Source: Diplonema japonicum (taxonomy: Eukaryota; Protista; Euglenozoa: Diplonemea). From it: a stretch of DNA of 64,000 bases. Made by a program: the position numbers and the translations under genes. The stretch lies in assembly GCA_964019335.1 (NCBI GenBank), contig OZ025698.1, positions 470,343 through 534,342 on the forward strand, given 5' to 3'. Below are positions 1-64,000 of the stretch, in pieces. Below the pieces are notes generated by a model, which saw only the letters and a list, made by a program, of their open reading frames with translations, was not told where the DNA came from and made no database searches. Each line of letters begins with the position of its first letter. Position 1 is the stretch's first letter.

Positions 1-2
1 CA

Positions 3-824
3 TCTGCGAAGGAGGCCGCAAGGTCTGGCAAAACGGCGTGGAATGACTCACGGCGTGCCAATTCCAAACAACCACGTGCAAAAGAAAAAGAGAAGAAGCC
101 GCAAGAACGGGCCCCGAAGCCTGTCTTCGAGCTATTACTCGACGAGTGTAGAGCGGACAAGTCGCACACGGGGCCGGGGACATCGCCCATGGCGCTGCTG
201 GGCGTGGCGCTGATGGGTGAAAAGCAAACGGCGAAGGAAGCAGAAATGATAAGAGAAATCAACGAAGAGATCGCATACCCCCCACCATCGAGAACAACGG
301 TGAAAGAAGAGGTGAAAGGTACGAAGACAAATGGACTGCCTGCGGGATCGGCGGTCCGCGCCTGCAAAAAGAAGAACGCCTGCATGTCCACCACCGGGTG
401 TGAACGGGACAACTGCTTGGTAAAGAAACGCCTCCGAGGGGAGTGGGTGAGGGAGGACTGGCTGCTGATGTCCAATGGGCTCCCAGTTCGTAATCACTGT
501 GGGGAAAGACTGGCAGCAAGGCAGAAGGCCGTCATAACCGAATCGCTGATGCAAGGGACTGCCCCAAGTATGCCGCGATCACATGACGTTGCCCAAGGCG
601 TTCCCCTGCGGGCTGTTAAGAAGAAACGAGGCAATCGAACACAGTCACGCACAAAGAAGCCGCGCAGTCAAGCTTCCCCTGCAGCGGACGCTGACCCTGA
701 CGGCATAGACACAGTTCGAAGAGAAATCAAACGCTTGCAAGATATCTTGCATGCAAAAGCCCTTGCCCTCGCTGTGGATGCTGACCTCGGCAACCATGTT
801 GCGAAAAAGATAGCTGTTCCTTAG
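3..824 (+). CDS. 3' end of a hypothetical protein (runs off the window start)
   Basis: The frame of ORF 189..824 is open back to position 3. It has a basic/charged composition, and the stop is followed by a T-rich tract like other genes here. Confidence 0.55.
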   Translation, partial: SAKEAARSGKTAWNDSRRANSKQPRAKEKEKKPQERAPKPVFELLLDECRADKSHTGPGTSPMALLGVALMGEKQTAKEAEMIREINEEIAYPPPSRTTVKEEVKGTKTNGLPAGSAVRACKKKNACMSTTGCERDNCLVKKRLRGEWVREDWLLMSNGLPVRNHCGERLAARQKAVITESLMQGTAPSMPRSHDVAQGVPLRAVKKKRGNRTQSRTKKPRSQASPAADADPDGIDTVRREIKRLQDILHAKALALAVDADLGNHVAKKIAVP

Positions 825-1459
825 TATTCACCACTTTCTCTCTTTTTTTTCTTTTTTTTTTCTTTTCCCTTGGCCCGAGCGTATCCATCACCCGCCCAAT
901 GTGATATATGTACGAGAACCTCCAGCTTGGGGTAGGCGAAGCGCTGCACGTGCAATGGAATCCTCCAGGGGTACCCGTTGTAGGCCGTTCTGATCAACGC
1001 GCTGCTGTCATCATGGTCAAGGAAATCGGACACTTGACGAAGGCGAAAACAACCACTTACGCCGATGATGACGATATACAGCAGAAAGTCAGAACGACAC
1101 GTACAGCAAGCTGTAGGTAGGGTATCCGAGTTCTGTGACATCACGGGGATGGCTCTGAACTACGAGAAGGGTAACAACTAACGCCAAATAGTGCTGCAAG
1201 CAAAGCCCCATTTTTTTTTCTTTTTTTTTTCGTTTTCTTGGTTTTTGTTTTGTCTTTCTCCCCCCCCCCCCCCCCCCCACGTGCCTATTCTGAGTATTTC
1301 CACCCCTCCCCTTTTGTTCTCTTCTTCTTCTTCTCCTTGCAAAAAAAAAAAAAAAAGATCGGTTTCTGAACATTTCTTCTTTCTTCTTCTTCTTTTTAAC
1401 TCCGCGCAGATTTGATTTAAAAACAAAAAGGAGAAAAAAAAAGAGAAAAAAAACACCTA

Positions 1460-2833
1460 ATGGGAACCATCACACTACACGTCAAGGCAAACGGAGGTGG
1501 AACTGTCTCAGTGGATGCCGAGGGTGGGTGGACGGTAGGGAGGGTGAAGGAAGAAGCTTGCAAGGAGCTGGGTTTGGAGAGCAGGGTAACGGTACTGATT
1601 TTCGAAGGAGAGGATTTAACAGAGGGTGAGGTCAACGGCATAGGTGCCGGGGACGGGGACTGCTTAGAGCTCCGTGTCGACAACGTTGAAATCGCACACT
1701 GCAACCTGGAAAAAACCACCTTGAGGAACAAATACGATCGGTTTGGAGATCTGGTATCAAAATCTAACGTTGCAGCTGAACTGTTTGCGGCAGGTGAGTA
1801 CACTCTGCTGACAGACCTCTTCACAGCCTCTTCGGACTATGAAGCTGCAACCTGTGTAAAATACTTGGTAACAAGTGTGCGATCAACACTTTTCGAGTTT
1901 TTGGAAACGCTTCCCGAAGTACACAAACACCTGGACACCTTCGCCGTGTTTCGATGTGTTGTGTTAAGCTGCGATGCCCCCTCCACAGAGTACCTGGTTT
2001 CACAGTTCGGGACAGCACATTTCGCTTCTAATGGCACACTCCTTGTCGAGTACATGGAGCTACCGCGTAACAATGCATCGACCGTTAAACAGCTTATTGG
2101 TTATGGATGCGTGGCGAGTACGTACTGTTCGATGCTGTACCTCGCGAAGCATTCAGCTTTGCACATTGAGGTTCTTGAGGTTTTGCTTGAAGCTGGGATG
2201 TTGGATCTGTCCGCGGTGAACGAGGCGGGTCAAACACACTTGATGGTCGCGGCTCAAAGCATCCACTTTGCAAGCACCGTTCCCTTCCTGTTAAGGTGTA
2301 TGAGCTCTGTGACCGCAGTCGATCGGAAAGGAAGGACCGCTTTACATTTGCTTCACATGACTAATACCGCACAACCCTATGATGAGTTTTCCCCTTGTAT
2401 CACCATGGTTGATAAGGCTGGATGGACGCCCTTTATGTATGCCATCAAGAGGTTCCACGTCAGTGATCTGATCTACACTCTATCTGTGTATTTCCCCCAC
2501 GATACTGGAATGTACGATCGGTGCGACAGGCAAGGTGACAGCCTCTTGTCTATCGCTGCTGCCCGTTGTGTTGATTCCCCTCTGCCCATGCTCTTGGAGC
2601 ATGCCAAGGGGCACCTGGAGCCAGATGCTTTTGAGAGGGTTTTGAATCGGAGAAACTACAAGAAGCTCTCCCCCTTACAAGTTGCTTTGAAAGGTGGTGC
2701 CATGTGCAACATTGAGGCTTTGCTTGAAGCCGGCTGCTGCACAAAGGGAGCTTTCGGCATCCCCCATCTAAGCAAGAGAACGAAAAAATTGCTTATATTA
2801 GCAGAACGAAGGACACACCTGCTGACTGTGTAA
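1460..2833 (+). CDS. Ubiquitin-like N-terminal domain + ankyrin-repeat protein
   Basis: Ubl-like N-terminus (ITLHVK...TVGRVKEEAC...LIFEGEDL...GIGAGD) and ankyrin motifs (GQTHLMVAA, GRTALHLL, GWTPFMYAI, SPLQVAL). ATG follows an A-rich leader. Confidence 0.8.
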   Translation: MGTITLHVKANGGGTVSVDAEGGWTVGRVKEEACKELGLESRVTVLIFEGEDLTEGEVNGIGAGDGDCLELRVDNVEIAHCNLEKTTLRNKYDRFGDLVSKSNVAAELFAAGEYTLLTDLFTASSDYEAATCVKYLVTSVRSTLFEFLETLPEVHKHLDTFAVFRCVVLSCDAPSTEYLVSQFGTAHFASNGTLLVEYMELPRNNASTVKQLIGYGCVASTYCSMLYLAKHSALHIEVLEVLLEAGMLDLSAVNEAGQTHLMVAAQSIHFASTVPFLLRCMSSVTAVDRKGRTALHLLHMTNTAQPYDEFSPCITMVDKAGWTPFMYAIKRFHVSDLIYTLSVYFPHDTGMYDRCDRQGDSLLSIAAARCVDSPLPMLLEHAKGHLEPDAFERVLNRRNYKKLSPLQVALKGGAMCNIEALLEAGCCTKGAFGIPHLSKRTKKLLILAERRTHLLTV

Positions 2834-2980
2834 GCCCTCTAACACAATCTGCCGAAAAGTCAGCGGGGAAAAAAAAAAACTTTTATTATTTTCTTTTTCT
2901 TGGGTTTTGCAAACTCACCATTCTCCAAGGAGGCAGGGGGGGAAGAGGGAAGGAGGTGGAAGGAAAAAAAGGGAGTAACA

Positions 2981-3619
2981 ATGGTGCTCATTACTCTTTA
3001 CGGTGACCCAGAAATCATGGGGCGGATAAAGACAGACAGCCGACGGGGGCAGACTGTGATGTTTGATCCAAGCCGACCGTTAGACCAGCCGGGGGCAGCT
3101 GGAGTTATGAAGAAGCTGCTAAAGTGGGAAGAGATGGCAGGAGGGCTTGAGGGGCTGGCAGATATGTGGGTTTGGTATGAAGAGGATAATGGGGAAGACA
3201 CCTTCACAGCAACGCACAACAAGGAGAGGCGCAAAAGCTACACAAAGCCAACCCAAAAGGGCCGGTCAGCCAACTACGTGGACAGGCGTATGTGAATGGG
3301 GGGAACTACTGATTTTTTTTTTTTCTCTTCCAGGTTGTACCTTGCCAGGCCTGAAAAGCCGCGACCACCCCCCCCTCCTGTTGTTGAGAAGCCGAAGGTA
3401 CCTTCTAGTAAAAAAGCCAAGCCGCCAGCACCTGCACCCTCTGCGCCTGTGCAACAGCCGCCACCTGCTGTTCATGTCCCTGCTCCAGCTCCAGCTCCAG
3501 CTCGGGTCATAAAAACTGCACCTCCTTTAGTGGTGGCGTGCCCTGTGCCTGTTGTGGACTGGGACAACTTCGTCAACTACTGGGAGTCTCAAGCGGATGA
3601 AGAAATGAAGACTTTGTGA
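2981..3619 (+). CDS. Hypothetical 2-exon protein with Pro-rich C-terminus; join(2981..3285,3334..3619)
   Basis: Two adjacent ORFs join in frame across a 48-nt intron (gc...ttccag, 3286-3333) that has a strong pyrimidine tract, giving ...ANYVDRLYLARPEKP... Confidence 0.55.
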
Positions 3620-3648
3620 AAATGTGTAAGAAAAAAGAAAAAAAAAAG

Positions 3649-3719
3649 GAAGAAGAAGAAGAAGAAGAAGAAGAAGAAGAAGAAGAAGAAAGCGAGAGAG
3701 AGAGAGAGAGAGAGAGAGA
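3649..3719. repeat. Compound (GAA)n-(GA)n microsatellite
   Basis: Directly visible. Confidence 0.9.
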
Positions 3720-3759
3720 AACAGCTTGCCCTCTTTTTTTTTTTTTTTTTTTTTTTTTT

Positions 3760-5080
3760 CGGCTGGGGATTGCCCACAAAGGTCACACCCTAGACCCGTA
3801 CTCTACGGTGGTCTACAAGGCCATTTCAACCCTAGGGCGTCTATGCACACGCCAGACGAACAAATCCCTCTTCGTTTCATGCTGGGAGACTTACAGGTAC
3901 ACGAAGGAACGGAACGGAACACCGTCGTTACCGAAAGGACCATTTGGCAATGCAGAGGTTCGGCTTCGAGACATTGGGACCAGATGGAAGGACCTTCAGA
4001 TGCTACCGCAAGGCATACAACACCTGAAGCATGAGATCAGAACGCTGTTGAAGGACAGCTACGTGGCGGGCTCGCCGAAGAGCGAGAGACTTTTGGAGGG
4101 ATCGAGACGGGCATTGACGAACCTCCTACACAACGAGATGGCGGTCGCCAACTCGCAGAAAGCGAGGAAGTTACTTTGTGCAATCACTGGCGCCATACTG
4201 CCCCTTCATCCCAGAGCCTACGGCGATTGTCAGGCACACGTGCGAAATGCCTTGGGTGTGACGCACTCTACGACGTTAGGAATGGAACCAGCAGCCTCTA
4301 TAGGACAGCCAACGCCGACCGCAAGTGGCTGGTGCAAGAACACAGGAGCTGGCCGATCTGCACCCAGATACACGGAATCATTACAACGGACTCGGACATC
4401 AGCCTGCCAAGAGTCAAGGAACTCCACCTGATGCTTGCAGATATTGCAGGAAAACTCGAATGTCTGCACGCCGACAAGCAGGTCAGGTACGCAACCAGCA
4501 TTTCTGGAACAGACCTTTCCAGCCAGGGAACACCCCGAAACCTCACTTGGTACAATCCCTTTATCCTCAAATGGCTGAAAGCCCTCAAGTGGGGCAAGGA
4601 CGGTGGGCAGGTGTCCAAGGCGGAACTTGCAGTCGACCTAATCGCAACAGAAAGTACCCACATGGATGGTGAAGACCTAGCGAGCTGGGCAAGAAAAATC
4701 GGCGGAATCCTAAGAGTTTTGGACAGGATTCACCTAAAAGGCACGGGGAGTCACCTGATTCCAGCAGAACCTAAGAAATCAGTACACTCTTTGCGTACCC
4801 TAGGGCTCCACAGCCATCTCATCACTGGGTACTCCACTCGACCGGTCTTCGCATCCCCGAAGGTCACCCACCCTATCCTAGAGGAACAGTTACGAACTCA
4901 TTGCATCCTCAACAACTCGCTAGTTGGTTTCACGCCCAAGCTGCTGAAAAGATACCACGACAGGCCTAAGGCACTACCACGACAGGCCTAAAGCACTACC
5001 ACGACAGAAGGGATCAAACACTAGATGAGTTGATTGTCGTTAGGCGATCCTGTCACATACTGCAGGTTCCCTCAAAGACA

Positions 5081-5082
<2 letters not shown>
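3760..5082 (+). mobile_element. Decayed 5'-truncated non-LTR retrotransposon 3' fragment, flanked by T-runs
   Basis: Frameshifted overlapping ORFs (3616..4431, 4176..4991) carry post-RT-like motifs: LLCAITGA, CLGC zinc-finger remnant, WPICTQIHGII, WLKALKW..VSKAELAVDL. Poly(T) lies on both sides and there is a 22-bp tandem repeat near the 3' end. Confidence 0.5.
4953..5007 (+). repeat. 22-bp tandem repeat, 2.5 copies
   Basis: taccacgacaggcctaa(g/a)gcac x2 + taccacgacag. Confidence 0.9.
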
Positions 5083-5130
<48 letters not shown>

Positions 5131-5566
5131 GAACAGTGAGCCCCGTGCACTGGAACTTTATCGATTTTTTTCCTCCCCTACCCCCCCCCCCCCCCCCCCC
5201 CCCCTTGTCGATACTTTTTTTTCTCTATTTTTCCCCTTTGTACCTCCCCCTTCCCATTTTTTTTTGTTCTATTATCAGCTTGTTACCCTTCGGCATCTTG
5301 GATTTTAATCAGTTTTCAGTTGCCGTAAAACAAAAAAAAGCTCCGAAACCGCCGAATCTTTTTAGAATTTTTTTCCCTGTCTAGACACCTCCGGGTGGGG
5401 CTGTTGTTGGAGGAAAACGGGAAACGGGTTTCCGTTTTCCTTATTCTTTTAGAAATTTAGGGAAGCGCGTTTTCCATTGTATGAAAACCCCCAAGAAAAA
5501 AAAGAAAAAAAAAAGATTATAACCTGGGGCTAATATAAACCACCAGGAGGAGGGGTTGGAGGGAAG

Positions 5567-5597
<31 letters not shown>

Positions 5598-5602
5598 AGA
5601 AA

Positions 5603-7325
5603 ATGCCTCCTAAAAAAAAGGAGGAGCCTGTTGAGGAAGCCCCAAAGGTCCCGAAGTACCTAGACAGGGTGAGGGAGAACGTCTTGAGAGGGGAAGGTGG
5701 GGAGGAGTTGTGCGCAGAGATCATGCAGGACGTGGTGAAGATGGCGGAGGAGCAAGTGTTACTGAATTATTTCGACAGGACGGCCATCCCGTACACCGTG
5801 CAGTGCGTGTGCAAGGAGCTCCTCGACTTGGTCCAGTTCGTATTTGTTGCAAGAGACGCAGGCGACATGGGCAAGGAGGCAGTGGCATCATGGGCACCAG
5901 ACACTGAGCCCTCCCCGTGCCCCACGGACACGTGGGCTAGAGGTGCCGTACCAGTTAGACGAAAGACTGAAGCGGCCGAGTACGACCTTCGAGCCACCTC
6001 CACTCCCAACCGCAAGCGTGACGAGAAGGACCGACTGAAATACCAATCCTCCCTCAAGGAGTCCAACGTCTTATCACAGACCATCACCACCTCGGACACC
6101 TCCCGTGCCCGTGCCACCCCGTCCAAAGCTCTTAAAAACAAAGAACACAACTCGTCGAAAACCGCAGCCCCCGAAGCAAGGGAGACCAAAGATGATGACT
6201 CGCTCACAGCACAGAAACAAGAAGCCCGGCGTAGGGCAGAGATGCGTGACGCGGCTGAGAAACAGAATCAGGTGTGCGCGCGTTTTTTTTTGTGTTTTTT
6301 TTTTTCTTTTTCTTTTTATTATATTATTCCCATTCGCTCGCAGACCCTTCGGGAGCTTAAGTCAGGAAAGGAGTACATAATCGACTCGATCAACGGTAAG
6401 GTGATTCCGGTGAAGAACGTGGACCCAAAGGTATTTTTTTTCCCCCCCCCATGTTCTCTTCTTAACCAACCAACAGCGGTTGCCGTCGAAACGCCTGGAC
6501 ATGAAGTACGAGATCGAATCAGAAGGAGACAGGAAGCAGGACGAAAGGGAGCAGCGGAAGATGTCGGTGGCTGCGGTGAAACCTGCACCGAAGAAAAAAC
6601 CCGGGAAAAGAGAGGAAAAGACAAAGTGGGGCGAACACGTGCAGCCGGAGGACACACACGGCCCCATGGTGGTAGGTGCACTGCCTGTGGGAGGTGTCAC
6701 TCTACGGGAGGGTGACAACAGCCAGAGAAACGATATTAAGAACCCGAAAGGGAAGGTTAGCAAGACCGAGTATCGGAAGATGCTGGACGCCATGGGGGTG
6801 TCCCGTGGCACCGTCGACATGGAACAGAGCGAGCAAAATTCGAAGCAAGTGAATGCTGTCCCAGTGCCCAACCCAGCTACACCGCATGAGGACGCAAAAC
6901 AGCAAGACAGGCTGGCTGCAGGAACGGCATTTGCTGCAGTTATCCAACAGCAGCCTGGACAACCCACACGCACGGCCCCTGTCATGTCATCACCGTCACG
7001 ACCAGAGCCACCCATTCAGCAGCGTAAGCCGCAAACATACAAACCTCAACAGATCGCCCCCATACCCAGTAATAGGCATACCTCGAACAAAGGTGATCTC
7101 TTACACCCTAAAGGACGTGATAGGAAGATTGTCTTCTCCCCCAGACAGCATGAGCGGCCTGCACCTCTCCCGCCTCCACTTTACCCAGCAACTCAAGGAC
7201 ATGGGAAGACAACTGGCGAACTGGGACGGACCAACCCTTTCTCCGATCACAGCAGCAACCCTCAATCTCAGGCGGGCTCCCCTTCTGCTGGGATTAAGAT
7301 CGCTGCTGACATGGAAGGTTTGTGA
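5603..7325 (+). CDS. C2orf81/DUF4639-like protein; join(5603..6271,6344..6430,6477..7325)
   Basis: The N-terminus (GEELCAEIMQDVV...AIPYTV...FVARDAGD...WAPDTEPSPCPTDTWARGAVPV) resembles the C2orf81 conserved block as I recall it. Two GT-AG introns (72 and 46 nt) keep the frame. Confidence 0.7.
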
Positions 7326-7916
7326 ATAAAGGGGGAACAAAACAAAAAAACAAAAACAAAAAAAAAAGGAAACGAGCTTACTGAGGATCTTCTGCATTCC
7401 ATTTACGAGGACACGCGGGAGTACAACGCTTGAGGGAGGGAGTTTTCGTTCTTTTTTTTTTTTTTTCTAAAAAAAAAAAAAAAAAAAAAAGAAGATGTTA
7501 ATAAATAAAAGAAAAAGAAGAAAGAGAAGAAAAAAAAAAAAAAAAAAAAAAAAACCATGAATGGAGTTCATTAGTTTAAATTTTATTCTTGATTCTTTTC
7601 ATTGTTGTGGAACAGCGTGCTTCTCGGCTAGGTATTGACGTCCGTGTAGACTATGAGCCGACAGTCCCTGGCAGGAAGGATGCGGCGCATCTTGAGGTCC
7701 TGTCGCGCAAAATCTCCGAAATCTCCGACTTCATCAAGCCAATACTGCATTTTCCAAGCAAGTCCATGGTGAAAACCTGGTTTTTTTTTTTAGTGACTGT
7801 CCAATGTGGATTTTATTCTAAAAGGCCTCTAAAACGCATCTTTACAGGAGGTGGTTTGGCAGGGAATCGTAAAAAGGGAGAGAGGGGGGGTGGTCCCTCT
7901 CCCTGAAGGCATTCCC

Positions 7917-8816
7917 ATGGGCGAGGCTTTGCTCCCGAACATATGGCAACCTGACGAGGTTTTTAATTACTGTGGGAAGTGCAAAGCGCAGTTTGGAGTG
8001 GTGTGCAGAAAGCATCACTGCAGGCATTGCGGGAATGTCTTCTGTGGGCGGTGCTCCGCGTTCACCCGCCAGATGGAGACGGAAGAAAGGGTCTGCTGGA
8101 TATGCCACGAACTGACCAGAAAATGGAATGGAAAGCTCGCAGCCCGACCCCTCCCACCCAGGATGTTCATGGAGGTCCTAAGATACGTCCCACCATCTGA
8201 ATACGGGAGACTTTCCAAGGTTTCGAGTGGATGGCACGGTGTCTTGACACATCCAGTTGTGTGGAAACGTGTCGCGGTAATGTTTCTACCCCGGTTGGGA
8301 GTGCATGTTGAATCGTACCCACAATGCCTTTCCGAACTGGAAAACTACACAGGTGGAGGTGGCCGGCTGGCTGCCAACCCGAAAACTGAACCTGGGAAAC
8401 AAATATCCACACCTGCAAAGGAGACGGTACCCATCTCACCATTGGCTTCAACTAGTGAAAGGTTGCATGCGACTTTAATGCAGACCACAGACCACAATGG
8501 GCTGTGCTGTCTCGAGCTTCCTCATTATCTGAACACAGCTGCGAACACCATTGTGCGGCGTGACTGGTCTGTTGCATTATCGAGGCGCCTCGAGGCCCCA
8601 CAGGATGCGGGCAACCATTACATCCTCACCATTCACATCCTCTTGGAAGATGTACGAAACTGGAGGTTTTTCGTGATGCAAAAGATGCTGGAGCTCGGCT
8701 ACAGGGACTTCGAGTACCCGGTGAACTCTACACTGTTCAAGCACTGCGACGTCGTGCAGGCTGTGATGGGGTCGCTGGAGAGGCGGTTGGGGAGGCTGCC
8801 CATGGTTGGGCAGTGA
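7917..8816 (+). CDS. FYVE zinc finger + F-box-like protein
   Basis: WQPD..CGKC..F....RKHHCRHCGNVFCGRCS...RVCWIC is the FYVE signature, followed by LPPRMFMEVLRYV...LSKVSSGW...HPVVWK (F-box-like). Confidence 0.85.
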   Translation: MGEALLPNIWQPDEVFNYCGKCKAQFGVVCRKHHCRHCGNVFCGRCSAFTRQMETEERVCWICHELTRKWNGKLAARPLPPRMFMEVLRYVPPSEYGRLSKVSSGWHGVLTHPVVWKRVAVMFLPRLGVHVESYPQCLSELENYTGGGGRLAANPKTEPGKQISTPAKETVPISPLASTSERLHATLMQTTDHNGLCCLELPHYLNTAANTIVRRDWSVALSRRLEAPQDAGNHYILTIHILLEDVRNWRFFVMQKMLELGYRDFEYPVNSTLFKHCDVVQAVMGSLERRLGRLPMVGQ

Positions 8817-9035
8817 TTTCTTTCTTTTTTTTTCTCTTTTTTTTTGTCCCCCCTCCCCCCGCTCCCATCAGTGACATTGCTCTTTGAATTTTATGCAACC
8901 ATTTATTTTATTATTCGATGCGAACACCGGGTGAGAGGGGAGAAAAAAAAAAAAAGAAAAAAAAAAAGAGGGTGGAACCGGTGGGCGAGAGGAGGGGGTG
9001 GGAGAGAAAAAGAAAAAAAAAAAAAAAAAAAAGGA

Positions 9036-10229
9036 ATGCCGCCTCAAAAAAGGGAGACGCTCATCACGACGATGTCGGAGCTCTGCCCGATCCTGGCCGC
9101 TTCTGTGCACAGCCCGGAGCTGCTTGGAGAGTTCTGTGGCGGCCTCAACAATGCGATACGGCTGCCACTAGAGAACCTGTCAAAGGGTCTGATAACAGAA
9201 CTCAACCTGCAACACTCCGAGGAGGAGGAAGACATGGTCGATCGGCACGAAATCCGGTATTTCCGGGAAGCGATCATGGGTGCTCCATCTACAGCACTGG
9301 GGGTCAACAATGGGCTCATAGATGGGTACAGATACCTGCTGGAGTCATTCTTCGATACATATCCGTCAATAGAACGATTGTTGCTGGACATGATACCCCC
9401 GTCGGGAAACTGCACAGAATGCCTCAAGGAGGCAAACAGGCAGTGGTGCAACCGGTACCCAGTGGATCCAGATTTCGCACCTCACCCTTGTGAGAAGCAG
9501 ACCGTCCCTGTGGTGGATGCAGAGGACCGTGTCAAACTGATTTTAACACTCAATTTAAAACTTCACTATCCTGAAGAGGAGACGTGGCAACCCCTCCTTG
9601 CGTGTCGCGACCAAATAGTTTGCCAAGTCGAGCAACTATTGCGGGAAGATGCCGTATCTCTAGACAAGCTCCCCGCAGATCTGAAGAGCGTTCTCTTTTG
9701 CTTAAGAGTATGAAGGAAAGAAAAAAAAAAAGAAAAAAGAAAACCAAACCATCAGTCATCAATTTGTTCTCTGCGGCCTTATATTTCGCCTTACGATATA
9801 TGGGATACGCTTATAGGGAGGCTGTGCAACAGCATCGAGAAAGTGGAGGTTTTTTTGGAAGGGGTTGAGCAAGGTATGATGATTTTTTTTTTTTTGAATA
9901 ATATTTCAACCATCAGAGAGAAAAAGACGGCAGAGCAGTGGAAACGTCCTGTCCAGGGTGTTCGGGCAGTTGATGCGAAGCAGGCCTAAAAAACCGGCAC
10001 GAAATGATTCTTTTGAAAAGGTATAGGGGAGTGAGGAGTTCAGTGTTTATTTATTTTTTTCCCTTAGGTTTCGCAGGCCCAACAACTGCAAGCAGAGAAG
10101 CTAAAACAGACATTTTTAGTACTGGTGGCGCAAGTAGAGGAACACGAGCCGAGGCCTGACGAGGAGGCCTATGATACCAACCAAAACCAAGAAGAGCTCC
10201 GGGCCAAAGAGGACGAGGAAAGTCCCTGA
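9036..10229 (+). CDS. Hypothetical 4-exon protein; join(9036..9707,9756..9873,9917..10020,10068..10229)
   Basis: Three GT-AG introns (48, 43 and 47 nt) link four exons with matching phases into one open frame ending ...KEDEESP*. The ORF track shows only exon 1. Confidence 0.7.
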
Positions 10230-10418
10230 CAGTCCGGATGTGTAGAAAGGGTTCCCTCCCCTCCCCCCCTTCTTTTCTTCCCACCCTTCCCTCTTTCTCC
10301 CCTGAACAAAGAAAAAGAAGGGGGAGGGGAGGGGTGGGCTTTACACAAAACGTTGCATATGCACGAATGCTCTCTGCACCACCACCCCCACCCCCTCCTC
10401 CCCCCCCCTTTTTTTTAA

Positions 10419-12226
10419 CCATCTACCAACGGACCATTTTTGCCCACCAGGGGGTAAATTTTCAAAACTTCAAAAAAAGCTATTCCAGCGCAACGCCGGG
10501 GCTATATGCCCCCGGAAATGCCTCCAGATGTCCCAATTCTAGAGAGAGGGTGCCCACAGCAGGGTCCACCCCCACAACATTGTCAAAAATATCGTTCCTG
10601 AAGTGCCCGAGAGGGGATACAAAAAACAAGTCAAAAAAAATCGACTGTAAAATTCTATAAAAAGCTATTTAAGGCCTTCTTGACGCGGTTCGTATGTGCC
10701 CCAGGGCGTGGGGGACTTCTTTTTTGACCCCGGGAGGGGTTTCTGGGGGGTATCCCCGGCAAGGTGGTAGTCTTTGAAGCACGGAGTCACGCAAAGTTGT
10801 ACCAAGCAGGCTGAACACTGAAATAGGGGTCTTTTCGACTTGCAATGCTTGCACCGCACGTTGCACTACTTTTTCGGGGAAATGGTCCCAGAAGGTACTG
10901 TCACGGCGCATTGGGGTCTCAGAGCACTCGTTCTGTATTTCGGGGCATGGTATTGGGGCAGCCTGCTCTGTAGTTGACTTTATCTGTTGTTTAGACTGCC
11001 TCCCTAGTAGCCCTTCGATGACTGCCTCTTTGAAAGGCGTAAATCCACTGTCGTTCGTACTCAGGGCGTTGGGGGGCAAGGCTTCTTTCCAAACAAGCCA
11101 AGCATTCGCCAGAGATTTACCTAACAAGTACAAAAATACTTTTAGGGGCCACTTTTAAGTCATAAGGGTGCGTTTATGGCGTTTTGTCACAGCATCACCC
11201 AGCGTCGGTTCCGCCCATTGCGGTGTTGTAAATATGCACTTGGTGGGGGGCGGGATGTCCTTTCCGGCTTTCATTCTCTTTTGGCGGACACGTCAAATTT
11301 GACTTCACCGGAACATCCAACGTCGATAGAAAGCACGCTGGCATGATGTCATGCCACGTTGTGGTGCAAAGGATGCTCGCGTGCTGGTGGAACTGGGTGT
11401 CCCCACGGGATGCGCGTCCTTGGCATGCGGCCTCGCTTCTTTGGGGCATCCATGATCTCCGGGAGGCCTTTGCGATAAGTAGAAGTCAGCACGCTTGTTT
11501 GTTTCGCTGTGGAAACACAGATTTCCCAGAATAGTCAAAAAGCGGTCTCTTGACATGACGGTGGCGTACCCAGGGGTGTAGTTGAGAGACGTGGAGCCAG
11601 TGTGCCAGTAATCAGAATAATCTGGCTTGATATCCAAGTCCATCGACAAAAGGACACCTAGGAAGGTATGCAGAGAAGCAGCATCGAGATCCAGGGAGAC
11701 ACCTTTTTTAGCCGCATTTGCCACATTGTTCCAAGTTATGACCCGAATAACGTTTGGGACGAGCATTTGGAGAATATATGGTATGGCATTGAGCCTTTGA
11801 TGTCAAAACAGGGTCCACAAGGATTTCGATCTTCACGAAACCGGATGCCTTCCAACTGCTCCGGCTTTGCCGTCCAATCACCCTGCTGTGACTAGGAATC
11901 GGTCGAATTCGTATCAGAATCACTGTTTGTATCAAAATTGCATAATAGAGATGAGCCATCGTGCTGCCATCACTCATAACGTCCTCTTCCGGCCCTCTTT
12001 CCGGGCGCCTTTTTTTGAAGTGATTTTTAAGGGTAAATTTGGGCTGGCGTTTTTTTTCATTTTTTCATTTTCTTGTTAAGTTAGGGCAGCATTTAGTTTA
12101 TTTTTTTCATATTTTCCGCGCAGGACCCCGCCGGCAAGAAAGGGCCGGGCCGTATTGCATTGAAAGCCCTTTGCGTAAAAGATTTTTTTTCAAATCGTCT
12201 ATATATAGACGCTCGTTGATAGATGG
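10419..12226 (-). mobile_element. Decayed, internally deleted piggyBac DNA transposon
   Basis: TTAA TSDs at 10415-10418 and 12227-12230; 13-bp TIR CCATCTA(C/T)CAACG. Minus-strand transposase remnants: DYW..VMSRDRFLTILGNL, WHD...LST, YNTAMGGTDAG, and the C-terminal Cys-rich domain CKHC..CSACLVQLCVTPCFKDYH. Confidence 0.9.
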
Positions 12227-12349
12227 TTAAATACAATTCTCAGTGGAGAAAAGAAACGAGAGCGAGAAGAAACTAAAGAGGAGAGAATGATAAAAAAAAA
12301 AAAAAAAAAAAGAAGAAGAAAGAAAAAAGAGAGAGAGAAATGGTTTAAG

Positions 12350-12382
<33 letters not shown>

Positions 12383-12825
12383 CACGCGGAAGAAGAAAGA
12401 AAAAAGAGAGAGAACAACAAATAGGACTCCCTGCGTACTTGTTAGTAGTCTTTTCCATCCCCCTTCTCCCACCCCCACTTTTCTTTTCTTTCTCTCTTTT
12501 TTCTTTTTTTTTGAATGCCCTCTTGTACAGGAGTGCCTGCTGAAGGGTTGCTCCTTATCAAGACTGACAAGTCGGATATCTCAGCCTATTGTTCTCCAAA
12601 GTACCTTCACAGGGTGATTAGGTCTACATGAATTGTCCATACACTCTTTTTGGCAGCTGTCAGCGGGATTTGCCCTGAAATATCGTAATTCTTTCCAAAA
12701 GGGGGCAGAACAGGGCGACCAAGAGCTTCACGATTTTTCCTTTTTTTTTTTTTTTTTTTTTTTTTTTCCCACCCCTCTCGCAAGAAAAAAAAAAAAAAAA
12801 AGAAACCCCTCATCGACAGCGATTG

Positions 12826-13251
12826 ATGACATCATGGTGGGCGCATGAAGGATCGTTCACCGAAGCCCTCAGGGAGGTGCGGCAAGGGTTCGATGAGATC
12901 TTACTGGATAATGAATCTGAGGAGGCCGCACATGAGGCAGAGGTCGTGGTGGCAGGTGGGTGCACAAAAAAAGATAGTGACAAAGACCACGGGGCAAACA
13001 TACAGCGGCTTGACGCTGGCTTGCAAAGACTGGTAGAGGCTGAAAGCAACCTCTATAAAACATCGACAGACGAATCTACGGAAAAGGAAAACCTAGTTGC
13101 CACGAAAATCGTGAAGGCGGCCCAGCTCCTCGCGCGGCATCACACCCAAGGCGTGTGTCTCTGCCGTGCGGAGGTAACCTACGAGCTGTCCCTGTACTAC
13201 AGTGTGTGGACCACCCACCCTTTTGCAGAGACGCCAAAGAAAACCCCCTAA
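12826..13251 (+). CDS. Short hypothetical protein (possibly partial or decayed)
   Basis: 141-codon protein-like ORF between homopolymer-rich spacers; no recognisable domain. Confidence 0.35.
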   Translation: MTSWWAHEGSFTEALREVRQGFDEILLDNESEEAAHEAEVVVAGGCTKKDSDKDHGANIQRLDAGLQRLVEAESNLYKTSTDESTEKENLVATKIVKAAQLLARHHTQGVCLCRAEVTYELSLYYSVWTTHPFAETPKKTP

Positions 13252-13353
13252 CCGAGTATTCCCCCCCTCCCCCCCCTCCTCTCATTTTCTTCTAAACTTC
13301 CACCAGGGTCTTTTCTTTTTTTTTTTCTTTTTTTTTTCTTCTTTTTCTCTTCA

Positions 13354-14556
13354 ATGCAGCCAAAGCGAAAGTCCCCATCTGTGACCTTTCAGGTGGTCCT
13401 CCCTTCCGAGACGATCACCGTCGAGGGGGAATCTGGTGAGCTGCTGACAGCGATAAAAAGCAAGATCGCACTGTCGAATGGGCTGCAACGAGATTCCTTC
13501 CACCTAACCTTTAATGAGGAAGAGGTGGGGGATGACGGCGATGAGAGGCTGGTCATGGACCTTCCCTTCGAGGACCAGAGCACGCTTAAGGTAGTCTGCG
13601 ACAAGAAACATTTGGCCCTGATGTCTCTGCGCGAGCTTGGAATCGAAGTAGAAGATGCGTCCGATCTTGACAACAGGTTTATCACCACCGACATCATCAA
13701 TCTCTTGCTTGACACGGAAGAGAGCGGTTGGGAATTAAATGTGATGTTTCAGGCAGTGGATCTGGCCCGTGCAGAGTGCGTCCGGGTGCTCCTGGAGCGC
13801 TCCGATGTGGATCCCAACTCGCGAGATGATGAAGACTACACTCTCCTCCATACCGCTGCCGCTAGCCACATGAAAGGGCATGAAGAAGTCGTTGGTGTAC
13901 TACTGGAGCACGGTGCCAATATTGAACAAGGTGACCCTCATGGTCTGACGGCGCTGCATTATGTGTGCGCAGTGGGGTGCACAAAGGGAGGAGGACATGA
14001 CGCAGCTAGCAGGCACAAAGTAGCATCCTTGTTGCTGGAGGAAGGCTTATACGTCGATACAGTTGTGGACTACTACGACGACGAGACTGTCCTCTTTGGT
14101 GTGGTCACTCCGTGGAGAAAGGGCTGCGAAGAGCTCGCCAAGTTGCTGTTGACCCACGAGGCTGATCCCAACTTAAGAAACACATATGGGAACACAGTGC
14201 TGAATCATCTTATTCTTTGCGGGAACAATTCACACACTGACGACAGCAAACACCGTATGGTGTCCATTCTGCTCGACCACGGGGCGGATGTCAACAAAGG
14301 CCCAAATCTGTACCACGCTGTCGCTTGCGGACACAGAAACATCGCAGCCTTGCTCCTCGAACATGGTGCCGATGTCAATGCGAAGTGCAGTGGGAAAACT
14401 GCCTTGCTCCTCGCGGCGTTCAACAATGCTCTAGACATCGTGTGCCTTCTCCTAGAGCACAATGCGGACACTTTTGCGAAGGACCAGGATGGGAGAACGG
14501 CACTGGATTTAACCAATGATGATGATGTGAAGATGAAGTTATCTCAGTCAACTTGA
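13354..14556 (+). CDS. Ubiquitin-like + ankyrin-repeat protein
   Basis: Ubl-like N-terminus (FQVVLPSETI...LTFNEEEVG...LPFEDQSTL) and multiple ankyrin repeats (TLLHTAA, GLTALHY, GKTALLLAA, GRTALDL). Paralog of the 30500 gene. Confidence 0.85.
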   Translation: MQPKRKSPSVTFQVVLPSETITVEGESGELLTAIKSKIALSNGLQRDSFHLTFNEEEVGDDGDERLVMDLPFEDQSTLKVVCDKKHLALMSLRELGIEVEDASDLDNRFITTDIINLLLDTEESGWELNVMFQAVDLARAECVRVLLERSDVDPNSRDDEDYTLLHTAAASHMKGHEEVVGVLLEHGANIEQGDPHGLTALHYVCAVGCTKGGGHDAASRHKVASLLLEEGLYVDTVVDYYDDETVLFGVVTPWRKGCEELAKLLLTHEADPNLRNTYGNTVLNHLILCGNNSHTDDSKHRMVSILLDHGADVNKGPNLYHAVACGHRNIAALLLEHGADVNAKCSGKTALLLAAFNNALDIVCLLLEHNADTFAKDQDGRTALDLTNDDDVKMKLSQST

Positions 14557-14830
14557 TTGGGGGGGGGGGGGGGAAGGAAAAAGAAAAAAGAGTGTGGAAA
14601 ATGAACCCTACCTTCGACCTTGTTTTTTATTTCCTCCGAAGAGTTCTAAAAAGATGAGGGGGCATATGAGGGTTGCTTTCAACTTCTATTCGGCCTCTGA
14701 GTTGGACGTTTAGGAAACTCTTCTGGTGGATTCTGTCTCACATCGCCTTCTATTCAATTACATTTCAGAGGAGATGCACCTTCTCGGTAGACTAGGAACA
14801 CCGAGGAATTCCCGGTTTACGCATCTTTTT

Positions 14831-17514
14831 GAGGCAGACGAATCCCCTGAACAGAGGGGACACGTGCCGTCCACCGATGACGCAGACGAGGGGACTGACA
14901 CCCCTGACTGCCCCAGGCACGCTGCGACACCAGAGAGAAAGGGTACGTAGGCTCGTAGGAGTTGCCACTAGGCAGACAACCCTACACACCACCCCCTCGC
15001 AGACAACACCCCTGCACAAGGTGAACCCTCCCGTAAAAAGGAAGGTAGAAGGCCAGTACTAAGGGCCGTGCAATCTCATTCAACACCCCTTTCACCCCCT
15101 TTCCCACACCGTCACTCACTCCCTATCCCTACTCCCAAACCCCCAACACTACACCCCATCTAAACGACGATGAAGTACTACCCAGCTTCTCAAGCCCTGG
15201 AAGCTGGGGTGACCGCAAAGGCAGCACATCATCACCACATCACCATCCCTCATCTTTCCCTCTCTCCTCGCACATTTCCTCCCCAAACAAGCACTCACAA
15301 ACTCCCGTCTCTGGTGACGAAGTATTACCCAGTATCCAAAGGCCTGGACCTAGGGGTGACCACACAGGCAATCTTCACTTTCGCAGAAATCCCGCAGCCA
15401 GCGGTCCGCACGGAAAACACTTACTGAGCTGCGGAGACATAGAAGCGAACCCCGGTCCAACCACCGAAAAGACAACAAGAGTTGAACACTCTCTCCCTCT
15501 ACTTCCTCTCTCTCACAGGCACACTCTAACACAACACCACCACCCAACAACATCAACGTACTGTCTCTCAATATCAGATCCCTAACGGTGAGCACCACAG
15601 CGCAGCTGCTGAAGGGCATTGAGACACACAACATCGACGTGCTCCTACTCCAAGAGACTTTCCTGAGGCCGTCAAAAGATATAACCGGAGTCTTCACTGG
15701 GTTCAAGGCATACCGCAGAGACCGAACACGACCGGTGAAAAGAGGAAAGCAAATCAGCGGAGGGGGTCTCGTCACACTGGTCAGAGAATCGATACCGTCG
15801 AAACAGATCGAAGTTCCTCAGAAACCCAGCGACGTGACGGAAAGACTCGACGTAGAGATCTCGCTGCCCAACCGGAAGCCGTACAGACTCGTCAACCTGT
15901 ACCTGCCTCCGACAACGGGTAGAGACGGCGACGACAGACCACCCCCCGAGAAATATTTCCGCCCAGCAGAGCTGCCTCATGACAGTCACACCATCATCGC
16001 CGGCGACATGAACGCCCACCACACGATGTGGGACAAAAGGGGCACACCGAACAAGCTGGGAGTAATACTGCACAGCTGGATGCTGCGATGGGGCTACAGC
16101 ACATGGAACAAGAGCAGCGAAGCCACGATCCTGAACCCGTCAGGAAACCCAACCTCTCCGGACATGGTAATGAGCGGCGCAGAGTTCGACAAATCTTCTT
16201 GGAGGACGTTGCCAGCAATGGGCTCAGACCACGTCCCGATGTTCTTCAGTCTGAGAGGGGGAGTCAGCCAACCGACCAGAAGAGTACTCTACTCTTGGGG
16301 GAGGGAGGCAAGGAGCGCGTACAGGGAGACGATGGAAGAAAAGTGCAGCAGGCTGCTCAGGGCCAGAGACCCGATAAGGCTAAACGCTGAGTTTCGCACG
16401 CTTCTTCTATCGGCAACCGAATCGTGCGTCCCCAGGAAAGGACAGAAGAAAGGGAAGGTTTGGTGGAACGACGAGATTGACGCACTCGCAAGGCGACGAA
16501 GCACACTGAAGGCGAAGCTGTTGTCCGAGGATCACGACGGGAACGACGAAGACCTGGCACGTCTAGCGGCGATGGAGGCAGAGCTGGACAGGGCGATATC
16601 GAGCGGGAAGCAGGCTGCCTGGGGCGACTACACCAAGAAGTTGTCCAAGGACGGAAACCTGTCGCAAGCCTTCTCGGTCATCCGCAGATTCGACGGTCGC
16701 AGCGAGAAGCCACCAGTAGCCCCGCTCCGACGAGGAAACGGTATCGCCACCACCGACAGGGAGAAGGCCAGTGTACTCGTCGAACACTACGCGAGGGCCT
16801 GCTCCCCAAGGACGACTGCCAAGTCGGAGGAAGTGATCACCGCCATCAAGAAGGACGCGAAGCCCGGGACAGACAACGACTTCCCCCTGGTAACGAAGGA
16901 CGAGCTGGACTCGGTGCTGCGAAGGCTGAAGAAGGGCAAGGCTCCGGGCCCAGACGGCATCTACAACGAAATGCTGAAGTACCTGGGACCTGTGGCCAGG
17001 GAAGTTCTACTCCTCCTCTACAACTCATCCCTCCAGACCGGTGTCGTCCCTGCCGAATGGAGGCGGTCTTCCATCATCCCCCTCATGAAAAAGGGCAAAG
17101 ACCAATCCGAACCCGCCTCGTACAGGCCGATCGCGCTGACGTCAAACATCGTGAAGACGTTGGAGCGTATAGTCAAGGACAGGATGTGCTTCCTGCAGGA
17201 CACAGGTCGGGTAAGGCAATTGCACACATCGCAGGCGGGTTTCCGCAAACGGAAAGGGAGGTCCACGGAGGAAAACGTGCTGTACGCCGCCTCAAAGCTC
17301 AAAAGTGTCAGGCTGAGCCAAGGTCTGGGGAGTCTCCTGCTGTTCGACTTCAAAGGAGCCTTCGACACAGCCTGGCACAAGGGAGTGATCGCAAAGCTGA
17401 TAGGCGACGGTTACCCTCCCAAGCTCGTGAAATGGATCACCTCTTTCCTCGACCAATGTAAAGCCTCCATCTGTGTGAACGGGGAACACGGCTGCGTGAA
17501 GACAATGACAGGGG
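14831..17514 (+). mobile_element. Non-LTR retrotransposon family A, internal fragment (ORF1 3' end, 2A motif, APE, RT N-half), decayed
   Basis: Near-identical to ~54582-57310 of the long A copy. 2A motif GDIEANPGP at 15433-15459; a 10-nt deletion after the 2A motif breaks the frame; homology stops just before the RT GVPQG motif. Confidence 0.9.
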
Positions 17515-17550
17515 CCTCGCCTGGTAGTGGAATATTTATTATTATTTATT
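17515..17550 (+). mobile_element. Extreme 3' tail (~35 bp) of a family C element
   Basis: cgcctggtagtggaata + (TTA)n-like tail matches the 3' end of the C copy at 19176-19207; followed by a degenerate target duplication. Confidence 0.7.
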
Positions 17551-17568
17551 CCAAGGAATTCCGTATCC

Positions 17569-19207
17569 TCTCATGTCCTGCCGGTGTTCACCTACTCGAT
17601 AGGCATCTTCTTCGCGATGATGACCACCCAGGACAGGAAGACGATGTGCATGAAACACGCGGGGGCGGCCCGTCGTATCACAGGGTGCGTCAAAAACACC
17701 TCCACCTCAGCCGTCATGTGCGAAGCCCGCTTACGCCCCCTCGACCTGATGGCCGATGCAGCGTCTGCTGTCCTATGGCAGAGGGCGCTAAGATGGGAAG
17801 GGACCCCGGTGAACAAGGTGGTCAGGGGTGCGGCGACCACAGGATGGACGAAAAGAGCGCTGGACACGGCAAGGAAATCCGGGCTCGGAACGGCGGCCTC
17901 CCAGCTCTTAGGGAGCACAACGAAGGCACCACCCTGGGTGGAAGGTATCCGAGTAGACCCCTACGCCACCGACACACGGAGGGCACTACCCGACGACGTA
18001 AGGGCGGCTGCGGCTGCGAAAAAACTGGCAGAGATTCCCAGCGATGCCTTGGTTGTGTACACGGACGGCTCGGTGGCGGGGGGAAGAGGAGGTGCAGGGG
18101 TCGCCATCAAGGTCCCTGACCTGGACTTCACCCTCACCACCTCGCATGGGGCCGGCGCGGTCTCCACACCCATGTGCGCCGAAGGCACCGCTATCCTGAA
18201 GGGGCTGCAGGAAGCCGGGGAGGTGTACAGGACGGCTGCGAGTCTGCGGGGGCGCCCCCTCTACCTGCTCACGGTCCCAATCGATGCTAAGGGGGCTCGC
18301 CGGTGGCCCCGGCCGACAGAGGGAGATCACGGACAGACGGATCTGGGACGCCGCTTCGTGGCTCAGGACCAAGCGCTCTGGAGACGTGCATTTCTGGTTT
18401 GTTCCCTCTCACTGCGGTGTAGCGGGGAACGAAAAGCAATCCTGTGGAGTCAGCTACCGCTCCAGCAAAGCGGCCGTGAAGGCATGGCTGAGGGGAACGA
18501 CGCTCCAGGCCATCACAGCCTCGTTACGAATGGCGACAGTCTCCCACTCCCTCCTCTGTAGGAGGGACGAGGTCCAGATCATACGACTCCGGACCGGGCA
18601 AACTCCCCTGATGAGAGGGTACCTACAGCTCAGGGGGCCCCTCAGGGCTTCGAGGGATCACCACCTCACCTGCCCCGCATGCGGCGTTCACTCTCCGCTA
18701 GACGCCGATCACCTGCTCAGGAGCTGTCCTTCCCTGGCCCCCGCTGCGAGAACCTTCTTCGACACTAGGCTGCCGCTCCGCGCGCTGCTTTCCAAGCACT
18801 CCGCCGAGGTCTGCGCCTTCATCGAGGCCTCCGGGTTCTTAACATGGTCCGAGTGTGGGATCCTCCCCCCGACCAACGCTGCTCACGGGTGAACATGAGC
18901 CCAAAATAGACCCCCCTTTTTCTTTTCCCAAACTCCCTGCCTCTCTTCCCCCCCCACACACACACACACAACCACAAAACGGGCCAAAGAACGCCTCCCA
19001 AGAGATGGTCACGGATGGCCGGGAGGGCGCAGGACGCAGCACGAGGACGCTCCTGCGTTGAATCTCGAGGGGTTCGCCCCGCATGTAATCAGCCAAGTCG
19101 GGCTGTCCCACGCAAGGGGAACGGAGAGCTGGAGGGATGGTTTATGGTTTCAACTTTCTCCGCCCCCATCCCCCCCGCCTGGTAGTGGAATAATTATTAT
19201 TATTATT
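17569..19207 (+). mobile_element. Non-LTR retrotransposon family C, 5'-truncated (RT C-terminal region, RNase H, CCHC finger, 3' UTR, (TTA)n tail)
   Basis: AARRITGC; RNase H motifs YTDGS..AEG..WFVPSHCGVAGNEK; RLRTG; CPACGVHSPLDADHLLRSC; one frameshift. Flanked by ccaaggaattccgtatcc (17551-17568) and caaaaaaaatccgtatcc (19208-19225). Confidence 0.85.
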
Positions 19208-19225
19208 CAAAAAAAATCCGTATCC

Positions 19226-20006
19226 CTGCAGACTGCTGGCCCGAACAGGAAGCACAAGGGTGTGCTCCGGTGCCCAGCCTGCCACGCAGCGCCGATGTCC
19301 AGGGAGCATGTTGTCGGTGGGTGCCCTGTGATCGGGAGGGGGGCGATCGACACTCCTGCTGGTACTCCCTCCCTAGCGTTCTCCCTGTCGAGACGCGTGA
19401 CCCAGATCTACGACCTCATTGTTGAGTCTGGCCTGCTCGCCTGGTCACGCTCCGGACTGTTCACCTCGCCATCATCCCTGGCGTCTACAGACGTCACTGC
19501 ACCTTCAAACGTGCCGCCCCCTCCTCCGGTCTCTCTTGACGCCGGTCCCGCGGCCCCCGTGCTGCGCTAAGGGATCGCCCCGCGTGTGTGTAAAGTGAAA
19601 TGTTGTGTTTTCCACTTTCCTTTCCCTTCCTTTCCCTTCCTTCCCCTTCCTCTCACTGTTTCCCATTTCCCCTTTTTTTTATTTTCACACTCACCAATGA
19701 TTCGCTCAATAGGAGCAATACCTCCCTGGGGGGCTTTCCGCCGGAGGTTCCAGCCAAAGAAGGACATCCAGCTGGAAGGTAGGCCCCCGTTTTTCTCTCA
19801 CTTGACTGAGGGAATAATGTAATTCAGCCCTCTTCGGCTGTCCCAAAGCAGAGCACGGGTTGGTGGGGGACCAGGGCTCCTCCTGCTTGCAGAAGCCTGG
19901 TCCTTTGCCCTCCCTATTTCCCCATGGTTTCCCTTCACCTTTTTTTTCCCTTTTCTCAGGTGTTGCTCTCCATGGCGGCCCTGCATTGGTATTTTGAAAA
20001 AAAAAA
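19226..20006 (+). mobile_element. Non-LTR retrotransposon family B, 5'-truncated copy (CCHC finger + 3' UTR + A tail)
   Basis: Near-identical to 26824-27588; bounded by (A)n-tccgtatcc on both sides. Confidence 0.9.
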
Positions 20007-20103
20007 TCCGTATCCGCACAAGGAGAAGGCAAAGCCGGAAGGGAACGGGGCCAGCACGCAGCTGGCCCAGTCCAAGGCCAGGGAGGAGCGGCGGGTGGAG
20101 AGG

Positions 20104-22875
20104 ATGCTCCGCAGCGCTGGAGCAGCCGGGGAGCTGGGGCAGCTCCTGACACCGGAGCACCGGGAGAAGATGACGGGGGTGGTCACCGTAATTGACCTCC
20201 TCACGCCCGACGCCGCCGCCGCTACAGCCGGCCCAGCGACACCTGTCGCCTCCACCCCGACCGGCTCCGTCAAAAGGCCGGTTTCGCCTGACGCCAGCGT
20301 CGCCACCCCGACCTCCAGCAAGAAAGCTAGGAGGAAGGCCGCCAGAGCCGCGCGCGCTGACGCTGCCGCCGAAGCCGCACACATAGCTGACGCCACACAC
20401 CCCCTCGAAGCCGCACGCACTGCGGCCGACGTCGAACTCGCGGGAATCGCTGCTGATTTGGAAGCTGCACGCGAGTCGGCCGACGTGGTAGCTGCAGAAA
20501 TAGCAGCTAAAATGAAGGCTGCGCAGGAGGTGGCTGATGCTGCTGTTGTCAAAATGGCAGCCGAGACGGAAGCTGCTCGCGTGGCTGGTGTGGAGGCTGC
20601 TCGCAGAGCAGTCGAGGCTGAGGAGAAGGCTCTGCGCGAGCGGTCTACTGCACGACTTGCGGCAGAGGAGAAGGAGGCTGCGCGTGCTGCGGCCGAGATG
20701 AAAGCAGCCGAGGAGAAGAAGGCTACAGCCGCAGCCGCTGCAGCCGAGAAGAAGCAAGCCGCAGCCGCCGCCGCCGAGAAGAAGGCCGACGCCGAGAAGA
20801 AAGCAGCAGCCGCCGCCGCCGCCGAGGAGAAGGCCGCCGCCGAGAAGAAAGCCGCAGCCGCCGCCGCCGAGAAGAAGGCCGCAGCCGACGCCGCCAGGAA
20901 GAAAGCTGCAGCCGCCGCCGCCGCCGCCGCCGCCGAGAAGGAGACCGCAGCCGCAGCCGCCGCCGCCGAGGAGAAGAAGAAGGTCGCAGCCACCGCCGCC
21001 GCCGAAAAGGAAGCCGCCGCCGCCGCTGCCAAAAAGGAGGAAGCTTTGAGGTTGGTGGCCGCCAAGAAGGCAGATGCCCAGAAGGTCGAGGACGAAGCAG
21101 TCGCGAACGCTTCCGCCAACGCGTCAACAGACCAAGGCACGCTCCTCCTTAGCTCAGACTCTGACACCAGCTCTGGCCCTGAGGAGATGGAGGACGACCC
21201 TGCCCCTGCCCCTTCCACAACCCCGCGATGGGACCTGGTGCCAGACACATGGGACGCCCCAATCTACACCAACGTGTCCCCCCCGACGGAAACATCCCGC
21301 GCTGTCATTGCGCTCGACGATCCCTCCGGAATGGGGGTCGTGTGCTCCGCGTTACCTACGGCATCCATCACCTTTGTCCTTATGACAGAGGTCCCCGGTG
21401 TCACCACCCCCAGCGAGATTGTCATGGTCTCTGGGTCGCGCGCAGTGAACAGGAGGGTCCACGTCTCCACGTTCGGGCTGGACCCCCCCACCTACACCCC
21501 GCCTTCCACCTTCAACAGCGGATCGGAGGTCGTCTACGTCTGTGTCAGTGCAGACAGCCTGAAGGAGGCGAAGGCCAGGGTCCTGGAGCTCGCCAAGGCT
21601 CAGGGCGCGGTGGTGGAGGATCGTGCGGTCTTCCGCCCAAGGAAGTTCGGTGAGGAGGAACCGCGGGCGAGGCACTGGACCCACGAGGTGGGACTGCGCC
21701 TGCAAGCAGCACACGTCCACGCCGTCCTGCGCCGGTCCGGGGACGGGTGCATGATCCGGACGACGGAGAGACGCGGGGGGTACGCTTATGTACCCATCGT
21801 GGCGGAAGGGAGGGCGGATGCCTTTCGGATTGCGGGGACGCTGGGTGGGTTGTCTCTCGGGGTGGCGCACCGTAAGGGATGGACTGTGCGGTGCCTACCG
21901 GAGACGGAACAGCGGCTCCGAGAAACCCTCGAAAAACTGCGTACGAAGCGCAAGTTTTTGCTCACCGGGGCCCCGCCGTCCATCACCAGGGCGGCCTTCG
22001 ACGAAGTGATGGACCACATCGGTTGGAAACCATCCTCCGTCCTGCGACGCACGCAGACGATGTTCCAGGGCACGAGGCAACTCGTGTTCTTCATCGTCGT
22101 CGACAGCCCGCCCCCGAAGTCCAGGACGTGGCTCCTTGGGGGGCGCCTTGTCTGCCTCCGTGATGCGGACGACCACCCGACCGTCAAGCCGCCCCCTCTC
22201 ATCAACAGGACGACACCTGCATCTGCACCTGCGCTTGCAACGTCCTCGACCCCGGCACCCACATCTTCTCATGTACCTGCACCTGCGCCTACTACACCTG
22301 TACCTGACCCGGCACCTGTATCGGCGTCGACACCCTCGGAGACTGGCCCTGCGGTGAAAGCAACTGGGCTTCCTCCCACCAGCCCGTGGGCGTCCATACC
22401 GAGCTCGGTGGCTCCCCCCCAGCTCGACACTGTGACGTCCCCTACACCGCCCCGCAACGTGTCTGCGGGAAACAAGGAGGGAGTCCCTTCCGGGTCGCCT
22501 GAGGTCGCCGCTCTCACTGAGCTCGTCGCCACGCTGAAGGAGTCGATCGTCGGGCTGCAGAGGACGATCGACTCTCAGCAGGAGATGATCTCCGATCTGC
22601 GGACGACGCTCCGCCTCCTCCTGCCGCAGGCGGCCACGCTGACGACGGGAACGGCAGTGCCGCGGGACCCTACACCGGGGGCGACGACGACACACGACAG
22701 TGTCTGGAAAGGGAAGGGGAAGGGGAAGAAGGGGGCTCCTCCTCTCGCTACGACCTCTGAGGCTGCGGTGACGAACCTGGGTACGAGGGGGCGGGCCAGG
22801 TCGTTCGCGGAGACCAAAGATCTCTTCACCAATGGGGTCAAGGGGCGCTCTGCCTCCATGGGTCCATCCAATTGA
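20104..22875 (+). CDS. Family B ORF1 (Ala/Lys/Glu coiled coil, globular central region, Pro-rich linker, short coiled coil); may be 5'-truncated
   Basis: The frame is open from the element's 5' junction; the first ATG inside the element is 20104. Position upstream of pol identifies it as ORF1. Confidence 0.7.
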   Translation: MLRSAGAAGELGQLLTPEHREKMTGVVTVIDLLTPDAAAATAGPATPVASTPTGSVKRPVSPDASVATPTSSKKARRKAARAARADAAAEAAHIADATHPLEAARTAADVELAGIAADLEAARESADVVAAEIAAKMKAAQEVADAAVVKMAAETEAARVAGVEAARRAVEAEEKALRERSTARLAAEEKEAARAAAEMKAAEEKKATAAAAAAEKKQAAAAAAEKKADAEKKAAAAAAAEEKAAAEKKAAAAAAEKKAAADAARKKAAAAAAAAAAEKETAAAAAAAEEKKKVAATAAAEKEAAAAAAKKEEALRLVAAKKADAQKVEDEAVANASANASTDQGTLLLSSDSDTSSGPEEMEDDPAPAPSTTPRWDLVPDTWDAPIYTNVSPPTETSRAVIALDDPSGMGVVCSALPTASITFVLMTEVPGVTTPSEIVMVSGSRAVNRRVHVSTFGLDPPTYTPPSTFNSGSEVVYVCVSADSLKEAKARVLELAKAQGAVVEDRAVFRPRKFGEEEPRARHWTHEVGLRLQAAHVHAVLRRSGDGCMIRTTERRGGYAYVPIVAEGRADAFRIAGTLGGLSLGVAHRKGWTVRCLPETEQRLRETLEKLRTKRKFLLTGAPPSITRAAFDEVMDHIGWKPSSVLRRTQTMFQGTRQLVFFIVVDSPPPKSRTWLLGGRLVCLRDADDHPTVKPPPLINRTTPASAPALATSSTPAPTSSHVPAPAPTTPVPDPAPVSASTPSETGPAVKATGLPPTSPWASIPSSVAPPQLDTVTSPTPPRNVSAGNKEGVPSGSPEVAALTELVATLKESIVGLQRTIDSQQEMISDLRTTLRLLLPQAATLTTGTAVPRDPTPGATTTHDSVWKGKGKGKKGAPPLATTSEAAVTNLGTRGRARSFAETKDLFTNGVKGRSASMGPSN

Positions 22876-23016
22876 AGGGGCCCCGCAGAACAGGGGGAGC
22901 AGCAGATCTACGACCATGCTCCCTCTCCTAGTCTCCCTCGCATCCTCCCCAGGAGACTCCTACCTCTCTGTTTCTTCACCGACTTTTCTGCACTGATCCC
23001 CACCCTACTCGGGAGG

Positions 23017-26000
23017 ATGTCCGTCAGGGACCTGCTGGGGCTGCTTGGGCTGGTCGAAACAAACCCTGGCCCACCCAAGAAGCTGCCGCCCCCGTCGCCT
23101 AAGGGTCTCAAGGTTGTCTCGTGGAACTGCAACGGCCTCGTTGCGAAATGGACCGTCGTATCTCGCCATGCTGACTTCTTGTCGCTGGACATCATCATGA
23201 TACAGGAGACGCACCTGAGGGAAGGGCACGACACGCCACACCTGCCTGGGTACAGGTCATACAGGAGGGATCGGTTGACACCGGTGACTGACGGCACTGC
23301 GACGAGGGGTGGTGGTATTGTCACGTATGTCCGCGACGATCTTGCCTCGGAGGAGGTTCCGCACGTACTCCCGGCTGGGGACTGTGTCACTGAGAGACTG
23401 GATGTGAGGATCTCCTGCGAGAAGCGTGAGCCGATCACTCTCTCCAACGTTTACCTTACACCGGTAAGCGCGAGCAGAGGCACGAGGGACCCTGAGTACC
23501 TGCGGCCTGGCAGCCTTCCCATGGGGAAGAACACAGTCATAGCGGGTGACTTCAATGCTCACCACAGCTCCTGGGACGCCACGGTGACGACGCCGAACGA
23601 GAGGGGGAACGTGGTCAGGGACTGGCTGGACACCCACGGGTACTCCGTCTACAACGACCGCAACGAACCGACGAGGGACTCGTCACGACACGTTCTGGAC
23701 CTGGTTGTGGGGCGCTGCGCGAAGCTTGAGCCGAAGACGCTGGGCACGTGGGGCTCCGATCATAGTCCCGTATCCTTTCACCTGCCTCTTGAGGACGTCT
23801 ACCGTTCGGAGCGCCCCTTCCCCACCTGGAATTTCAAAAAAGCCAGATGGGATGACTACACTGCTGCTGTTGCCCGCCTGCTTGCTGGTGTTGACACGGC
23901 GGCTCCGATTGACTCTGTCACGAAGGGGTTTACACAAGCCCTTTTGACTGCGGCGAACGACCACATTCCCCTCTGTGGGATGCGACGTGGCCCGACCCCC
24001 TGGTGGACTGCTGAGCTCGAGGACGCCTTCGAAGAGCGGAACACCCTGCGCGAACTCCTGCTCCAAGAGGCGGACGTGGTGGTGGAGGAGTACAGGGCGA
24101 AGGTGAAAGAAGTCAACCGACTTCTTGACGAGACGAAGCGTGAGGCATGGGGAAGGATGGCGGCCGACCTCAGCCGGAGCAAGGACCTCGGGGCTGCGTT
24201 CAGAGCGGTGAAGAAGCTGGACGGCAGGCACCGAAAGACACACCTTCCTGTACTCGAGGGAAGATTTGTGTCGGACAAGGCGAAGGCCGACCGGCTGGGG
24301 GCGCACTTCGCTAAGCTCTACGGCAGGCGTGGTGACGGGAACTCGAAGGACGCCGCTCCTTCTGCAAGCAGACTCGGGTGTCAAGCGTTCACCGTGGACG
24401 ACCTCACCCGCGGCCTGAGAAGGATGAAGACGCGCAGCGCGGCCGGGGAAGACGGAATCTTCTCGGAGATGCTCCTACACCTGAACACGGACTCCCTCGG
24501 TGTCCTCCTTCTACTCCTCAATCGCTCCTGGCTGATGGGTGTCGTTCCCGGTGCCTGGAAGAAGGGAGTGATCGTCCCGGTACCGAAACCTGGAAAAGAT
24601 GCGACTCTCTTGGCTTCCTACCGGCCGATCTGCCTGACCAGCTGCCTCTGCAAGCTGCTGGAGAGGATGATCGAGGAGAGGCTCACGTTTCTTCTTGACG
24701 CGGATGGGACGGGAGTCGAGGGACTCCACGACAGCCAGGCTGGTTTCAGACGCGGCCGCTCCACGGAGGAGCAGGTGGCATACCTCACTGAGTGCATGTC
24801 GAGGAACAAAGACGATCGACGTCTCTCGGCCGCTCTGCTGTTCGACTTCTCTTCTGCCTTCGACCTGGTGCCCCATGGTGCCCTGCTGGACAAGATGCGA
24901 GGGAAGGGTCTCCCCGAACCCTTCGTGGAGTGGACGCGGTCCTTTCTATGCGGCCGTACTGCTGCGGTCACGATTGGACGGTCGAGGGGGTCGACGACGA
25001 AGGTGCGACGGGGTGTCCCCCAGGGCTCTGTCTTGGGTCCCATCCTGTACACCATCTACGTCGACGAACTCGCCAGGAGACTGGAGGGACTGGCGGACGT
25101 CTCGGTGCTCTACGCCGACGACGTGGCGGTTGTGATCTCCTCTGGACAAGGGGACGTGGCTGGGCTGGAGCGGAAGGCGCAGGCGGTGGTGGATGCGGTT
25201 GAGGACTGGTGCAGGGAGCGTGACATGCTGCTGAGCACGTCCAAGACGCAGGCAGTCTGCGTCCCCCCCCAGAAACGTCTCGGGGTCTACTTCACTTCGT
25301 CACGAGTCCCCCTTCAGCCAGGTGCCTTCCAGAACCCACTCTTCGGCCTGGGGGTGAACGCCGATGGCACGATCTCCGGGGACCAGGAGCTGGCGGGCCT
25401 TCAGGTTGTGGAGGCGGGTGGTGTGCGGATCCGCTGCGTGCGGGACATGCATGCAGCCGTGCGACGGCCCGACGTGGATTACGTTGCGGCCCGTCCCCTG
25501 CCTCTATCTGAACACGCGAGGTACCTTGGGGTTACGGTGGACTCTGGGCTCACGTTCGGTGAACACGCACAGGACATCCTACGGCGGGCCAGCAAAAGGC
25601 TGAGGGTGCTGAAGCTCTTGTCCGGCACGTCCTGGGGCAGCAAGAGGGACACTCTGCGGTCTCTCTACGTTACGTACATCCTCCCGCTGCTGCGCTACTG
25701 CATGGGGGTCTACTACAGCAGGCTCGATGATGTCGGGAGGAAGGACCTGGCTGGGCTTCACCAGGAGGCGGCGGTGCTGATCACGGGCTGCTGGAGTGGC
25801 TCCGGAGGGCACAAGCTCCTAGCTGAGGCAGGACTGCTTCCCCTCGAAAGAATGGCGGAGGGTGCTGCGGCGACGATGACGGCGAAGGCCTTCTGCTGGC
25901 AGTCTTCCCCGGTTCACAGGGAGACGGTCAAGCTGAAGCAGGCGAACAGGCTGGGGTGTGGGTGGCTGCGCTCTGGCTACCAAGCACTGCGTCGATGCGG

Positions 26001-27168
26001 GTTGGAACCAAAGGTGCACTTCGAGTACCTGTCGGCTACGCCCCTGGCGGCCCCGTGGCAGACAGGCATGGTCGACTTCAGGACTGACCTCCCCGGCGGG
26101 GTCACGCGATCGTCGCCAGACGCGGACAGGCGGAAGGCGGCCGAGGCTGCTCTTGCGGCTCTCCCCCCGGGCATCCATGCCTACACAGATGGCTCGGTTG
26201 TACAGGTCGGACAGAAGGCGAAAGGTGGCTCTGGGGTTTATCTGCAGCTGCCTCCCCCCCTGACCCCTGTGTCTATGTGCCATGGCGTCAACGACTTCTG
26301 TTCATCTTTTCGGGCAGAGGGCATGGCTGTGAAAACGGCGCTGGATATGGTGGCTACCCTCCGAAAAACACACCCTTCGCTGGCGAAGTCCCCGCTGTCG
26401 ATCTGCACCGACTCCCTCTCCCTCGTCGAGCAGCTGCGAGCTGGCCCAACGCGACAGAGGGAGAAGCTCGACCACCAGACGTGGAGCCGGCTGGTGTCCG
26501 CGGCGCGCACGCAGGGGACACCGGTGGTCCTCCAGTTTGTGCCCTCCCACTGTGGGGTGGACGGGAACGAGAAGGCTGACGCTCTGGCCGTGGAGGGAAC
26601 GAAGCGGAAGCAGGACAGGCCCTCCCTTGACTACCGATCAGTGAGGGCCCTGGTGCGACGGTGGGTGGTGCGGAGGTCCGCGGAGCTCATAACATCCCTC
26701 GCCCACAACTACGCGGTGGCGACCGAGCTTCGGTCCGCGCACTTCCCCCTTGGCTTCCCCAGACAAGCTGAAACGGTCATCTCGCGGCTGCGGATTGGTC
26801 ACTCGGCTCTCTTCTTCGGCTTCCTGCAGACTGCTGGCCCGAACAGGAAGCACAAGGGTGTGCTCCGGTGCCCAGCCTGCCACGCAGCACCGATGTCCAG
26901 GGAGCATGTTGTCGGTGGGTGCCCTGTGATCGGGAGGGGGGCGATCGACACTCCTGCTGGTACTCCCTCCCTAGCCTTCTCCCTGTCGAGACGCGTGACC
27001 CAGATCTACGACCTCGTTGTTGAGTCTGGCCTGCTCGCCTGGTCACGCTCCGGACTGTTCACCTCGCCATCATCCCTGGCGTCTACAGACGTCACTGCAC
27101 CTTCAAACGTGCCGCCCCCTCCTCCGGTCTCTCTTGACGCCGGTCCCGCGGCCCCCGTGCTGCGCTAA
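23017..27168 (+). CDS. Family B ORF2: 2A-like motif, AP endonuclease, reverse transcriptase, RNase H, CCHC finger
   Basis: GLVETNPGP; WNCNG, IQETHL, GDFNAHH, SDH (APE); YRPICLTS, QAGFR, DFSSAFD, GVPQGSVLGP, YADD, RYLG (RT); YTDGS, RAE, TDS, VPSHCGVDGNEKAD (RNase H); CPAC..H....C. Confidence 0.95.
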   Translation: MSVRDLLGLLGLVETNPGPPKKLPPPSPKGLKVVSWNCNGLVAKWTVVSRHADFLSLDIIMIQETHLREGHDTPHLPGYRSYRRDRLTPVTDGTATRGGGIVTYVRDDLASEEVPHVLPAGDCVTERLDVRISCEKREPITLSNVYLTPVSASRGTRDPEYLRPGSLPMGKNTVIAGDFNAHHSSWDATVTTPNERGNVVRDWLDTHGYSVYNDRNEPTRDSSRHVLDLVVGRCAKLEPKTLGTWGSDHSPVSFHLPLEDVYRSERPFPTWNFKKARWDDYTAAVARLLAGVDTAAPIDSVTKGFTQALLTAANDHIPLCGMRRGPTPWWTAELEDAFEERNTLRELLLQEADVVVEEYRAKVKEVNRLLDETKREAWGRMAADLSRSKDLGAAFRAVKKLDGRHRKTHLPVLEGRFVSDKAKADRLGAHFAKLYGRRGDGNSKDAAPSASRLGCQAFTVDDLTRGLRRMKTRSAAGEDGIFSEMLLHLNTDSLGVLLLLLNRSWLMGVVPGAWKKGVIVPVPKPGKDATLLASYRPICLTSCLCKLLERMIEERLTFLLDADGTGVEGLHDSQAGFRRGRSTEEQVAYLTECMSRNKDDRRLSAALLFDFSSAFDLVPHGALLDKMRGKGLPEPFVEWTRSFLCGRTAAVTIGRSRGSTTKVRRGVPQGSVLGPILYTIYVDELARRLEGLADVSVLYADDVAVVISSGQGDVAGLERKAQAVVDAVEDWCRERDMLLSTSKTQAVCVPPQKRLGVYFTSSRVPLQPGAFQNPLFGLGVNADGTISGDQELAGLQVVEAGGVRIRCVRDMHAAVRRPDVDYVAARPLPLSEHARYLGVTVDSGLTFGEHAQDILRRASKRLRVLKLLSGTSWGSKRDTLRSLYVTYILPLLRYCMGVYYSRLDDVGRKDLAGLHQEAAVLITGCWSGSGGHKLLAEAGLLPLERMAEGAAATMTAKAFCWQSSPVHRETVKLKQANRLGCGWLRSGYQALRRCGLEPKVHFEYLSATPLAAPWQTGMVDFRTDLPGGVTRSSPDADRRKAAEAALAALPPGIHAYTDGSVVQVGQKAKGGSGVYLQLPPPLTPVSMCHGVNDFCSSFRAEGMAVKTALDMVATLRKTHPSLAKSPLSICTDSLSLVEQLRAGPTRQREKLDHQTWSRLVSAARTQGTPVVLQFVPSHCGVDGNEKADALAVEGTKRKQDRPSLDYRSVRALVRRWVVRRSAELITSLAHNYAVATELRSAHFPLGFPRQAETVISRLRIGHSALFFGFLQTAGPNRKHKGVLRCPACHAAPMSREHVVGGCPVIGRGAIDTPAGTPSLAFSLSRRVTQIYDLVVESGLLAWSRSGLFTSPSSLASTDVTAPSNVPPPPPVSLDAGPAAPVLR

Positions 27169-27361
27169 GGGATCGCCCCGCGTGTGTGTAAAGTGAAATG
27201 TTGTGTTTTCCACTTTCCCCTTCCTCTCACTGTTTCCCATTTCCCCTTTTTTTTATTTTCACACTCACCAATGATTCGCTCAATAGGAGCAATACCTCCC
27301 TGGGGGGCTTTCCGCCGGAGGTTCCAGCCAAAGAAGGACATCCAGCTGGAAGGTAGGCCCC

Positions 27362-27816
27362 CGTTTTTCTCTCACTTGACTGAGGGAATAATGTAATTCA
27401 GCCCTCTTCGGCTGTCCCAAAGCAGAGCACGGGTTGGTGGGGGACCAGGGCTCCTCCTGCTTGCAGAAGCCTGGTCCTTTGCCCTCCCTATTTCCCCATG
27501 GTTTCCCTTCACCTTTTTTTCCCCTTTTCTCAGGTGTTGCTCTCCATGGCGGCCCTGCATTGGTATTTTGAAAAAAAAAAAAAAAAAATACACGAAACGT
27601 TTTCTCTCACTTGACTGAGGGAATAATGTAATTCAGCCCTCTTCGGCTGTCCCAAAGCAGAGCACGGGTTGGTGGGGGACCAGGGCTCCTCCTGCTTGCA
27701 GAAGCCTGGTCCATTGCCCTCCCTATTTCCCCATGGTTTCCCTTCACCTTTTTTTTCCCTTTTCTCAGGTGTTGCTCTCCATGGCGGCCCTGCATTGGTA
27801 TTTTGAAAAAAAAAAA
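27362..27816 (+). repeat. Tandem duplication of the ~210-bp 3'-terminal segment of element B
   Basis: Unit cgtttt(t)ctctcacttgac...ggtattttg(A)n at 27362-27588 and 27598-27816, separated by tacacgaaa. Confidence 0.9.
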
Positions 27817-27822
27817 TCCGTA

Positions 27823-27894
27823 TCCTCGGTAGTATAGAGGTCAGTATATCCGCCTGTCACGCGGATGACCCGGGTTCAATTCCCGGCCGGGGAA
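27823..27894 (+). tRNA. tRNA-Asp(GTC)
   Basis: Cloverleaf: TCCTCGG/CCGGGGA acceptor, TCCGC-CTGTCAC-GCGGA anticodon arm, CCGGG-TTCAATT-CCCGG T arm; T-run at 27897-27902. Confidence 0.92.
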
Positions 27895-27939
27895 TATTTT
27901 TTGTTCAAGTTTCCTTTTCCAGATTTTTAAAAAGAAAAA

Positions 27940-29895
27940 ATGAGACTCCCATTGTTGCTGGTATTTGGCGTAGCACAGTTGGTTACAGCCCAGGACGTCA
28001 AATTGTTGGGCGAACAAGCAATCAATCCTCATAGTGATAAGGTGGTAGTATACAAGGACCACGCGTATCTCTTCAACCAGTACATACACATTTATGATGT
28101 GTCTGACAGAGCAAACCCCATCCTGGTAGGTATCGATGATGACCAAGACCCTCAGGGTTATAAAATATGGACAGGTCTTGTTGACAGCGACAACAAGAGG
28201 ATGTATGTGTATTATAGGTTATCGATGCATATCTTCGATCTTGACAACCCTGCTTCGCCGAAAAGAATACAAAAACTAGACTTTCCTTCTGAATGTGAAT
28301 GGCACGGGAAGCACGGAGCCGCACACGGAACCATGCTGCAGACCGACACGCGTGTCTATTTCCACTGCACTTGGTTCGATTCTACTTCGGCAAAGGAACA
28401 CGACCTCAGACTAGTTGCTCTTCAGAAAGACCCTGTTACAGTCACCATAGCGACCGACGTGGTCGTTCACAACGACGAATTATCGTACAGCATGACACTT
28501 CATGACGACATTATTTACTTAATCGTGAAACATTACGACACACGGGACCTTTCGATGCAAAGAGTCCGCATCGAACCCCAAGGAACCATGACTCTCTTGT
28601 TGACGGATTGGGATCTCCCCAGAAAGGTAGAGTTTCACTCGCTGACCTACTACAACGGGTTTCTTTACGCCACATGTACGAGAATAGGTGAGGACAAGCT
28701 ATGGAAGTTTGATCCCAACACCGGGGCAATTCTGCCTTTACAAATATCTTTGCCTAACAACCTCAACAGATGGAACAGGTGCAGGCATCTGCGGTTTTAT
28801 GCGTCGAAGGCTTACCTAGCCTGTGAGAAAGGCCTCATGGTACTTGAAGAGACGATGCCCGACACTTTCACTCTGCACTACGGCGATCTGGCGTCGACGA
28901 AGAATTCGTTTCATCAGGATTTTGAATTTAGCGGGGCGAACCTCTTCGCACTCGACAGTTCTAAGTTAGTCGTCTACTCGGTACCGACACCACCCCCGAC
29001 ACCTGCTCCTACTTCTGCTCCTACGCACTTGGGCTGCTTCAAGACTTACCGTGCAAGGTTCTTGCCAAAGCATGTATACAGAGGGAGTTCAAACACCCCC
29101 ACAAGTTGCGCAGAACGCTGCTCTGACAAGGGTTATTCCTATGCGGGTGTAGAATACGGTCGAGAGTGTTGGTGCGGGAACAGCATCGCACGCTCTATTA
29201 AGACAGCAACGAAGGAGTGCAACAAAAAGTGCACGGGGGACCCCAACGAGTGGTGCGGCGGTGGACACAGGATGGACTTATACTCGTTGCAGAGCTACAC
29301 GCCTCCTCCACCACCTTCCCGTGTGGGGTGTTTCAAGGTGCAAACCAAATCTAGAGTGCTTACCACATTAGCGTTTCAAAGCCAGGGGAACACGGTGGAA
29401 GAGTGCACCTCTGTATGTCGGTGGAACAATTTCAAGTATGCTGGGCTTGAAAACGGCAATGAGTGTTGGTGTGGTAACAGCATGGCTGGAGCTGTGCGCA
29501 CAACAGTGACCGACTGTGACAGGCCGTGCCCAGGGGACGGGACACAGTGGTGTGGTGATGGGTACAGGAACCTTGCCTATGTTGTGGATGGGTCAGCAGC
29601 AGTGGTGCCGAGTGCGACCTACGAAGGTTGTTTCGCGAACAGTGTCAACTCAAGGCTGTTCCCAGTATTGGCCTACATTTCGCCTTCCGGGAACACGATG
29701 GAAGAGTGCACAGCGGCATGCTTCCACAACGGCTATTCCTATGCGGGTATGGAGTACAGGAGGGAGTGCTGGTGTGGCAACAGCGTTTCCTCTTCGTTGA
29801 AAGTTCCTGAGGACAAATGCAAGTTACAATGCTCAGGCAATTCGCAACAAACCTGCGGTGGACATGCAAAGCTCTCAGTTTACCGCAAGAATTAG
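27940..29895 (+). CDS. Secreted protein: LVIVD-like beta-propeller + Pro/Thr linker + 3 WSC domains
   Basis: Signal peptide MRLPLLLVFGVAQLVTA; IYDVSDRANP and IFDLDNPASP repeats; three GCF...C...C...YAGxEyGxECWCGN...C.G...CGG WSC modules. Confidence 0.88.
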   Translation: MRLPLLLVFGVAQLVTAQDVKLLGEQAINPHSDKVVVYKDHAYLFNQYIHIYDVSDRANPILVGIDDDQDPQGYKIWTGLVDSDNKRMYVYYRLSMHIFDLDNPASPKRIQKLDFPSECEWHGKHGAAHGTMLQTDTRVYFHCTWFDSTSAKEHDLRLVALQKDPVTVTIATDVVVHNDELSYSMTLHDDIIYLIVKHYDTRDLSMQRVRIEPQGTMTLLLTDWDLPRKVEFHSLTYYNGFLYATCTRIGEDKLWKFDPNTGAILPLQISLPNNLNRWNRCRHLRFYASKAYLACEKGLMVLEETMPDTFTLHYGDLASTKNSFHQDFEFSGANLFALDSSKLVVYSVPTPPPTPAPTSAPTHLGCFKTYRARFLPKHVYRGSSNTPTSCAERCSDKGYSYAGVEYGRECWCGNSIARSIKTATKECNKKCTGDPNEWCGGGHRMDLYSLQSYTPPPPPSRVGCFKVQTKSRVLTTLAFQSQGNTVEECTSVCRWNNFKYAGLENGNECWCGNSMAGAVRTTVTDCDRPCPGDGTQWCGDGYRNLAYVVDGSAAVVPSATYEGCFANSVNSRLFPVLAYISPSGNTMEECTAACFHNGYSYAGMEYRRECWCGNSVSSSLKVPEDKCKLQCSGNSQQTCGGHAKLSVYRKN

Positions 29896-29904
29896 ATGTT
29901 TTTT

Positions 29905-29935
<31 letters not shown>

Positions 29936-30499
29936 CACATAAACTACGGACCTGCGCTTTGAACCCAGGTTACTCAAGATGCAGACACCGCAGCTCACGC
30001 TCTTCTCTATTTCCTTTTTTTTCCCTTGTTTGGCAGTTCTTTATAAGTTTAAATGCCACGCTTTTGCTCTTTACCTCCCTTCTCCCCCCTCCCTTTTTTT
30101 TTTTACAACATTGTTAGTGCGGAGGCCGCACGGAACGAAAATGTTCCCCCAATTCTGACCATACCATACTTTGACCCCCTTTCAAGACTTGTGTGGAAAT
30201 AATAGCGTTGGGCTAACACCGCCTCTTTTTTTCTTCTTTTTTATTATTTGTGTATTTTTTGTATTGCTGAAAAAAGGCTGCTCGTTTTCTAGAAAAGGTA
30301 TAAATAAAAAATGAAGACCTCTTGCGAAGTGCAGTCTTCCTCACAGCTTTGTCAGGTGAATGAGAAGGCGACAAGGCTCGATTCCGGGGGGGGGGGGGGG
30401 GGGGGGGGGTTGTGTGTTCCTTTCATGGGGACGTACTTGGGGAACGTGGAGGCGAACTTCTGTCAATTTACAGGAGTACCAAAAAAAAAAAAAAAAAAA

Positions 30500-32035
30500 A
30501 TGGGACAAAAGCGAAAAGGGCCATTACTCAGCCTGCAGGTCGCCCTCCCTTCTAACGAAACCGTCGGCATCGACGTTGAAGCGAGCGACACCGTGACTGA
30601 AGTGAAGGCCATGGTCGCATCGATAACGGAATTTCGCACACAAAGCTTCATCTTGACTTTTGACGAAGAGGAGGTTGGCGGTGATAATGACGGGAGGCTG
30701 GTCGGGCAGCTTCCCTTTGAGGATCAAAGCACGCTTCAGGTCGTGTTGAGTGGGAAAGAAGCCGCGTTGATGCGGCTTGCTGATATGGGTCATTCTTCCT
30801 TGACCTTTAGCTCCTTTCTATCAAGCGTGAATGACACCAGCGAGGAGGCCGACGCTAGGTACTCCATGTTGCTGAGCTTAATGGTGAAGGCGGAGCTCTT
30901 TGGGAACAAGCAACAGGTGCAGCAGATGATTATCAAAGCCGCCAAAAAAGATCTCCCGCTGTGTGCCGAGGAGGCTCTGAAAGTGTGCCTTGAAGTGAAC
31001 GACTTGAAAGATGAAAACGGGTTAACCCCCTTGCACCATGTAGCGGCTTATGAGTCTCACAGAGTAGCTGTTGTCTTGCTGAGGTACGGCTGCGATGTCG
31101 ATGCAAGGGACAGCCACAACCGTACACCGCTTCATGTAGCAGCCGGGCACCGAATGGGACTCAGCATTGCGACTGTGCTTCTGGCGCACAATGCTGACCC
31201 CAACGTGCAGGACAGAGATGGTAGAACCTCCCTCCACTTGGCGGCTAAGACCAATGATGCAGTTATCACTCTCCTCTTGCACCACAACGCATCGGTCGAT
31301 GCTGTTGACTGCAGCGGCAAAACAGCTCTCCACTATGCTCTTGCCTCTCACAACGGCTTTTCGCGTGTTTCTCTATTGCTTCAGAACAATGCGGACGTCA
31401 ACGCCAGGGACACGCAGGGAAGGAACGCCCTGCACCACGTCAGCACGGCAGCTAGGACGGGGATCACGGAGATTACATCGCTGCTGCTGCGGAACAACGC
31501 CGATGTCCATGCGAGGGACAACGGAGGTATGATGGCAGATAACAATACCTGGCCAACAGGGCGCACACCTTTGCACGTAGCTGCGACAAGTTATTCTGGA
31601 GGAGGGCCTATGGTGCCACGGGCATTCCAGAATTTGTTAGAACGGCTTGTCTCAGAGATAGTTACACTGTTGCTGGAAAACAATTCTGATGCTTGTACAA
31701 CGGACGACCACGGGCGTACACCTTTGCACCACGCGTCGACGGTGGCGGTGGTAAAGCTTCTGCTGCGGCATAAGGCCAACATCAACGCTAAAGATTGCAA
31801 CGGCATGACCCCACTGCACAGCTTCGCCAGCTACCCTTCCAAGGTCTCAGTGGCCGAATACCTGCTGCAGAACAACGCAGACATCTATGCCAGGGACAGC
31901 CACAACAGGACTCCTCTCGACCTCGCTGAAGAAGAGGCAAGTGAAAGCGCTGCATTGTGGGAAAAAAACACCATGAAGGATCTTGTCGCCCTTTTGCAGG
32001 GGCATTATGAAAAAGCGAAAACAACCGACAGTTGA
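30500..32035 (+). CDS. Ubiquitin-like + ankyrin-repeat protein
   Basis: ATG follows poly(A); Ubl-like N-terminus similar to the 13354 gene; many G-T-PLH ankyrin repeats. Confidence 0.88.
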   Translation: MGQKRKGPLLSLQVALPSNETVGIDVEASDTVTEVKAMVASITEFRTQSFILTFDEEEVGGDNDGRLVGQLPFEDQSTLQVVLSGKEAALMRLADMGHSSLTFSSFLSSVNDTSEEADARYSMLLSLMVKAELFGNKQQVQQMIIKAAKKDLPLCAEEALKVCLEVNDLKDENGLTPLHHVAAYESHRVAVVLLRYGCDVDARDSHNRTPLHVAAGHRMGLSIATVLLAHNADPNVQDRDGRTSLHLAAKTNDAVITLLLHHNASVDAVDCSGKTALHYALASHNGFSRVSLLLQNNADVNARDTQGRNALHHVSTAARTGITEITSLLLRNNADVHARDNGGMMADNNTWPTGRTPLHVAATSYSGGGPMVPRAFQNLLERLVSEIVTLLLENNSDACTTDDHGRTPLHHASTVAVVKLLLRHKANINAKDCNGMTPLHSFASYPSKVSVAEYLLQNNADIYARDSHNRTPLDLAEEEASESAALWEKNTMKDLVALLQGHYEKAKTTDS

Positions 32036-32136
32036 AGGAAAAAAAAAAAAAGTTGTCTAATGCAACCGTGCCATCCTTTAAAAAAAAGAAGAAAAAAAGA
32101 TGCTGAACAGGAAGAGGGGGAGGGGTGGGTGAGGGG

Positions 32137-34659
32137 ATGTATTCGATCAGGCTGTTGAGCATAGCTCTTCTGTTTGGATGCATAGTGCTGACGGCCGTGC
32201 TGTGCCTGAGTGTGGCAGTGATGAGCTCGGACGAAGCAATTCACAGGATAAGAAATTCCTGGGACAGCTCAGTAAACGACGCTTTCGTTGCTGGCGAGTC
32301 CAGTGTGTTGGCGGCGGTAAACCAGAACTTACACATCCTTGGGGATCAAGCACTGCAGTTTTTGGATGCATTCTTCACACGGCACCGGATCGTGGCGCAA
32401 ACCTCCTTCGAATTCTTCGAAAGAACAGCACCCGGCGATTTGGAACCCTCCTGGGAGACGATATATAGCCATCGTTACACGCTGTGGAACCTCTTCCGTG
32501 TGAGCAACCAGGCAGGGCTCACCTCGCTAGGAATTATAACACACGACTACAAAGTTCTTATCATATCAGAGTACTCGACCACCTTGTTTCGTGGTCCCGA
32601 TGAGTACCACCACCTTTTTTATCTCGTTAACAACGGTACTAGCTATGACAGCCAGGGAACTTTTGGTAGCACGCGTGGGGTTCCTGCCAAGTACCGCCTC
32701 ATCTCGACTTCTGCTAATGTGCAAACAGGTGACGTGCATGGTTTCCCGCACGACGTGGGAAACCTCTACCTAGGAACCTGCAAGCTGGGGTACACCAGCG
32801 CCATTGCCACAAACGGCACAAAACTTGACCGGGCATGCTCAGTCGACATGCTCCCCGCCGCAGATATCCAAGGATCCAACTGGGTCCTGCCTTCCCCCGA
32901 GCAGGGCCTCGACGGCATGCGGTGGGCAAACCCCATAAACATAAACCACAACGGCTACAGCGTCATGTTCTTCTACGGCATCTTCGGTCACAGCACGCGG
33001 TTCAAGGTGGGGCAGGTGTTCGGGGGCGTGGACTTGAGAAGCCTTAAAAGGTTCGTGAGTGAAATCCAGATAGGCGTTCAACAACAAAAAGCCTCATACG
33101 GCAGGCTGTACACAGCGGTGAGGGAGTACTGGCTTGTCGACGTCCCTATGACGCTTATTGCAGTGTCGCATGGGAACGCCACTATAGAAGACCCTGCGAA
33201 CCCAGGCAGTATAATGTCGCTTGCGCCGCAGAACGCAACAGACGATATTATCGCACGGACAGCGGAAGTTATAGATACAACACTGAATGGGCATGAAGCG
33301 CTGCTCGAGACGAAGGAACTCGTGAAGTACACAATCACGACGGACCGATCAGCAGACGGTGAAGCATTCTACGTGAAGGTACGGCGGTTCTACGATGCGT
33401 ACGGGATCGACTGGTACGTGGTGATCATCCTGGACAGGGAGAACATCTTGGGCAAGATCGAACACGATTTCCTCCTCACAGAGCAGGCCATCAAACAATC
33501 GCAGACAGAAGTGGACCACGACCTCAGCAGCACCCGCAAAATCATGTATGTAACAGTTGTGAGCGGTGCCTTAATGATGGTGGTGTTGTGTGTCGTCCTT
33601 GTTCTGCGTATCACGGAGCCCCTCTTACGACTTGCAAGGGAAATGGCCCTAGTAGCTGTCATGGACCTGGAGCGTGTGAACATCAAGAAGCGGAGCACCC
33701 TCTCAGAAGTCCGTGGCATGCAGGACTCTTTTGCAATGATGATCTCGAACCTTATTGAGTACCGCAATTATATGCCGGCCTCGATTCTCATTAACGAAAT
33801 CACGAGCGACTCGAGTGAGCAGCGGCTGCAACGGCACGAGTCGGAGGGCTCCAGTTCGAGTCTGGCTGCCGTGAAAACTTCGTTCGTCATGCGCATGGAG
33901 TTGAAGGTGAAAACGGTGTGCCTCGCAGCCTTGAACCTACGGAAGTGGTTGTCAGAAAAATCCCCGATCCTGTTTCACAAATCGTATCTAGAGACGGTGC
34001 TTGCCGTCACGAGTCTACGCAAAACACTGGTTGACGAGTTCATAGGGGACAGGGTCTTTATGTCGGGGAACGGGGCAAAACATTCAAGTAACCCAGGCAG
34101 TGAGATGTGCCATGTGATGCTCAGCGTGGCGGAGCGATGCAAGCAAGTAGGACTGAAGGTGTCGGGCACCGCAACCATCGGAAAAGTTCAATGCGGGAAT
34201 ATCGGCTGTTCGAGGATGAAGAAGTACTCGTTCGTGGGGCCCCTGGCGTCATGGCTACATATATTCGCCCACATCTCACGCCATTTCGACGCATCCCCCC
34301 TTATGATTGATGAGGTGCTGTGCGAGTCAGTCGGGCAGACAGCCTTTCAAATCAAGCTTGTGGACAAGGTGACCTATAAGAAGCTCCGTGATAACAGTTT
34401 CACCCTTCATCATCTTGTGTCGGGAGGGCAGGAGATCGCTCACAGTGAATGGATGTATTCGTTAGAAGGGAATAAGAAGACGAATCCCCACCGCACCTAC
34501 AACATCGTGATGAGCGCTGTGATCGAAAATCACTTTGACACGGCTACCAGTCTACTGCTGAACGTAGAGGCATCTGATAGGACCTACTTGCAAAAAATCA
34601 TCAACGAGAGAAAAAAGGTTTCCACCCGTTTTCTCATGGACCTTGATTCTTTGCAATGA
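32137..34659 (+). CDS. Receptor-type protein: TM - extracellular (Cache-like) - TM - HAMP-like - degenerate class III nucleotidyl cyclase
   Basis: Two hydrophobic segments; ITEPLLRLAREM...EVRGMQDSF..M...L.EYRNYMP; DEFIGDRV; GNIG..MKKYSFVG. Confidence 0.75.
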   Translation: MYSIRLLSIALLFGCIVLTAVLCLSVAVMSSDEAIHRIRNSWDSSVNDAFVAGESSVLAAVNQNLHILGDQALQFLDAFFTRHRIVAQTSFEFFERTAPGDLEPSWETIYSHRYTLWNLFRVSNQAGLTSLGIITHDYKVLIISEYSTTLFRGPDEYHHLFYLVNNGTSYDSQGTFGSTRGVPAKYRLISTSANVQTGDVHGFPHDVGNLYLGTCKLGYTSAIATNGTKLDRACSVDMLPAADIQGSNWVLPSPEQGLDGMRWANPININHNGYSVMFFYGIFGHSTRFKVGQVFGGVDLRSLKRFVSEIQIGVQQQKASYGRLYTAVREYWLVDVPMTLIAVSHGNATIEDPANPGSIMSLAPQNATDDIIARTAEVIDTTLNGHEALLETKELVKYTITTDRSADGEAFYVKVRRFYDAYGIDWYVVIILDRENILGKIEHDFLLTEQAIKQSQTEVDHDLSSTRKIMYVTVVSGALMMVVLCVVLVLRITEPLLRLAREMALVAVMDLERVNIKKRSTLSEVRGMQDSFAMMISNLIEYRNYMPASILINEITSDSSEQRLQRHESEGSSSSLAAVKTSFVMRMELKVKTVCLAALNLRKWLSEKSPILFHKSYLETVLAVTSLRKTLVDEFIGDRVFMSGNGAKHSSNPGSEMCHVMLSVAERCKQVGLKVSGTATIGKVQCGNIGCSRMKKYSFVGPLASWLHIFAHISRHFDASPLMIDEVLCESVGQTAFQIKLVDKVTYKKLRDNSFTLHHLVSGGQEIAHSEWMYSLEGNKKTNPHRTYNIVMSAVIENHFDTATSLLLNVEASDRTYLQKIINERKKVSTRFLMDLDSLQ

Positions 34660-34671
34660 AGGGAATAACCG

Positions 34672-34708
<37 letters not shown>

Positions 34709-35717
34709 GGGTGGTGGGGATAACATGGAAATATAAGAAGTACATCAGATGTGTTGTTCGCTGTTGACCTCCTCGTCGGTCATCACCGGTAGCGCCCGAG
34801 TGGAAGAACGTATCGCAGATGCTCAGGGTGACGAACAGGCAGCAAACTGCACGAGCGCAGAATCTTGGTTACCCGGGACGCCCCGGCTAGGGTTGAGCAC
34901 ACCGCATGCATTAAGGACACGACGCGGAACGCAGAAGAAGCTACTGCTCGGCCGAGGAGCGCCCCCTGTAATCAAGTAGGTATTTCGTGCTTCGTTGCAC
35001 GCTTAACGCCACCTAGTGTTGCAATCAAAGCCCCATTTTTTTTTTCTTTTTTTCTTTGCCACTCCTTGTCTCTCCCGTTGCCTGTTTATACGGACAACGG
35101 CTGGAAATGCTGTTTTTTTTTCTACTTATTCTTTTCTTTTTCTGTGATTCCTTTTTTTTGGGGGGGGGGACCAATGTTTCCAACCTCCCTGTGGTGGTTC
35201 CTGGTAATTGTGGTTTGGAGAAACACAAGCGAAAGGGAAACTCTCGTTCTAAAGCCGTACACGTGGGGAAACCTGGACGGGGGTGGAGAGCCCACCCTAC
35301 GCGTGGCGCCAGTTAGCATCGCCCTCAACGGAGAGTCCCTTATCCCATTACATCGAACAAGGAGGTGGCTTCACCAGGTCAGGCAAGTAGCCTCCCCGCG
35401 GCATCGTGCCAGTGAAGCAAGCCTCCCACAACTCTCCAGTTGGTGTTTAATTGCTTCTGTGGCCCCTCTCCCTATTTCAATTTCCAAGCTTTCTTTACCT
35501 CACCACTTTTACTTTCTACGGGACCACAGGGGACTTGGGAGGCTTCGGGGCGAAGTTTCACAAGGGTGGCCGCTGTGTCACATACTGCATGGCACCACTA
35601 AAATCGAGACAACTTTTTTTTGTTTTCTTCTTCGGTGAGGGGGTTCAAAAAAAAAAAAATACAAAAAAAGAAAAAGGCGAAGGAACAAAAAAAAAAAAAA
35701 TAATAATAATAATAAGA

Positions 35718-36779
35718 ATGCAAGCATCACTGATACTATTTCTAGCAGGGTGTTGCGGTCTCGCTGCTGCGGACGACTGGACCCCGCATTATACAAAACT
35801 AGGGAGTTATGACGCGAGAGTATACGAGACAAGCATGTTCTACTGGAAGAAGACAGGGAAGTACGTGTTGCTGGAGAACATCCCTTGCGGCTACTGGGGG
35901 CACGCGGGGCAGTGGGAACCGGAGTACAAGAACCACAGCTACTACAGGATCAGGGACTTCGAGACGGGGGCCGTCATGACAAACATCTCAAGCAGCATCG
36001 GGATGGGGTTCGGCGCGTCCTTCATTGACTACGACAACCAACGCGCATGGGTGTTCGGGACAAGCTACGACAGGTGCAACAACTCACACAACAGCCCTAC
36101 AGGCCCACCAGGGGTGTACGCATGGTGGTCCGACGACCTCCTCACATGGAACAGGGCCAAGACCGACGCCAACTGGACACAGTACAACGTCGATGTTGCC
36201 AGGGTCTACGGCCAGTCCCCACCTGGCATCCCTACTCATAAGTACGTCATGGCGACCGAGGACGGCTCAGCCTGGCTCATCAACGACTCACCCGATGGAA
36301 ACCTCACCAAAGGCTGGGTGCTCCTTGACCAGCAAAAGTACAGGGGCGGTGTTGCTGCCTGTCCCTCCGTGCGGTACCTCCCGTCGGATGGGTACTACTA
36401 CACAGTTTCCGGCGGCCATGTTATTTACATCCAGCGAAGCAAGGACCTTCAGAACTGGGAGAAGGCACCCGCTCCCTTCGTGCAGCCCTCGCCCGGCGAT
36501 GTTCGTATCCCGCCTTTTGTGGGTTCCATTGCTAACTACGGTGAAAACCCTTCGACATGGGTTTCCATGGCCAACAGGGACAAGTGGGACCACAACAGCA
36601 ACGATTGCGACCTGTGCTGCGAGTCGTGGGGCGGGGCCAGCGAGGTCCAGGAATCGTGGGTTGTCTATGGTGCGTCCGATCAGGGGTCGAAGGAATGGCA
36701 GCAGGGGCCCGAGGGTTTCTCTGCTTTAGGGCATGCAAAGATGCCGCTTGATAAGCTGCTCCAGTCTTATTTTGAGTAG
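35718..36779 (+). CDS. Secreted beta-propeller protein, glycoside hydrolase (GH43/32/130 clan)-like
   Basis: Signal peptide; propeller-type motifs (WWSDDLLTW, ACPSVRY...YYY, QRSKDLQNWE, NSNDCDLC). The family assignment is tentative. Confidence 0.6.
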   Translation: MQASLILFLAGCCGLAAADDWTPHYTKLGSYDARVYETSMFYWKKTGKYVLLENIPCGYWGHAGQWEPEYKNHSYYRIRDFETGAVMTNISSSIGMGFGASFIDYDNQRAWVFGTSYDRCNNSHNSPTGPPGVYAWWSDDLLTWNRAKTDANWTQYNVDVARVYGQSPPGIPTHKYVMATEDGSAWLINDSPDGNLTKGWVLLDQQKYRGGVAACPSVRYLPSDGYYYTVSGGHVIYIQRSKDLQNWEKAPAPFVQPSPGDVRIPPFVGSIANYGENPSTWVSMANRDKWDHNSNDCDLCCESWGGASEVQESWVVYGASDQGSKEWQQGPEGFSALGHAKMPLDKLLQSYFE

Positions 36780-36988
36780 TGCTCCATGCCCCCCCCCCTT
36801 TTTTTTTATACGTATTTCTACGTTTCCAGTATGACCCCGACCGTCGTTGTTAATGGAACCAGCATTTTTTTTTTTGTTGATGCACCAAACGTTTCTTTTT
36901 CCTTCCCCCCCCCCCCCCCCCCTTCTTCTTTTTTTTTCTTCAAAGAGCGGCGATTGTTGTTGTTTATTTTTTCAAAGTCTTTTTGGTT

Positions 36989-37023
<35 letters not shown>

Positions 37024-37901
37024 CTGCGTAACGATGAAAAGAGAGGGAGGAAAAGAAAGGATAGAACAAAAAAAAAAATGATAAAAAATAGAATTCCTTT
37101 TTCTTTTTCTCTTTCTCTATGTGCTTGTTCCTAAGACTATTGAATCAAAATACCCCTTTTTTTTCCTGTTCAAGAAAGAAAATAGACGAAACCCCTTAAG
37201 GCAAGTAAATATGCGTGTTTCTTTTTTTTGGCAAGACCACCGTGCTGGTGGTGAATGGGGGCAAGGGGGTCTCACAAAGACCTCCTTTAACTCGTATTTT
37301 TCTTTTCTTCGCATCTCTCTCCCCGTTTTTTTCAAGTGATTTTTTTTTTTTTTTTTATATAACTCCAGTCAGATTTTCAAGGGTGGGAGTGAATATAATA
37401 TTTCACATTATTTCACGCTTCACTTTATTTTCATTGTAGATTTCAGGCTTGTTTTAGGAAGAAAACAGGGGCAGAATGAAAATTACTTTATGAGTGAATA
37501 AAAAGTACTTTATATTCACGCTAGCCCTATTTTCACTGCACAGCAAGGGGTCGGGGGCGAAAACACGGAAAAACCCCGCGGGTGATCGGTTAACCCTGGA
37601 TACTATGAAAAAGGGAGAGAAAGATAAAAAGGGAGGGAAACAAAGCCGCATTATTCAATTTGAGATGTAAACCCGCAACTACTTTCCTTCTCTTTCCCTT
37701 CTCTCGTTTGAGACTTACATTGAGTGAAAATCTGTCTTCAGACACCAAATGGAGGGCCACTTACACAGAAATTCTTTAAGAGTCCTCTCCGTTCAAGGTC
37801 GAGCATTTATTCCCTTTTTTTTTTTTTCTTCTTTCTTCGGGCGAAAAAAAAAAAAAAAAAAAAGTATAACACAAAACAAAAACAAAAAAAAAAAAAACCA
37901 A

Positions 37902-39833
37902 ATGAAACCCTCGATAATTGCGGTGCTTGGCACAACGGTGTTGTGCGGTGTTGTTGGTTCGGCTCCACCTAGCAACCTGCTTCCCCTTGTGGGGCAGGCA
38001 ACGGGTAGGGTGGCCTACACTTATTCAGTGCAGCAGCACCAGGGCACTGCCTACGTTCTGAACGAGAACGGCGTTGATCTCTACGATGTGACCCAAGAGG
38101 CCCCTGTGTACCGCCGCAAGCTAGTAGGGGGGAACCCTCGCTTCGCAGTGGTGGAAGACAACATGCTGTACATCAGCCATCTTGACTCTAGGGTCTTCTT
38201 CGGGTACAGCCTGACTGATCCCGCCAACCCCACAATGCACAGCATGGCTCGTTGCCCCGGACAGACAAAGCCAGGCCTTTTCTTCAACTTCCTAGTGACG
38301 GCCACCTCTGGGCACATCATCACAGGATGCGGGGACAACGAACACTTCCGTCTTATGTTCCTTGCAAAGGGCTCGTTAGTGGAAACAGGCCACCTTGACA
38401 TCCCATACAACGGCCCTGGGCGTGTCAGCTCGATGACCCACCACAACGGTGTCCTGTACGTGAGGGAGAACCCCAACAAGGTGCACGTCATCGACATCAC
38501 GGACCCTGCGCACCCTTCGAAGACTAGCACGTGGGAGCTTCCTGAACACCTTGACATCAACCACATTACGTACCACGACGGTGTGCTCTACGCGACTGAG
38601 GACCTTCACGACATGCTGTACAAGTACGATGCTGCGACAGGTGCCCGCCAGGCGATCGAGCTGCCTGCTGAATTTACCGCACGCTGCTCCGCTGCAAGGT
38701 ACGTCGCGGTGCACACTTCGCGTGTCTATGTCTCGTGTTTTTCGGGCGGGCTCTTCGTCCTCGAGCAGCCCACCGCCGACACCTACACCCTCGCCTACCA
38801 CGACCCCACCCTTCAGCGTGCCCTCGGGCTTTACTTCAGCGACGCACAGCTCTACGCAGCAGGCTACCTTACGTGGCGTATCTACAACGTTCCTTTGTTC
38901 CAGCCTGGTGAGTCCGCTGAGCCCACCGCAGTGCCCACCCTTGCCCCGACCCCGGCCCCTGTCTTCAAGCAGCACCTCGGGTGCTTCAAAACCATGCACA
39001 GATTCCTTCCCAAGCGCGTGTACCACGGTGACAGCAACACCCCCTCAGAGTGCGCTAACCTGTGCACCGCAGCAGGACACGCCTACGCTGGTGTGGAGTA
39101 CGGCAAGGAGTGCTGGTGTGGCAGCAGCGTTGAAGGGTCGAAGAAAACGGTGAGCACGGACTGCAACGTACCGTGCACAGGAGACGACACTGAAATGTGC
39201 GGCGGTGGGCACAGAATGAACCTGTACAGCTTGGTGGCGAAGGACCCGCAGCAGACACCATCACGTCTGGGGTGCTTCGAGGTGGACGGGTGGCACAGGG
39301 CCCTGCACACACTGGCATACGTAAGCCAAGGGAACACAATGGAGGAGTGCACCTCTGCATGCCAGTGGAACGGGTTCAAGTACGCAGGGCTCGAGGCAGG
39401 CGATGAGTGCTGGTGCGGGAACAACGTACAATATGCCAGCCGCACTATCACAGCGAAATGTGACACCCCGTGCCCAGGGGACGGGAACCAATGGTGTGGT
39501 GATGGATACAAGAGCCTTGTGTACATCCTGGACGGCTCGGTGTACACACCACCTACCGCGACCTACCAAGGGTGCTACACGGACAGCAAGCATTTCCGTG
39601 CACTTCCTGAATACGCGTATTCCTCTGATTCCAACACCATTGAGGAGTGCACCGGCGTGTGCTACCACAATGGGTACGCCTACGCAGGGGTGCAGTATGG
39701 GGAACAGTGTTGGTGCGGGAACCGTAAGAAGCACAGGAAGACATCTGAGTCGCAGTGTGCTACCCCCTGTACGGGGGACAGCACACAAACGTGTGGTGGA
39801 TCTAGGAAGAACTCGCTGTACAAGCTGGGGTAA
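37902..39833 (+). CDS. Secreted LVIVD-like beta-propeller + 3 WSC domain protein (paralog of 27940 gene)
   Basis: Signal peptide MKPSIIAVLGTTVLCGVVGS; VIDITDPAHP; three WSC modules highly similar to the 27940 gene. Confidence 0.88.
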   Translation: MKPSIIAVLGTTVLCGVVGSAPPSNLLPLVGQATGRVAYTYSVQQHQGTAYVLNENGVDLYDVTQEAPVYRRKLVGGNPRFAVVEDNMLYISHLDSRVFFGYSLTDPANPTMHSMARCPGQTKPGLFFNFLVTATSGHIITGCGDNEHFRLMFLAKGSLVETGHLDIPYNGPGRVSSMTHHNGVLYVRENPNKVHVIDITDPAHPSKTSTWELPEHLDINHITYHDGVLYATEDLHDMLYKYDAATGARQAIELPAEFTARCSAARYVAVHTSRVYVSCFSGGLFVLEQPTADTYTLAYHDPTLQRALGLYFSDAQLYAAGYLTWRIYNVPLFQPGESAEPTAVPTLAPTPAPVFKQHLGCFKTMHRFLPKRVYHGDSNTPSECANLCTAAGHAYAGVEYGKECWCGSSVEGSKKTVSTDCNVPCTGDDTEMCGGGHRMNLYSLVAKDPQQTPSRLGCFEVDGWHRALHTLAYVSQGNTMEECTSACQWNGFKYAGLEAGDECWCGNNVQYASRTITAKCDTPCPGDGNQWCGDGYKSLVYILDGSVYTPPTATYQGCYTDSKHFRALPEYAYSSDSNTIEECTGVCYHNGYAYAGVQYGEQCWCGNRKKHRKTSESQCATPCTGDSTQTCGGSRKNSLYKLG

Positions 39834-41764
39834 TGATGAGGTTTTGCCGTTTTTTTTTTTTTTTTTTTATCTTTTTTATATACCCATTGTAGATCTTCTC
39901 TTTTCCTTCTCCCCCCCCCCTTTTTTTTCTTCTTCTTTTTTTTTTTCCCCCGCATAATCGATATCATATTGTCGGTGCATTGAAAAAAAAAAAAAAAAAA
40001 ACGAAAGAAATTCTATTTCCCCCCCCCAAAAAAAAAGAAAAGTTTCTGTTATTTATTTTATATTGAAAAGTTTAAGCTCGTTCTCCTCCCCCTTGTGCAC
40101 CCTAGATATAAAATTGCAGCAGAACAAATGCAAACCATATTTTCTTTTAAAAAAAAAAAAAAATCAACAACACACAAAAGCTACAGAATACTAGGTTTCC
40201 CCCTTCTCTCTGCCCCAAATAGGATCCTCAGATGCGGGTATTCAGGTTACTTTTATTTTTTATTTCATAATTATTCCCGAGGCGACAGTTAGGAGCTGGC
40301 GCTTTAGCAGGTGCCGTCTCCTTTCTTTTTCGTTTTTTTTTTTTTTTTTCTTTTTTCCCCTAAGAAAAAAAAAAAAAAAGGAAAAAAAAAAAAAATGTTG
40401 GTCAGTAAATTCGCCATTCCATTTCCCCCGCCGCCTCCCTCTTCCACGCTCACAACATGCCTTCTTGTTTGCTGCAAATAAAGCTTGCAATGGGCCGGGT
40501 AGCGGCTGGGATACCTTCGCATTTTCTTTTACTTAAATTACTCATCTCTGTGGCCAAAAAAAAAAAAAAAAAAAGATGAAGGCGTGGTCCCCCAATTTTC
40601 CCCCCTCTTTTTTTTTTTCCCCTCCCTCTTCTCACGGTAACAAAAGTCTTTTTTCTTGTAGTGTTTTTTTTTTTTTTTTTTTTTTTTTTCCATGCACCCC
40701 TCTCCATTCTTCTTGTAAGAAAGATTGGTGAGGGGGAGGACGGAGAGAATGAGTTACCGGAGGGGGGGGGGAAAAATTCTCCCCACCCCTTTTTCCTCCC
40801 TTCTGTTCTTTCCCCTCCGTTCCTGAGGTGAAATTGAAAAAAAAAAAAAGGGAGGGGATGGTGTGGGGGTGGGGGGGAAGGGGGTGTGAACCACGGCGTA
40901 AATTTCTTTTGAGTTTTTTTTTTTCTTTTTTTTTTTTCATTTGCTTTTTCCCCATTTCCCCCCACAAACTGTAGAAGCTCTTTGATAGTAGTGGTGACGA
41001 TTCTCGAACTTGTGTAGGAGGGTTGGTAGGCCCAGCTCTTCTTCACTTGTCCCCTGTAGCTTAACCCACTTATATTCTGTGCAAGGGCACGAAAAGAAAA
41101 TGAAGAAGAAAAAAAGAAGGAGGAAACAAAAAATGAGAGAGAAAAAAAAAGAAGGCTGCCTCAAAACTATGGGTCGAGAGTAAAGTGACATGAACAATAT
41201 CTTTCTAACATTCCCCTGGTGCATGCCTTTCTTTTCTTTTTTTTATTTTATTTTGGTTTTCTCCTGTCTATTCCCACCTCCCCTCCTTTTTAACTTATGC
41301 TTGTCATCACATACTGCTTCTGATCTAGTACTGGAAAGGGAAGGAAATGAAGGGGGGGGGAAGAGGGAGAAATTTTTATTCTTTCTCCATTCTCTTTTTC
41401 CTTCCTTTTTCCTTTTCACCCTTCTTTATGAATTTGCGTTCAGACAGTACCGATTTTTTTTTTCTTCTTTTACTATTATTTTTCTCTCTTTACCCTTCCC
41501 CCCACCCCTTCTTACAATCCAATGGGTTTCTCTTGACCCCCCCCCCCCCCCTCCCTCCCTTCTTCCCCTATATTTCTCCTCCCTTCGAGGGTACCCTTCC
41601 ACGTGTAGGGCTTCCTTGCGCTTTTGCTTTTATTTATTATTACTCGTGTATTTAAGCAAGTCTTTTTTTTTTTTTTTTTTCATTTCTTGTTCACAAGAGA
41701 AATGATTGCAGGCAGCAGCAGTTCTCATGCACTTTCGGCGTCCTCCTCCTCTTCAGCCCCTTTT

Positions 41765-41767
<3 letters not shown>

Positions 41768-41802
<35 letters not shown>
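41768..41802. repeat. (GA)n microsatellite
   Basis: Directly visible. Confidence 0.85.
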
Positions 41803-41805
<3 letters not shown>

Positions 41806-41905
41806 CTTTCCTGCTAGCACCGTGGGCGCCGAATGGGTTGTGTGGACACAGGGTCTAGTTTTCTTCTTCCACAGGTTTACCCCTCTTTTTGATTGTAAAA
41901 TTAAT

Positions 41906-44900
41906 ATGATACACAATAGAAGCTTCCTCTTGCTCTCACTAGCAGTGTGGGGACTATCAGCAGACCCCTGCTTCAAAGTAGAGTGCCCAAAAGGGAAAGT
42001 GTGCAGTCCATTATCCAATACCACTTACAGTTGTGTGGATGGCACCGCTGACCCTTGCAAGGATTGGCAGTGCATGCCCAACCAACACTGTGAAGTAGGC
42101 CCCAAAGGAATCGAACCCATTTGTGTGAGCAACAAGATGAACTCGTGTGACGGCTACCAATGCGACACTGACTCCCACTGTGTTGTGGACACTTGGGGGA
42201 AACCTTCTTGCGAGAAGAACACTGGCAACCCTTGTTCCAAAATCAACTGTCCATGGGGCACTGTCTGTGAGGTGGACAACTTCAATGGCACCAAGTGTGT
42301 GAATGTGACAACGAACCCCTGTGACGGCTACCAATGCGCGAAAGGTGAGCACTGCGAGATCAACCAGTGGAACAAGCCAGAGTGTGTTGGTGATGCAAAC
42401 GAATGCCAAGGTGTACAGTGCCCTGTTGGAACCCACTGCGAGATCGACTTCTGGAACGGCAAGAAGTGTGTCAATGACACTGTTGACCCTTGCAAGGAAT
42501 GGCAGTGCATGCCTTTCCAGCACTGTGAAGTAAGCCCCAACAAGATCGAACCCATTTGTGTGAGCAACAAGATGAACTCGTGTGACGGCTACCAATGCGA
42601 CACTGACTCCCACTGCGTTGTGGACACTTGGGGGAAACCTTCTTGCGAGAAGAACACTGGCAACCCTTGTTCCAAAATCAACTGTCCATGGGGCACTGTC
42701 TGTGAGGCTGACAACTTCAATGGCACCAAGTGTGTGAATGTGACAACGAACCCCTGTGACGGCTACCAATGCACGAAAGGTGAACACTGCGAAATCAACC
42801 AGTGGAACAAGCCAGAGTGTGTTGGTGATGCAAACGAATGCCAAGGTGTGCAGTGCCCTTCCGGAACCCACTGCGAGATCGACTTCTGGAACGGCAAGAA
42901 GTGTGTCAATGACACTGTTGACCCTTGCAAGGAATGGCAGTGCATGCCTTTCCAGCACTGTGAAGTAGGCCCCAACAGGATCGAACCCATTTGTGTGAGC
43001 AACAAGATGAACTCGTGTGACGGCTACCAATGCGACACTGACTCCCACTGTGTTGTGAACACTTGGGGGAAACCTTCTTGCGAGAAGAACACTGGCAACC
43101 CTTGTTCCAAAATCAACTGTCCATGGGGCACTGTCTGTGAGGTGGACAACTTCAATGGCACCAAGTGTGTGAATGTGACGACGAACCCTTGTGACGGCTA
43201 CCAATGCGCGAAAAATGAACACTGCGAAATCAACCAGTGGAACAAGCCAGAGTGTGTTGGTGATGCAAACGAATGCCAAGGTGTGCAGTGCCCTTCTGGA
43301 ACCCACTGCGAGATCGACTTCTGGAACGGCAAGAAGTGTGTCAATGACACTGTTGACCCTTGCAAGGAATGGCAGTGTATGCCCGACCAGCACTGTGAAG
43401 TAAGCCCCAACAAGATCGAACCCATTTGTGTGAGCAACAAGATGAACTCGTGTGACGGCTACCAATGCGACACTGACTCCCACTGTGTTGTGAACACTTG
43501 GGGGAAACCCTCTTGCGAGAAGAACACTGGCAACCCTTGTTCCAAGGTAACTTGTCCATGGGGCACTGTTTGTGAGGTGGACAACTTCAATGGCACCAAG
43601 TGTGTGAATGTGACAACGAACCCCTGTGACGGTTACCAATGCACGAAAGGTGAGCACTGCGAGATCAACCAGTGGAACAAGCCAGAGTGTGTTGGTGATG
43701 CAAACGAATGCCAAGGTGTGCAGTGCCCTGTTGGAACCCACTGCGAGATCGACTACTGGAACGGCAAGAAGTGTGTCAATGACACTGTTGACCCTTGCAA
43801 GGAATGGCAGTGCATGCCTTTCCAGCACTGTGAAGTAAGCCCCAACAAGATCGAACCCATTTGTGTGAGCAACAAGATGAACTCGTGTGACGGCTACCAA
43901 TGCGACACTGACTCCCACTGTGTTGTGGACACTTGGGGGAAACCCTCTTGCGAGAAGAACACTGGCAACCCTTGTTCCAAGGTTACCTGTCCATGGGGCA
44001 CTGTTTGTGAGGTGGACAACTTCAATGGCACCAAGTGTGTGAATGTGACAACGAACCCCTGTGACGGCTACCAATGCGCGAAAAATGAACACTGCGAAAT
44101 CAACCAGTGGAACAAGCCAGAGTGTGTTGGTGATGCAAACGAATGCCAAGGTGTGCAGTGCCCTTCTGGAACCCACTGCGAGATCGACTTCTGGAACGGC
44201 AAGAAGTGTGTCAATGACACTGTTGACCCTTGCAAGGAATGGCAGTGTATGCCCGACCAGCACTGTGAAGTAAGCCCCAACAAGATCGAACCCATTTGTG
44301 TGAGCAACAAGATGAACTCGTGTGACGGCTACCAATGCGACACTGACTCCCACTGTGTTGTGAACACTTGGGGGAAACCCTCTTGCGAGAAGAACACTGG
44401 CAACCCTTGTTCCAAAATCAACTGTCCATGGGGCACTGTCTGTGAGGTGGACAACTTCAACGGCGCCAAGTGTGTGAATGTGACAACGAACCCCTGTGAC
44501 GGCTACCAATGCGCGAAAAATGAACACTGCGAGATCAACCAGTGGAACAAGCCAGAGTGTGTTGGTGATGCAAACGAATGCCAAGGTGTGCAGTGCCCTT
44601 CTGGAACCCACTGCGAGATCGACTACTGGAACGGCAAGAAGTGTGTCAATGACACTGTTGACCCTTGCAAGGAATGGCAGTGCATGCCCGACCAGCACTG
44701 TGTTGTGGGCCCCAACAAGATCGAACCCATTTGTGTGAGCAACAAGATGAACTCGTGTGACGGCTACCAATGCGACACTGACTCCCACTGTGTTGTGGAC
44801 ACTTGGGGGAAACCCTCTTGCGAGAAGAACACTGGCAACCCTTGTTCCAAGGTTACCTGTCCATGGGGCACTGTTTGTGAGGTGGACAACTTCAATGGCA

Positions 44901-46960
44901 CCAAGTGTGTGAATGTGACAACGAACCCCTGTGACGGCTACCAATGCACGAAAGGTGAGCACTGCGAGATCAACCAGTGGAACAAGCCAGAGTGTGTTGG
45001 TGATGCAAACGAATGCCAAGGTGTGCAGTGCCCTTCCGGAACCCACTGCGAGATCGACTACTGGAACGGCAAGAAGTGTGTCAATGACACTGTTGACCCT
45101 TGCAAGGAATGGCAGTGTATGCCCGACCAGCACTGTGAAGTAAGCCCCAACAAGATCGAACCCATTTGTGTGAGCAACAAGATGAACTCGTGTGACGGCT
45201 ACCAATGCGACACTGACTCCCACTGTGTTGTGGACACTTGGGGGAAACCTTCTTGCGAGAAGAACACTGGCAACCCTTGTTCCAAAATCAACTGTCCATG
45301 GGGCACTGTCTGTGAGGTGGACAACTTCAATGGCACCAAGTGTGTGAATGTGACAACGAACCCCTGTGACGGCTACCAATGCGCGAAAAATGAACACTGC
45401 GAGATCAACCAGTGGAACAAGCCAGAGTGTGTTGGTGATGCAAACGAATGCCAAGGTGTACAGTGCCCTTCCGGAACCCACTGCGAGATCGACTACTGGA
45501 ACGGCAAGAAGTGTGTCAATGACACTGTTGACCCTTGCAAGGAATGGCAGTGTATGCCCGACCAGCACTGTGTTGTGGGCCCCAACAAGATCGAACCCAT
45601 TTGTGTGAGCAACAAGATGAACTCGTGTGACGGCTACCAATGCGACACTGACTCCCACTGCGTTGTGGACACTTGGGGGAAACCCTCTTGCGAGAAGAAC
45701 ACTGGCAACCCTTGTTCCAAAATCAACTGTCCATGGGGCACTGTCTGTGAGGCTGACAACTTCAACGGCGCCAAGTGTGTGAATGTGACAACGAACCCTT
45801 GTGACGGCTACCAATGCGCGAAAAATGAACACTGCGAGATCAACCAGTGGAACAAGCCAGAGTGTGTTGGTGATGCAAACGAATGCCAAGGTGTGCAGTG
45901 CCCTGTTGGAACCCACTGCGAGATCGACTATTCTAACGGCAAGAAGTGTGTCAATGACACTGTTGACCCTTGCAAGGAATGGCAGTGTAAAAGCGGGACC
46001 TATTGTGTAGTGGGTCGTGAAGGTAACCCGACATGCGTGGAGGAGAACAACAACGGCTGTGTAGGGTACCAGTGCCCGGAGAAGATGCACTGTAAAATCG
46101 ATCTCTACGGGCTACCGCAGTGCAGAAACGACAGCGTGAACCCTTGCGAGAATGTTAAGTGTGCAGCGACTGAGCATTGCCATGCCGACCCTTGGGGGAA
46201 GACATCATGTGTGGCAGACAGCGTAGACCCGTGCAAGGAAGTCAAATGCCAATTTGGTAAAAGATGCGTCGCTGACAGCTGGGGCAGTGTAACATGTGTT
46301 AGCGAGGACAACAACAACAACCTGTGCAAGAACGTGAAATGCAAACAAGGTGAATCTTGCGAGATAAATGGGTGGAACGAGACCTCATGCGTCGCGACTA
46401 AAGGCAAGTGTACTGGTGTGAAATGCTCATCTGGTTCTCACTGCACCATAGACAATGGTATAGGGAAATGCGTGGAGGCTACAATTGTTTGCAAGAACCT
46501 TAATTGTTCCGTGGGAACCCACTGCCACATCAATGAGGACTCGTCAGCGGTTTGCCACAAAGATGAAGCTACTTGTGAAAATGTAAGATGTACAGGGATG
46601 CAGATATGCGCTGTTTCTGGTAGAAGTGCTGATTGTTTCACACCCTGTAACGGGCATTGTAATCAAGGGGAAAGCTGCCTTGTGACAAACGACGTGCCAA
46701 GGTGTCTTAAAGCCGCTCCGAAACCCGCAGATGGGAAGAGCGGAAGCTCGGAAAGCAAGCTGTGGATTTACATTGCTATCGGGCTTGGTGTTCTTGCTGT
46801 CGTCGGGATTGCCGTTGCTGTGTATTATGCTAGGCGGGTGAAGAAGATAGAAGGTGATTTTGTGGATGTTGGCATGAAAGACTTTCTGGTAGAAGGCGAG
46901 AATATCAACGGGGAGAATGATATCCTTGATGGTACAATTGAGTACGATGCCGCTTGCTAA
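41906..46960 (+). CDS. Type I membrane surface protein built of Cys-rich follistatin-N-terminal (FOLN)-like repeats
   Basis: Signal peptide MIHNRSFLLLSLAVWGLSA; ~29-aa C-x4-C-x5-C-x8/9-C modules; TM helix LWIYIAIGLGVLAVVGIAVAVYY; short acidic tail. Confidence 0.88.
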   Translation: MIHNRSFLLLSLAVWGLSADPCFKVECPKGKVCSPLSNTTYSCVDGTADPCKDWQCMPNQHCEVGPKGIEPICVSNKMNSCDGYQCDTDSHCVVDTWGKPSCEKNTGNPCSKINCPWGTVCEVDNFNGTKCVNVTTNPCDGYQCAKGEHCEINQWNKPECVGDANECQGVQCPVGTHCEIDFWNGKKCVNDTVDPCKEWQCMPFQHCEVSPNKIEPICVSNKMNSCDGYQCDTDSHCVVDTWGKPSCEKNTGNPCSKINCPWGTVCEADNFNGTKCVNVTTNPCDGYQCTKGEHCEINQWNKPECVGDANECQGVQCPSGTHCEIDFWNGKKCVNDTVDPCKEWQCMPFQHCEVGPNRIEPICVSNKMNSCDGYQCDTDSHCVVNTWGKPSCEKNTGNPCSKINCPWGTVCEVDNFNGTKCVNVTTNPCDGYQCAKNEHCEINQWNKPECVGDANECQGVQCPSGTHCEIDFWNGKKCVNDTVDPCKEWQCMPDQHCEVSPNKIEPICVSNKMNSCDGYQCDTDSHCVVNTWGKPSCEKNTGNPCSKVTCPWGTVCEVDNFNGTKCVNVTTNPCDGYQCTKGEHCEINQWNKPECVGDANECQGVQCPVGTHCEIDYWNGKKCVNDTVDPCKEWQCMPFQHCEVSPNKIEPICVSNKMNSCDGYQCDTDSHCVVDTWGKPSCEKNTGNPCSKVTCPWGTVCEVDNFNGTKCVNVTTNPCDGYQCAKNEHCEINQWNKPECVGDANECQGVQCPSGTHCEIDFWNGKKCVNDTVDPCKEWQCMPDQHCEVSPNKIEPICVSNKMNSCDGYQCDTDSHCVVNTWGKPSCEKNTGNPCSKINCPWGTVCEVDNFNGAKCVNVTTNPCDGYQCAKNEHCEINQWNKPECVGDANECQGVQCPSGTHCEIDYWNGKKCVNDTVDPCKEWQCMPDQHCVVGPNKIEPICVSNKMNSCDGYQCDTDSHCVVDTWGKPSCEKNTGNPCSKVTCPWGTVCEVDNFNGTKCVNVTTNPCDGYQCTKGEHCEINQWNKPECVGDANECQGVQCPSGTHCEIDYWNGKKCVNDTVDPCKEWQCMPDQHCEVSPNKIEPICVSNKMNSCDGYQCDTDSHCVVDTWGKPSCEKNTGNPCSKINCPWGTVCEVDNFNGTKCVNVTTNPCDGYQCAKNEHCEINQWNKPECVGDANECQGVQCPSGTHCEIDYWNGKKCVNDTVDPCKEWQCMPDQHCVVGPNKIEPICVSNKMNSCDGYQCDTDSHCVVDTWGKPSCEKNTGNPCSKINCPWGTVCEADNFNGAKCVNVTTNPCDGYQCAKNEHCEINQWNKPECVGDANECQGVQCPVGTHCEIDYSNGKKCVNDTVDPCKEWQCKSGTYCVVGREGNPTCVEENNNGCVGYQCPEKMHCKIDLYGLPQCRNDSVNPCENVKCAATEHCHADPWGKTSCVADSVDPCKEVKCQFGKRCVADSWGSVTCVSEDNNNNLCKNVKCKQGESCEINGWNETSCVATKGKCTGVKCSSGSHCTIDNGIGKCVEATIVCKNLNCSVGTHCHINEDSSAVCHKDEATCENVRCTGMQICAVSGRSADCFTPCNGHCNQGESCLVTNDVPRCLKAAPKPADGKSGSSESKLWIYIAIGLGVLAVVGIAVAVYYARRVKKIEGDFVDVGMKDFLVEGENINGENDILDGTIEYDAAC
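42050..45988 (+). repeat. Nine tandem 435-bp (145-aa) coding repeats plus a partial unit
   Basis: gacccttgcaagga recurs at 42050, 42485 ... 45965 with an exact 435-bp period. Confidence 0.95.
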
Positions 46961-48183
46961 TTATACATTTTTTTTTTTTTTTTTTTTTTAATTTTTGTTT
47001 TCAAGAATTGAGTAATTCAAGCCAGAACTTTGCTTTTTATTTTTTTTCCCTCTTTTTTTTTTCTTTTTTTTTTTCTTATTTTTTTTGTTTCCCCTTTCTA
47101 TTCTGAAAATACTCGTTTGGAACGGGGGAAAAAAAAAAAAAAAAAAAATACAAAAAAAGAAAAGGGAAAGAAAAAAGTTATTACTATTAAGCCCCCACCT
47201 CCCCCCCTCCCGATTCCGAAAAAAAAAAAAAAGGAAAGAGAAAAAGAAAAGAAACAGAGAAAAAAAAAAGTTTTTTTTTATTGTACATTTTAGTCGAGAA
47301 ATGGTTCTCTTTTTTTTGATGTGAAAAAGTCATTTTTTTTACAAAATTAAAAAAAAAAAGTCGTTTCTCTTAACCAGCAGCTAGTAAGCTGAATGAAAAA
47401 AGAAAAAAAAAAGAATTAAAAAAAAAAATAATTGTCACCGACGGCAAGTTTGCGGTTGAGAGGATTTCCCTTTTGGTTTACATCTAAACCACTTTTTGAG
47501 CAATACACCTTCTTATTTCCGTCGGTCTGGCTAGACCAAGAGGAGGTGGAATTCAAAAAAGGAAAAAAAAATTTTTTTTTTATTTCTGACAGAGAGTGAA
47601 ACCTCCATTTCTTTCAGGACTACGATGCCTGTGGAAAGGAATGCAGCAAGCAAAAGGAGGTTTAGGTGTAAACCAAAAAAAAAAAAAAGTTCCCCCCCCT
47701 TTTTGTTTTTGTCGTTTTTCTGATTTTTTCCCCCCCCCCTTTTGGGGCAGGTGGCGAGAATATGGGTGGTTTCACATTGACCTCCTTTGACTCATTTTTT
47801 TTTTTTTTGTAATGCTTCGAATGGTGAGGGGAAATCGGGGGAAAGTCTCAAATCCCCCCCCTCCCCTCCCTAGAGAGCATTACATTCTTCCCCTCCCTCT
47901 TAATCAACAGCATTATCGAATGATATGGAATTGAAGAAAAATGTCCGCTAAAAAAAATTGATACAAAAAAAAAAAAAAAAGCGGATTAACCTATTTGGGT
48001 TTTGCTTCTTCCTTCTTACTGTTCCTCCCCCCCCCCTATTTTTTCTTTAGCTCTCCTGGGATAGGGTGTTTGTTTACTCTCAGCTGTGGGAGGAGAAGAA
48101 GCAGAAGAAAAAAAAAAGGGCGAAGCTACTTGCTACAATAAATGGGGGGAAAAAAACGGAAATCCTAAAGAAAGATAATCAAA

Positions 48184-48220
<37 letters not shown>

Positions 48221-48273
48221 CTAAATCTCCCCCCCTTTTTTTTTGAATTTGTTTTTCTTTAATTAGAAAAATA

Positions 48274-48304
<31 letters not shown>

Positions 48305-48319
48305 CAGAATTGAATTTAA

Positions 48320-48526
48320 CCATTAAAGGACTGGGTTTGGCCAAAAAAGATGCTCCTAGCTTATGGCGGGAGAACGAGTGAATCAATGCCCAGCTTTTTT
48401 TGTTTGTTCTTCGCACAAAAAATGTATTCAGATAATAATAAAAAAAAAAAATTGCGGAACATTGGGTCTTAGTAAGTGTCTCATAGAAAATATAATTTTT
48501 CTTAAGGCACACATATCCTTTAATGG
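48320..48526 (-). mobile_element. piggyBac-derived MITE (207 bp)
   Basis: TTAA at 48316-48319; 11-bp TIR CCATTAAAGGA identical to the ends of the 49082 element; the right flank reads ttta rather than ttaa. Confidence 0.75.
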
Positions 48527-48656
48527 TTTAAAAAAAAAAATAATAAACCGAACATTTAATTTTCATGAGGTGGAAGAAAAAAAAAAGAAACAAATTCTTT
48601 TTAAAAAAAAGGGGGGGCTTCTTTATGTTCTTCTCTCTATCTCTTTTTTTTCTTTT

Positions 48657-48697
<41 letters not shown>

Positions 48698-48962
48698 TTT
48701 CTATTCCCCAACGAAAGCTAACCTCTCTACTGGTTCTTAGTTCATTTCTACCGAAAAAAAATGCTAAAAAATTTCACTTAGTACCCTAACAGATAACTTA
48801 AAAAGAAAAAAAAAGGGGGGAAGATTGAAAAAAAAAAAAGGAAAAAAAAAATATTTTTCGCGTCATAGACTATTTCCCGTAAATGTGGCCTTTCTAGCTT
48901 TCAATGCCCCCACCATTCTATTATAGGCAGGTGCGTTGTTTGCTGGATTGGCCCACAAAAAG

Positions 48963-48999
<37 letters not shown>

Positions 49000-49081
49000 C
49001 CCTTTTTTTCCCCCCCCTCACCTAATATCTTATTTTGGAACTCAATACGGAACTCAGAAAAAAAAAAGTTTATTCTTTTAA

Positions 49082-51265
49082 CCATTAAAGGACGAAGCGC
49101 TAGATATCTAGCGATCAAAAAATTAAAATTTTTGTATAGGCATTTTAAGTACCATAGACCCTTACCCTTGCACAGAATGACCTAGTTCCGCGATTTCTTT
49201 TCAATCGAAAATCACTTTTGGCCCCTAGATTAACCTCCAAAAACACCCTCGAAACCAGTTTTTGGTGGCACGAAAGCTCAGATGAGCAGTACTGATTCAG
49301 ACGAGTTCGGGAGTGCCAAAGGGGACATTCTCACTGACGATGGGACCTCACCTAGCGCCAGTAGTGACGAGAAGAGTGAAAATATGCCCTGGGAGAGCGA
49401 TATTACGCAGGTTACGCGTAAGAAGTGACAGGACACAGGGGGGGGCAGAAATCACCCTTTTCCCACATGAGTGCATCAAGGATTTCCAAACTGTTCATCT
49501 CAATGGGGTTTGTGAAATCTCTTTGCACCGTTTGCAAGTACCACAACCCTGACTTTGACTTCACTGTGGACGATATCTATCAGTTTGTGGCCTTGTGGGT
49601 GCTCATGGACATCATCCGCAAGGCTGGCATAAAAGATTACTGGCCGACCATTTGTGCCCTCGCCACACCTTTTTTTGGCAAGTGTAATGAAACGTTACTG
49701 CTTTTTGCGCTTACAGCGGTCGTTGCATTTTGGAGGGGTGAAGAGACAGACAGGTTGCAAAAAATAAGATTCTTGCTCCCCTACCTGTCTGCAACACTAT
49801 TCCCCCGGAGAATCGATCATTGATGAGAGTATGATCAAGTCACACGGTAGGCATCGCTTCAGAGTATTCCAGCCTGCAAAGAGGACAGGTGAGGCTGTGC
49901 ACCGGACAGGATCTGACACAGGGTCGTGTTCAACTTGTCGATCTACTGTCCGCAGTGCTAATACCATTGTAAAAGCGTGAAAAAGCAATCAAACACAGCA
50001 CTGTGGACCCCGATGTGAGGTATCTCAGCACTTGGCATATTACCTTCCCATTTGGTGAAGGATCGAGGTCATTGTAGGGGGGTGCTGGTGTTTGGGAGCC
50101 CTGACTCGCGTGCAGGATTGGCGTACCACGTGATCACTGCAGAAGCACCAATGCTTATGATGCCAAAAAAGGACAACATGGCAACCAGAATGTCTCGGCG
50201 GCGGAGCTCTACTTCGAGCTTCTTGTCGACAATGAAAGCTCTTACAACGTTCTCCCGTATCTCCTGCGGTGCCTTCAATGGCGTCTTGCTTGACATGAAG
50301 TGAACGTCGTGCTCAGTCTGAAAGCGCACCCCACGTGACTTGTCGATGCCACTATTCGTGTCCACCTGGTGGATGGCTCGGCATCGATAGCGTTCCCCTT
50401 GTACCCCGGCATCGATAACTTCTATACTGGCGTTACTCTTGTACAACAGATGTGGGAATCGGGTTTGTGGTGGAAACAATCCGAGGAAAGTCCAGTCAAT
50501 GGTGGTAACAATCCGAAGAAAACCGACAGAATGTACCTAATCTTGCTCCAGTGAAGAAGCAAGTAGGCCCAGGCAGACCCAAAAACGGGTTCGCGATGAG
50601 CGACAACAGCTTTTCGACTGTTATGCGCCAGTCCGGAAACAACCGCCCAGCAAGCACCCGTTCTGAAATGGGGACCGAGGGGCCCAGGGAAGATGCCAGG
50701 CGCGACTTCACCAAAGGTCACTGGTCCAAAAAACTGGATGCAGCAAGACAATGCACACACCACATGCGTGTTTTGGGGGTCCGGGTGCAAACTATCTTCA
50801 TCTGCAAGGCTTGTAACGTGCATCTGTGCCCAGCTTGCTTTGCGGACTATCACGAACCAGTGGTTTACCCACCCCAATCTACCCCCTCTGGAGGCCCGGC
50901 CACACCGAAGAAACGCCTAAGGTACCAGCGTCTCCAAACACATACCCTTCTCCCCAGGTCGTCATCTGAGCCAAGTCCCAAAAGCAAAACCCCCCCTAGC
51001 ACTCCGAGGCCCAAGCGAAAAAAGTAAGGGAGTGTCTAACCTATGGGTGGGTTTTTACAATAAATTTCACTTCAATTCCTTATTCTATTCACTTCCCAGG
51101 GCCTTTGAGGGGCGTCTGGGGGTGTTTTTTGTCCCTCCTGGGTGATGTATTTTCTTTTACACAAGCGTCGTTCTATGGTTGCATGCTCGAGGATGTTTTA
51201 ATTTTAGAAAATAAAAAAGTCGATGGTGACCTTTTTTTTGCCCAAAAACCCCCGTCCTTTAATGG
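49082..51265 (+). mobile_element. Decayed piggyBac transposon carrying a foreign internal segment
   Basis: TTAA TSDs at 49078-49081 and 51266-51269; perfect 13-bp TIR CCATTAAAGGACG; transposase remnants IKDYW, IDESMIKSHGRH, IDNFYTG, and C-terminal CKACNVHLCPACFADYH. Confidence 0.9.
49950..50410 (-). pseudogene. Captured host-gene fragment, SK/KCNN-type K+ channel S1-S2-like
   Basis: Minus strand reads ELRRRDILVAMLSFFGIISIGASAVITWY and, after a 1-nt shift in a C6 run, VICQVLRYLTSGSTVLCLIAFSRFY. Boundaries are approximate. Confidence 0.5.
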
Positions 51266-52082
51266 TTAATTTTTTTTATATTAGTTATTCGGGCTTTTAA
51301 AAAAAAATTAGACATCTAGTACATAATATGTGTTGTTTGTCAGCCATGATCCTTGGGCTGAATTTTGCGCCGAGTTCAGTCAGCTCCAGGCGATTACTAA
51401 GGTTCATAACTTTTTTTTTTCTTTTTTTTTTTTTTTTTTCTTTTTAGTTTCTGCTAGCAAGCAACAACTCGACTTCTTACATTAAAAAAAAAAAAAAATA
51501 AATAAATAAATAAATAAGAAGGTTCCGAAAGTTACATATTTCTCAGCTAACTTGTGCTCCCATCAGCGGAGTGCTCCTTGTTTCCTTCCCCTTTCTTTAT
51601 ATTTACTTTACATTTGCTTTCTGCATCACTCTTTCTTCCACTAGCTCAACAACACGTAAAATGATCATTCGCTTCTAATGGCATCTCGCTCTTTACAGTT
51701 ACAGCAAAGCTGCCAACTTCGTATTTATAAATAACACAGAAGTGTGTCCTAGTTATGGATGAGTGCTTGACGCGAGGAACTTTGCGGGTTGGAATAAATA
51801 TTCAGATATCAACAACGCTGTACTCTCTGGCCCAAGGTCCCAGTCCCTGTGCGAATATGACGTGTCCGGGGACCTTGCAGTGCAGGACGAGTGGCAGCAG
51901 TGACCTCCCTTGAGTGTGCGGAGCCCCATCCCTGCACATATCTATCTTGCATAATTCGTCGCATCCTGCTTCTTCGTTCTGGTGTGCTTCCTTATGGTTG
52001 AACGCCTGTAGATATTTGCAAAGACGTTGGCGTTTAGTATCCATCTTTCTCTCGCCAATAAAACTAAGGGGGTGGTGGTGGT

Positions 52083-52674
52083 ATGGGCAATGCTCCCTCC
52101 GAACCAACCACAAAAGATGTGCGCACAGTGATTCTGGGTCTGGATGCCAGTGGGAAGACATCACTGTTGTACAAGTTAAAGCTGGGCGAAGTTGTTCATG
52201 CAATACCTCAAGTCGGCTTCAACGTAGAGACAATAGAACACGGTGGGGTGAGCTTTACCATGTGGGACGTTGGCGGGCAGGACAAACTACGACCTTTGTG
52301 GAGACACTATTTCCTCAACACAGACTATATCATATTCGTAGTGGACTCGACAGACGTGGAAAGGGTGTACGAGGCGCGACACGAATTGCACAAGATGTTT
52401 GTTGACGATAATCTTCGGGATGCAGGACTCTTAGTCTTTGCGAACAAGCAAGACCTCCCGGACGCCATGCGCTCCACAGAGATCTCTGACATCCTCGGCC
52501 TCTCTCACTTAGGCAGCCGTGATTGGTTCATACAAGTATGAAGCCCTTAAGAAATGCCATAATATGAAACACCAGCCCTCGAACACGATGACAGGAGACG
52601 GACTCTACGAAGGCCTTGACTGGATCGTTACCATGAACCAACGGCGCACAGGAGGGCAAGGGAACACAACCTGA
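52083..52674 (+). CDS. Divergent ADP-ribosylation factor family GTPase; join(52083..52535,52576..52674)
   Basis: MGN myristoylation start, [29 protein letters not shown]; a 40-nt GT-AG intron restores [11 protein letters not shown]. Confidence 0.9.
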
Positions 52675-52683
52675 CACACTTCT

Positions 52684-52722
<39 letters not shown>

Positions 52723-53182
52723 CCCGGTCTTTTCTCCGTCATAGAAAGCCCAGTGCCGGCATGGGAGGAAGGATGAAATATGGAAAACAAAATTTATTGG
52801 GAAAAAAGCACCCACCGTTTCCTTAAACCTAAAAAAATTTTTTTCCCCACCAAGTGCGGTAACCACAACTTATTTTCTTACTGTAACTACCAAGTTTTTT
52901 CCCGATTAGGGTTTATCATAAAATGTAGTATGAGGTGCAAAAATAATGCATGGAGGCATGGCAAAATTATTATTCACCCCCCTCCATTGCCATCAAACTT
53001 GTTGCTGCTTTTCTTCTTTCGTCGTTATGGTGTCTCTCTGCTTTCTTCTCGGCGGCGGCGTTTCTTCACTCAACACAGGTGGAATGAACAGAAACGTTGG
53101 GTGTCCCACCAGACACAGGCGTCGGTGCTTTTTGTCATCTTATTCCATACATCAACGCGATTTCCGGCAAATAGAATCTGAA

Positions 53183-53576
53183 TATTTTATTTTCACACTC
53201 ACCAATGATTCGCTCAATAGGAGCAATACCTCCCTGGGGGCTTTCCGCCGGAGGTTCCAGCCAAAGAAGGACATCCAGCTGGAAGGTAGGCCCCCGTTTT
53301 TCTCTCACTTGACTGAGGGAATAATGTAATTCAGCCCTCTTCGGCTGTCCCAAAGCAGAGCACGGGTTGGTGGGGGACCAGGGCTCCTCCTGCTTGCAGA
53401 AGCCTGGTCCTTTGCCCTCCCTATTTCCCCATGGTTTCCCTTCACCTTTTTTTCCCCTTTTCTCAGGTGTTGCTCTCCATGGCGGCCCTGCATTGGTATT
53501 TTGAAAAAAAAAAAAAAAAAATACACGAAACGTTTTCTCTCACTTGACTGAGGGAATAATGTAATTCAGCCCTCTT
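53183..53576 (+). mobile_element. Family B 3'-UTR fragment forming the 5' part of the insertion at tRNA-Leu
   Basis: Matches ~27250-27643, including the A tract, the tacacgaaa spacer and the start of the second terminal repeat; lies inside the 14-bp TSD. Confidence 0.9.
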
Positions 53577-53601
53577 TTATAAAAAAAAAAGGTAGGGAAG
53601 G

Positions 53602-53633
<32 letters not shown>

Positions 53634-53636
<3 letters not shown>

Positions 53637-54854
53637 TCAAGTGACAAAATGACGAAGCCGAGCAAGGCGGGCGCCTCCAAGGGGCCCCTACCGGACGGGA
53701 GCGAGCCCGACCAAGACCCGCCGCAGCTAGTGCTGCAAACCACCGAGGTGGTGATCAGAAAGACCCCCCCCGAGACGACCCCCAAGACGAAGCCCACCCG
53801 GAAGCACTACGACGCAGTCGTAGCCCCGCTTGCCCCCAAGCCCACGTGGGCGGCCTTCATTGCGCAGGCTGGACTGGGGAAGTCGATGAGGTTCGACGGT
53901 GTCCTAGGCACCATCGTAACCACAGGGACTCCCCCTCTTCAGTCCTACTCAGTGAGGGACGGAGACACTACCCATAAGGTGGTGTTCGAGGAGCAGAAGG
54001 GATCCTTTAAAAGGAAACTACCGGGTGGGTCTCGTAGAGGGACCAAAATAGACTTCCGCAGGGAGTTCGGGGGGGCGAGCTGGTCGCAGGTGTGGGAGCT
54101 GGCCGACGAGAAGGAGGGGAGGAAGAAGAAGGCGAGAGAGGAGAAGGGGGCCAAAGCCGCAAAAAGGAAGGCCGAGGCCAGGGAAAGAGAGGAGAAGCTG
54201 GAGGCGAGGATCCAGGCGCTGGAGAGCGCCGAGAAGGAAGAGGGAGGCGGGATGGAGGACGACTGGGGCTGGAGGGAAGCCATGGACAGGCGGATTGCCG
54301 AGTTGGAGCAGGCGAGGGAACAGGCCGGGCTGTGGGAGAAGGCGTGCGAGAGGAAGGTGGAAGAGGTGGAGATGAGAAGGGTGCGTACGGACGAGAGGAC
54401 TGAGGAGCTGAACAGGAGGGTGGGCCTGGTGGAGGGCGAGCTTGGTGGCCTGAGGGGGGAGATTTCTTCCTTGAAGGCGTCATCGGAGAGGACGGAGCGG
54501 TCGGTGGAGGAGCTGAAGCAAGGGATGAACAGATTACTCATCCACTTGACTACAGGAGCCCCCCCACCAGGAACCTCCGAGGAGGCAGACGGGTCCCCAG
54601 AACAGAGGGGACACGTGCCGTCCACCGATGGCGCTGACGAGGGGACTGACACCCCAGACTGCCCCAGGCACGCTGCGACACCGGAGAGAAAGGGTACCGT
54701 AGCACCTTTATGCTACGACACCCCCCCACCAGCCGAAAGGCTCGTAGGAGTTGCCACAACAAGGCAGACAACCCTACACACCACCCCCTCGCAGACAACG
54801 CCCCTGCACAAGGTGAACCCTCCCGTAAAAAGGAAGGTTGAAGGCCAGTACTAA
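53634..54854 (+). CDS. Family A ORF1 (basic, long coiled coil)
   Basis: 406-aa ORF after a poly(A) leader, directly upstream of pol; its 3' end is also present in the 14831 copy. Confidence 0.8.
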
Positions 54855-57800
54855 GGGCCGTGCAATCTCATTCAACACCCCTTTCACCCCCTTTCCCACA
54901 CCGTCTCTCACTCCCTGTCCCTACTCCCAAACCCCCAACACTACACCCCATCTAAACGAAGATGAAGTACTACCCAGCCTCTCAAGCCCTGGAAGCTGGG
55001 GTGACCGCAAAGGCAGCACATCATCACCACATCACCATCCCTCATCTTTCCCTCTCTCCACGCACAATTCCTCCCCAAACAAGCACTCACAAACTCCCGT
55101 CACCGGTGACGAAGTATTACCCAGTATCCAAAGGCCTGGACCTAGGGGTGACCACACAGGCAATCTTCACATTCGCAGAAATCCCGCAGCCAGCGGTCCG
55201 CACGGAAAACACTTACTGAGCTGCGGGGACATAGAAGCGAACCCCGGTCCAACCACCGAAAAGACAACAAGAGTTGAACACTCTCTCCCTCCCGTCCCCT
55301 CTACTTCCTCTCTCTCACAGGCACACTCCAACACAACACCACCACCCAACAACATCAACGTACTGTCTCTCAATGTCAGATCCCTAACGGTGAGCACCAC
55401 AGCGCAGCTGCTGAAGGGCATTGAGACACACAACATCGACGTGCTCCTACTCCAAGAGACTTTCCTGAGGCCGTCGAAAGATATAACCGGAGTCTTCACT
55501 GGGTTCAAGGCATACCGCCGAGACCGAACACGACCGGTGAAAAGAGGAAAGCAAATCAGCGGAGGGGGTCTCGTCACACTGGTCAGAGAATCGATACCGT
55601 CGAAACAGATCGAAGTTCTTCAGAAACCCAGCGACGTGACGGAAAGACTCGACGTAGAGATCTCGCTGCCCAACCGGAAGCCGTACAGACTCGTCAACCT
55701 GTACCTGCCTCCGACAACGGGTAGAGACGGCGACGACAGACCACCCCCCGAGAAATATTTCCGCCCGACAGAGCTGCCTCATGACAGTTACACCATCATC
55801 GCCGGTGACATGAACGCCCACCACACGATGTGGGACAAAAGGGGCACTCCGAATAAGCTGGGAGAAATACTGCACAGCTGGATGCTGCGATGGGGCTACA
55901 GCACATGGAACAAGAGCAGCGAAGCCACGATCCTGAACCCGTCAGGAAACCCAACCTCTCCGGACATGGTAATGAGCGGCGCAGAGTTCGACAAATCTTC
56001 TTGGAGGACGTTGCCAGCAATGGGCTCAGACCACGTTCCGATGTTCTTCAGTCTGAGAGGGGGAGTCAGCCAACCGACCAGAAGAGTACTCTACTCTTGG
56101 GGGAAGGAGGCAAGGAGCGCGTACAGGGAGACGATGGAAGAAAAGTGCAGCAGGCTGCTCAGGGCCAGAGACCCGATAAGGCTAAACGCTGAGTTTCGCA
56201 CACTTCTTCTATCGGCAACCGAATCGTGCGTCCCCAGGAAAGGACAGAAGAAAGGGAAGGTTTGGTGGAACGACGAGATTGACGCACTCGCAAGGCGACG
56301 AAGCACACTGAAGGCGAAGCTGTTGTCCGAGGATCACGACGGGAACGACGAAGACCTGGCACGTCTAGCGGCGATGGAGGCTGAGCTGGACAGGGCGATA
56401 ACGAGCGGGAAGCAGGCTGCCTGGGGCGACTACACCAAGAAGTTGTCCAAGGACGGAAACCTGACGCAAGCCTTCTCGGTCATCCGCAGATTCGACGGTC
56501 GCAGCGAGAAGCCACCAATAGCCCCGCTCCGACGAGGAAACGGTATCGCCACCACCGACAGGGAGAAGGCCAGTGTACTCGTCGAACACTACGCGAGGGC
56601 CTGCTCCCCAAGGACGACTGCCAAGTCGGAGGAAGTGATCACCACCATCAAGAAGGACGCGAAGCCCGGGACAGACAACGACTTCCCCCTGGTAACGAAG
56701 GACGAGCTGGACTCGGTGCTGCGAAGGCTGAAGAAGGGCAAGGCTCCGGGCCCAGACGGCATCTACAACGAAATGCTGAAGTACCAGGGACCGGTGGCCA
56801 GGGAAGTTCAACTCCTCCTCTACAACTCATCCCTCCAGACCGGTGTCGTCCCTGCCGAATGGAGGCGGTCTTCCATCATCCCCCTCATGAAAAAGGGCAA
56901 AGACCAATCCGAACCCGCCTCGTACAGGCCGATCGCGCTGACGTCAAACATCGTGAAGACGTTGGAGCGAATAGTCAAGGACAGGATGTGCTTCCTGCAG
57001 GACACAGGACGGGTAAGGCAATTGCACACATCGCAGGCGGGTTTCCGGAAAGGGAGGTCCACGGAGGAAAACGTGCTGTACGCCGCCTCAAAGCTCAAAA
57101 GTGTCAGACTGAGCCAAGGTCTGGGGGGTCTCCTGCTGTTCGACTTCAAAGGAGCCTTCGACACAGTCTGGCACAAGGGAGTGATCGCAAAGCTGATAGG
57201 CGACGGATACCCTCCCAAGCTCGTGAAATGGATCACCTCTTTCCTCGACCAACGTAAAGCCTCCGTCTGTGTGAACGGGGAACACGGCTGCGTGAAGACA
57301 ATGACAGGGGGCGTACCCCAAGGCACCATCCTGGCCCCGCAGCTCTTTTCCATCTACGTCAACGACCTGGCCAGGTTGTACAGGAAGGCTGGAATCGACG
57401 CGGTAGTGTACGCAGACGACATAGCGATAGTGCTGGAGGCGGGGAGTCCTGCCGAGCTGAACAAGAAGGTGCAACGCGCGGTGAGCCTCACGGAGCGATG
57501 GTGCGAGACGTTCTCGATGAAACTGTCCCAGGAAAAGACAGAGTTCATGCCGGTAGAGGGACAGTTCTGGAACTCGCACGACAGTCTCGCAAACCTCATC
57601 AACGCCCGCTTCCCCTCGAGTGGGGCGAAAGTCAAGGTGGTACGCGAGGCTAAATATCTTGGCGTCACCTTCGACGAAAGCATGAACTTCCACGAGCATG
57701 TGCAGAAGGTGAAGGGAAAGATCAACAGCCGTCTTCGCCTGCTGCGCAAACTCGCCGGAACAAGGTGGGGCTGCCGCAAGCACACCCTAAGGACGCTGTA

Positions 57801-59163
57801 CCTGACGTACGTCCAACCGGTTCTGCGCTACTGTCTCGGTGCTTACGGCAACTTCGTGGGACATGCTGCTCTGGCCGAGTTCGACTCGCTACAATACACA
57901 GCAGCGAGGTTGATAACGGGATGCTTCGACAAGACTTCCGCGACGGTGACCAGGTCAGAGGCGGGCATCTGGGAGATTGAATCCTTGCTGGAACACGACA
58001 CCCTGGTGCTCTACGAGAAGGCACAGCGTCAACCGGGGACGACAGCGGAGAAGGCAACAAAGATATCCGGGGGTCAGATGTGGTACGGGAAAAGCTGGCG
58101 AAACACCGCGCTCGACTTGGCGAAGAGTCACGGGATGCCGGAACGCGAAGACCTACCACACCACTCAGTCACTCAGAGCGCAGACCTGCAGCTCCCTCCA
58201 TGGGTCCAACCCAAAGTCCTGTTCCACCCCGACCTAGTCCGCAAGGTACACAAGAAGGACGAAAAAAGTCTCAAACTCCGAGCGGCCTTCGAATCGATCA
58301 GGAGGCACGGCATCCCAGATGTGATCGTCTACACCGACGGGTCAGTCACCGGACACAGGAACGGCGGTTCGGCAGCTGTGATAAGGATCGGGTCTGACAC
58401 ACCGAAGCAGGCTCGCAAGAGCGGAGGAGCAGTGACTTCGGCCTACCGATGCGAACTGAAAGCGCTGAACCTGGGGCTGCAATTGACACTGTACCATACC
58501 CGGAGACAAGGTGTGACGACCGGAGTAGTGCTGCTGTGCTCGGACTCCCAGTCGGTGATCAGAAGACTGATGCAGGGCCACAGAGAGATGAGGCAGAAGG
58601 AGGAACTGCTGGCTTGGAAATGGCTGGACGCGCTTGACCGCCAAGGCCTCTCCACCATCATCCAGTACGTTCCCGGACACTGCGGCCTACCAGGTAACGA
58701 GCAAGCCGACCGACACGCCAAACGCGCCGCAAAGGAGTCGACACCGGACGGACCGACGGACCTGATGACCACAAAGAGCCTCATCAAGAGGTCGGTGAAC
58801 CGCGACTGGGCAGCCTCGTGGGAGAAGACGGGTCGGGACAAGAAGTACCGAGAGGAGATCGGCGCGAGGTACCTCCCCTTGAAGGAACTGTCCTGCAGAC
58901 ACGATGAGGTACAGATAACGAGACTGCGAACGGGCAGGAGCCACCTGACTTGCGGTTTCCTGTCGAAACCCGTCCAGAATGACTTACGTTGCCTCTCGTG
59001 CCATTCGATCCAGGACAGACACCATCTGCTGATCGGGTGCCCAGCTGGAGACAAGGTCCGCGAAGAGATCTTCGGGGATGACATCCCCACGACCACGAAG
59101 GAGATGCTCACAATGAGGGTGAGTGAAACCGCCTCCTACCTGAAGAGGATGGACCTCATCTGA
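54838..59163 (+). CDS. Family A ORF2: leader + 2A peptide, AP endonuclease, RT, RNase H, CCHC finger (true start unknown; no AUG before the APE domain)
   Basis: LLSCGDIEANPGP; LNVRSL, LQET, GDMNAHH, SDH; YRPIALTS, QAGFR, GVPQG, YADD, KYLG; YTDGS, SDS, VPGHCGLPGNEQAD; CLSC..H....C. Confidence 0.93.
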   Translation: MKASTKGRAISFNTPFTPFPTPSLTPCPYSQTPNTTPHLNEDEVLPSLSSPGSWGDRKGSTSSPHHHPSSFPLSTHNSSPNKHSQTPVTGDEVLPSIQRPGPRGDHTGNLHIRRNPAASGPHGKHLLSCGDIEANPGPTTEKTTRVEHSLPPVPSTSSLSQAHSNTTPPPNNINVLSLNVRSLTVSTTAQLLKGIETHNIDVLLLQETFLRPSKDITGVFTGFKAYRRDRTRPVKRGKQISGGGLVTLVRESIPSKQIEVLQKPSDVTERLDVEISLPNRKPYRLVNLYLPPTTGRDGDDRPPPEKYFRPTELPHDSYTIIAGDMNAHHTMWDKRGTPNKLGEILHSWMLRWGYSTWNKSSEATILNPSGNPTSPDMVMSGAEFDKSSWRTLPAMGSDHVPMFFSLRGGVSQPTRRVLYSWGKEARSAYRETMEEKCSRLLRARDPIRLNAEFRTLLLSATESCVPRKGQKKGKVWWNDEIDALARRRSTLKAKLLSEDHDGNDEDLARLAAMEAELDRAITSGKQAAWGDYTKKLSKDGNLTQAFSVIRRFDGRSEKPPIAPLRRGNGIATTDREKASVLVEHYARACSPRTTAKSEEVITTIKKDAKPGTDNDFPLVTKDELDSVLRRLKKGKAPGPDGIYNEMLKYQGPVAREVQLLLYNSSLQTGVVPAEWRRSSIIPLMKKGKDQSEPASYRPIALTSNIVKTLERIVKDRMCFLQDTGRVRQLHTSQAGFRKGRSTEENVLYAASKLKSVRLSQGLGGLLLFDFKGAFDTVWHKGVIAKLIGDGYPPKLVKWITSFLDQRKASVCVNGEHGCVKTMTGGVPQGTILAPQLFSIYVNDLARLYRKAGIDAVVYADDIAIVLEAGSPAELNKKVQRAVSLTERWCETFSMKLSQEKTEFMPVEGQFWNSHDSLANLINARFPSSGAKVKVVREAKYLGVTFDESMNFHEHVQKVKGKINSRLRLLRKLAGTRWGCRKHTLRTLYLTYVQPVLRYCLGAYGNFVGHAALAEFDSLQYTAARLITGCFDKTSATVTRSEAGIWEIESLLEHDTLVLYEKAQRQPGTTAEKATKISGGQMWYGKSWRNTALDLAKSHGMPEREDLPHHSVTQSADLQLPPWVQPKVLFHPDLVRKVHKKDEKSLKLRAAFESIRRHGIPDVIVYTDGSVTGHRNGGSAAVIRIGSDTPKQARKSGGAVTSAYRCELKALNLGLQLTLYHTRRQGVTTGVVLLCSDSQSVIRRLMQGHREMRQKEELLAWKWLDALDRQGLSTIIQYVPGHCGLPGNEQADRHAKRAAKESTPDGPTDLMTTKSLIKRSVNRDWAASWEKTGRDKKYREEIGARYLPLKELSCRHDEVQITRLRTGRSHLTCGFLSKPVQNDLRCLSCHSIQDRHHLLIGCPAGDKVREEIFGDDIPTTTKEMLTMRVSETASYLKRMDLI

Positions 59164-59208
59164 GACTCTCACGACCGCCGAGCCGCTGACCGCAATCGCA
59201 GGACGTAG

Positions 59209-59249
<41 letters not shown>

Positions 59250-59790
59250 AACAGAAAAAAGTGAACCAAAAAGTACTAGTGAACCCTCTCCCCCTCCCCC
59301 TGTGTTTCCCATTATTACCCTGTCGTGCACCCCAACTTCTGTCTTCACCTTTCCCCGCCCCTTCACACATCCCCCCGTATCATTTCCCTTTGTTTTGAAT
59401 TTTCTAAGGCTCCGCCGCCCAACAAAGCTGGCTGAAGGGGATGCCTCCGTGCCAGTGTGCCGCTCGTGAGGGCGAGCACGGACGAGGTACCCCACTCCTC
59501 AAAAACCCGGAGGTTCGCCCGAAGGGTGCTGGCTTGGGAAGCGGGCTGGAGAGCTGCCGGGGTCACGGAGGTGGGCGAAGTCGCGAACACTGGAGCCCAC
59601 GAACCGGCCCCACCTCCGTCCTCGGTACGTATGGATAGTTTAGCGGAAGTTTCAAGGTTATCACATTCCTTTCCCCCTTTCGTTAGATACAGGGAGACCC
59701 TTGGTCCACCTGTTCTGTCCCCCCCCCCAGCCTTTGCTTCGCACGTCAGTGGTTCATTTATTATTATTATTATTAAAAATAGAATCTGAA

Positions 59791-59872
59791 GGCGAGATGG
59801 CCGAGCGGTCTAAGGCGCTACGTTCAGGTCGTAGTCTCTTCGGGGGCGTGGGTTCAAACCCCACTCTCGTCA
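59791..59872 (+). tRNA. tRNA-Leu(CAG)
   Basis: GGCGAGA/TCTCGTC acceptor + A73, TGGCCGAGCGG A-box, CTACG-TTCAGGT-CGTAG anticodon arm, long variable arm, GTGGG-TTCAAAC-CCCAC T arm, T6 terminator. Confidence 0.95.
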
Positions 59873-59907
59873 TTTTTTCCTAAAACAGATCAGATTCCTG
59901 ACACAAC

Positions 59908-61161
59908 ATGGATGTCTACATCCGCAAAGAGAATGGAACTCGTAGACTTGTCGAGATACAAGAAGGGACCACCACGGCAAGCTTTTTCACGCAGAATGGG
60001 ATACGAGAAGACGAGGAAGTTATCTATGAAGGCGAAGAGCTAGATCGAAATGACGAATCCCCGATGCAGCTGCTCGGGGTCCTTCCAGGGGACGAGCTCA
60101 AAAGAACGGTGACTATGGAGGGGAAAGTAGCAAGGGCGTGCAGAGCTGCCGGATGGAAAGTCAACAGGCAGTCACTTTTGCAAGCTGTACGAACTGACAC
60201 GGGCAAAGCAAGACATTTAATAAGAGCGGGGGTGAAACCGGACTTCATGGTGTTACTCAAAGCCGTGCAAGCGGGGGATCACGAAATGGCCGCTGCAATT
60301 CTCACAAGGAAGGAGGAGCTCGCCATTGACGTCAACAAAATTCGCTACAAGTTTATTCGACCTTTTCCAAACCGGTTTCCTCCTGTTTCAACATTCCTGC
60401 TGAAAGAAGCAGTCCGGAACTTAGACCTCTCAATGGCCGAGCTTCTTTTGAAGCATGGGGCTTTACCTAACCTCATTGATTCTAAGGGTGAGACAGCACT
60501 AACCTTTCTTTGCATGCAGAACGGTGATACGGTTCCTATTGCTGAGCTTCTCTTAAAACATGGAGCGACCGTTTTGGCTCGCAGAATGGGCAGAACAGCG
60601 CGTTCACCGTTGTCGTGCGCCGTTGTGCGCAACGATTTGTCGATGGTGAAGCTGCTGCTCCCTGTCGTAATCGAGAACAAGGTGGAATCTTCGAAATGCC
60701 TTTCCCTGGCCGTGCACGGTGGGAAGCGACCAGAGATAGTGGAGTATATGAAACACAGAGGGCTGCACGAGGGCATGACGGTCGTACATTGGGAAAAGCA
60801 TTGGGAGAATCACAGAAGAATGTTAGAAGCAAAACAAGAGGGTGTTTACGACTCATCTGATGAGGAGTTGTTGGAAGGATTTCGGAAGAGCGGAGGCTTT
60901 CGGAGAAAGCTTAAAGCAGCAGGGTCAAAAAGAATGACGACATCTCACCATGGCAGGATTATTGCCAACGCGTGGAGGAGTTCAGAGTACCACGACTTTA
61001 AAAACAGATACGAAGCCTTTCACGGCTATGTTGAACTGACATCGTGGCGCGAGAGTTCCAGAATTAACAATTACTTACCATTTTTTCAGAAGGATTTTAC
61101 CCTACCTTCACCGGTACGGAAAGAGTTGAGCTACGCCGATAGTTGCAAAGTAATGCTATAG
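59908..61161 (+). CDS. Ubiquitin-like + ankyrin-repeat protein
   Basis: MDVYIRKENG...VIYEGEEL...LGVLPGDEL Ubl-like start; ankyrin motifs GETALTFLC, SPLSCAVV. Confidence 0.8.
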   Translation: MDVYIRKENGTRRLVEIQEGTTTASFFTQNGIREDEEVIYEGEELDRNDESPMQLLGVLPGDELKRTVTMEGKVARACRAAGWKVNRQSLLQAVRTDTGKARHLIRAGVKPDFMVLLKAVQAGDHEMAAAILTRKEELAIDVNKIRYKFIRPFPNRFPPVSTFLLKEAVRNLDLSMAELLLKHGALPNLIDSKGETALTFLCMQNGDTVPIAELLLKHGATVLARRMGRTARSPLSCAVVRNDLSMVKLLLPVVIENKVESSKCLSLAVHGGKRPEIVEYMKHRGLHEGMTVVHWEKHWENHRRMLEAKQEGVYDSSDEELLEGFRKSGGFRRKLKAAGSKRMTTSHHGRIIANAWRSSEYHDFKNRYEAFHGYVELTSWRESSRINNYLPFFQKDFTLPSPVRKELSYADSCKVML

Positions 61162-61351
61162 AATGAATATCTTTGTTCTTACCACTCTTTTAAACAATGG
61201 AGCACCTCACCGTCTTTATAATTGTTATTATTGTTCTCCCATATTTCTAGCCATCGGTGGACCCCTTTGCTCTTGTTTATTTTCCTTCCTCTTTGCCTTT
61301 CACGTCGTAAAAGGACCCCCCCCCCCCCCCCCCCCCCCAAGGTGGTCCATC

Positions 61352-63817
61352 ATGAGAGTGCTTTTTTCGATGTTTTTATTTCTCAGCCTATGGAGCCAGG
61401 TAGAGGCTGTCAAGGAAAACAGAACCTCCGAGAGCTTCAACCCGGAATGGCAAACAGAACATAAAGCACTGGTCGGTCTGGGAGGTGCTGCAGCAGGAAC
61501 AGCGATCTTAGTGATATTGGTCCTTTTAGGGGTTCGACAGGCGGGGTTGAGCTGGATTATAAGCGTCTGGTTGTGGTCTGTTGTGCTGGTCGTAGGCATC
61601 GTCGCGTGGGTCATCACTTATGAGAGGATGCGAACAGCCATCGAAGACCAAGTAGAAAGCTTGATATACTCAATTGGGAGCGACATGAGCTCACGGGTGA
61701 GACGAGAGATGGAGGCTGCGGCGGTGATGGTGAAGCAGCATAAACTGCTATCTTCCAACGGCTTTGTTGAGGTGAGGTCCTACGACCTCGCGCATCATTT
61801 GCTTTTCTTGCAATCTGTGTGGATGTTGTTTGAGGAGTTCCACCGGTCCATCTCATTGTTCTACTACGCGAACAACAACAACGACCTGTACTCGACGTCT
61901 GGGAACCACGACCTCTGGATGGTCGCTCCCCGTGGTGCGAACTTCCCAGCAACATGGACGTGCGTTGGGAACTCGCCCTACACGAACTGCACAAGCCGCA
62001 CATGCGGAACGCACCCCCAGTTCGACGCTCAGAACTGTAGCAACACGTGCCGCCTCCCTTCGCACAGCCTCTGTGACGGGGTTTTACTTGACGTTCCTAA
62101 ATTCGGGTTCAAAACCGCTGTGTCGACCCCTACTCTCGGAAACCTCGGCAGCATCGGATCCATCGAACTACAAGAAAACACCTTCAACGCTCACGGCCGT
62201 CCATGGTATGTTTACACTGAGGAAGTGATATGGTCACGACCTTACGTCTTCACCGGCCCTGTTGCGGAGCCTGTCATAGGCCTCTCAGCCACGGTGGGGA
62301 CACGGTCTATGGAGGGTGCCTTCATCGGAGTCGCAGCGGCTGACTTCCAAACGACGTCCTTGCAGAGCTTTGTGGTTGCCTTGCGTCCCAGCACCGGGTC
62401 GACCATACTGTTGATCCTCAATGATGGGGTGGTCATCACGGGGACGCAGAGTTTGAACGATTTAAGTAACGTAACGGCAGACGGAAAGCTTCATTTGCTG
62501 AATGCGTGGGACGCACCTGCAACGTCAGTAAAAGTGGCCATGCAAGCGCTGGAGAAGAAGGTAGGCCGCAACATTCCAAGAGATCGTGTGTCTCTTATCC
62601 ATGACCGGGATATAGCTGTACTGGCACAGCCGATCACTGTGATGGGCGACCTGCGCATGTATGCTATCATCATGATCCCGTACAGCGATGTCCTGCAAAA
62701 GGCGTGGGACGCGTCCACGACTTCGCTCATTTTTGTGCTTGTTCTGAGCGTGGGATTGAGCTTCCTGCTTGCGGTGGTCTTTACGATTCTCTTACGTCCG
62801 ATACAAGAGCTCGACAAGGCGATGGGCCTCGTGGCGTGGATGATGGTGGACGACCTCCCGTCCGTTACCTCAAGGGTCGCCGAGATCGATTCCATGTCGC
62901 GTTCCTTTGACACAATGGTGGCCAATCTTATTATGTATAAACAGTACCTACCGCAGTCGCTGCTCGCGATGCAGCAGGAAGACAATGGAAGCGTGGCAAG
63001 CACGTCGGAGGCGTCAGAACGCGTGACGAAGTCCTCGAGGAGCTCACTCGATTGGTCGCAGCAGCCCGACGGCGGGTTGGACGCCGCCGCGCGTCTCAAA
63101 AAAGAAGTTTTCAGCACCGGTCTTCACCGCAGAATAATCTCGATATTATCAGTAAACGTGCAAGGCACACACACAAGCGTGTGCACGGACGCGAAGGCGT
63201 ACGGTACCAACTACTCGGAGTACTTGACAAACATGCAACTAGCAGCGCAAAACAACAAGGGCGTAGTTGATAATGTGAGTGGTGACAGGGTGAGGATATC
63301 CTTCAACGCTGTGACGCAGAACACAGCACATGTGATGCGCGCCTGCTCTGCGGCATGGGATTCCATGAAGTTCACAGACTGCCGTTTCGGGATCAGCACA
63401 GGCGGCGCCCATGTGGGCAACATCGGGTGCAAGGGCATGATGAAGTTTTCGTCGTTCGGGAATGTTGTCACCAACAGCATCGCGCTCAGCATACTGGCAG
63501 GTGAGACCACATCCGAGAGATGTCTCCTCGATGAACGATTTGCCAGCGAAGCAGAGACGTTCTTTGAAACGAAAAAGCTATTCCGTGTTCGGTTCACTAC
63601 CGGGAAACCAATACTTATTCGGTCGCTTCTCGGCAAAAAGGAGGGCGGTGAAGGAGAGTGGATGTACGCCCTCGACGGTCAAGAAAGAAGTGGTTACGCT
63701 GCTTACAACGAGGCTGTTTCAGCGCTTCTGAGCGGTGACACTGGCACGGCAAACACTCGACTTAAGATGTCCAGTTGCCAGGCGCCTATAAAATTATTGT
63801 TGGAAGCTAGAATGTAA
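61352..63817 (+). CDS. Receptor-type protein: multi-TM - Cache-like - TM - HAMP-like - degenerate class III cyclase
   Basis: RPWY..WSRPY Cache-like motif; LRPIQELDKAM..EIDSMSRSF..M...L..YKQYLP; VSGDRV; GNIG..MMKFSSFG. Related to the 32137 gene. Confidence 0.75.
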   Translation: MRVLFSMFLFLSLWSQVEAVKENRTSESFNPEWQTEHKALVGLGGAAAGTAILVILVLLGVRQAGLSWIISVWLWSVVLVVGIVAWVITYERMRTAIEDQVESLIYSIGSDMSSRVRREMEAAAVMVKQHKLLSSNGFVEVRSYDLAHHLLFLQSVWMLFEEFHRSISLFYYANNNNDLYSTSGNHDLWMVAPRGANFPATWTCVGNSPYTNCTSRTCGTHPQFDAQNCSNTCRLPSHSLCDGVLLDVPKFGFKTAVSTPTLGNLGSIGSIELQENTFNAHGRPWYVYTEEVIWSRPYVFTGPVAEPVIGLSATVGTRSMEGAFIGVAAADFQTTSLQSFVVALRPSTGSTILLILNDGVVITGTQSLNDLSNVTADGKLHLLNAWDAPATSVKVAMQALEKKVGRNIPRDRVSLIHDRDIAVLAQPITVMGDLRMYAIIMIPYSDVLQKAWDASTTSLIFVLVLSVGLSFLLAVVFTILLRPIQELDKAMGLVAWMMVDDLPSVTSRVAEIDSMSRSFDTMVANLIMYKQYLPQSLLAMQQEDNGSVASTSEASERVTKSSRSSLDWSQQPDGGLDAAARLKKEVFSTGLHRRIISILSVNVQGTHTSVCTDAKAYGTNYSEYLTNMQLAAQNNKGVVDNVSGDRVRISFNAVTQNTAHVMRACSAAWDSMKFTDCRFGISTGGAHVGNIGCKGMMKFSSFGNVVTNSIALSILAGETTSERCLLDERFASEAETFFETKKLFRVRFTTGKPILIRSLLGKKEGGEGEWMYALDGQERSGYAAYNEAVSALLSGDTGTANTRLKMSSCQAPIKLLLEARM

Positions 63818-64000
63818 AAGAGTAATACGAAATGGCCCCGAGCCGCCCCTGGAGCTCAGGTGGCTGTCCAGCAATTGCACTGTCGAATCCGCAAGCAACA
63901 GCGTGGATGTATGCTTCCAAAAGGTTGACCTTATGTAAGAAATTGCTTCTTGCAGCCACGGCACTCGCCTCGTGAGGGGGGGGGGGGGGGGGGGGGGGGT

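Follow-up and report, generated by a model that had tools for sequence, protein, structure and literature searches.

The window analysed here, a stretch of 64,000 nucleotides of contig OZ025698.1 from the marine flagellate Diplonema japonicum, contains a tRNA-Asp gene that is preceded by copies of three families of non-LTR retrotransposons (A, B, and C) lying one behind the other. This arrangement raises the question whether such elements home to tRNA genes as such and, if so, which property of the site guides them. It is very probable that A, B, and C target tRNA genes as such, and the steps leading to this view are presented below together with the explanations competing with it.

The stack at tRNA-Asp

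As originally predicted, the stack consists of an A/C-tail chimera, a truncated C, a truncated B, a near-complete B, and the intact tRNA-Asp, with the 9-mer TCCGTATCC between the blocks (Table 1); alignments returned the same order. The 9-mer corresponds to tRNA-Asp positions -6 to +3, follows an element tail at each of the four predicted positions, and has no other copy on either strand of the window. In 100 shuffles its mean count was 0.27, and none (0/100) reached four. tRNA-Asp(GTC) is followed by a T run. The tRNA was also considered as a part of the element; this was rejected, since it has its own T-run terminator, lacks CCA, and differs between sites.

An 18-nt duplication including the 9-mer had been described, whose most distal copy was taken for the most degraded one. 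Only the 9-mer is certain, because the remainder cannot be told apart from poly(A) tails. As to the distal repeat, it probably represents the tRNA-Asp leader in its original state; a tRNA-Asp paralogue in runs X1 and X4 has a leader resembling it (11/16 bases). Its interpretation as a decayed copy of the A-rich 18-mer was rejected in favor of a native leader. Further upstream, separated from the A fragment by 18 unassigned bases, the left copy of the oldest target-site duplication (TSD) is the sole other match to the leader at up to one mismatch on both strands of the window, and one X1 contig matches this junction (14630-14870) without difference.

Each block has a history of its own. The A fragment differs from the A copy at 54582-57310 by 51 substitutions in 2678 aligned bases (1.9%), and its fusion to a C-like tail may reflect a template switch or a later deletion. 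The assignment of family A to this stack holds for the fragment; A's own 3' end is absent, and targeting by A is shown by the tRNA-Leu site. The C copy is frameshifted in RNase H near 18260, and X2 and X4 contigs begin to match exactly at its start. Short and long B differ by 4 substitutions in 747 bases and one 24-base gap. All junctions agree with at least four successive insertions, each regenerating the tRNA gene, as proposed beforehand, and the tRNA-Leu site and two tail-to-tRNA junctions in contigs add support. Divergence from the contigs drops towards the gene (A fragment 42/2566, C 7/420 and 8/702, long B 12/3553), a gradient of age that is confounded with family identity.

Table 1. 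Features of the tRNA-Asp and tRNA-Leu sites (positions in the window; TSD, target-site duplication)
Feature	Position	Strand	Evidence or remark
Left copy, oldest TSD	14801..14812	+	11/12 bases = tRNA-Asp leader -15..-4
Family A fragment, both ends truncated: ORF1 end, APE, first part of RT	14831..17514	+	Pfam Exo_endo_phos, RVT_1
C-like 3' tail joined to A fragment, contains (ATT)n	17515..17550	+	87% match to 19173-19225
Probable original tRNA-Asp leader (-15..-1) plus +1..+3	17551..17570	+	match extends to +5
TSD copy 1, inside probable original leader	17560-17568	+	
Family C copy, 5'-truncated, CCHC finger, (ATT)n plus A8 tail	17573..19216	+	
TSD copy 2 (tRNA-Asp -6..+3)	19217..19225	+	
Short family B copy, 5'-truncated: last 114 codons, 3' UTR, A10 tail	19226..20006	+	
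TSD copy 3	20007..20015	+	
Long B, whole block	20016-27816	+	
Long B ORF1, ~950 codons, Ala/Lys-rich, without start codon and first few codons	20016..22875	+	no Pfam match
Long B ORF2, open, 1383 aa: 2A-like N-terminus, APE, RT (YADD), RNase H, CCHC finger	23017..27168	+	Pfam
Long B 3' UTR, A18 tail (27571-27588), 9-11-base foreign spacer, 217-bp repeat of B 3' end, A11 tail	27169..27816	+	
TSD copy 4 = live target (-6..+3)	27817..27825	+	
tRNA-Asp(GTC), intact	27823..27894	+	ARAGORN; Rfam 63.4 bits, all stem pairs standard
Left copy of perfect 14-bp TSD (tRNA-Leu -14..-1)	53169..53182	+	
Piece of family B 3' UTR, 5' of A and within the Leu-site duplication	53185..53576	+	99.7% to 27251-27643
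Complete-looking family A copy	53634..59776	+	ends 14 bp before tRNA-Leu +1
Family A ORF1 (407 codons)	53634-54854	+	
Family A ORF2 frame: 2A motif GDIEANPGP, APE, RT, RNase H, CCHC	54829-59163	+	then 3' UTR, (ATT)n tail
Right copy of 14-bp TSD	59777..59790	+	
tRNA-Leu(CAG), intact	59791..59872	+	ARAGORN, Rfam

The tRNA-Leu site and the identity of the families

The window holds two tRNA genes, Asp and Leu, and both (2/2) have an element tail at most 16 bases from +1; all element matches of the window fall into these two clusters and none elsewhere. The naive chance of such closeness at both tRNA sites, calculated post hoc, is 1.3e-7. At the Leu site, a complete-looking A copy is enclosed by a perfect TSD, and the spacer before it shows a weak 6-base match to positions -3 to +3; the B fragment and A may have arrived at this site in a single insertion or in two. 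The tail-spacer-repeat junction of long B recurs there (53504-53576).

The three predicted families proved distinct, with 32% identity between the ORF2 products of A and B, 29-31% between C and B, and 26-29% between C and A. The hallmarks of APE-type non-LTR elements are all present: Exo_endo_phos and RVT_1 (Pfam) in ORF2 of A and B, with L1 ORF2p and R2 as the best PDB matches, 3' tails of poly(A) or a simple repeat, truncated 5' ends, and TSDs that are short and variable. Family C shows no APE or RT domain because its copy is truncated; its best relatives in tblastn are D. ambulator proteins (34-43%). A and B are transcribed and have an open ORF2. The ORF2 product of long B differs at 7 positions from the transcript-derived D. 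japonicum protein P0001, the sister tip of the family A copy in the RT tree is the D. japonicum transcript protein P0151, and a loose end in X4 before 20016 provides an in-frame ATG for long B ORF1. No run is listed as RNA as such; the material of X2 and X4 resembles RNA, judged from a loose end at 27922 that looks like a spliced leader.

A and B are APE-RT-RNase H elements that are related to Ingi and are not classed as Ingi, because they possess an ORF1. Their domain order (Pfam) is the one by which the Ingi clade is defined (PMC12278014). The 2A-like motif GD(V/I)ExNPGP in front of APE is matched by A, and B lacks its D; since this motif is also present in Rex1, L2, L2A, Crack, and CR1 (PMC3708506), it does not define Ingi by itself. 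Ingi elements are devoid of ORF1 (PMC3708506), i.e. have a single ORF, whereas A and B carry upstream ORFs of 407 and ~950 codons, respectively. The Ingi clade is further marked by a Pr77 signature with an HDV-like ribozyme at the 5' end. At gathering scores, Rfam matched the two tRNAs only; the likely 5' end of A, whose position is approximate, is A-rich and folds at z -1.63. A pattern search for the two C-terminal C2H2 fingers of the L1Tc type (CX2CX12HX3-5H) found none in P0001 (family B), and the translations of A, B, and C contain one CCHC-type finger each. In a FastTree phylogeny of 157 RT domains, A and B group at 0.83; a quick IQ-TREE tree of 41 rows chosen from it places both, without resolving them, inside a 31-row clade (SH-aLRT 100). 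The RT clade of A and B also contains proteins of D. papillatum that bear the automatic names 'Tbingi' or 'L1Tc protein', and the matches of three protein searches and one HMMER search included no reference labelled Ingi, I, R1, or NLTR-A.

Junctions, mechanism, and competing explanations

Eight listed contig rows cross a complete tail into a readable flank. Two of them enter a tRNA start, and six pass through a spacer of 2-28 bases into a B or C copy that is truncated, i.e. stacks at other places; a C-to-B joint (19167 to 26425), in which no complete tail is crossed, and two unreadable poly(A)-only loose ends are left out of this count. In the tRNA-Asp paralogue (X1 and X4, from two studies), the tail lies 16 bases before +1, with 23-27 bases spanned on the short side of the joint. 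In one X4 contig, a 5' end that resembles a tRNA and includes an A box begins 5-6 bases past the tail, as recognized by eye in 24 bases. The sample comprised 24 of 449 loose ends, 15 of 36 joints, and 32 of 21,077 pieces; as joints land only on the studied stretch, it favors element-to-element and Asp rows, and a single listed loose end represents an unbiased tail flank. No piece among the 32 of 21,077 bridges the four internal Asp junctions or the whole stack, and no shorter or empty Asp allele occurs among the 15 of 36 joints, which is no argument for its absence. Among 132 metagenome candidate stretches, 21 are relatives, and none of these loci (0/21) contains a tRNA; most are only 22-33% identical and many of the contigs end before the element's 3' end, so they are too distant and too short to bear on the targeting by A, B, and C.

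The geometry is common to tRNA genes of different type (Asp, Leu, the Asp paralogue, and the tRNA-like start): the element lies on the tRNA strand with its 3' tail 5-16 bases before +1, and the duplications measure 9-14 bases and end between -4 and +3/+5. The leaders of these genes share little sequence. By analogy, the elements are probably steered to the start region of RNA polymerase III transcription by tethering to a host factor and not by a DNA word; as for TRE5-A, the tether could be TFIIIB/TFIIIC or Pol III. According to standard target-primed reverse transcription, the APE would nick the lower strand around position -6 or -15, RT would then copy the RNA starting from the tail, and the upper strand would be cut near +1. 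The proximal copy of the duplication would stay with the tRNA gene, so that the gene, its internal A/B-box promoter, and the target would survive even a cut inside the acceptor stem. Each new copy would land beside the gene and displace older ones outward, at least four times at tRNA-Asp. Read-through of a stacked donor likely brought the tail-spacer-tail unit to both sites.

An endonuclease that reads the sequence itself, as in sequence-specific elements, is an unlikely competitor; the cut would be set by the conserved A box (+8) or by a loose motif in the leader, and no host factor would be needed. The A box lies at a constant distance from +1 in all tRNA genes, and Dada transposons cut within it (PMC3706591); Ingi/L1Tc show a relative sequence preference (PMC5814959). 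The Asp and Leu leaders share the loose motif GAATY..G.A, which counts against tethering, and the leader of the Asp paralogue is similar. However, the cuts are not at constant positions (-5/-6 or -14 to -16 on the lower strand, -4 to +5 on the upper one), poly(A) replaces the leader beyond -6 after the first insertion and the site is still used, the six visible leader bases of the third tRNA-like gene lack the motif, and three families of ~30% identity would all have to keep one sequence rule.

It is rather improbable that the elements target the A/T-rich tails of earlier copies, with the first hits near tRNA genes owed to open chromatin and selection in a gene-dense, polycistronic genome. Six of the eight readable tail flanks do lead into another element, and trypanosomes provide precedents in tandem L1Tc copies with one 9-bp TSD between them and in the RHS hot spot. 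Yet tRNA positions +1 to +3 are present in all spacers of the Asp stack, the earliest insertions (-15 at Asp, -14 at Leu) met leaders that were still free of elements, and selection for a harmless interval would not explain closeness at the base-pair level at four tRNA starts. That the stack was created by an assembly joining repeat copies is very hard to believe: although no listed contig spans it or its internal junctions, the blocks differ from one another in the point of 5' truncation and in their substitutions, an assembler is not expected to insert a 9-mer of tRNA origin where two different families meet, X1 holds the left junction exactly, like junctions exist at other contig loci, and the Leu site is independent. 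Targeting of tRNA genes through a tether is the preferred explanation. In a more speculative extension, a LINE lineage that is related to Ingi and predates the separation of D. japonicum and D. ambulator might have gained this habit independently of amoebae and fungi. Its families might cut the DNA on one face, next to the Pol III complex bound there, at about -6 and -15, positions separated by one helical turn; the second cut might fall within the acceptor stem with the gene being restored, and the stacks might serve as units of transcription and transduction.

Relation to known systems

In the literature searched, tRNA homing by such elements is described in social amoebae and not in this branch of life. 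If true, the present case would represent an independent origin of LINE tRNA-gene targeting in Discoba, far from the dictyostelids, and in relatives of Ingi/L1Tc, for which a loose sequence preference alone has been reported so far. In a gene-dense genome with co-oriented (polycistronic) genes, a tRNA start could be hit repeatedly without loss, with several families of ~30% identity competing for it. As the species is cultured and A and B are open and transcribed, a host tether and sequence reading by the endonuclease can be told apart at base-pair resolution. If the speculative extension above is right, an active copy would offer a natural means of integration that spares genes in a euglenozoan amenable to culture.

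Like A and B, Ingi/L1Tc of trypanosomes are APE-RT-RNase H elements of euglenozoans and have short TSDs; they also show tandem copies with one TSD between them and a hot spot. Their N-terminal 2A motif is matched by A, whereas B lacks its D. They have only one ORF and, in L1Tc, two C2H2 fingers, in contrast to the ORF1 and single CCHC finger of A and B; their 5' end is of the Pr77/ribozyme type; the accessible portions of this literature yielded no report of tRNA targeting (PMC12278014, PMC3708506, PMC5814959, PMC7563717). TRE5-A of Dictyostelium discoideum, the model for tethering by Pol III factors, also inserts position- and orientation-specifically upstream of many tRNA types and forms tandems at one gene. 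It lies ~47-50 bp upstream with its 5' end toward the gene and is an APE-RT-zinc finger element without RNase H, whereas A, B, and C point their 3' tail toward the gene and A and B possess RNase H, so that the TRE5 family features (5' end facing the tRNA ~50 bp upstream, no RNase H) are not found in A and B (PMC5391098, PMC5006619). TRE5-A requires the B box, and its ORF1 protein binds TBP in vitro (PMC5391098). Ty3 and DGLT-A integrate ~15 bp before +1, near the distal nick position assumed here, and are LTR elements with an integrase (PMC5006619).

Dewa belongs to the Tx1 clade. It is an element of the zebrafish tRNA-Leu spacer, and the DNA transposon Dada, unlike A, B, and C, breaks the tRNA gene (PMC3706591). 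Dp_NLTR-A of Dictyostelium purpureum is likewise a non-LTR element with RNase H after RT and resides 2-6 bp before the start of mature tRNA genes (16 of 28 copies with a listed distance); its host is an amoebozoan, and the authors place it in no RNase H clade (PMC5006619). The habit is therefore already on record for a non-LTR element with RNase H, and what stands is the novelty of the lineage and the details: A, B, and C are three families using a common site, their tails end 5-6 or 14-16 bases before +1, and the TSD extends into the tRNA. Dp_NLTR-A, as far as it is described in the available text, is the closest precedent by description and not by sequence comparison, and given this precedent the novelty lies in lineage and details and not in the homing to tRNA genes.

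Element clusters at two tRNA genes

The element stack beside tRNA-Asp(GTC) is a real feature. Self-comparison and translation of the window, by which its blocks were defined, recovered the block order of the original prediction (A/C chimera, truncated C, short B, long B), and the 9-mer TCCGTATCC occurs in the whole window only at the predicted positions 17560, 19217, 20007 and 27817 (mean of 0.27 per shuffled window; four copies never reached in 100 shuffles). The copy at 27817 comprises bases -6 to +3 of the tRNA gene, whose first base is +1. APE (the element endonuclease), RT and RNase H were found in A and B (Pfam), and ORF2 identities of 32% between A and B and of 26-31% between C and A or B define three distinct families. 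The host ORFs on both sides (ankyrin, WSC) are open.

Features of the window
Feature	Position	Remarks
Ankyrin-repeat genes (four, + strand)	1421-2833, 13252-14556, 30308-32035, 59902-61161	weak N-terminal ubiquitin-like match in three
Family-A fragment	14831-17514	both ends truncated; joined to C-like (ATT)n tail
Family C copy	ends 19216	truncated, frameshifted
Short B	19226-20006	
Long B	20016-27816	ORF1 without first codons; ORF2 open, 1383 aa
tRNA-Asp(GTC)	27823-27894	intact
WSC-domain genes (two, + strand)	27931-29895, 37728 (start)	
Repetitive ORF	41609-46960	1783 codons; about nine 435-bp tandem units, 93-96% alike; weak FOLN matches
Presumed piggyBac-type DNA transposon remnant	about 49000-51240	broken ORFs and end motifs (by eye); no adjoining tRNA gene
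ARF-like small GTPase gene	52068-52650	by eye; stop ahead of C-terminal end; possibly a pseudogene
Family A copy	53634-59776	complete-looking; ends 14 bases before tRNA-Leu +1
tRNA-Leu(CAG)	59791-59872	sole other tRNA gene of the window

A second site, overlooked in the original prediction, lies at tRNA-Leu(CAG), where bases -14 to -1 recur exactly at 53169-53182, left of both the A copy and a B 3' UTR fragment. All nucleotide and tblastn matches to the elements in the window fall within the Asp and Leu clusters; the naive, post hoc chance of both sites (at most 16 bases from the tRNA start, right orientation) is 1.3e-7. The spacer between B fragment and A (53577-53634) consists of A10, 14 mixed bases, including a 6-base match to tRNA-Leu -3 to +3, and A30, followed by the ATG of A; it may be a worn second TSD (target-site duplication) or the 5' UTR of A.

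Long B ends in a tail, a foreign spacer of 9-11 bases and a 217-bp second tail. The identical junction recurs in the Leu-site B fragment and would therefore have been inherited from a donor, most simply a stacked locus transcribed past its first tail. The short B 3' UTR (19922-20016) contains a pyrimidine tract, an AG and an ATG (19972) in frame with long B ORF1 across the A tail and TSD, a frame agreement expected by chance in one of three cases; it could give a trans-splice site and start codon to the 5'-truncated long B. The ankyrin-repeat and WSC-domain genes are local paralogue families.

Public contigs and target duplications

Contigs from 4 of 21 public sequencing runs were compared with 14300-28300. 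The left junction (14630-14870) is present exactly in one contig of run X1, and another X1 contig joins the 3' part of tRNA-Asp to the next gene; among 32 of 21,077 pieces, none spans internal junctions or the whole stack. Full tails leading into readable flank were seen in eight contig rows, among 24 of 449 loose ends and 15 of 36 joints. One flank reaches a tRNA-Asp paralogue 16 bases on (runs X1 and X4, the short side being 23-27 bases). A second, in one X4 contig, enters after 5-6 bases what was identified by eye as a tRNA-like 5' end with A box, the anticodon lying outside the visible part; in the other six, a spacer of 2-28 bases separates the tail from a truncated copy of B or C. Unrelated DNA follows a complete tail in 0/8 rows; since joints can fall only on 14300-28300 and the rows come from these subsets of loose ends and joints, they do not measure how often copies lie at tRNA genes across the genome. 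Toward the gene, the stack differs less from the contigs (A fragment 42/2566; C 7/420 and 8/702; long B 12/3553), a trend that insertion of every new copy beside the gene would produce, with family and position confounded. At X2 and X4 loose ends before 19141 and 19174, other sequences are joined to the C 3' terminus. The C-type tail is probably common to further families, one of which may be the source of the C-like tail on the A fragment.

The most distal 18-mer had been read as a decayed copy of the A-rich duplication, which two results oppose. With up to one mismatch allowed, the 12-mer 17551-17562 recurs just once in the whole window. This second occurrence, at 14801, precedes the A fragment by 18 bases, the place expected for a left TSD copy. 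In addition, the leader of the tRNA-Asp paralogue (X1 and X4 contigs) is similar, with 11/16 bases matching. On these two grounds, 17551-17565 is probably the original tRNA-Asp leader. The first Asp insertion would probably have duplicated about -15 to -4, and C -6 to +3, possibly +5; in both B copies the left edge is hidden within A tails, which leaves a duplication of 9 to 19 bases. TSD ends, from only five sites or events, would place the nick in the lower strand at -5/-6 or from -14 to -16, and the cut in the upper strand within the interval -4 to +5.

Targeting and its alternatives

The geometry of the insertions and their duplications are directly observed. By the established route of non-LTR insertion, the APE would nick the target, the RNA would be copied from its tail by target-primed reverse transcription, and the second strand would be cut with a stagger; the proximal duplication copy and the internal promoter stay with the tRNA, so that gene and target are regenerated.

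Targeting of tRNA genes is considered highly probable, and tethering via the Pol III complex its rather likely means, because the leaders of targeted genes have little sequence in common, the site was still used once the leader beyond -6 had become poly(A), and the cut positions wobble. Beside these observations, recognition of the DNA sequence by the element endonuclease appears unlikely. Self-targeting combined with selection is more doubtful still, and a mis-assembled stack, set beside the contig that carries its left junction, is extremely improbable.

Relatives and known systems

Between B ORF2 and a protein derived from a transcript and labelled Diplonema japonicum, 7/1383 residues differ, and the sister tip of A in the RT tree is a D. 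japonicum transcript protein. A-like and B-like proteins are found in D. ambulator (SH-aLRT 97 and 98); the families therefore separated before these species. The closest relatives of C are D. ambulator proteins too (34-43%). The RT clade that holds A and B also contains D. papillatum proteins bearing the automatic names Tbingi, L1Tc or jockey. The relatives P0002 (D. ambulator) and P0199 carry two 2A-like motifs in tandem, and P0002 repeats 2A plus the start of APE. A tRNA was found in 0/21 loci of distant metagenome relatives; this weak test speaks against the habit being widespread.

Among the listings, abstracts and passages searched (subscription journals and Repbase lying outside them), no retrotransposon targeted to tRNA genes was described from Euglenozoa. 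In the sections available, D. papillatum transposon ORFs are catalogued without tRNA association, rigorous analysis being called pending (PMC10161547), and another account treats Dada and mentions Dewa (PMC3706591). As far as the respective excerpts describe them, the dictyostelid element Dp_NLTR-A possesses RNase H, lies 2-6 bp ahead of the mature tRNA and is assigned to none of the RNase H clades (PMC5006619); TRE5-A turns its 5' end toward the gene, inserting about 47 bp upstream of it, requires the B box, binds TBP via its ORF1 and forms tandems (PMC5391098). The trypanosome elements Ingi/L1Tc show, in the parts seen, APE-RT-RNase H, 2A and Pr77, a TSD shared between tandem copies and an RHS hot spot, but no ORF1 (PMC12278014, PMC3708506, PMC5814959, PMC7563717), whereas A and B possess ORF1 and one CCHC finger. 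A and B behave like TRE5/NLTR-A and are probably kin to Ingi, and because of ORF1 and the single CCHC finger they are assigned to neither group.
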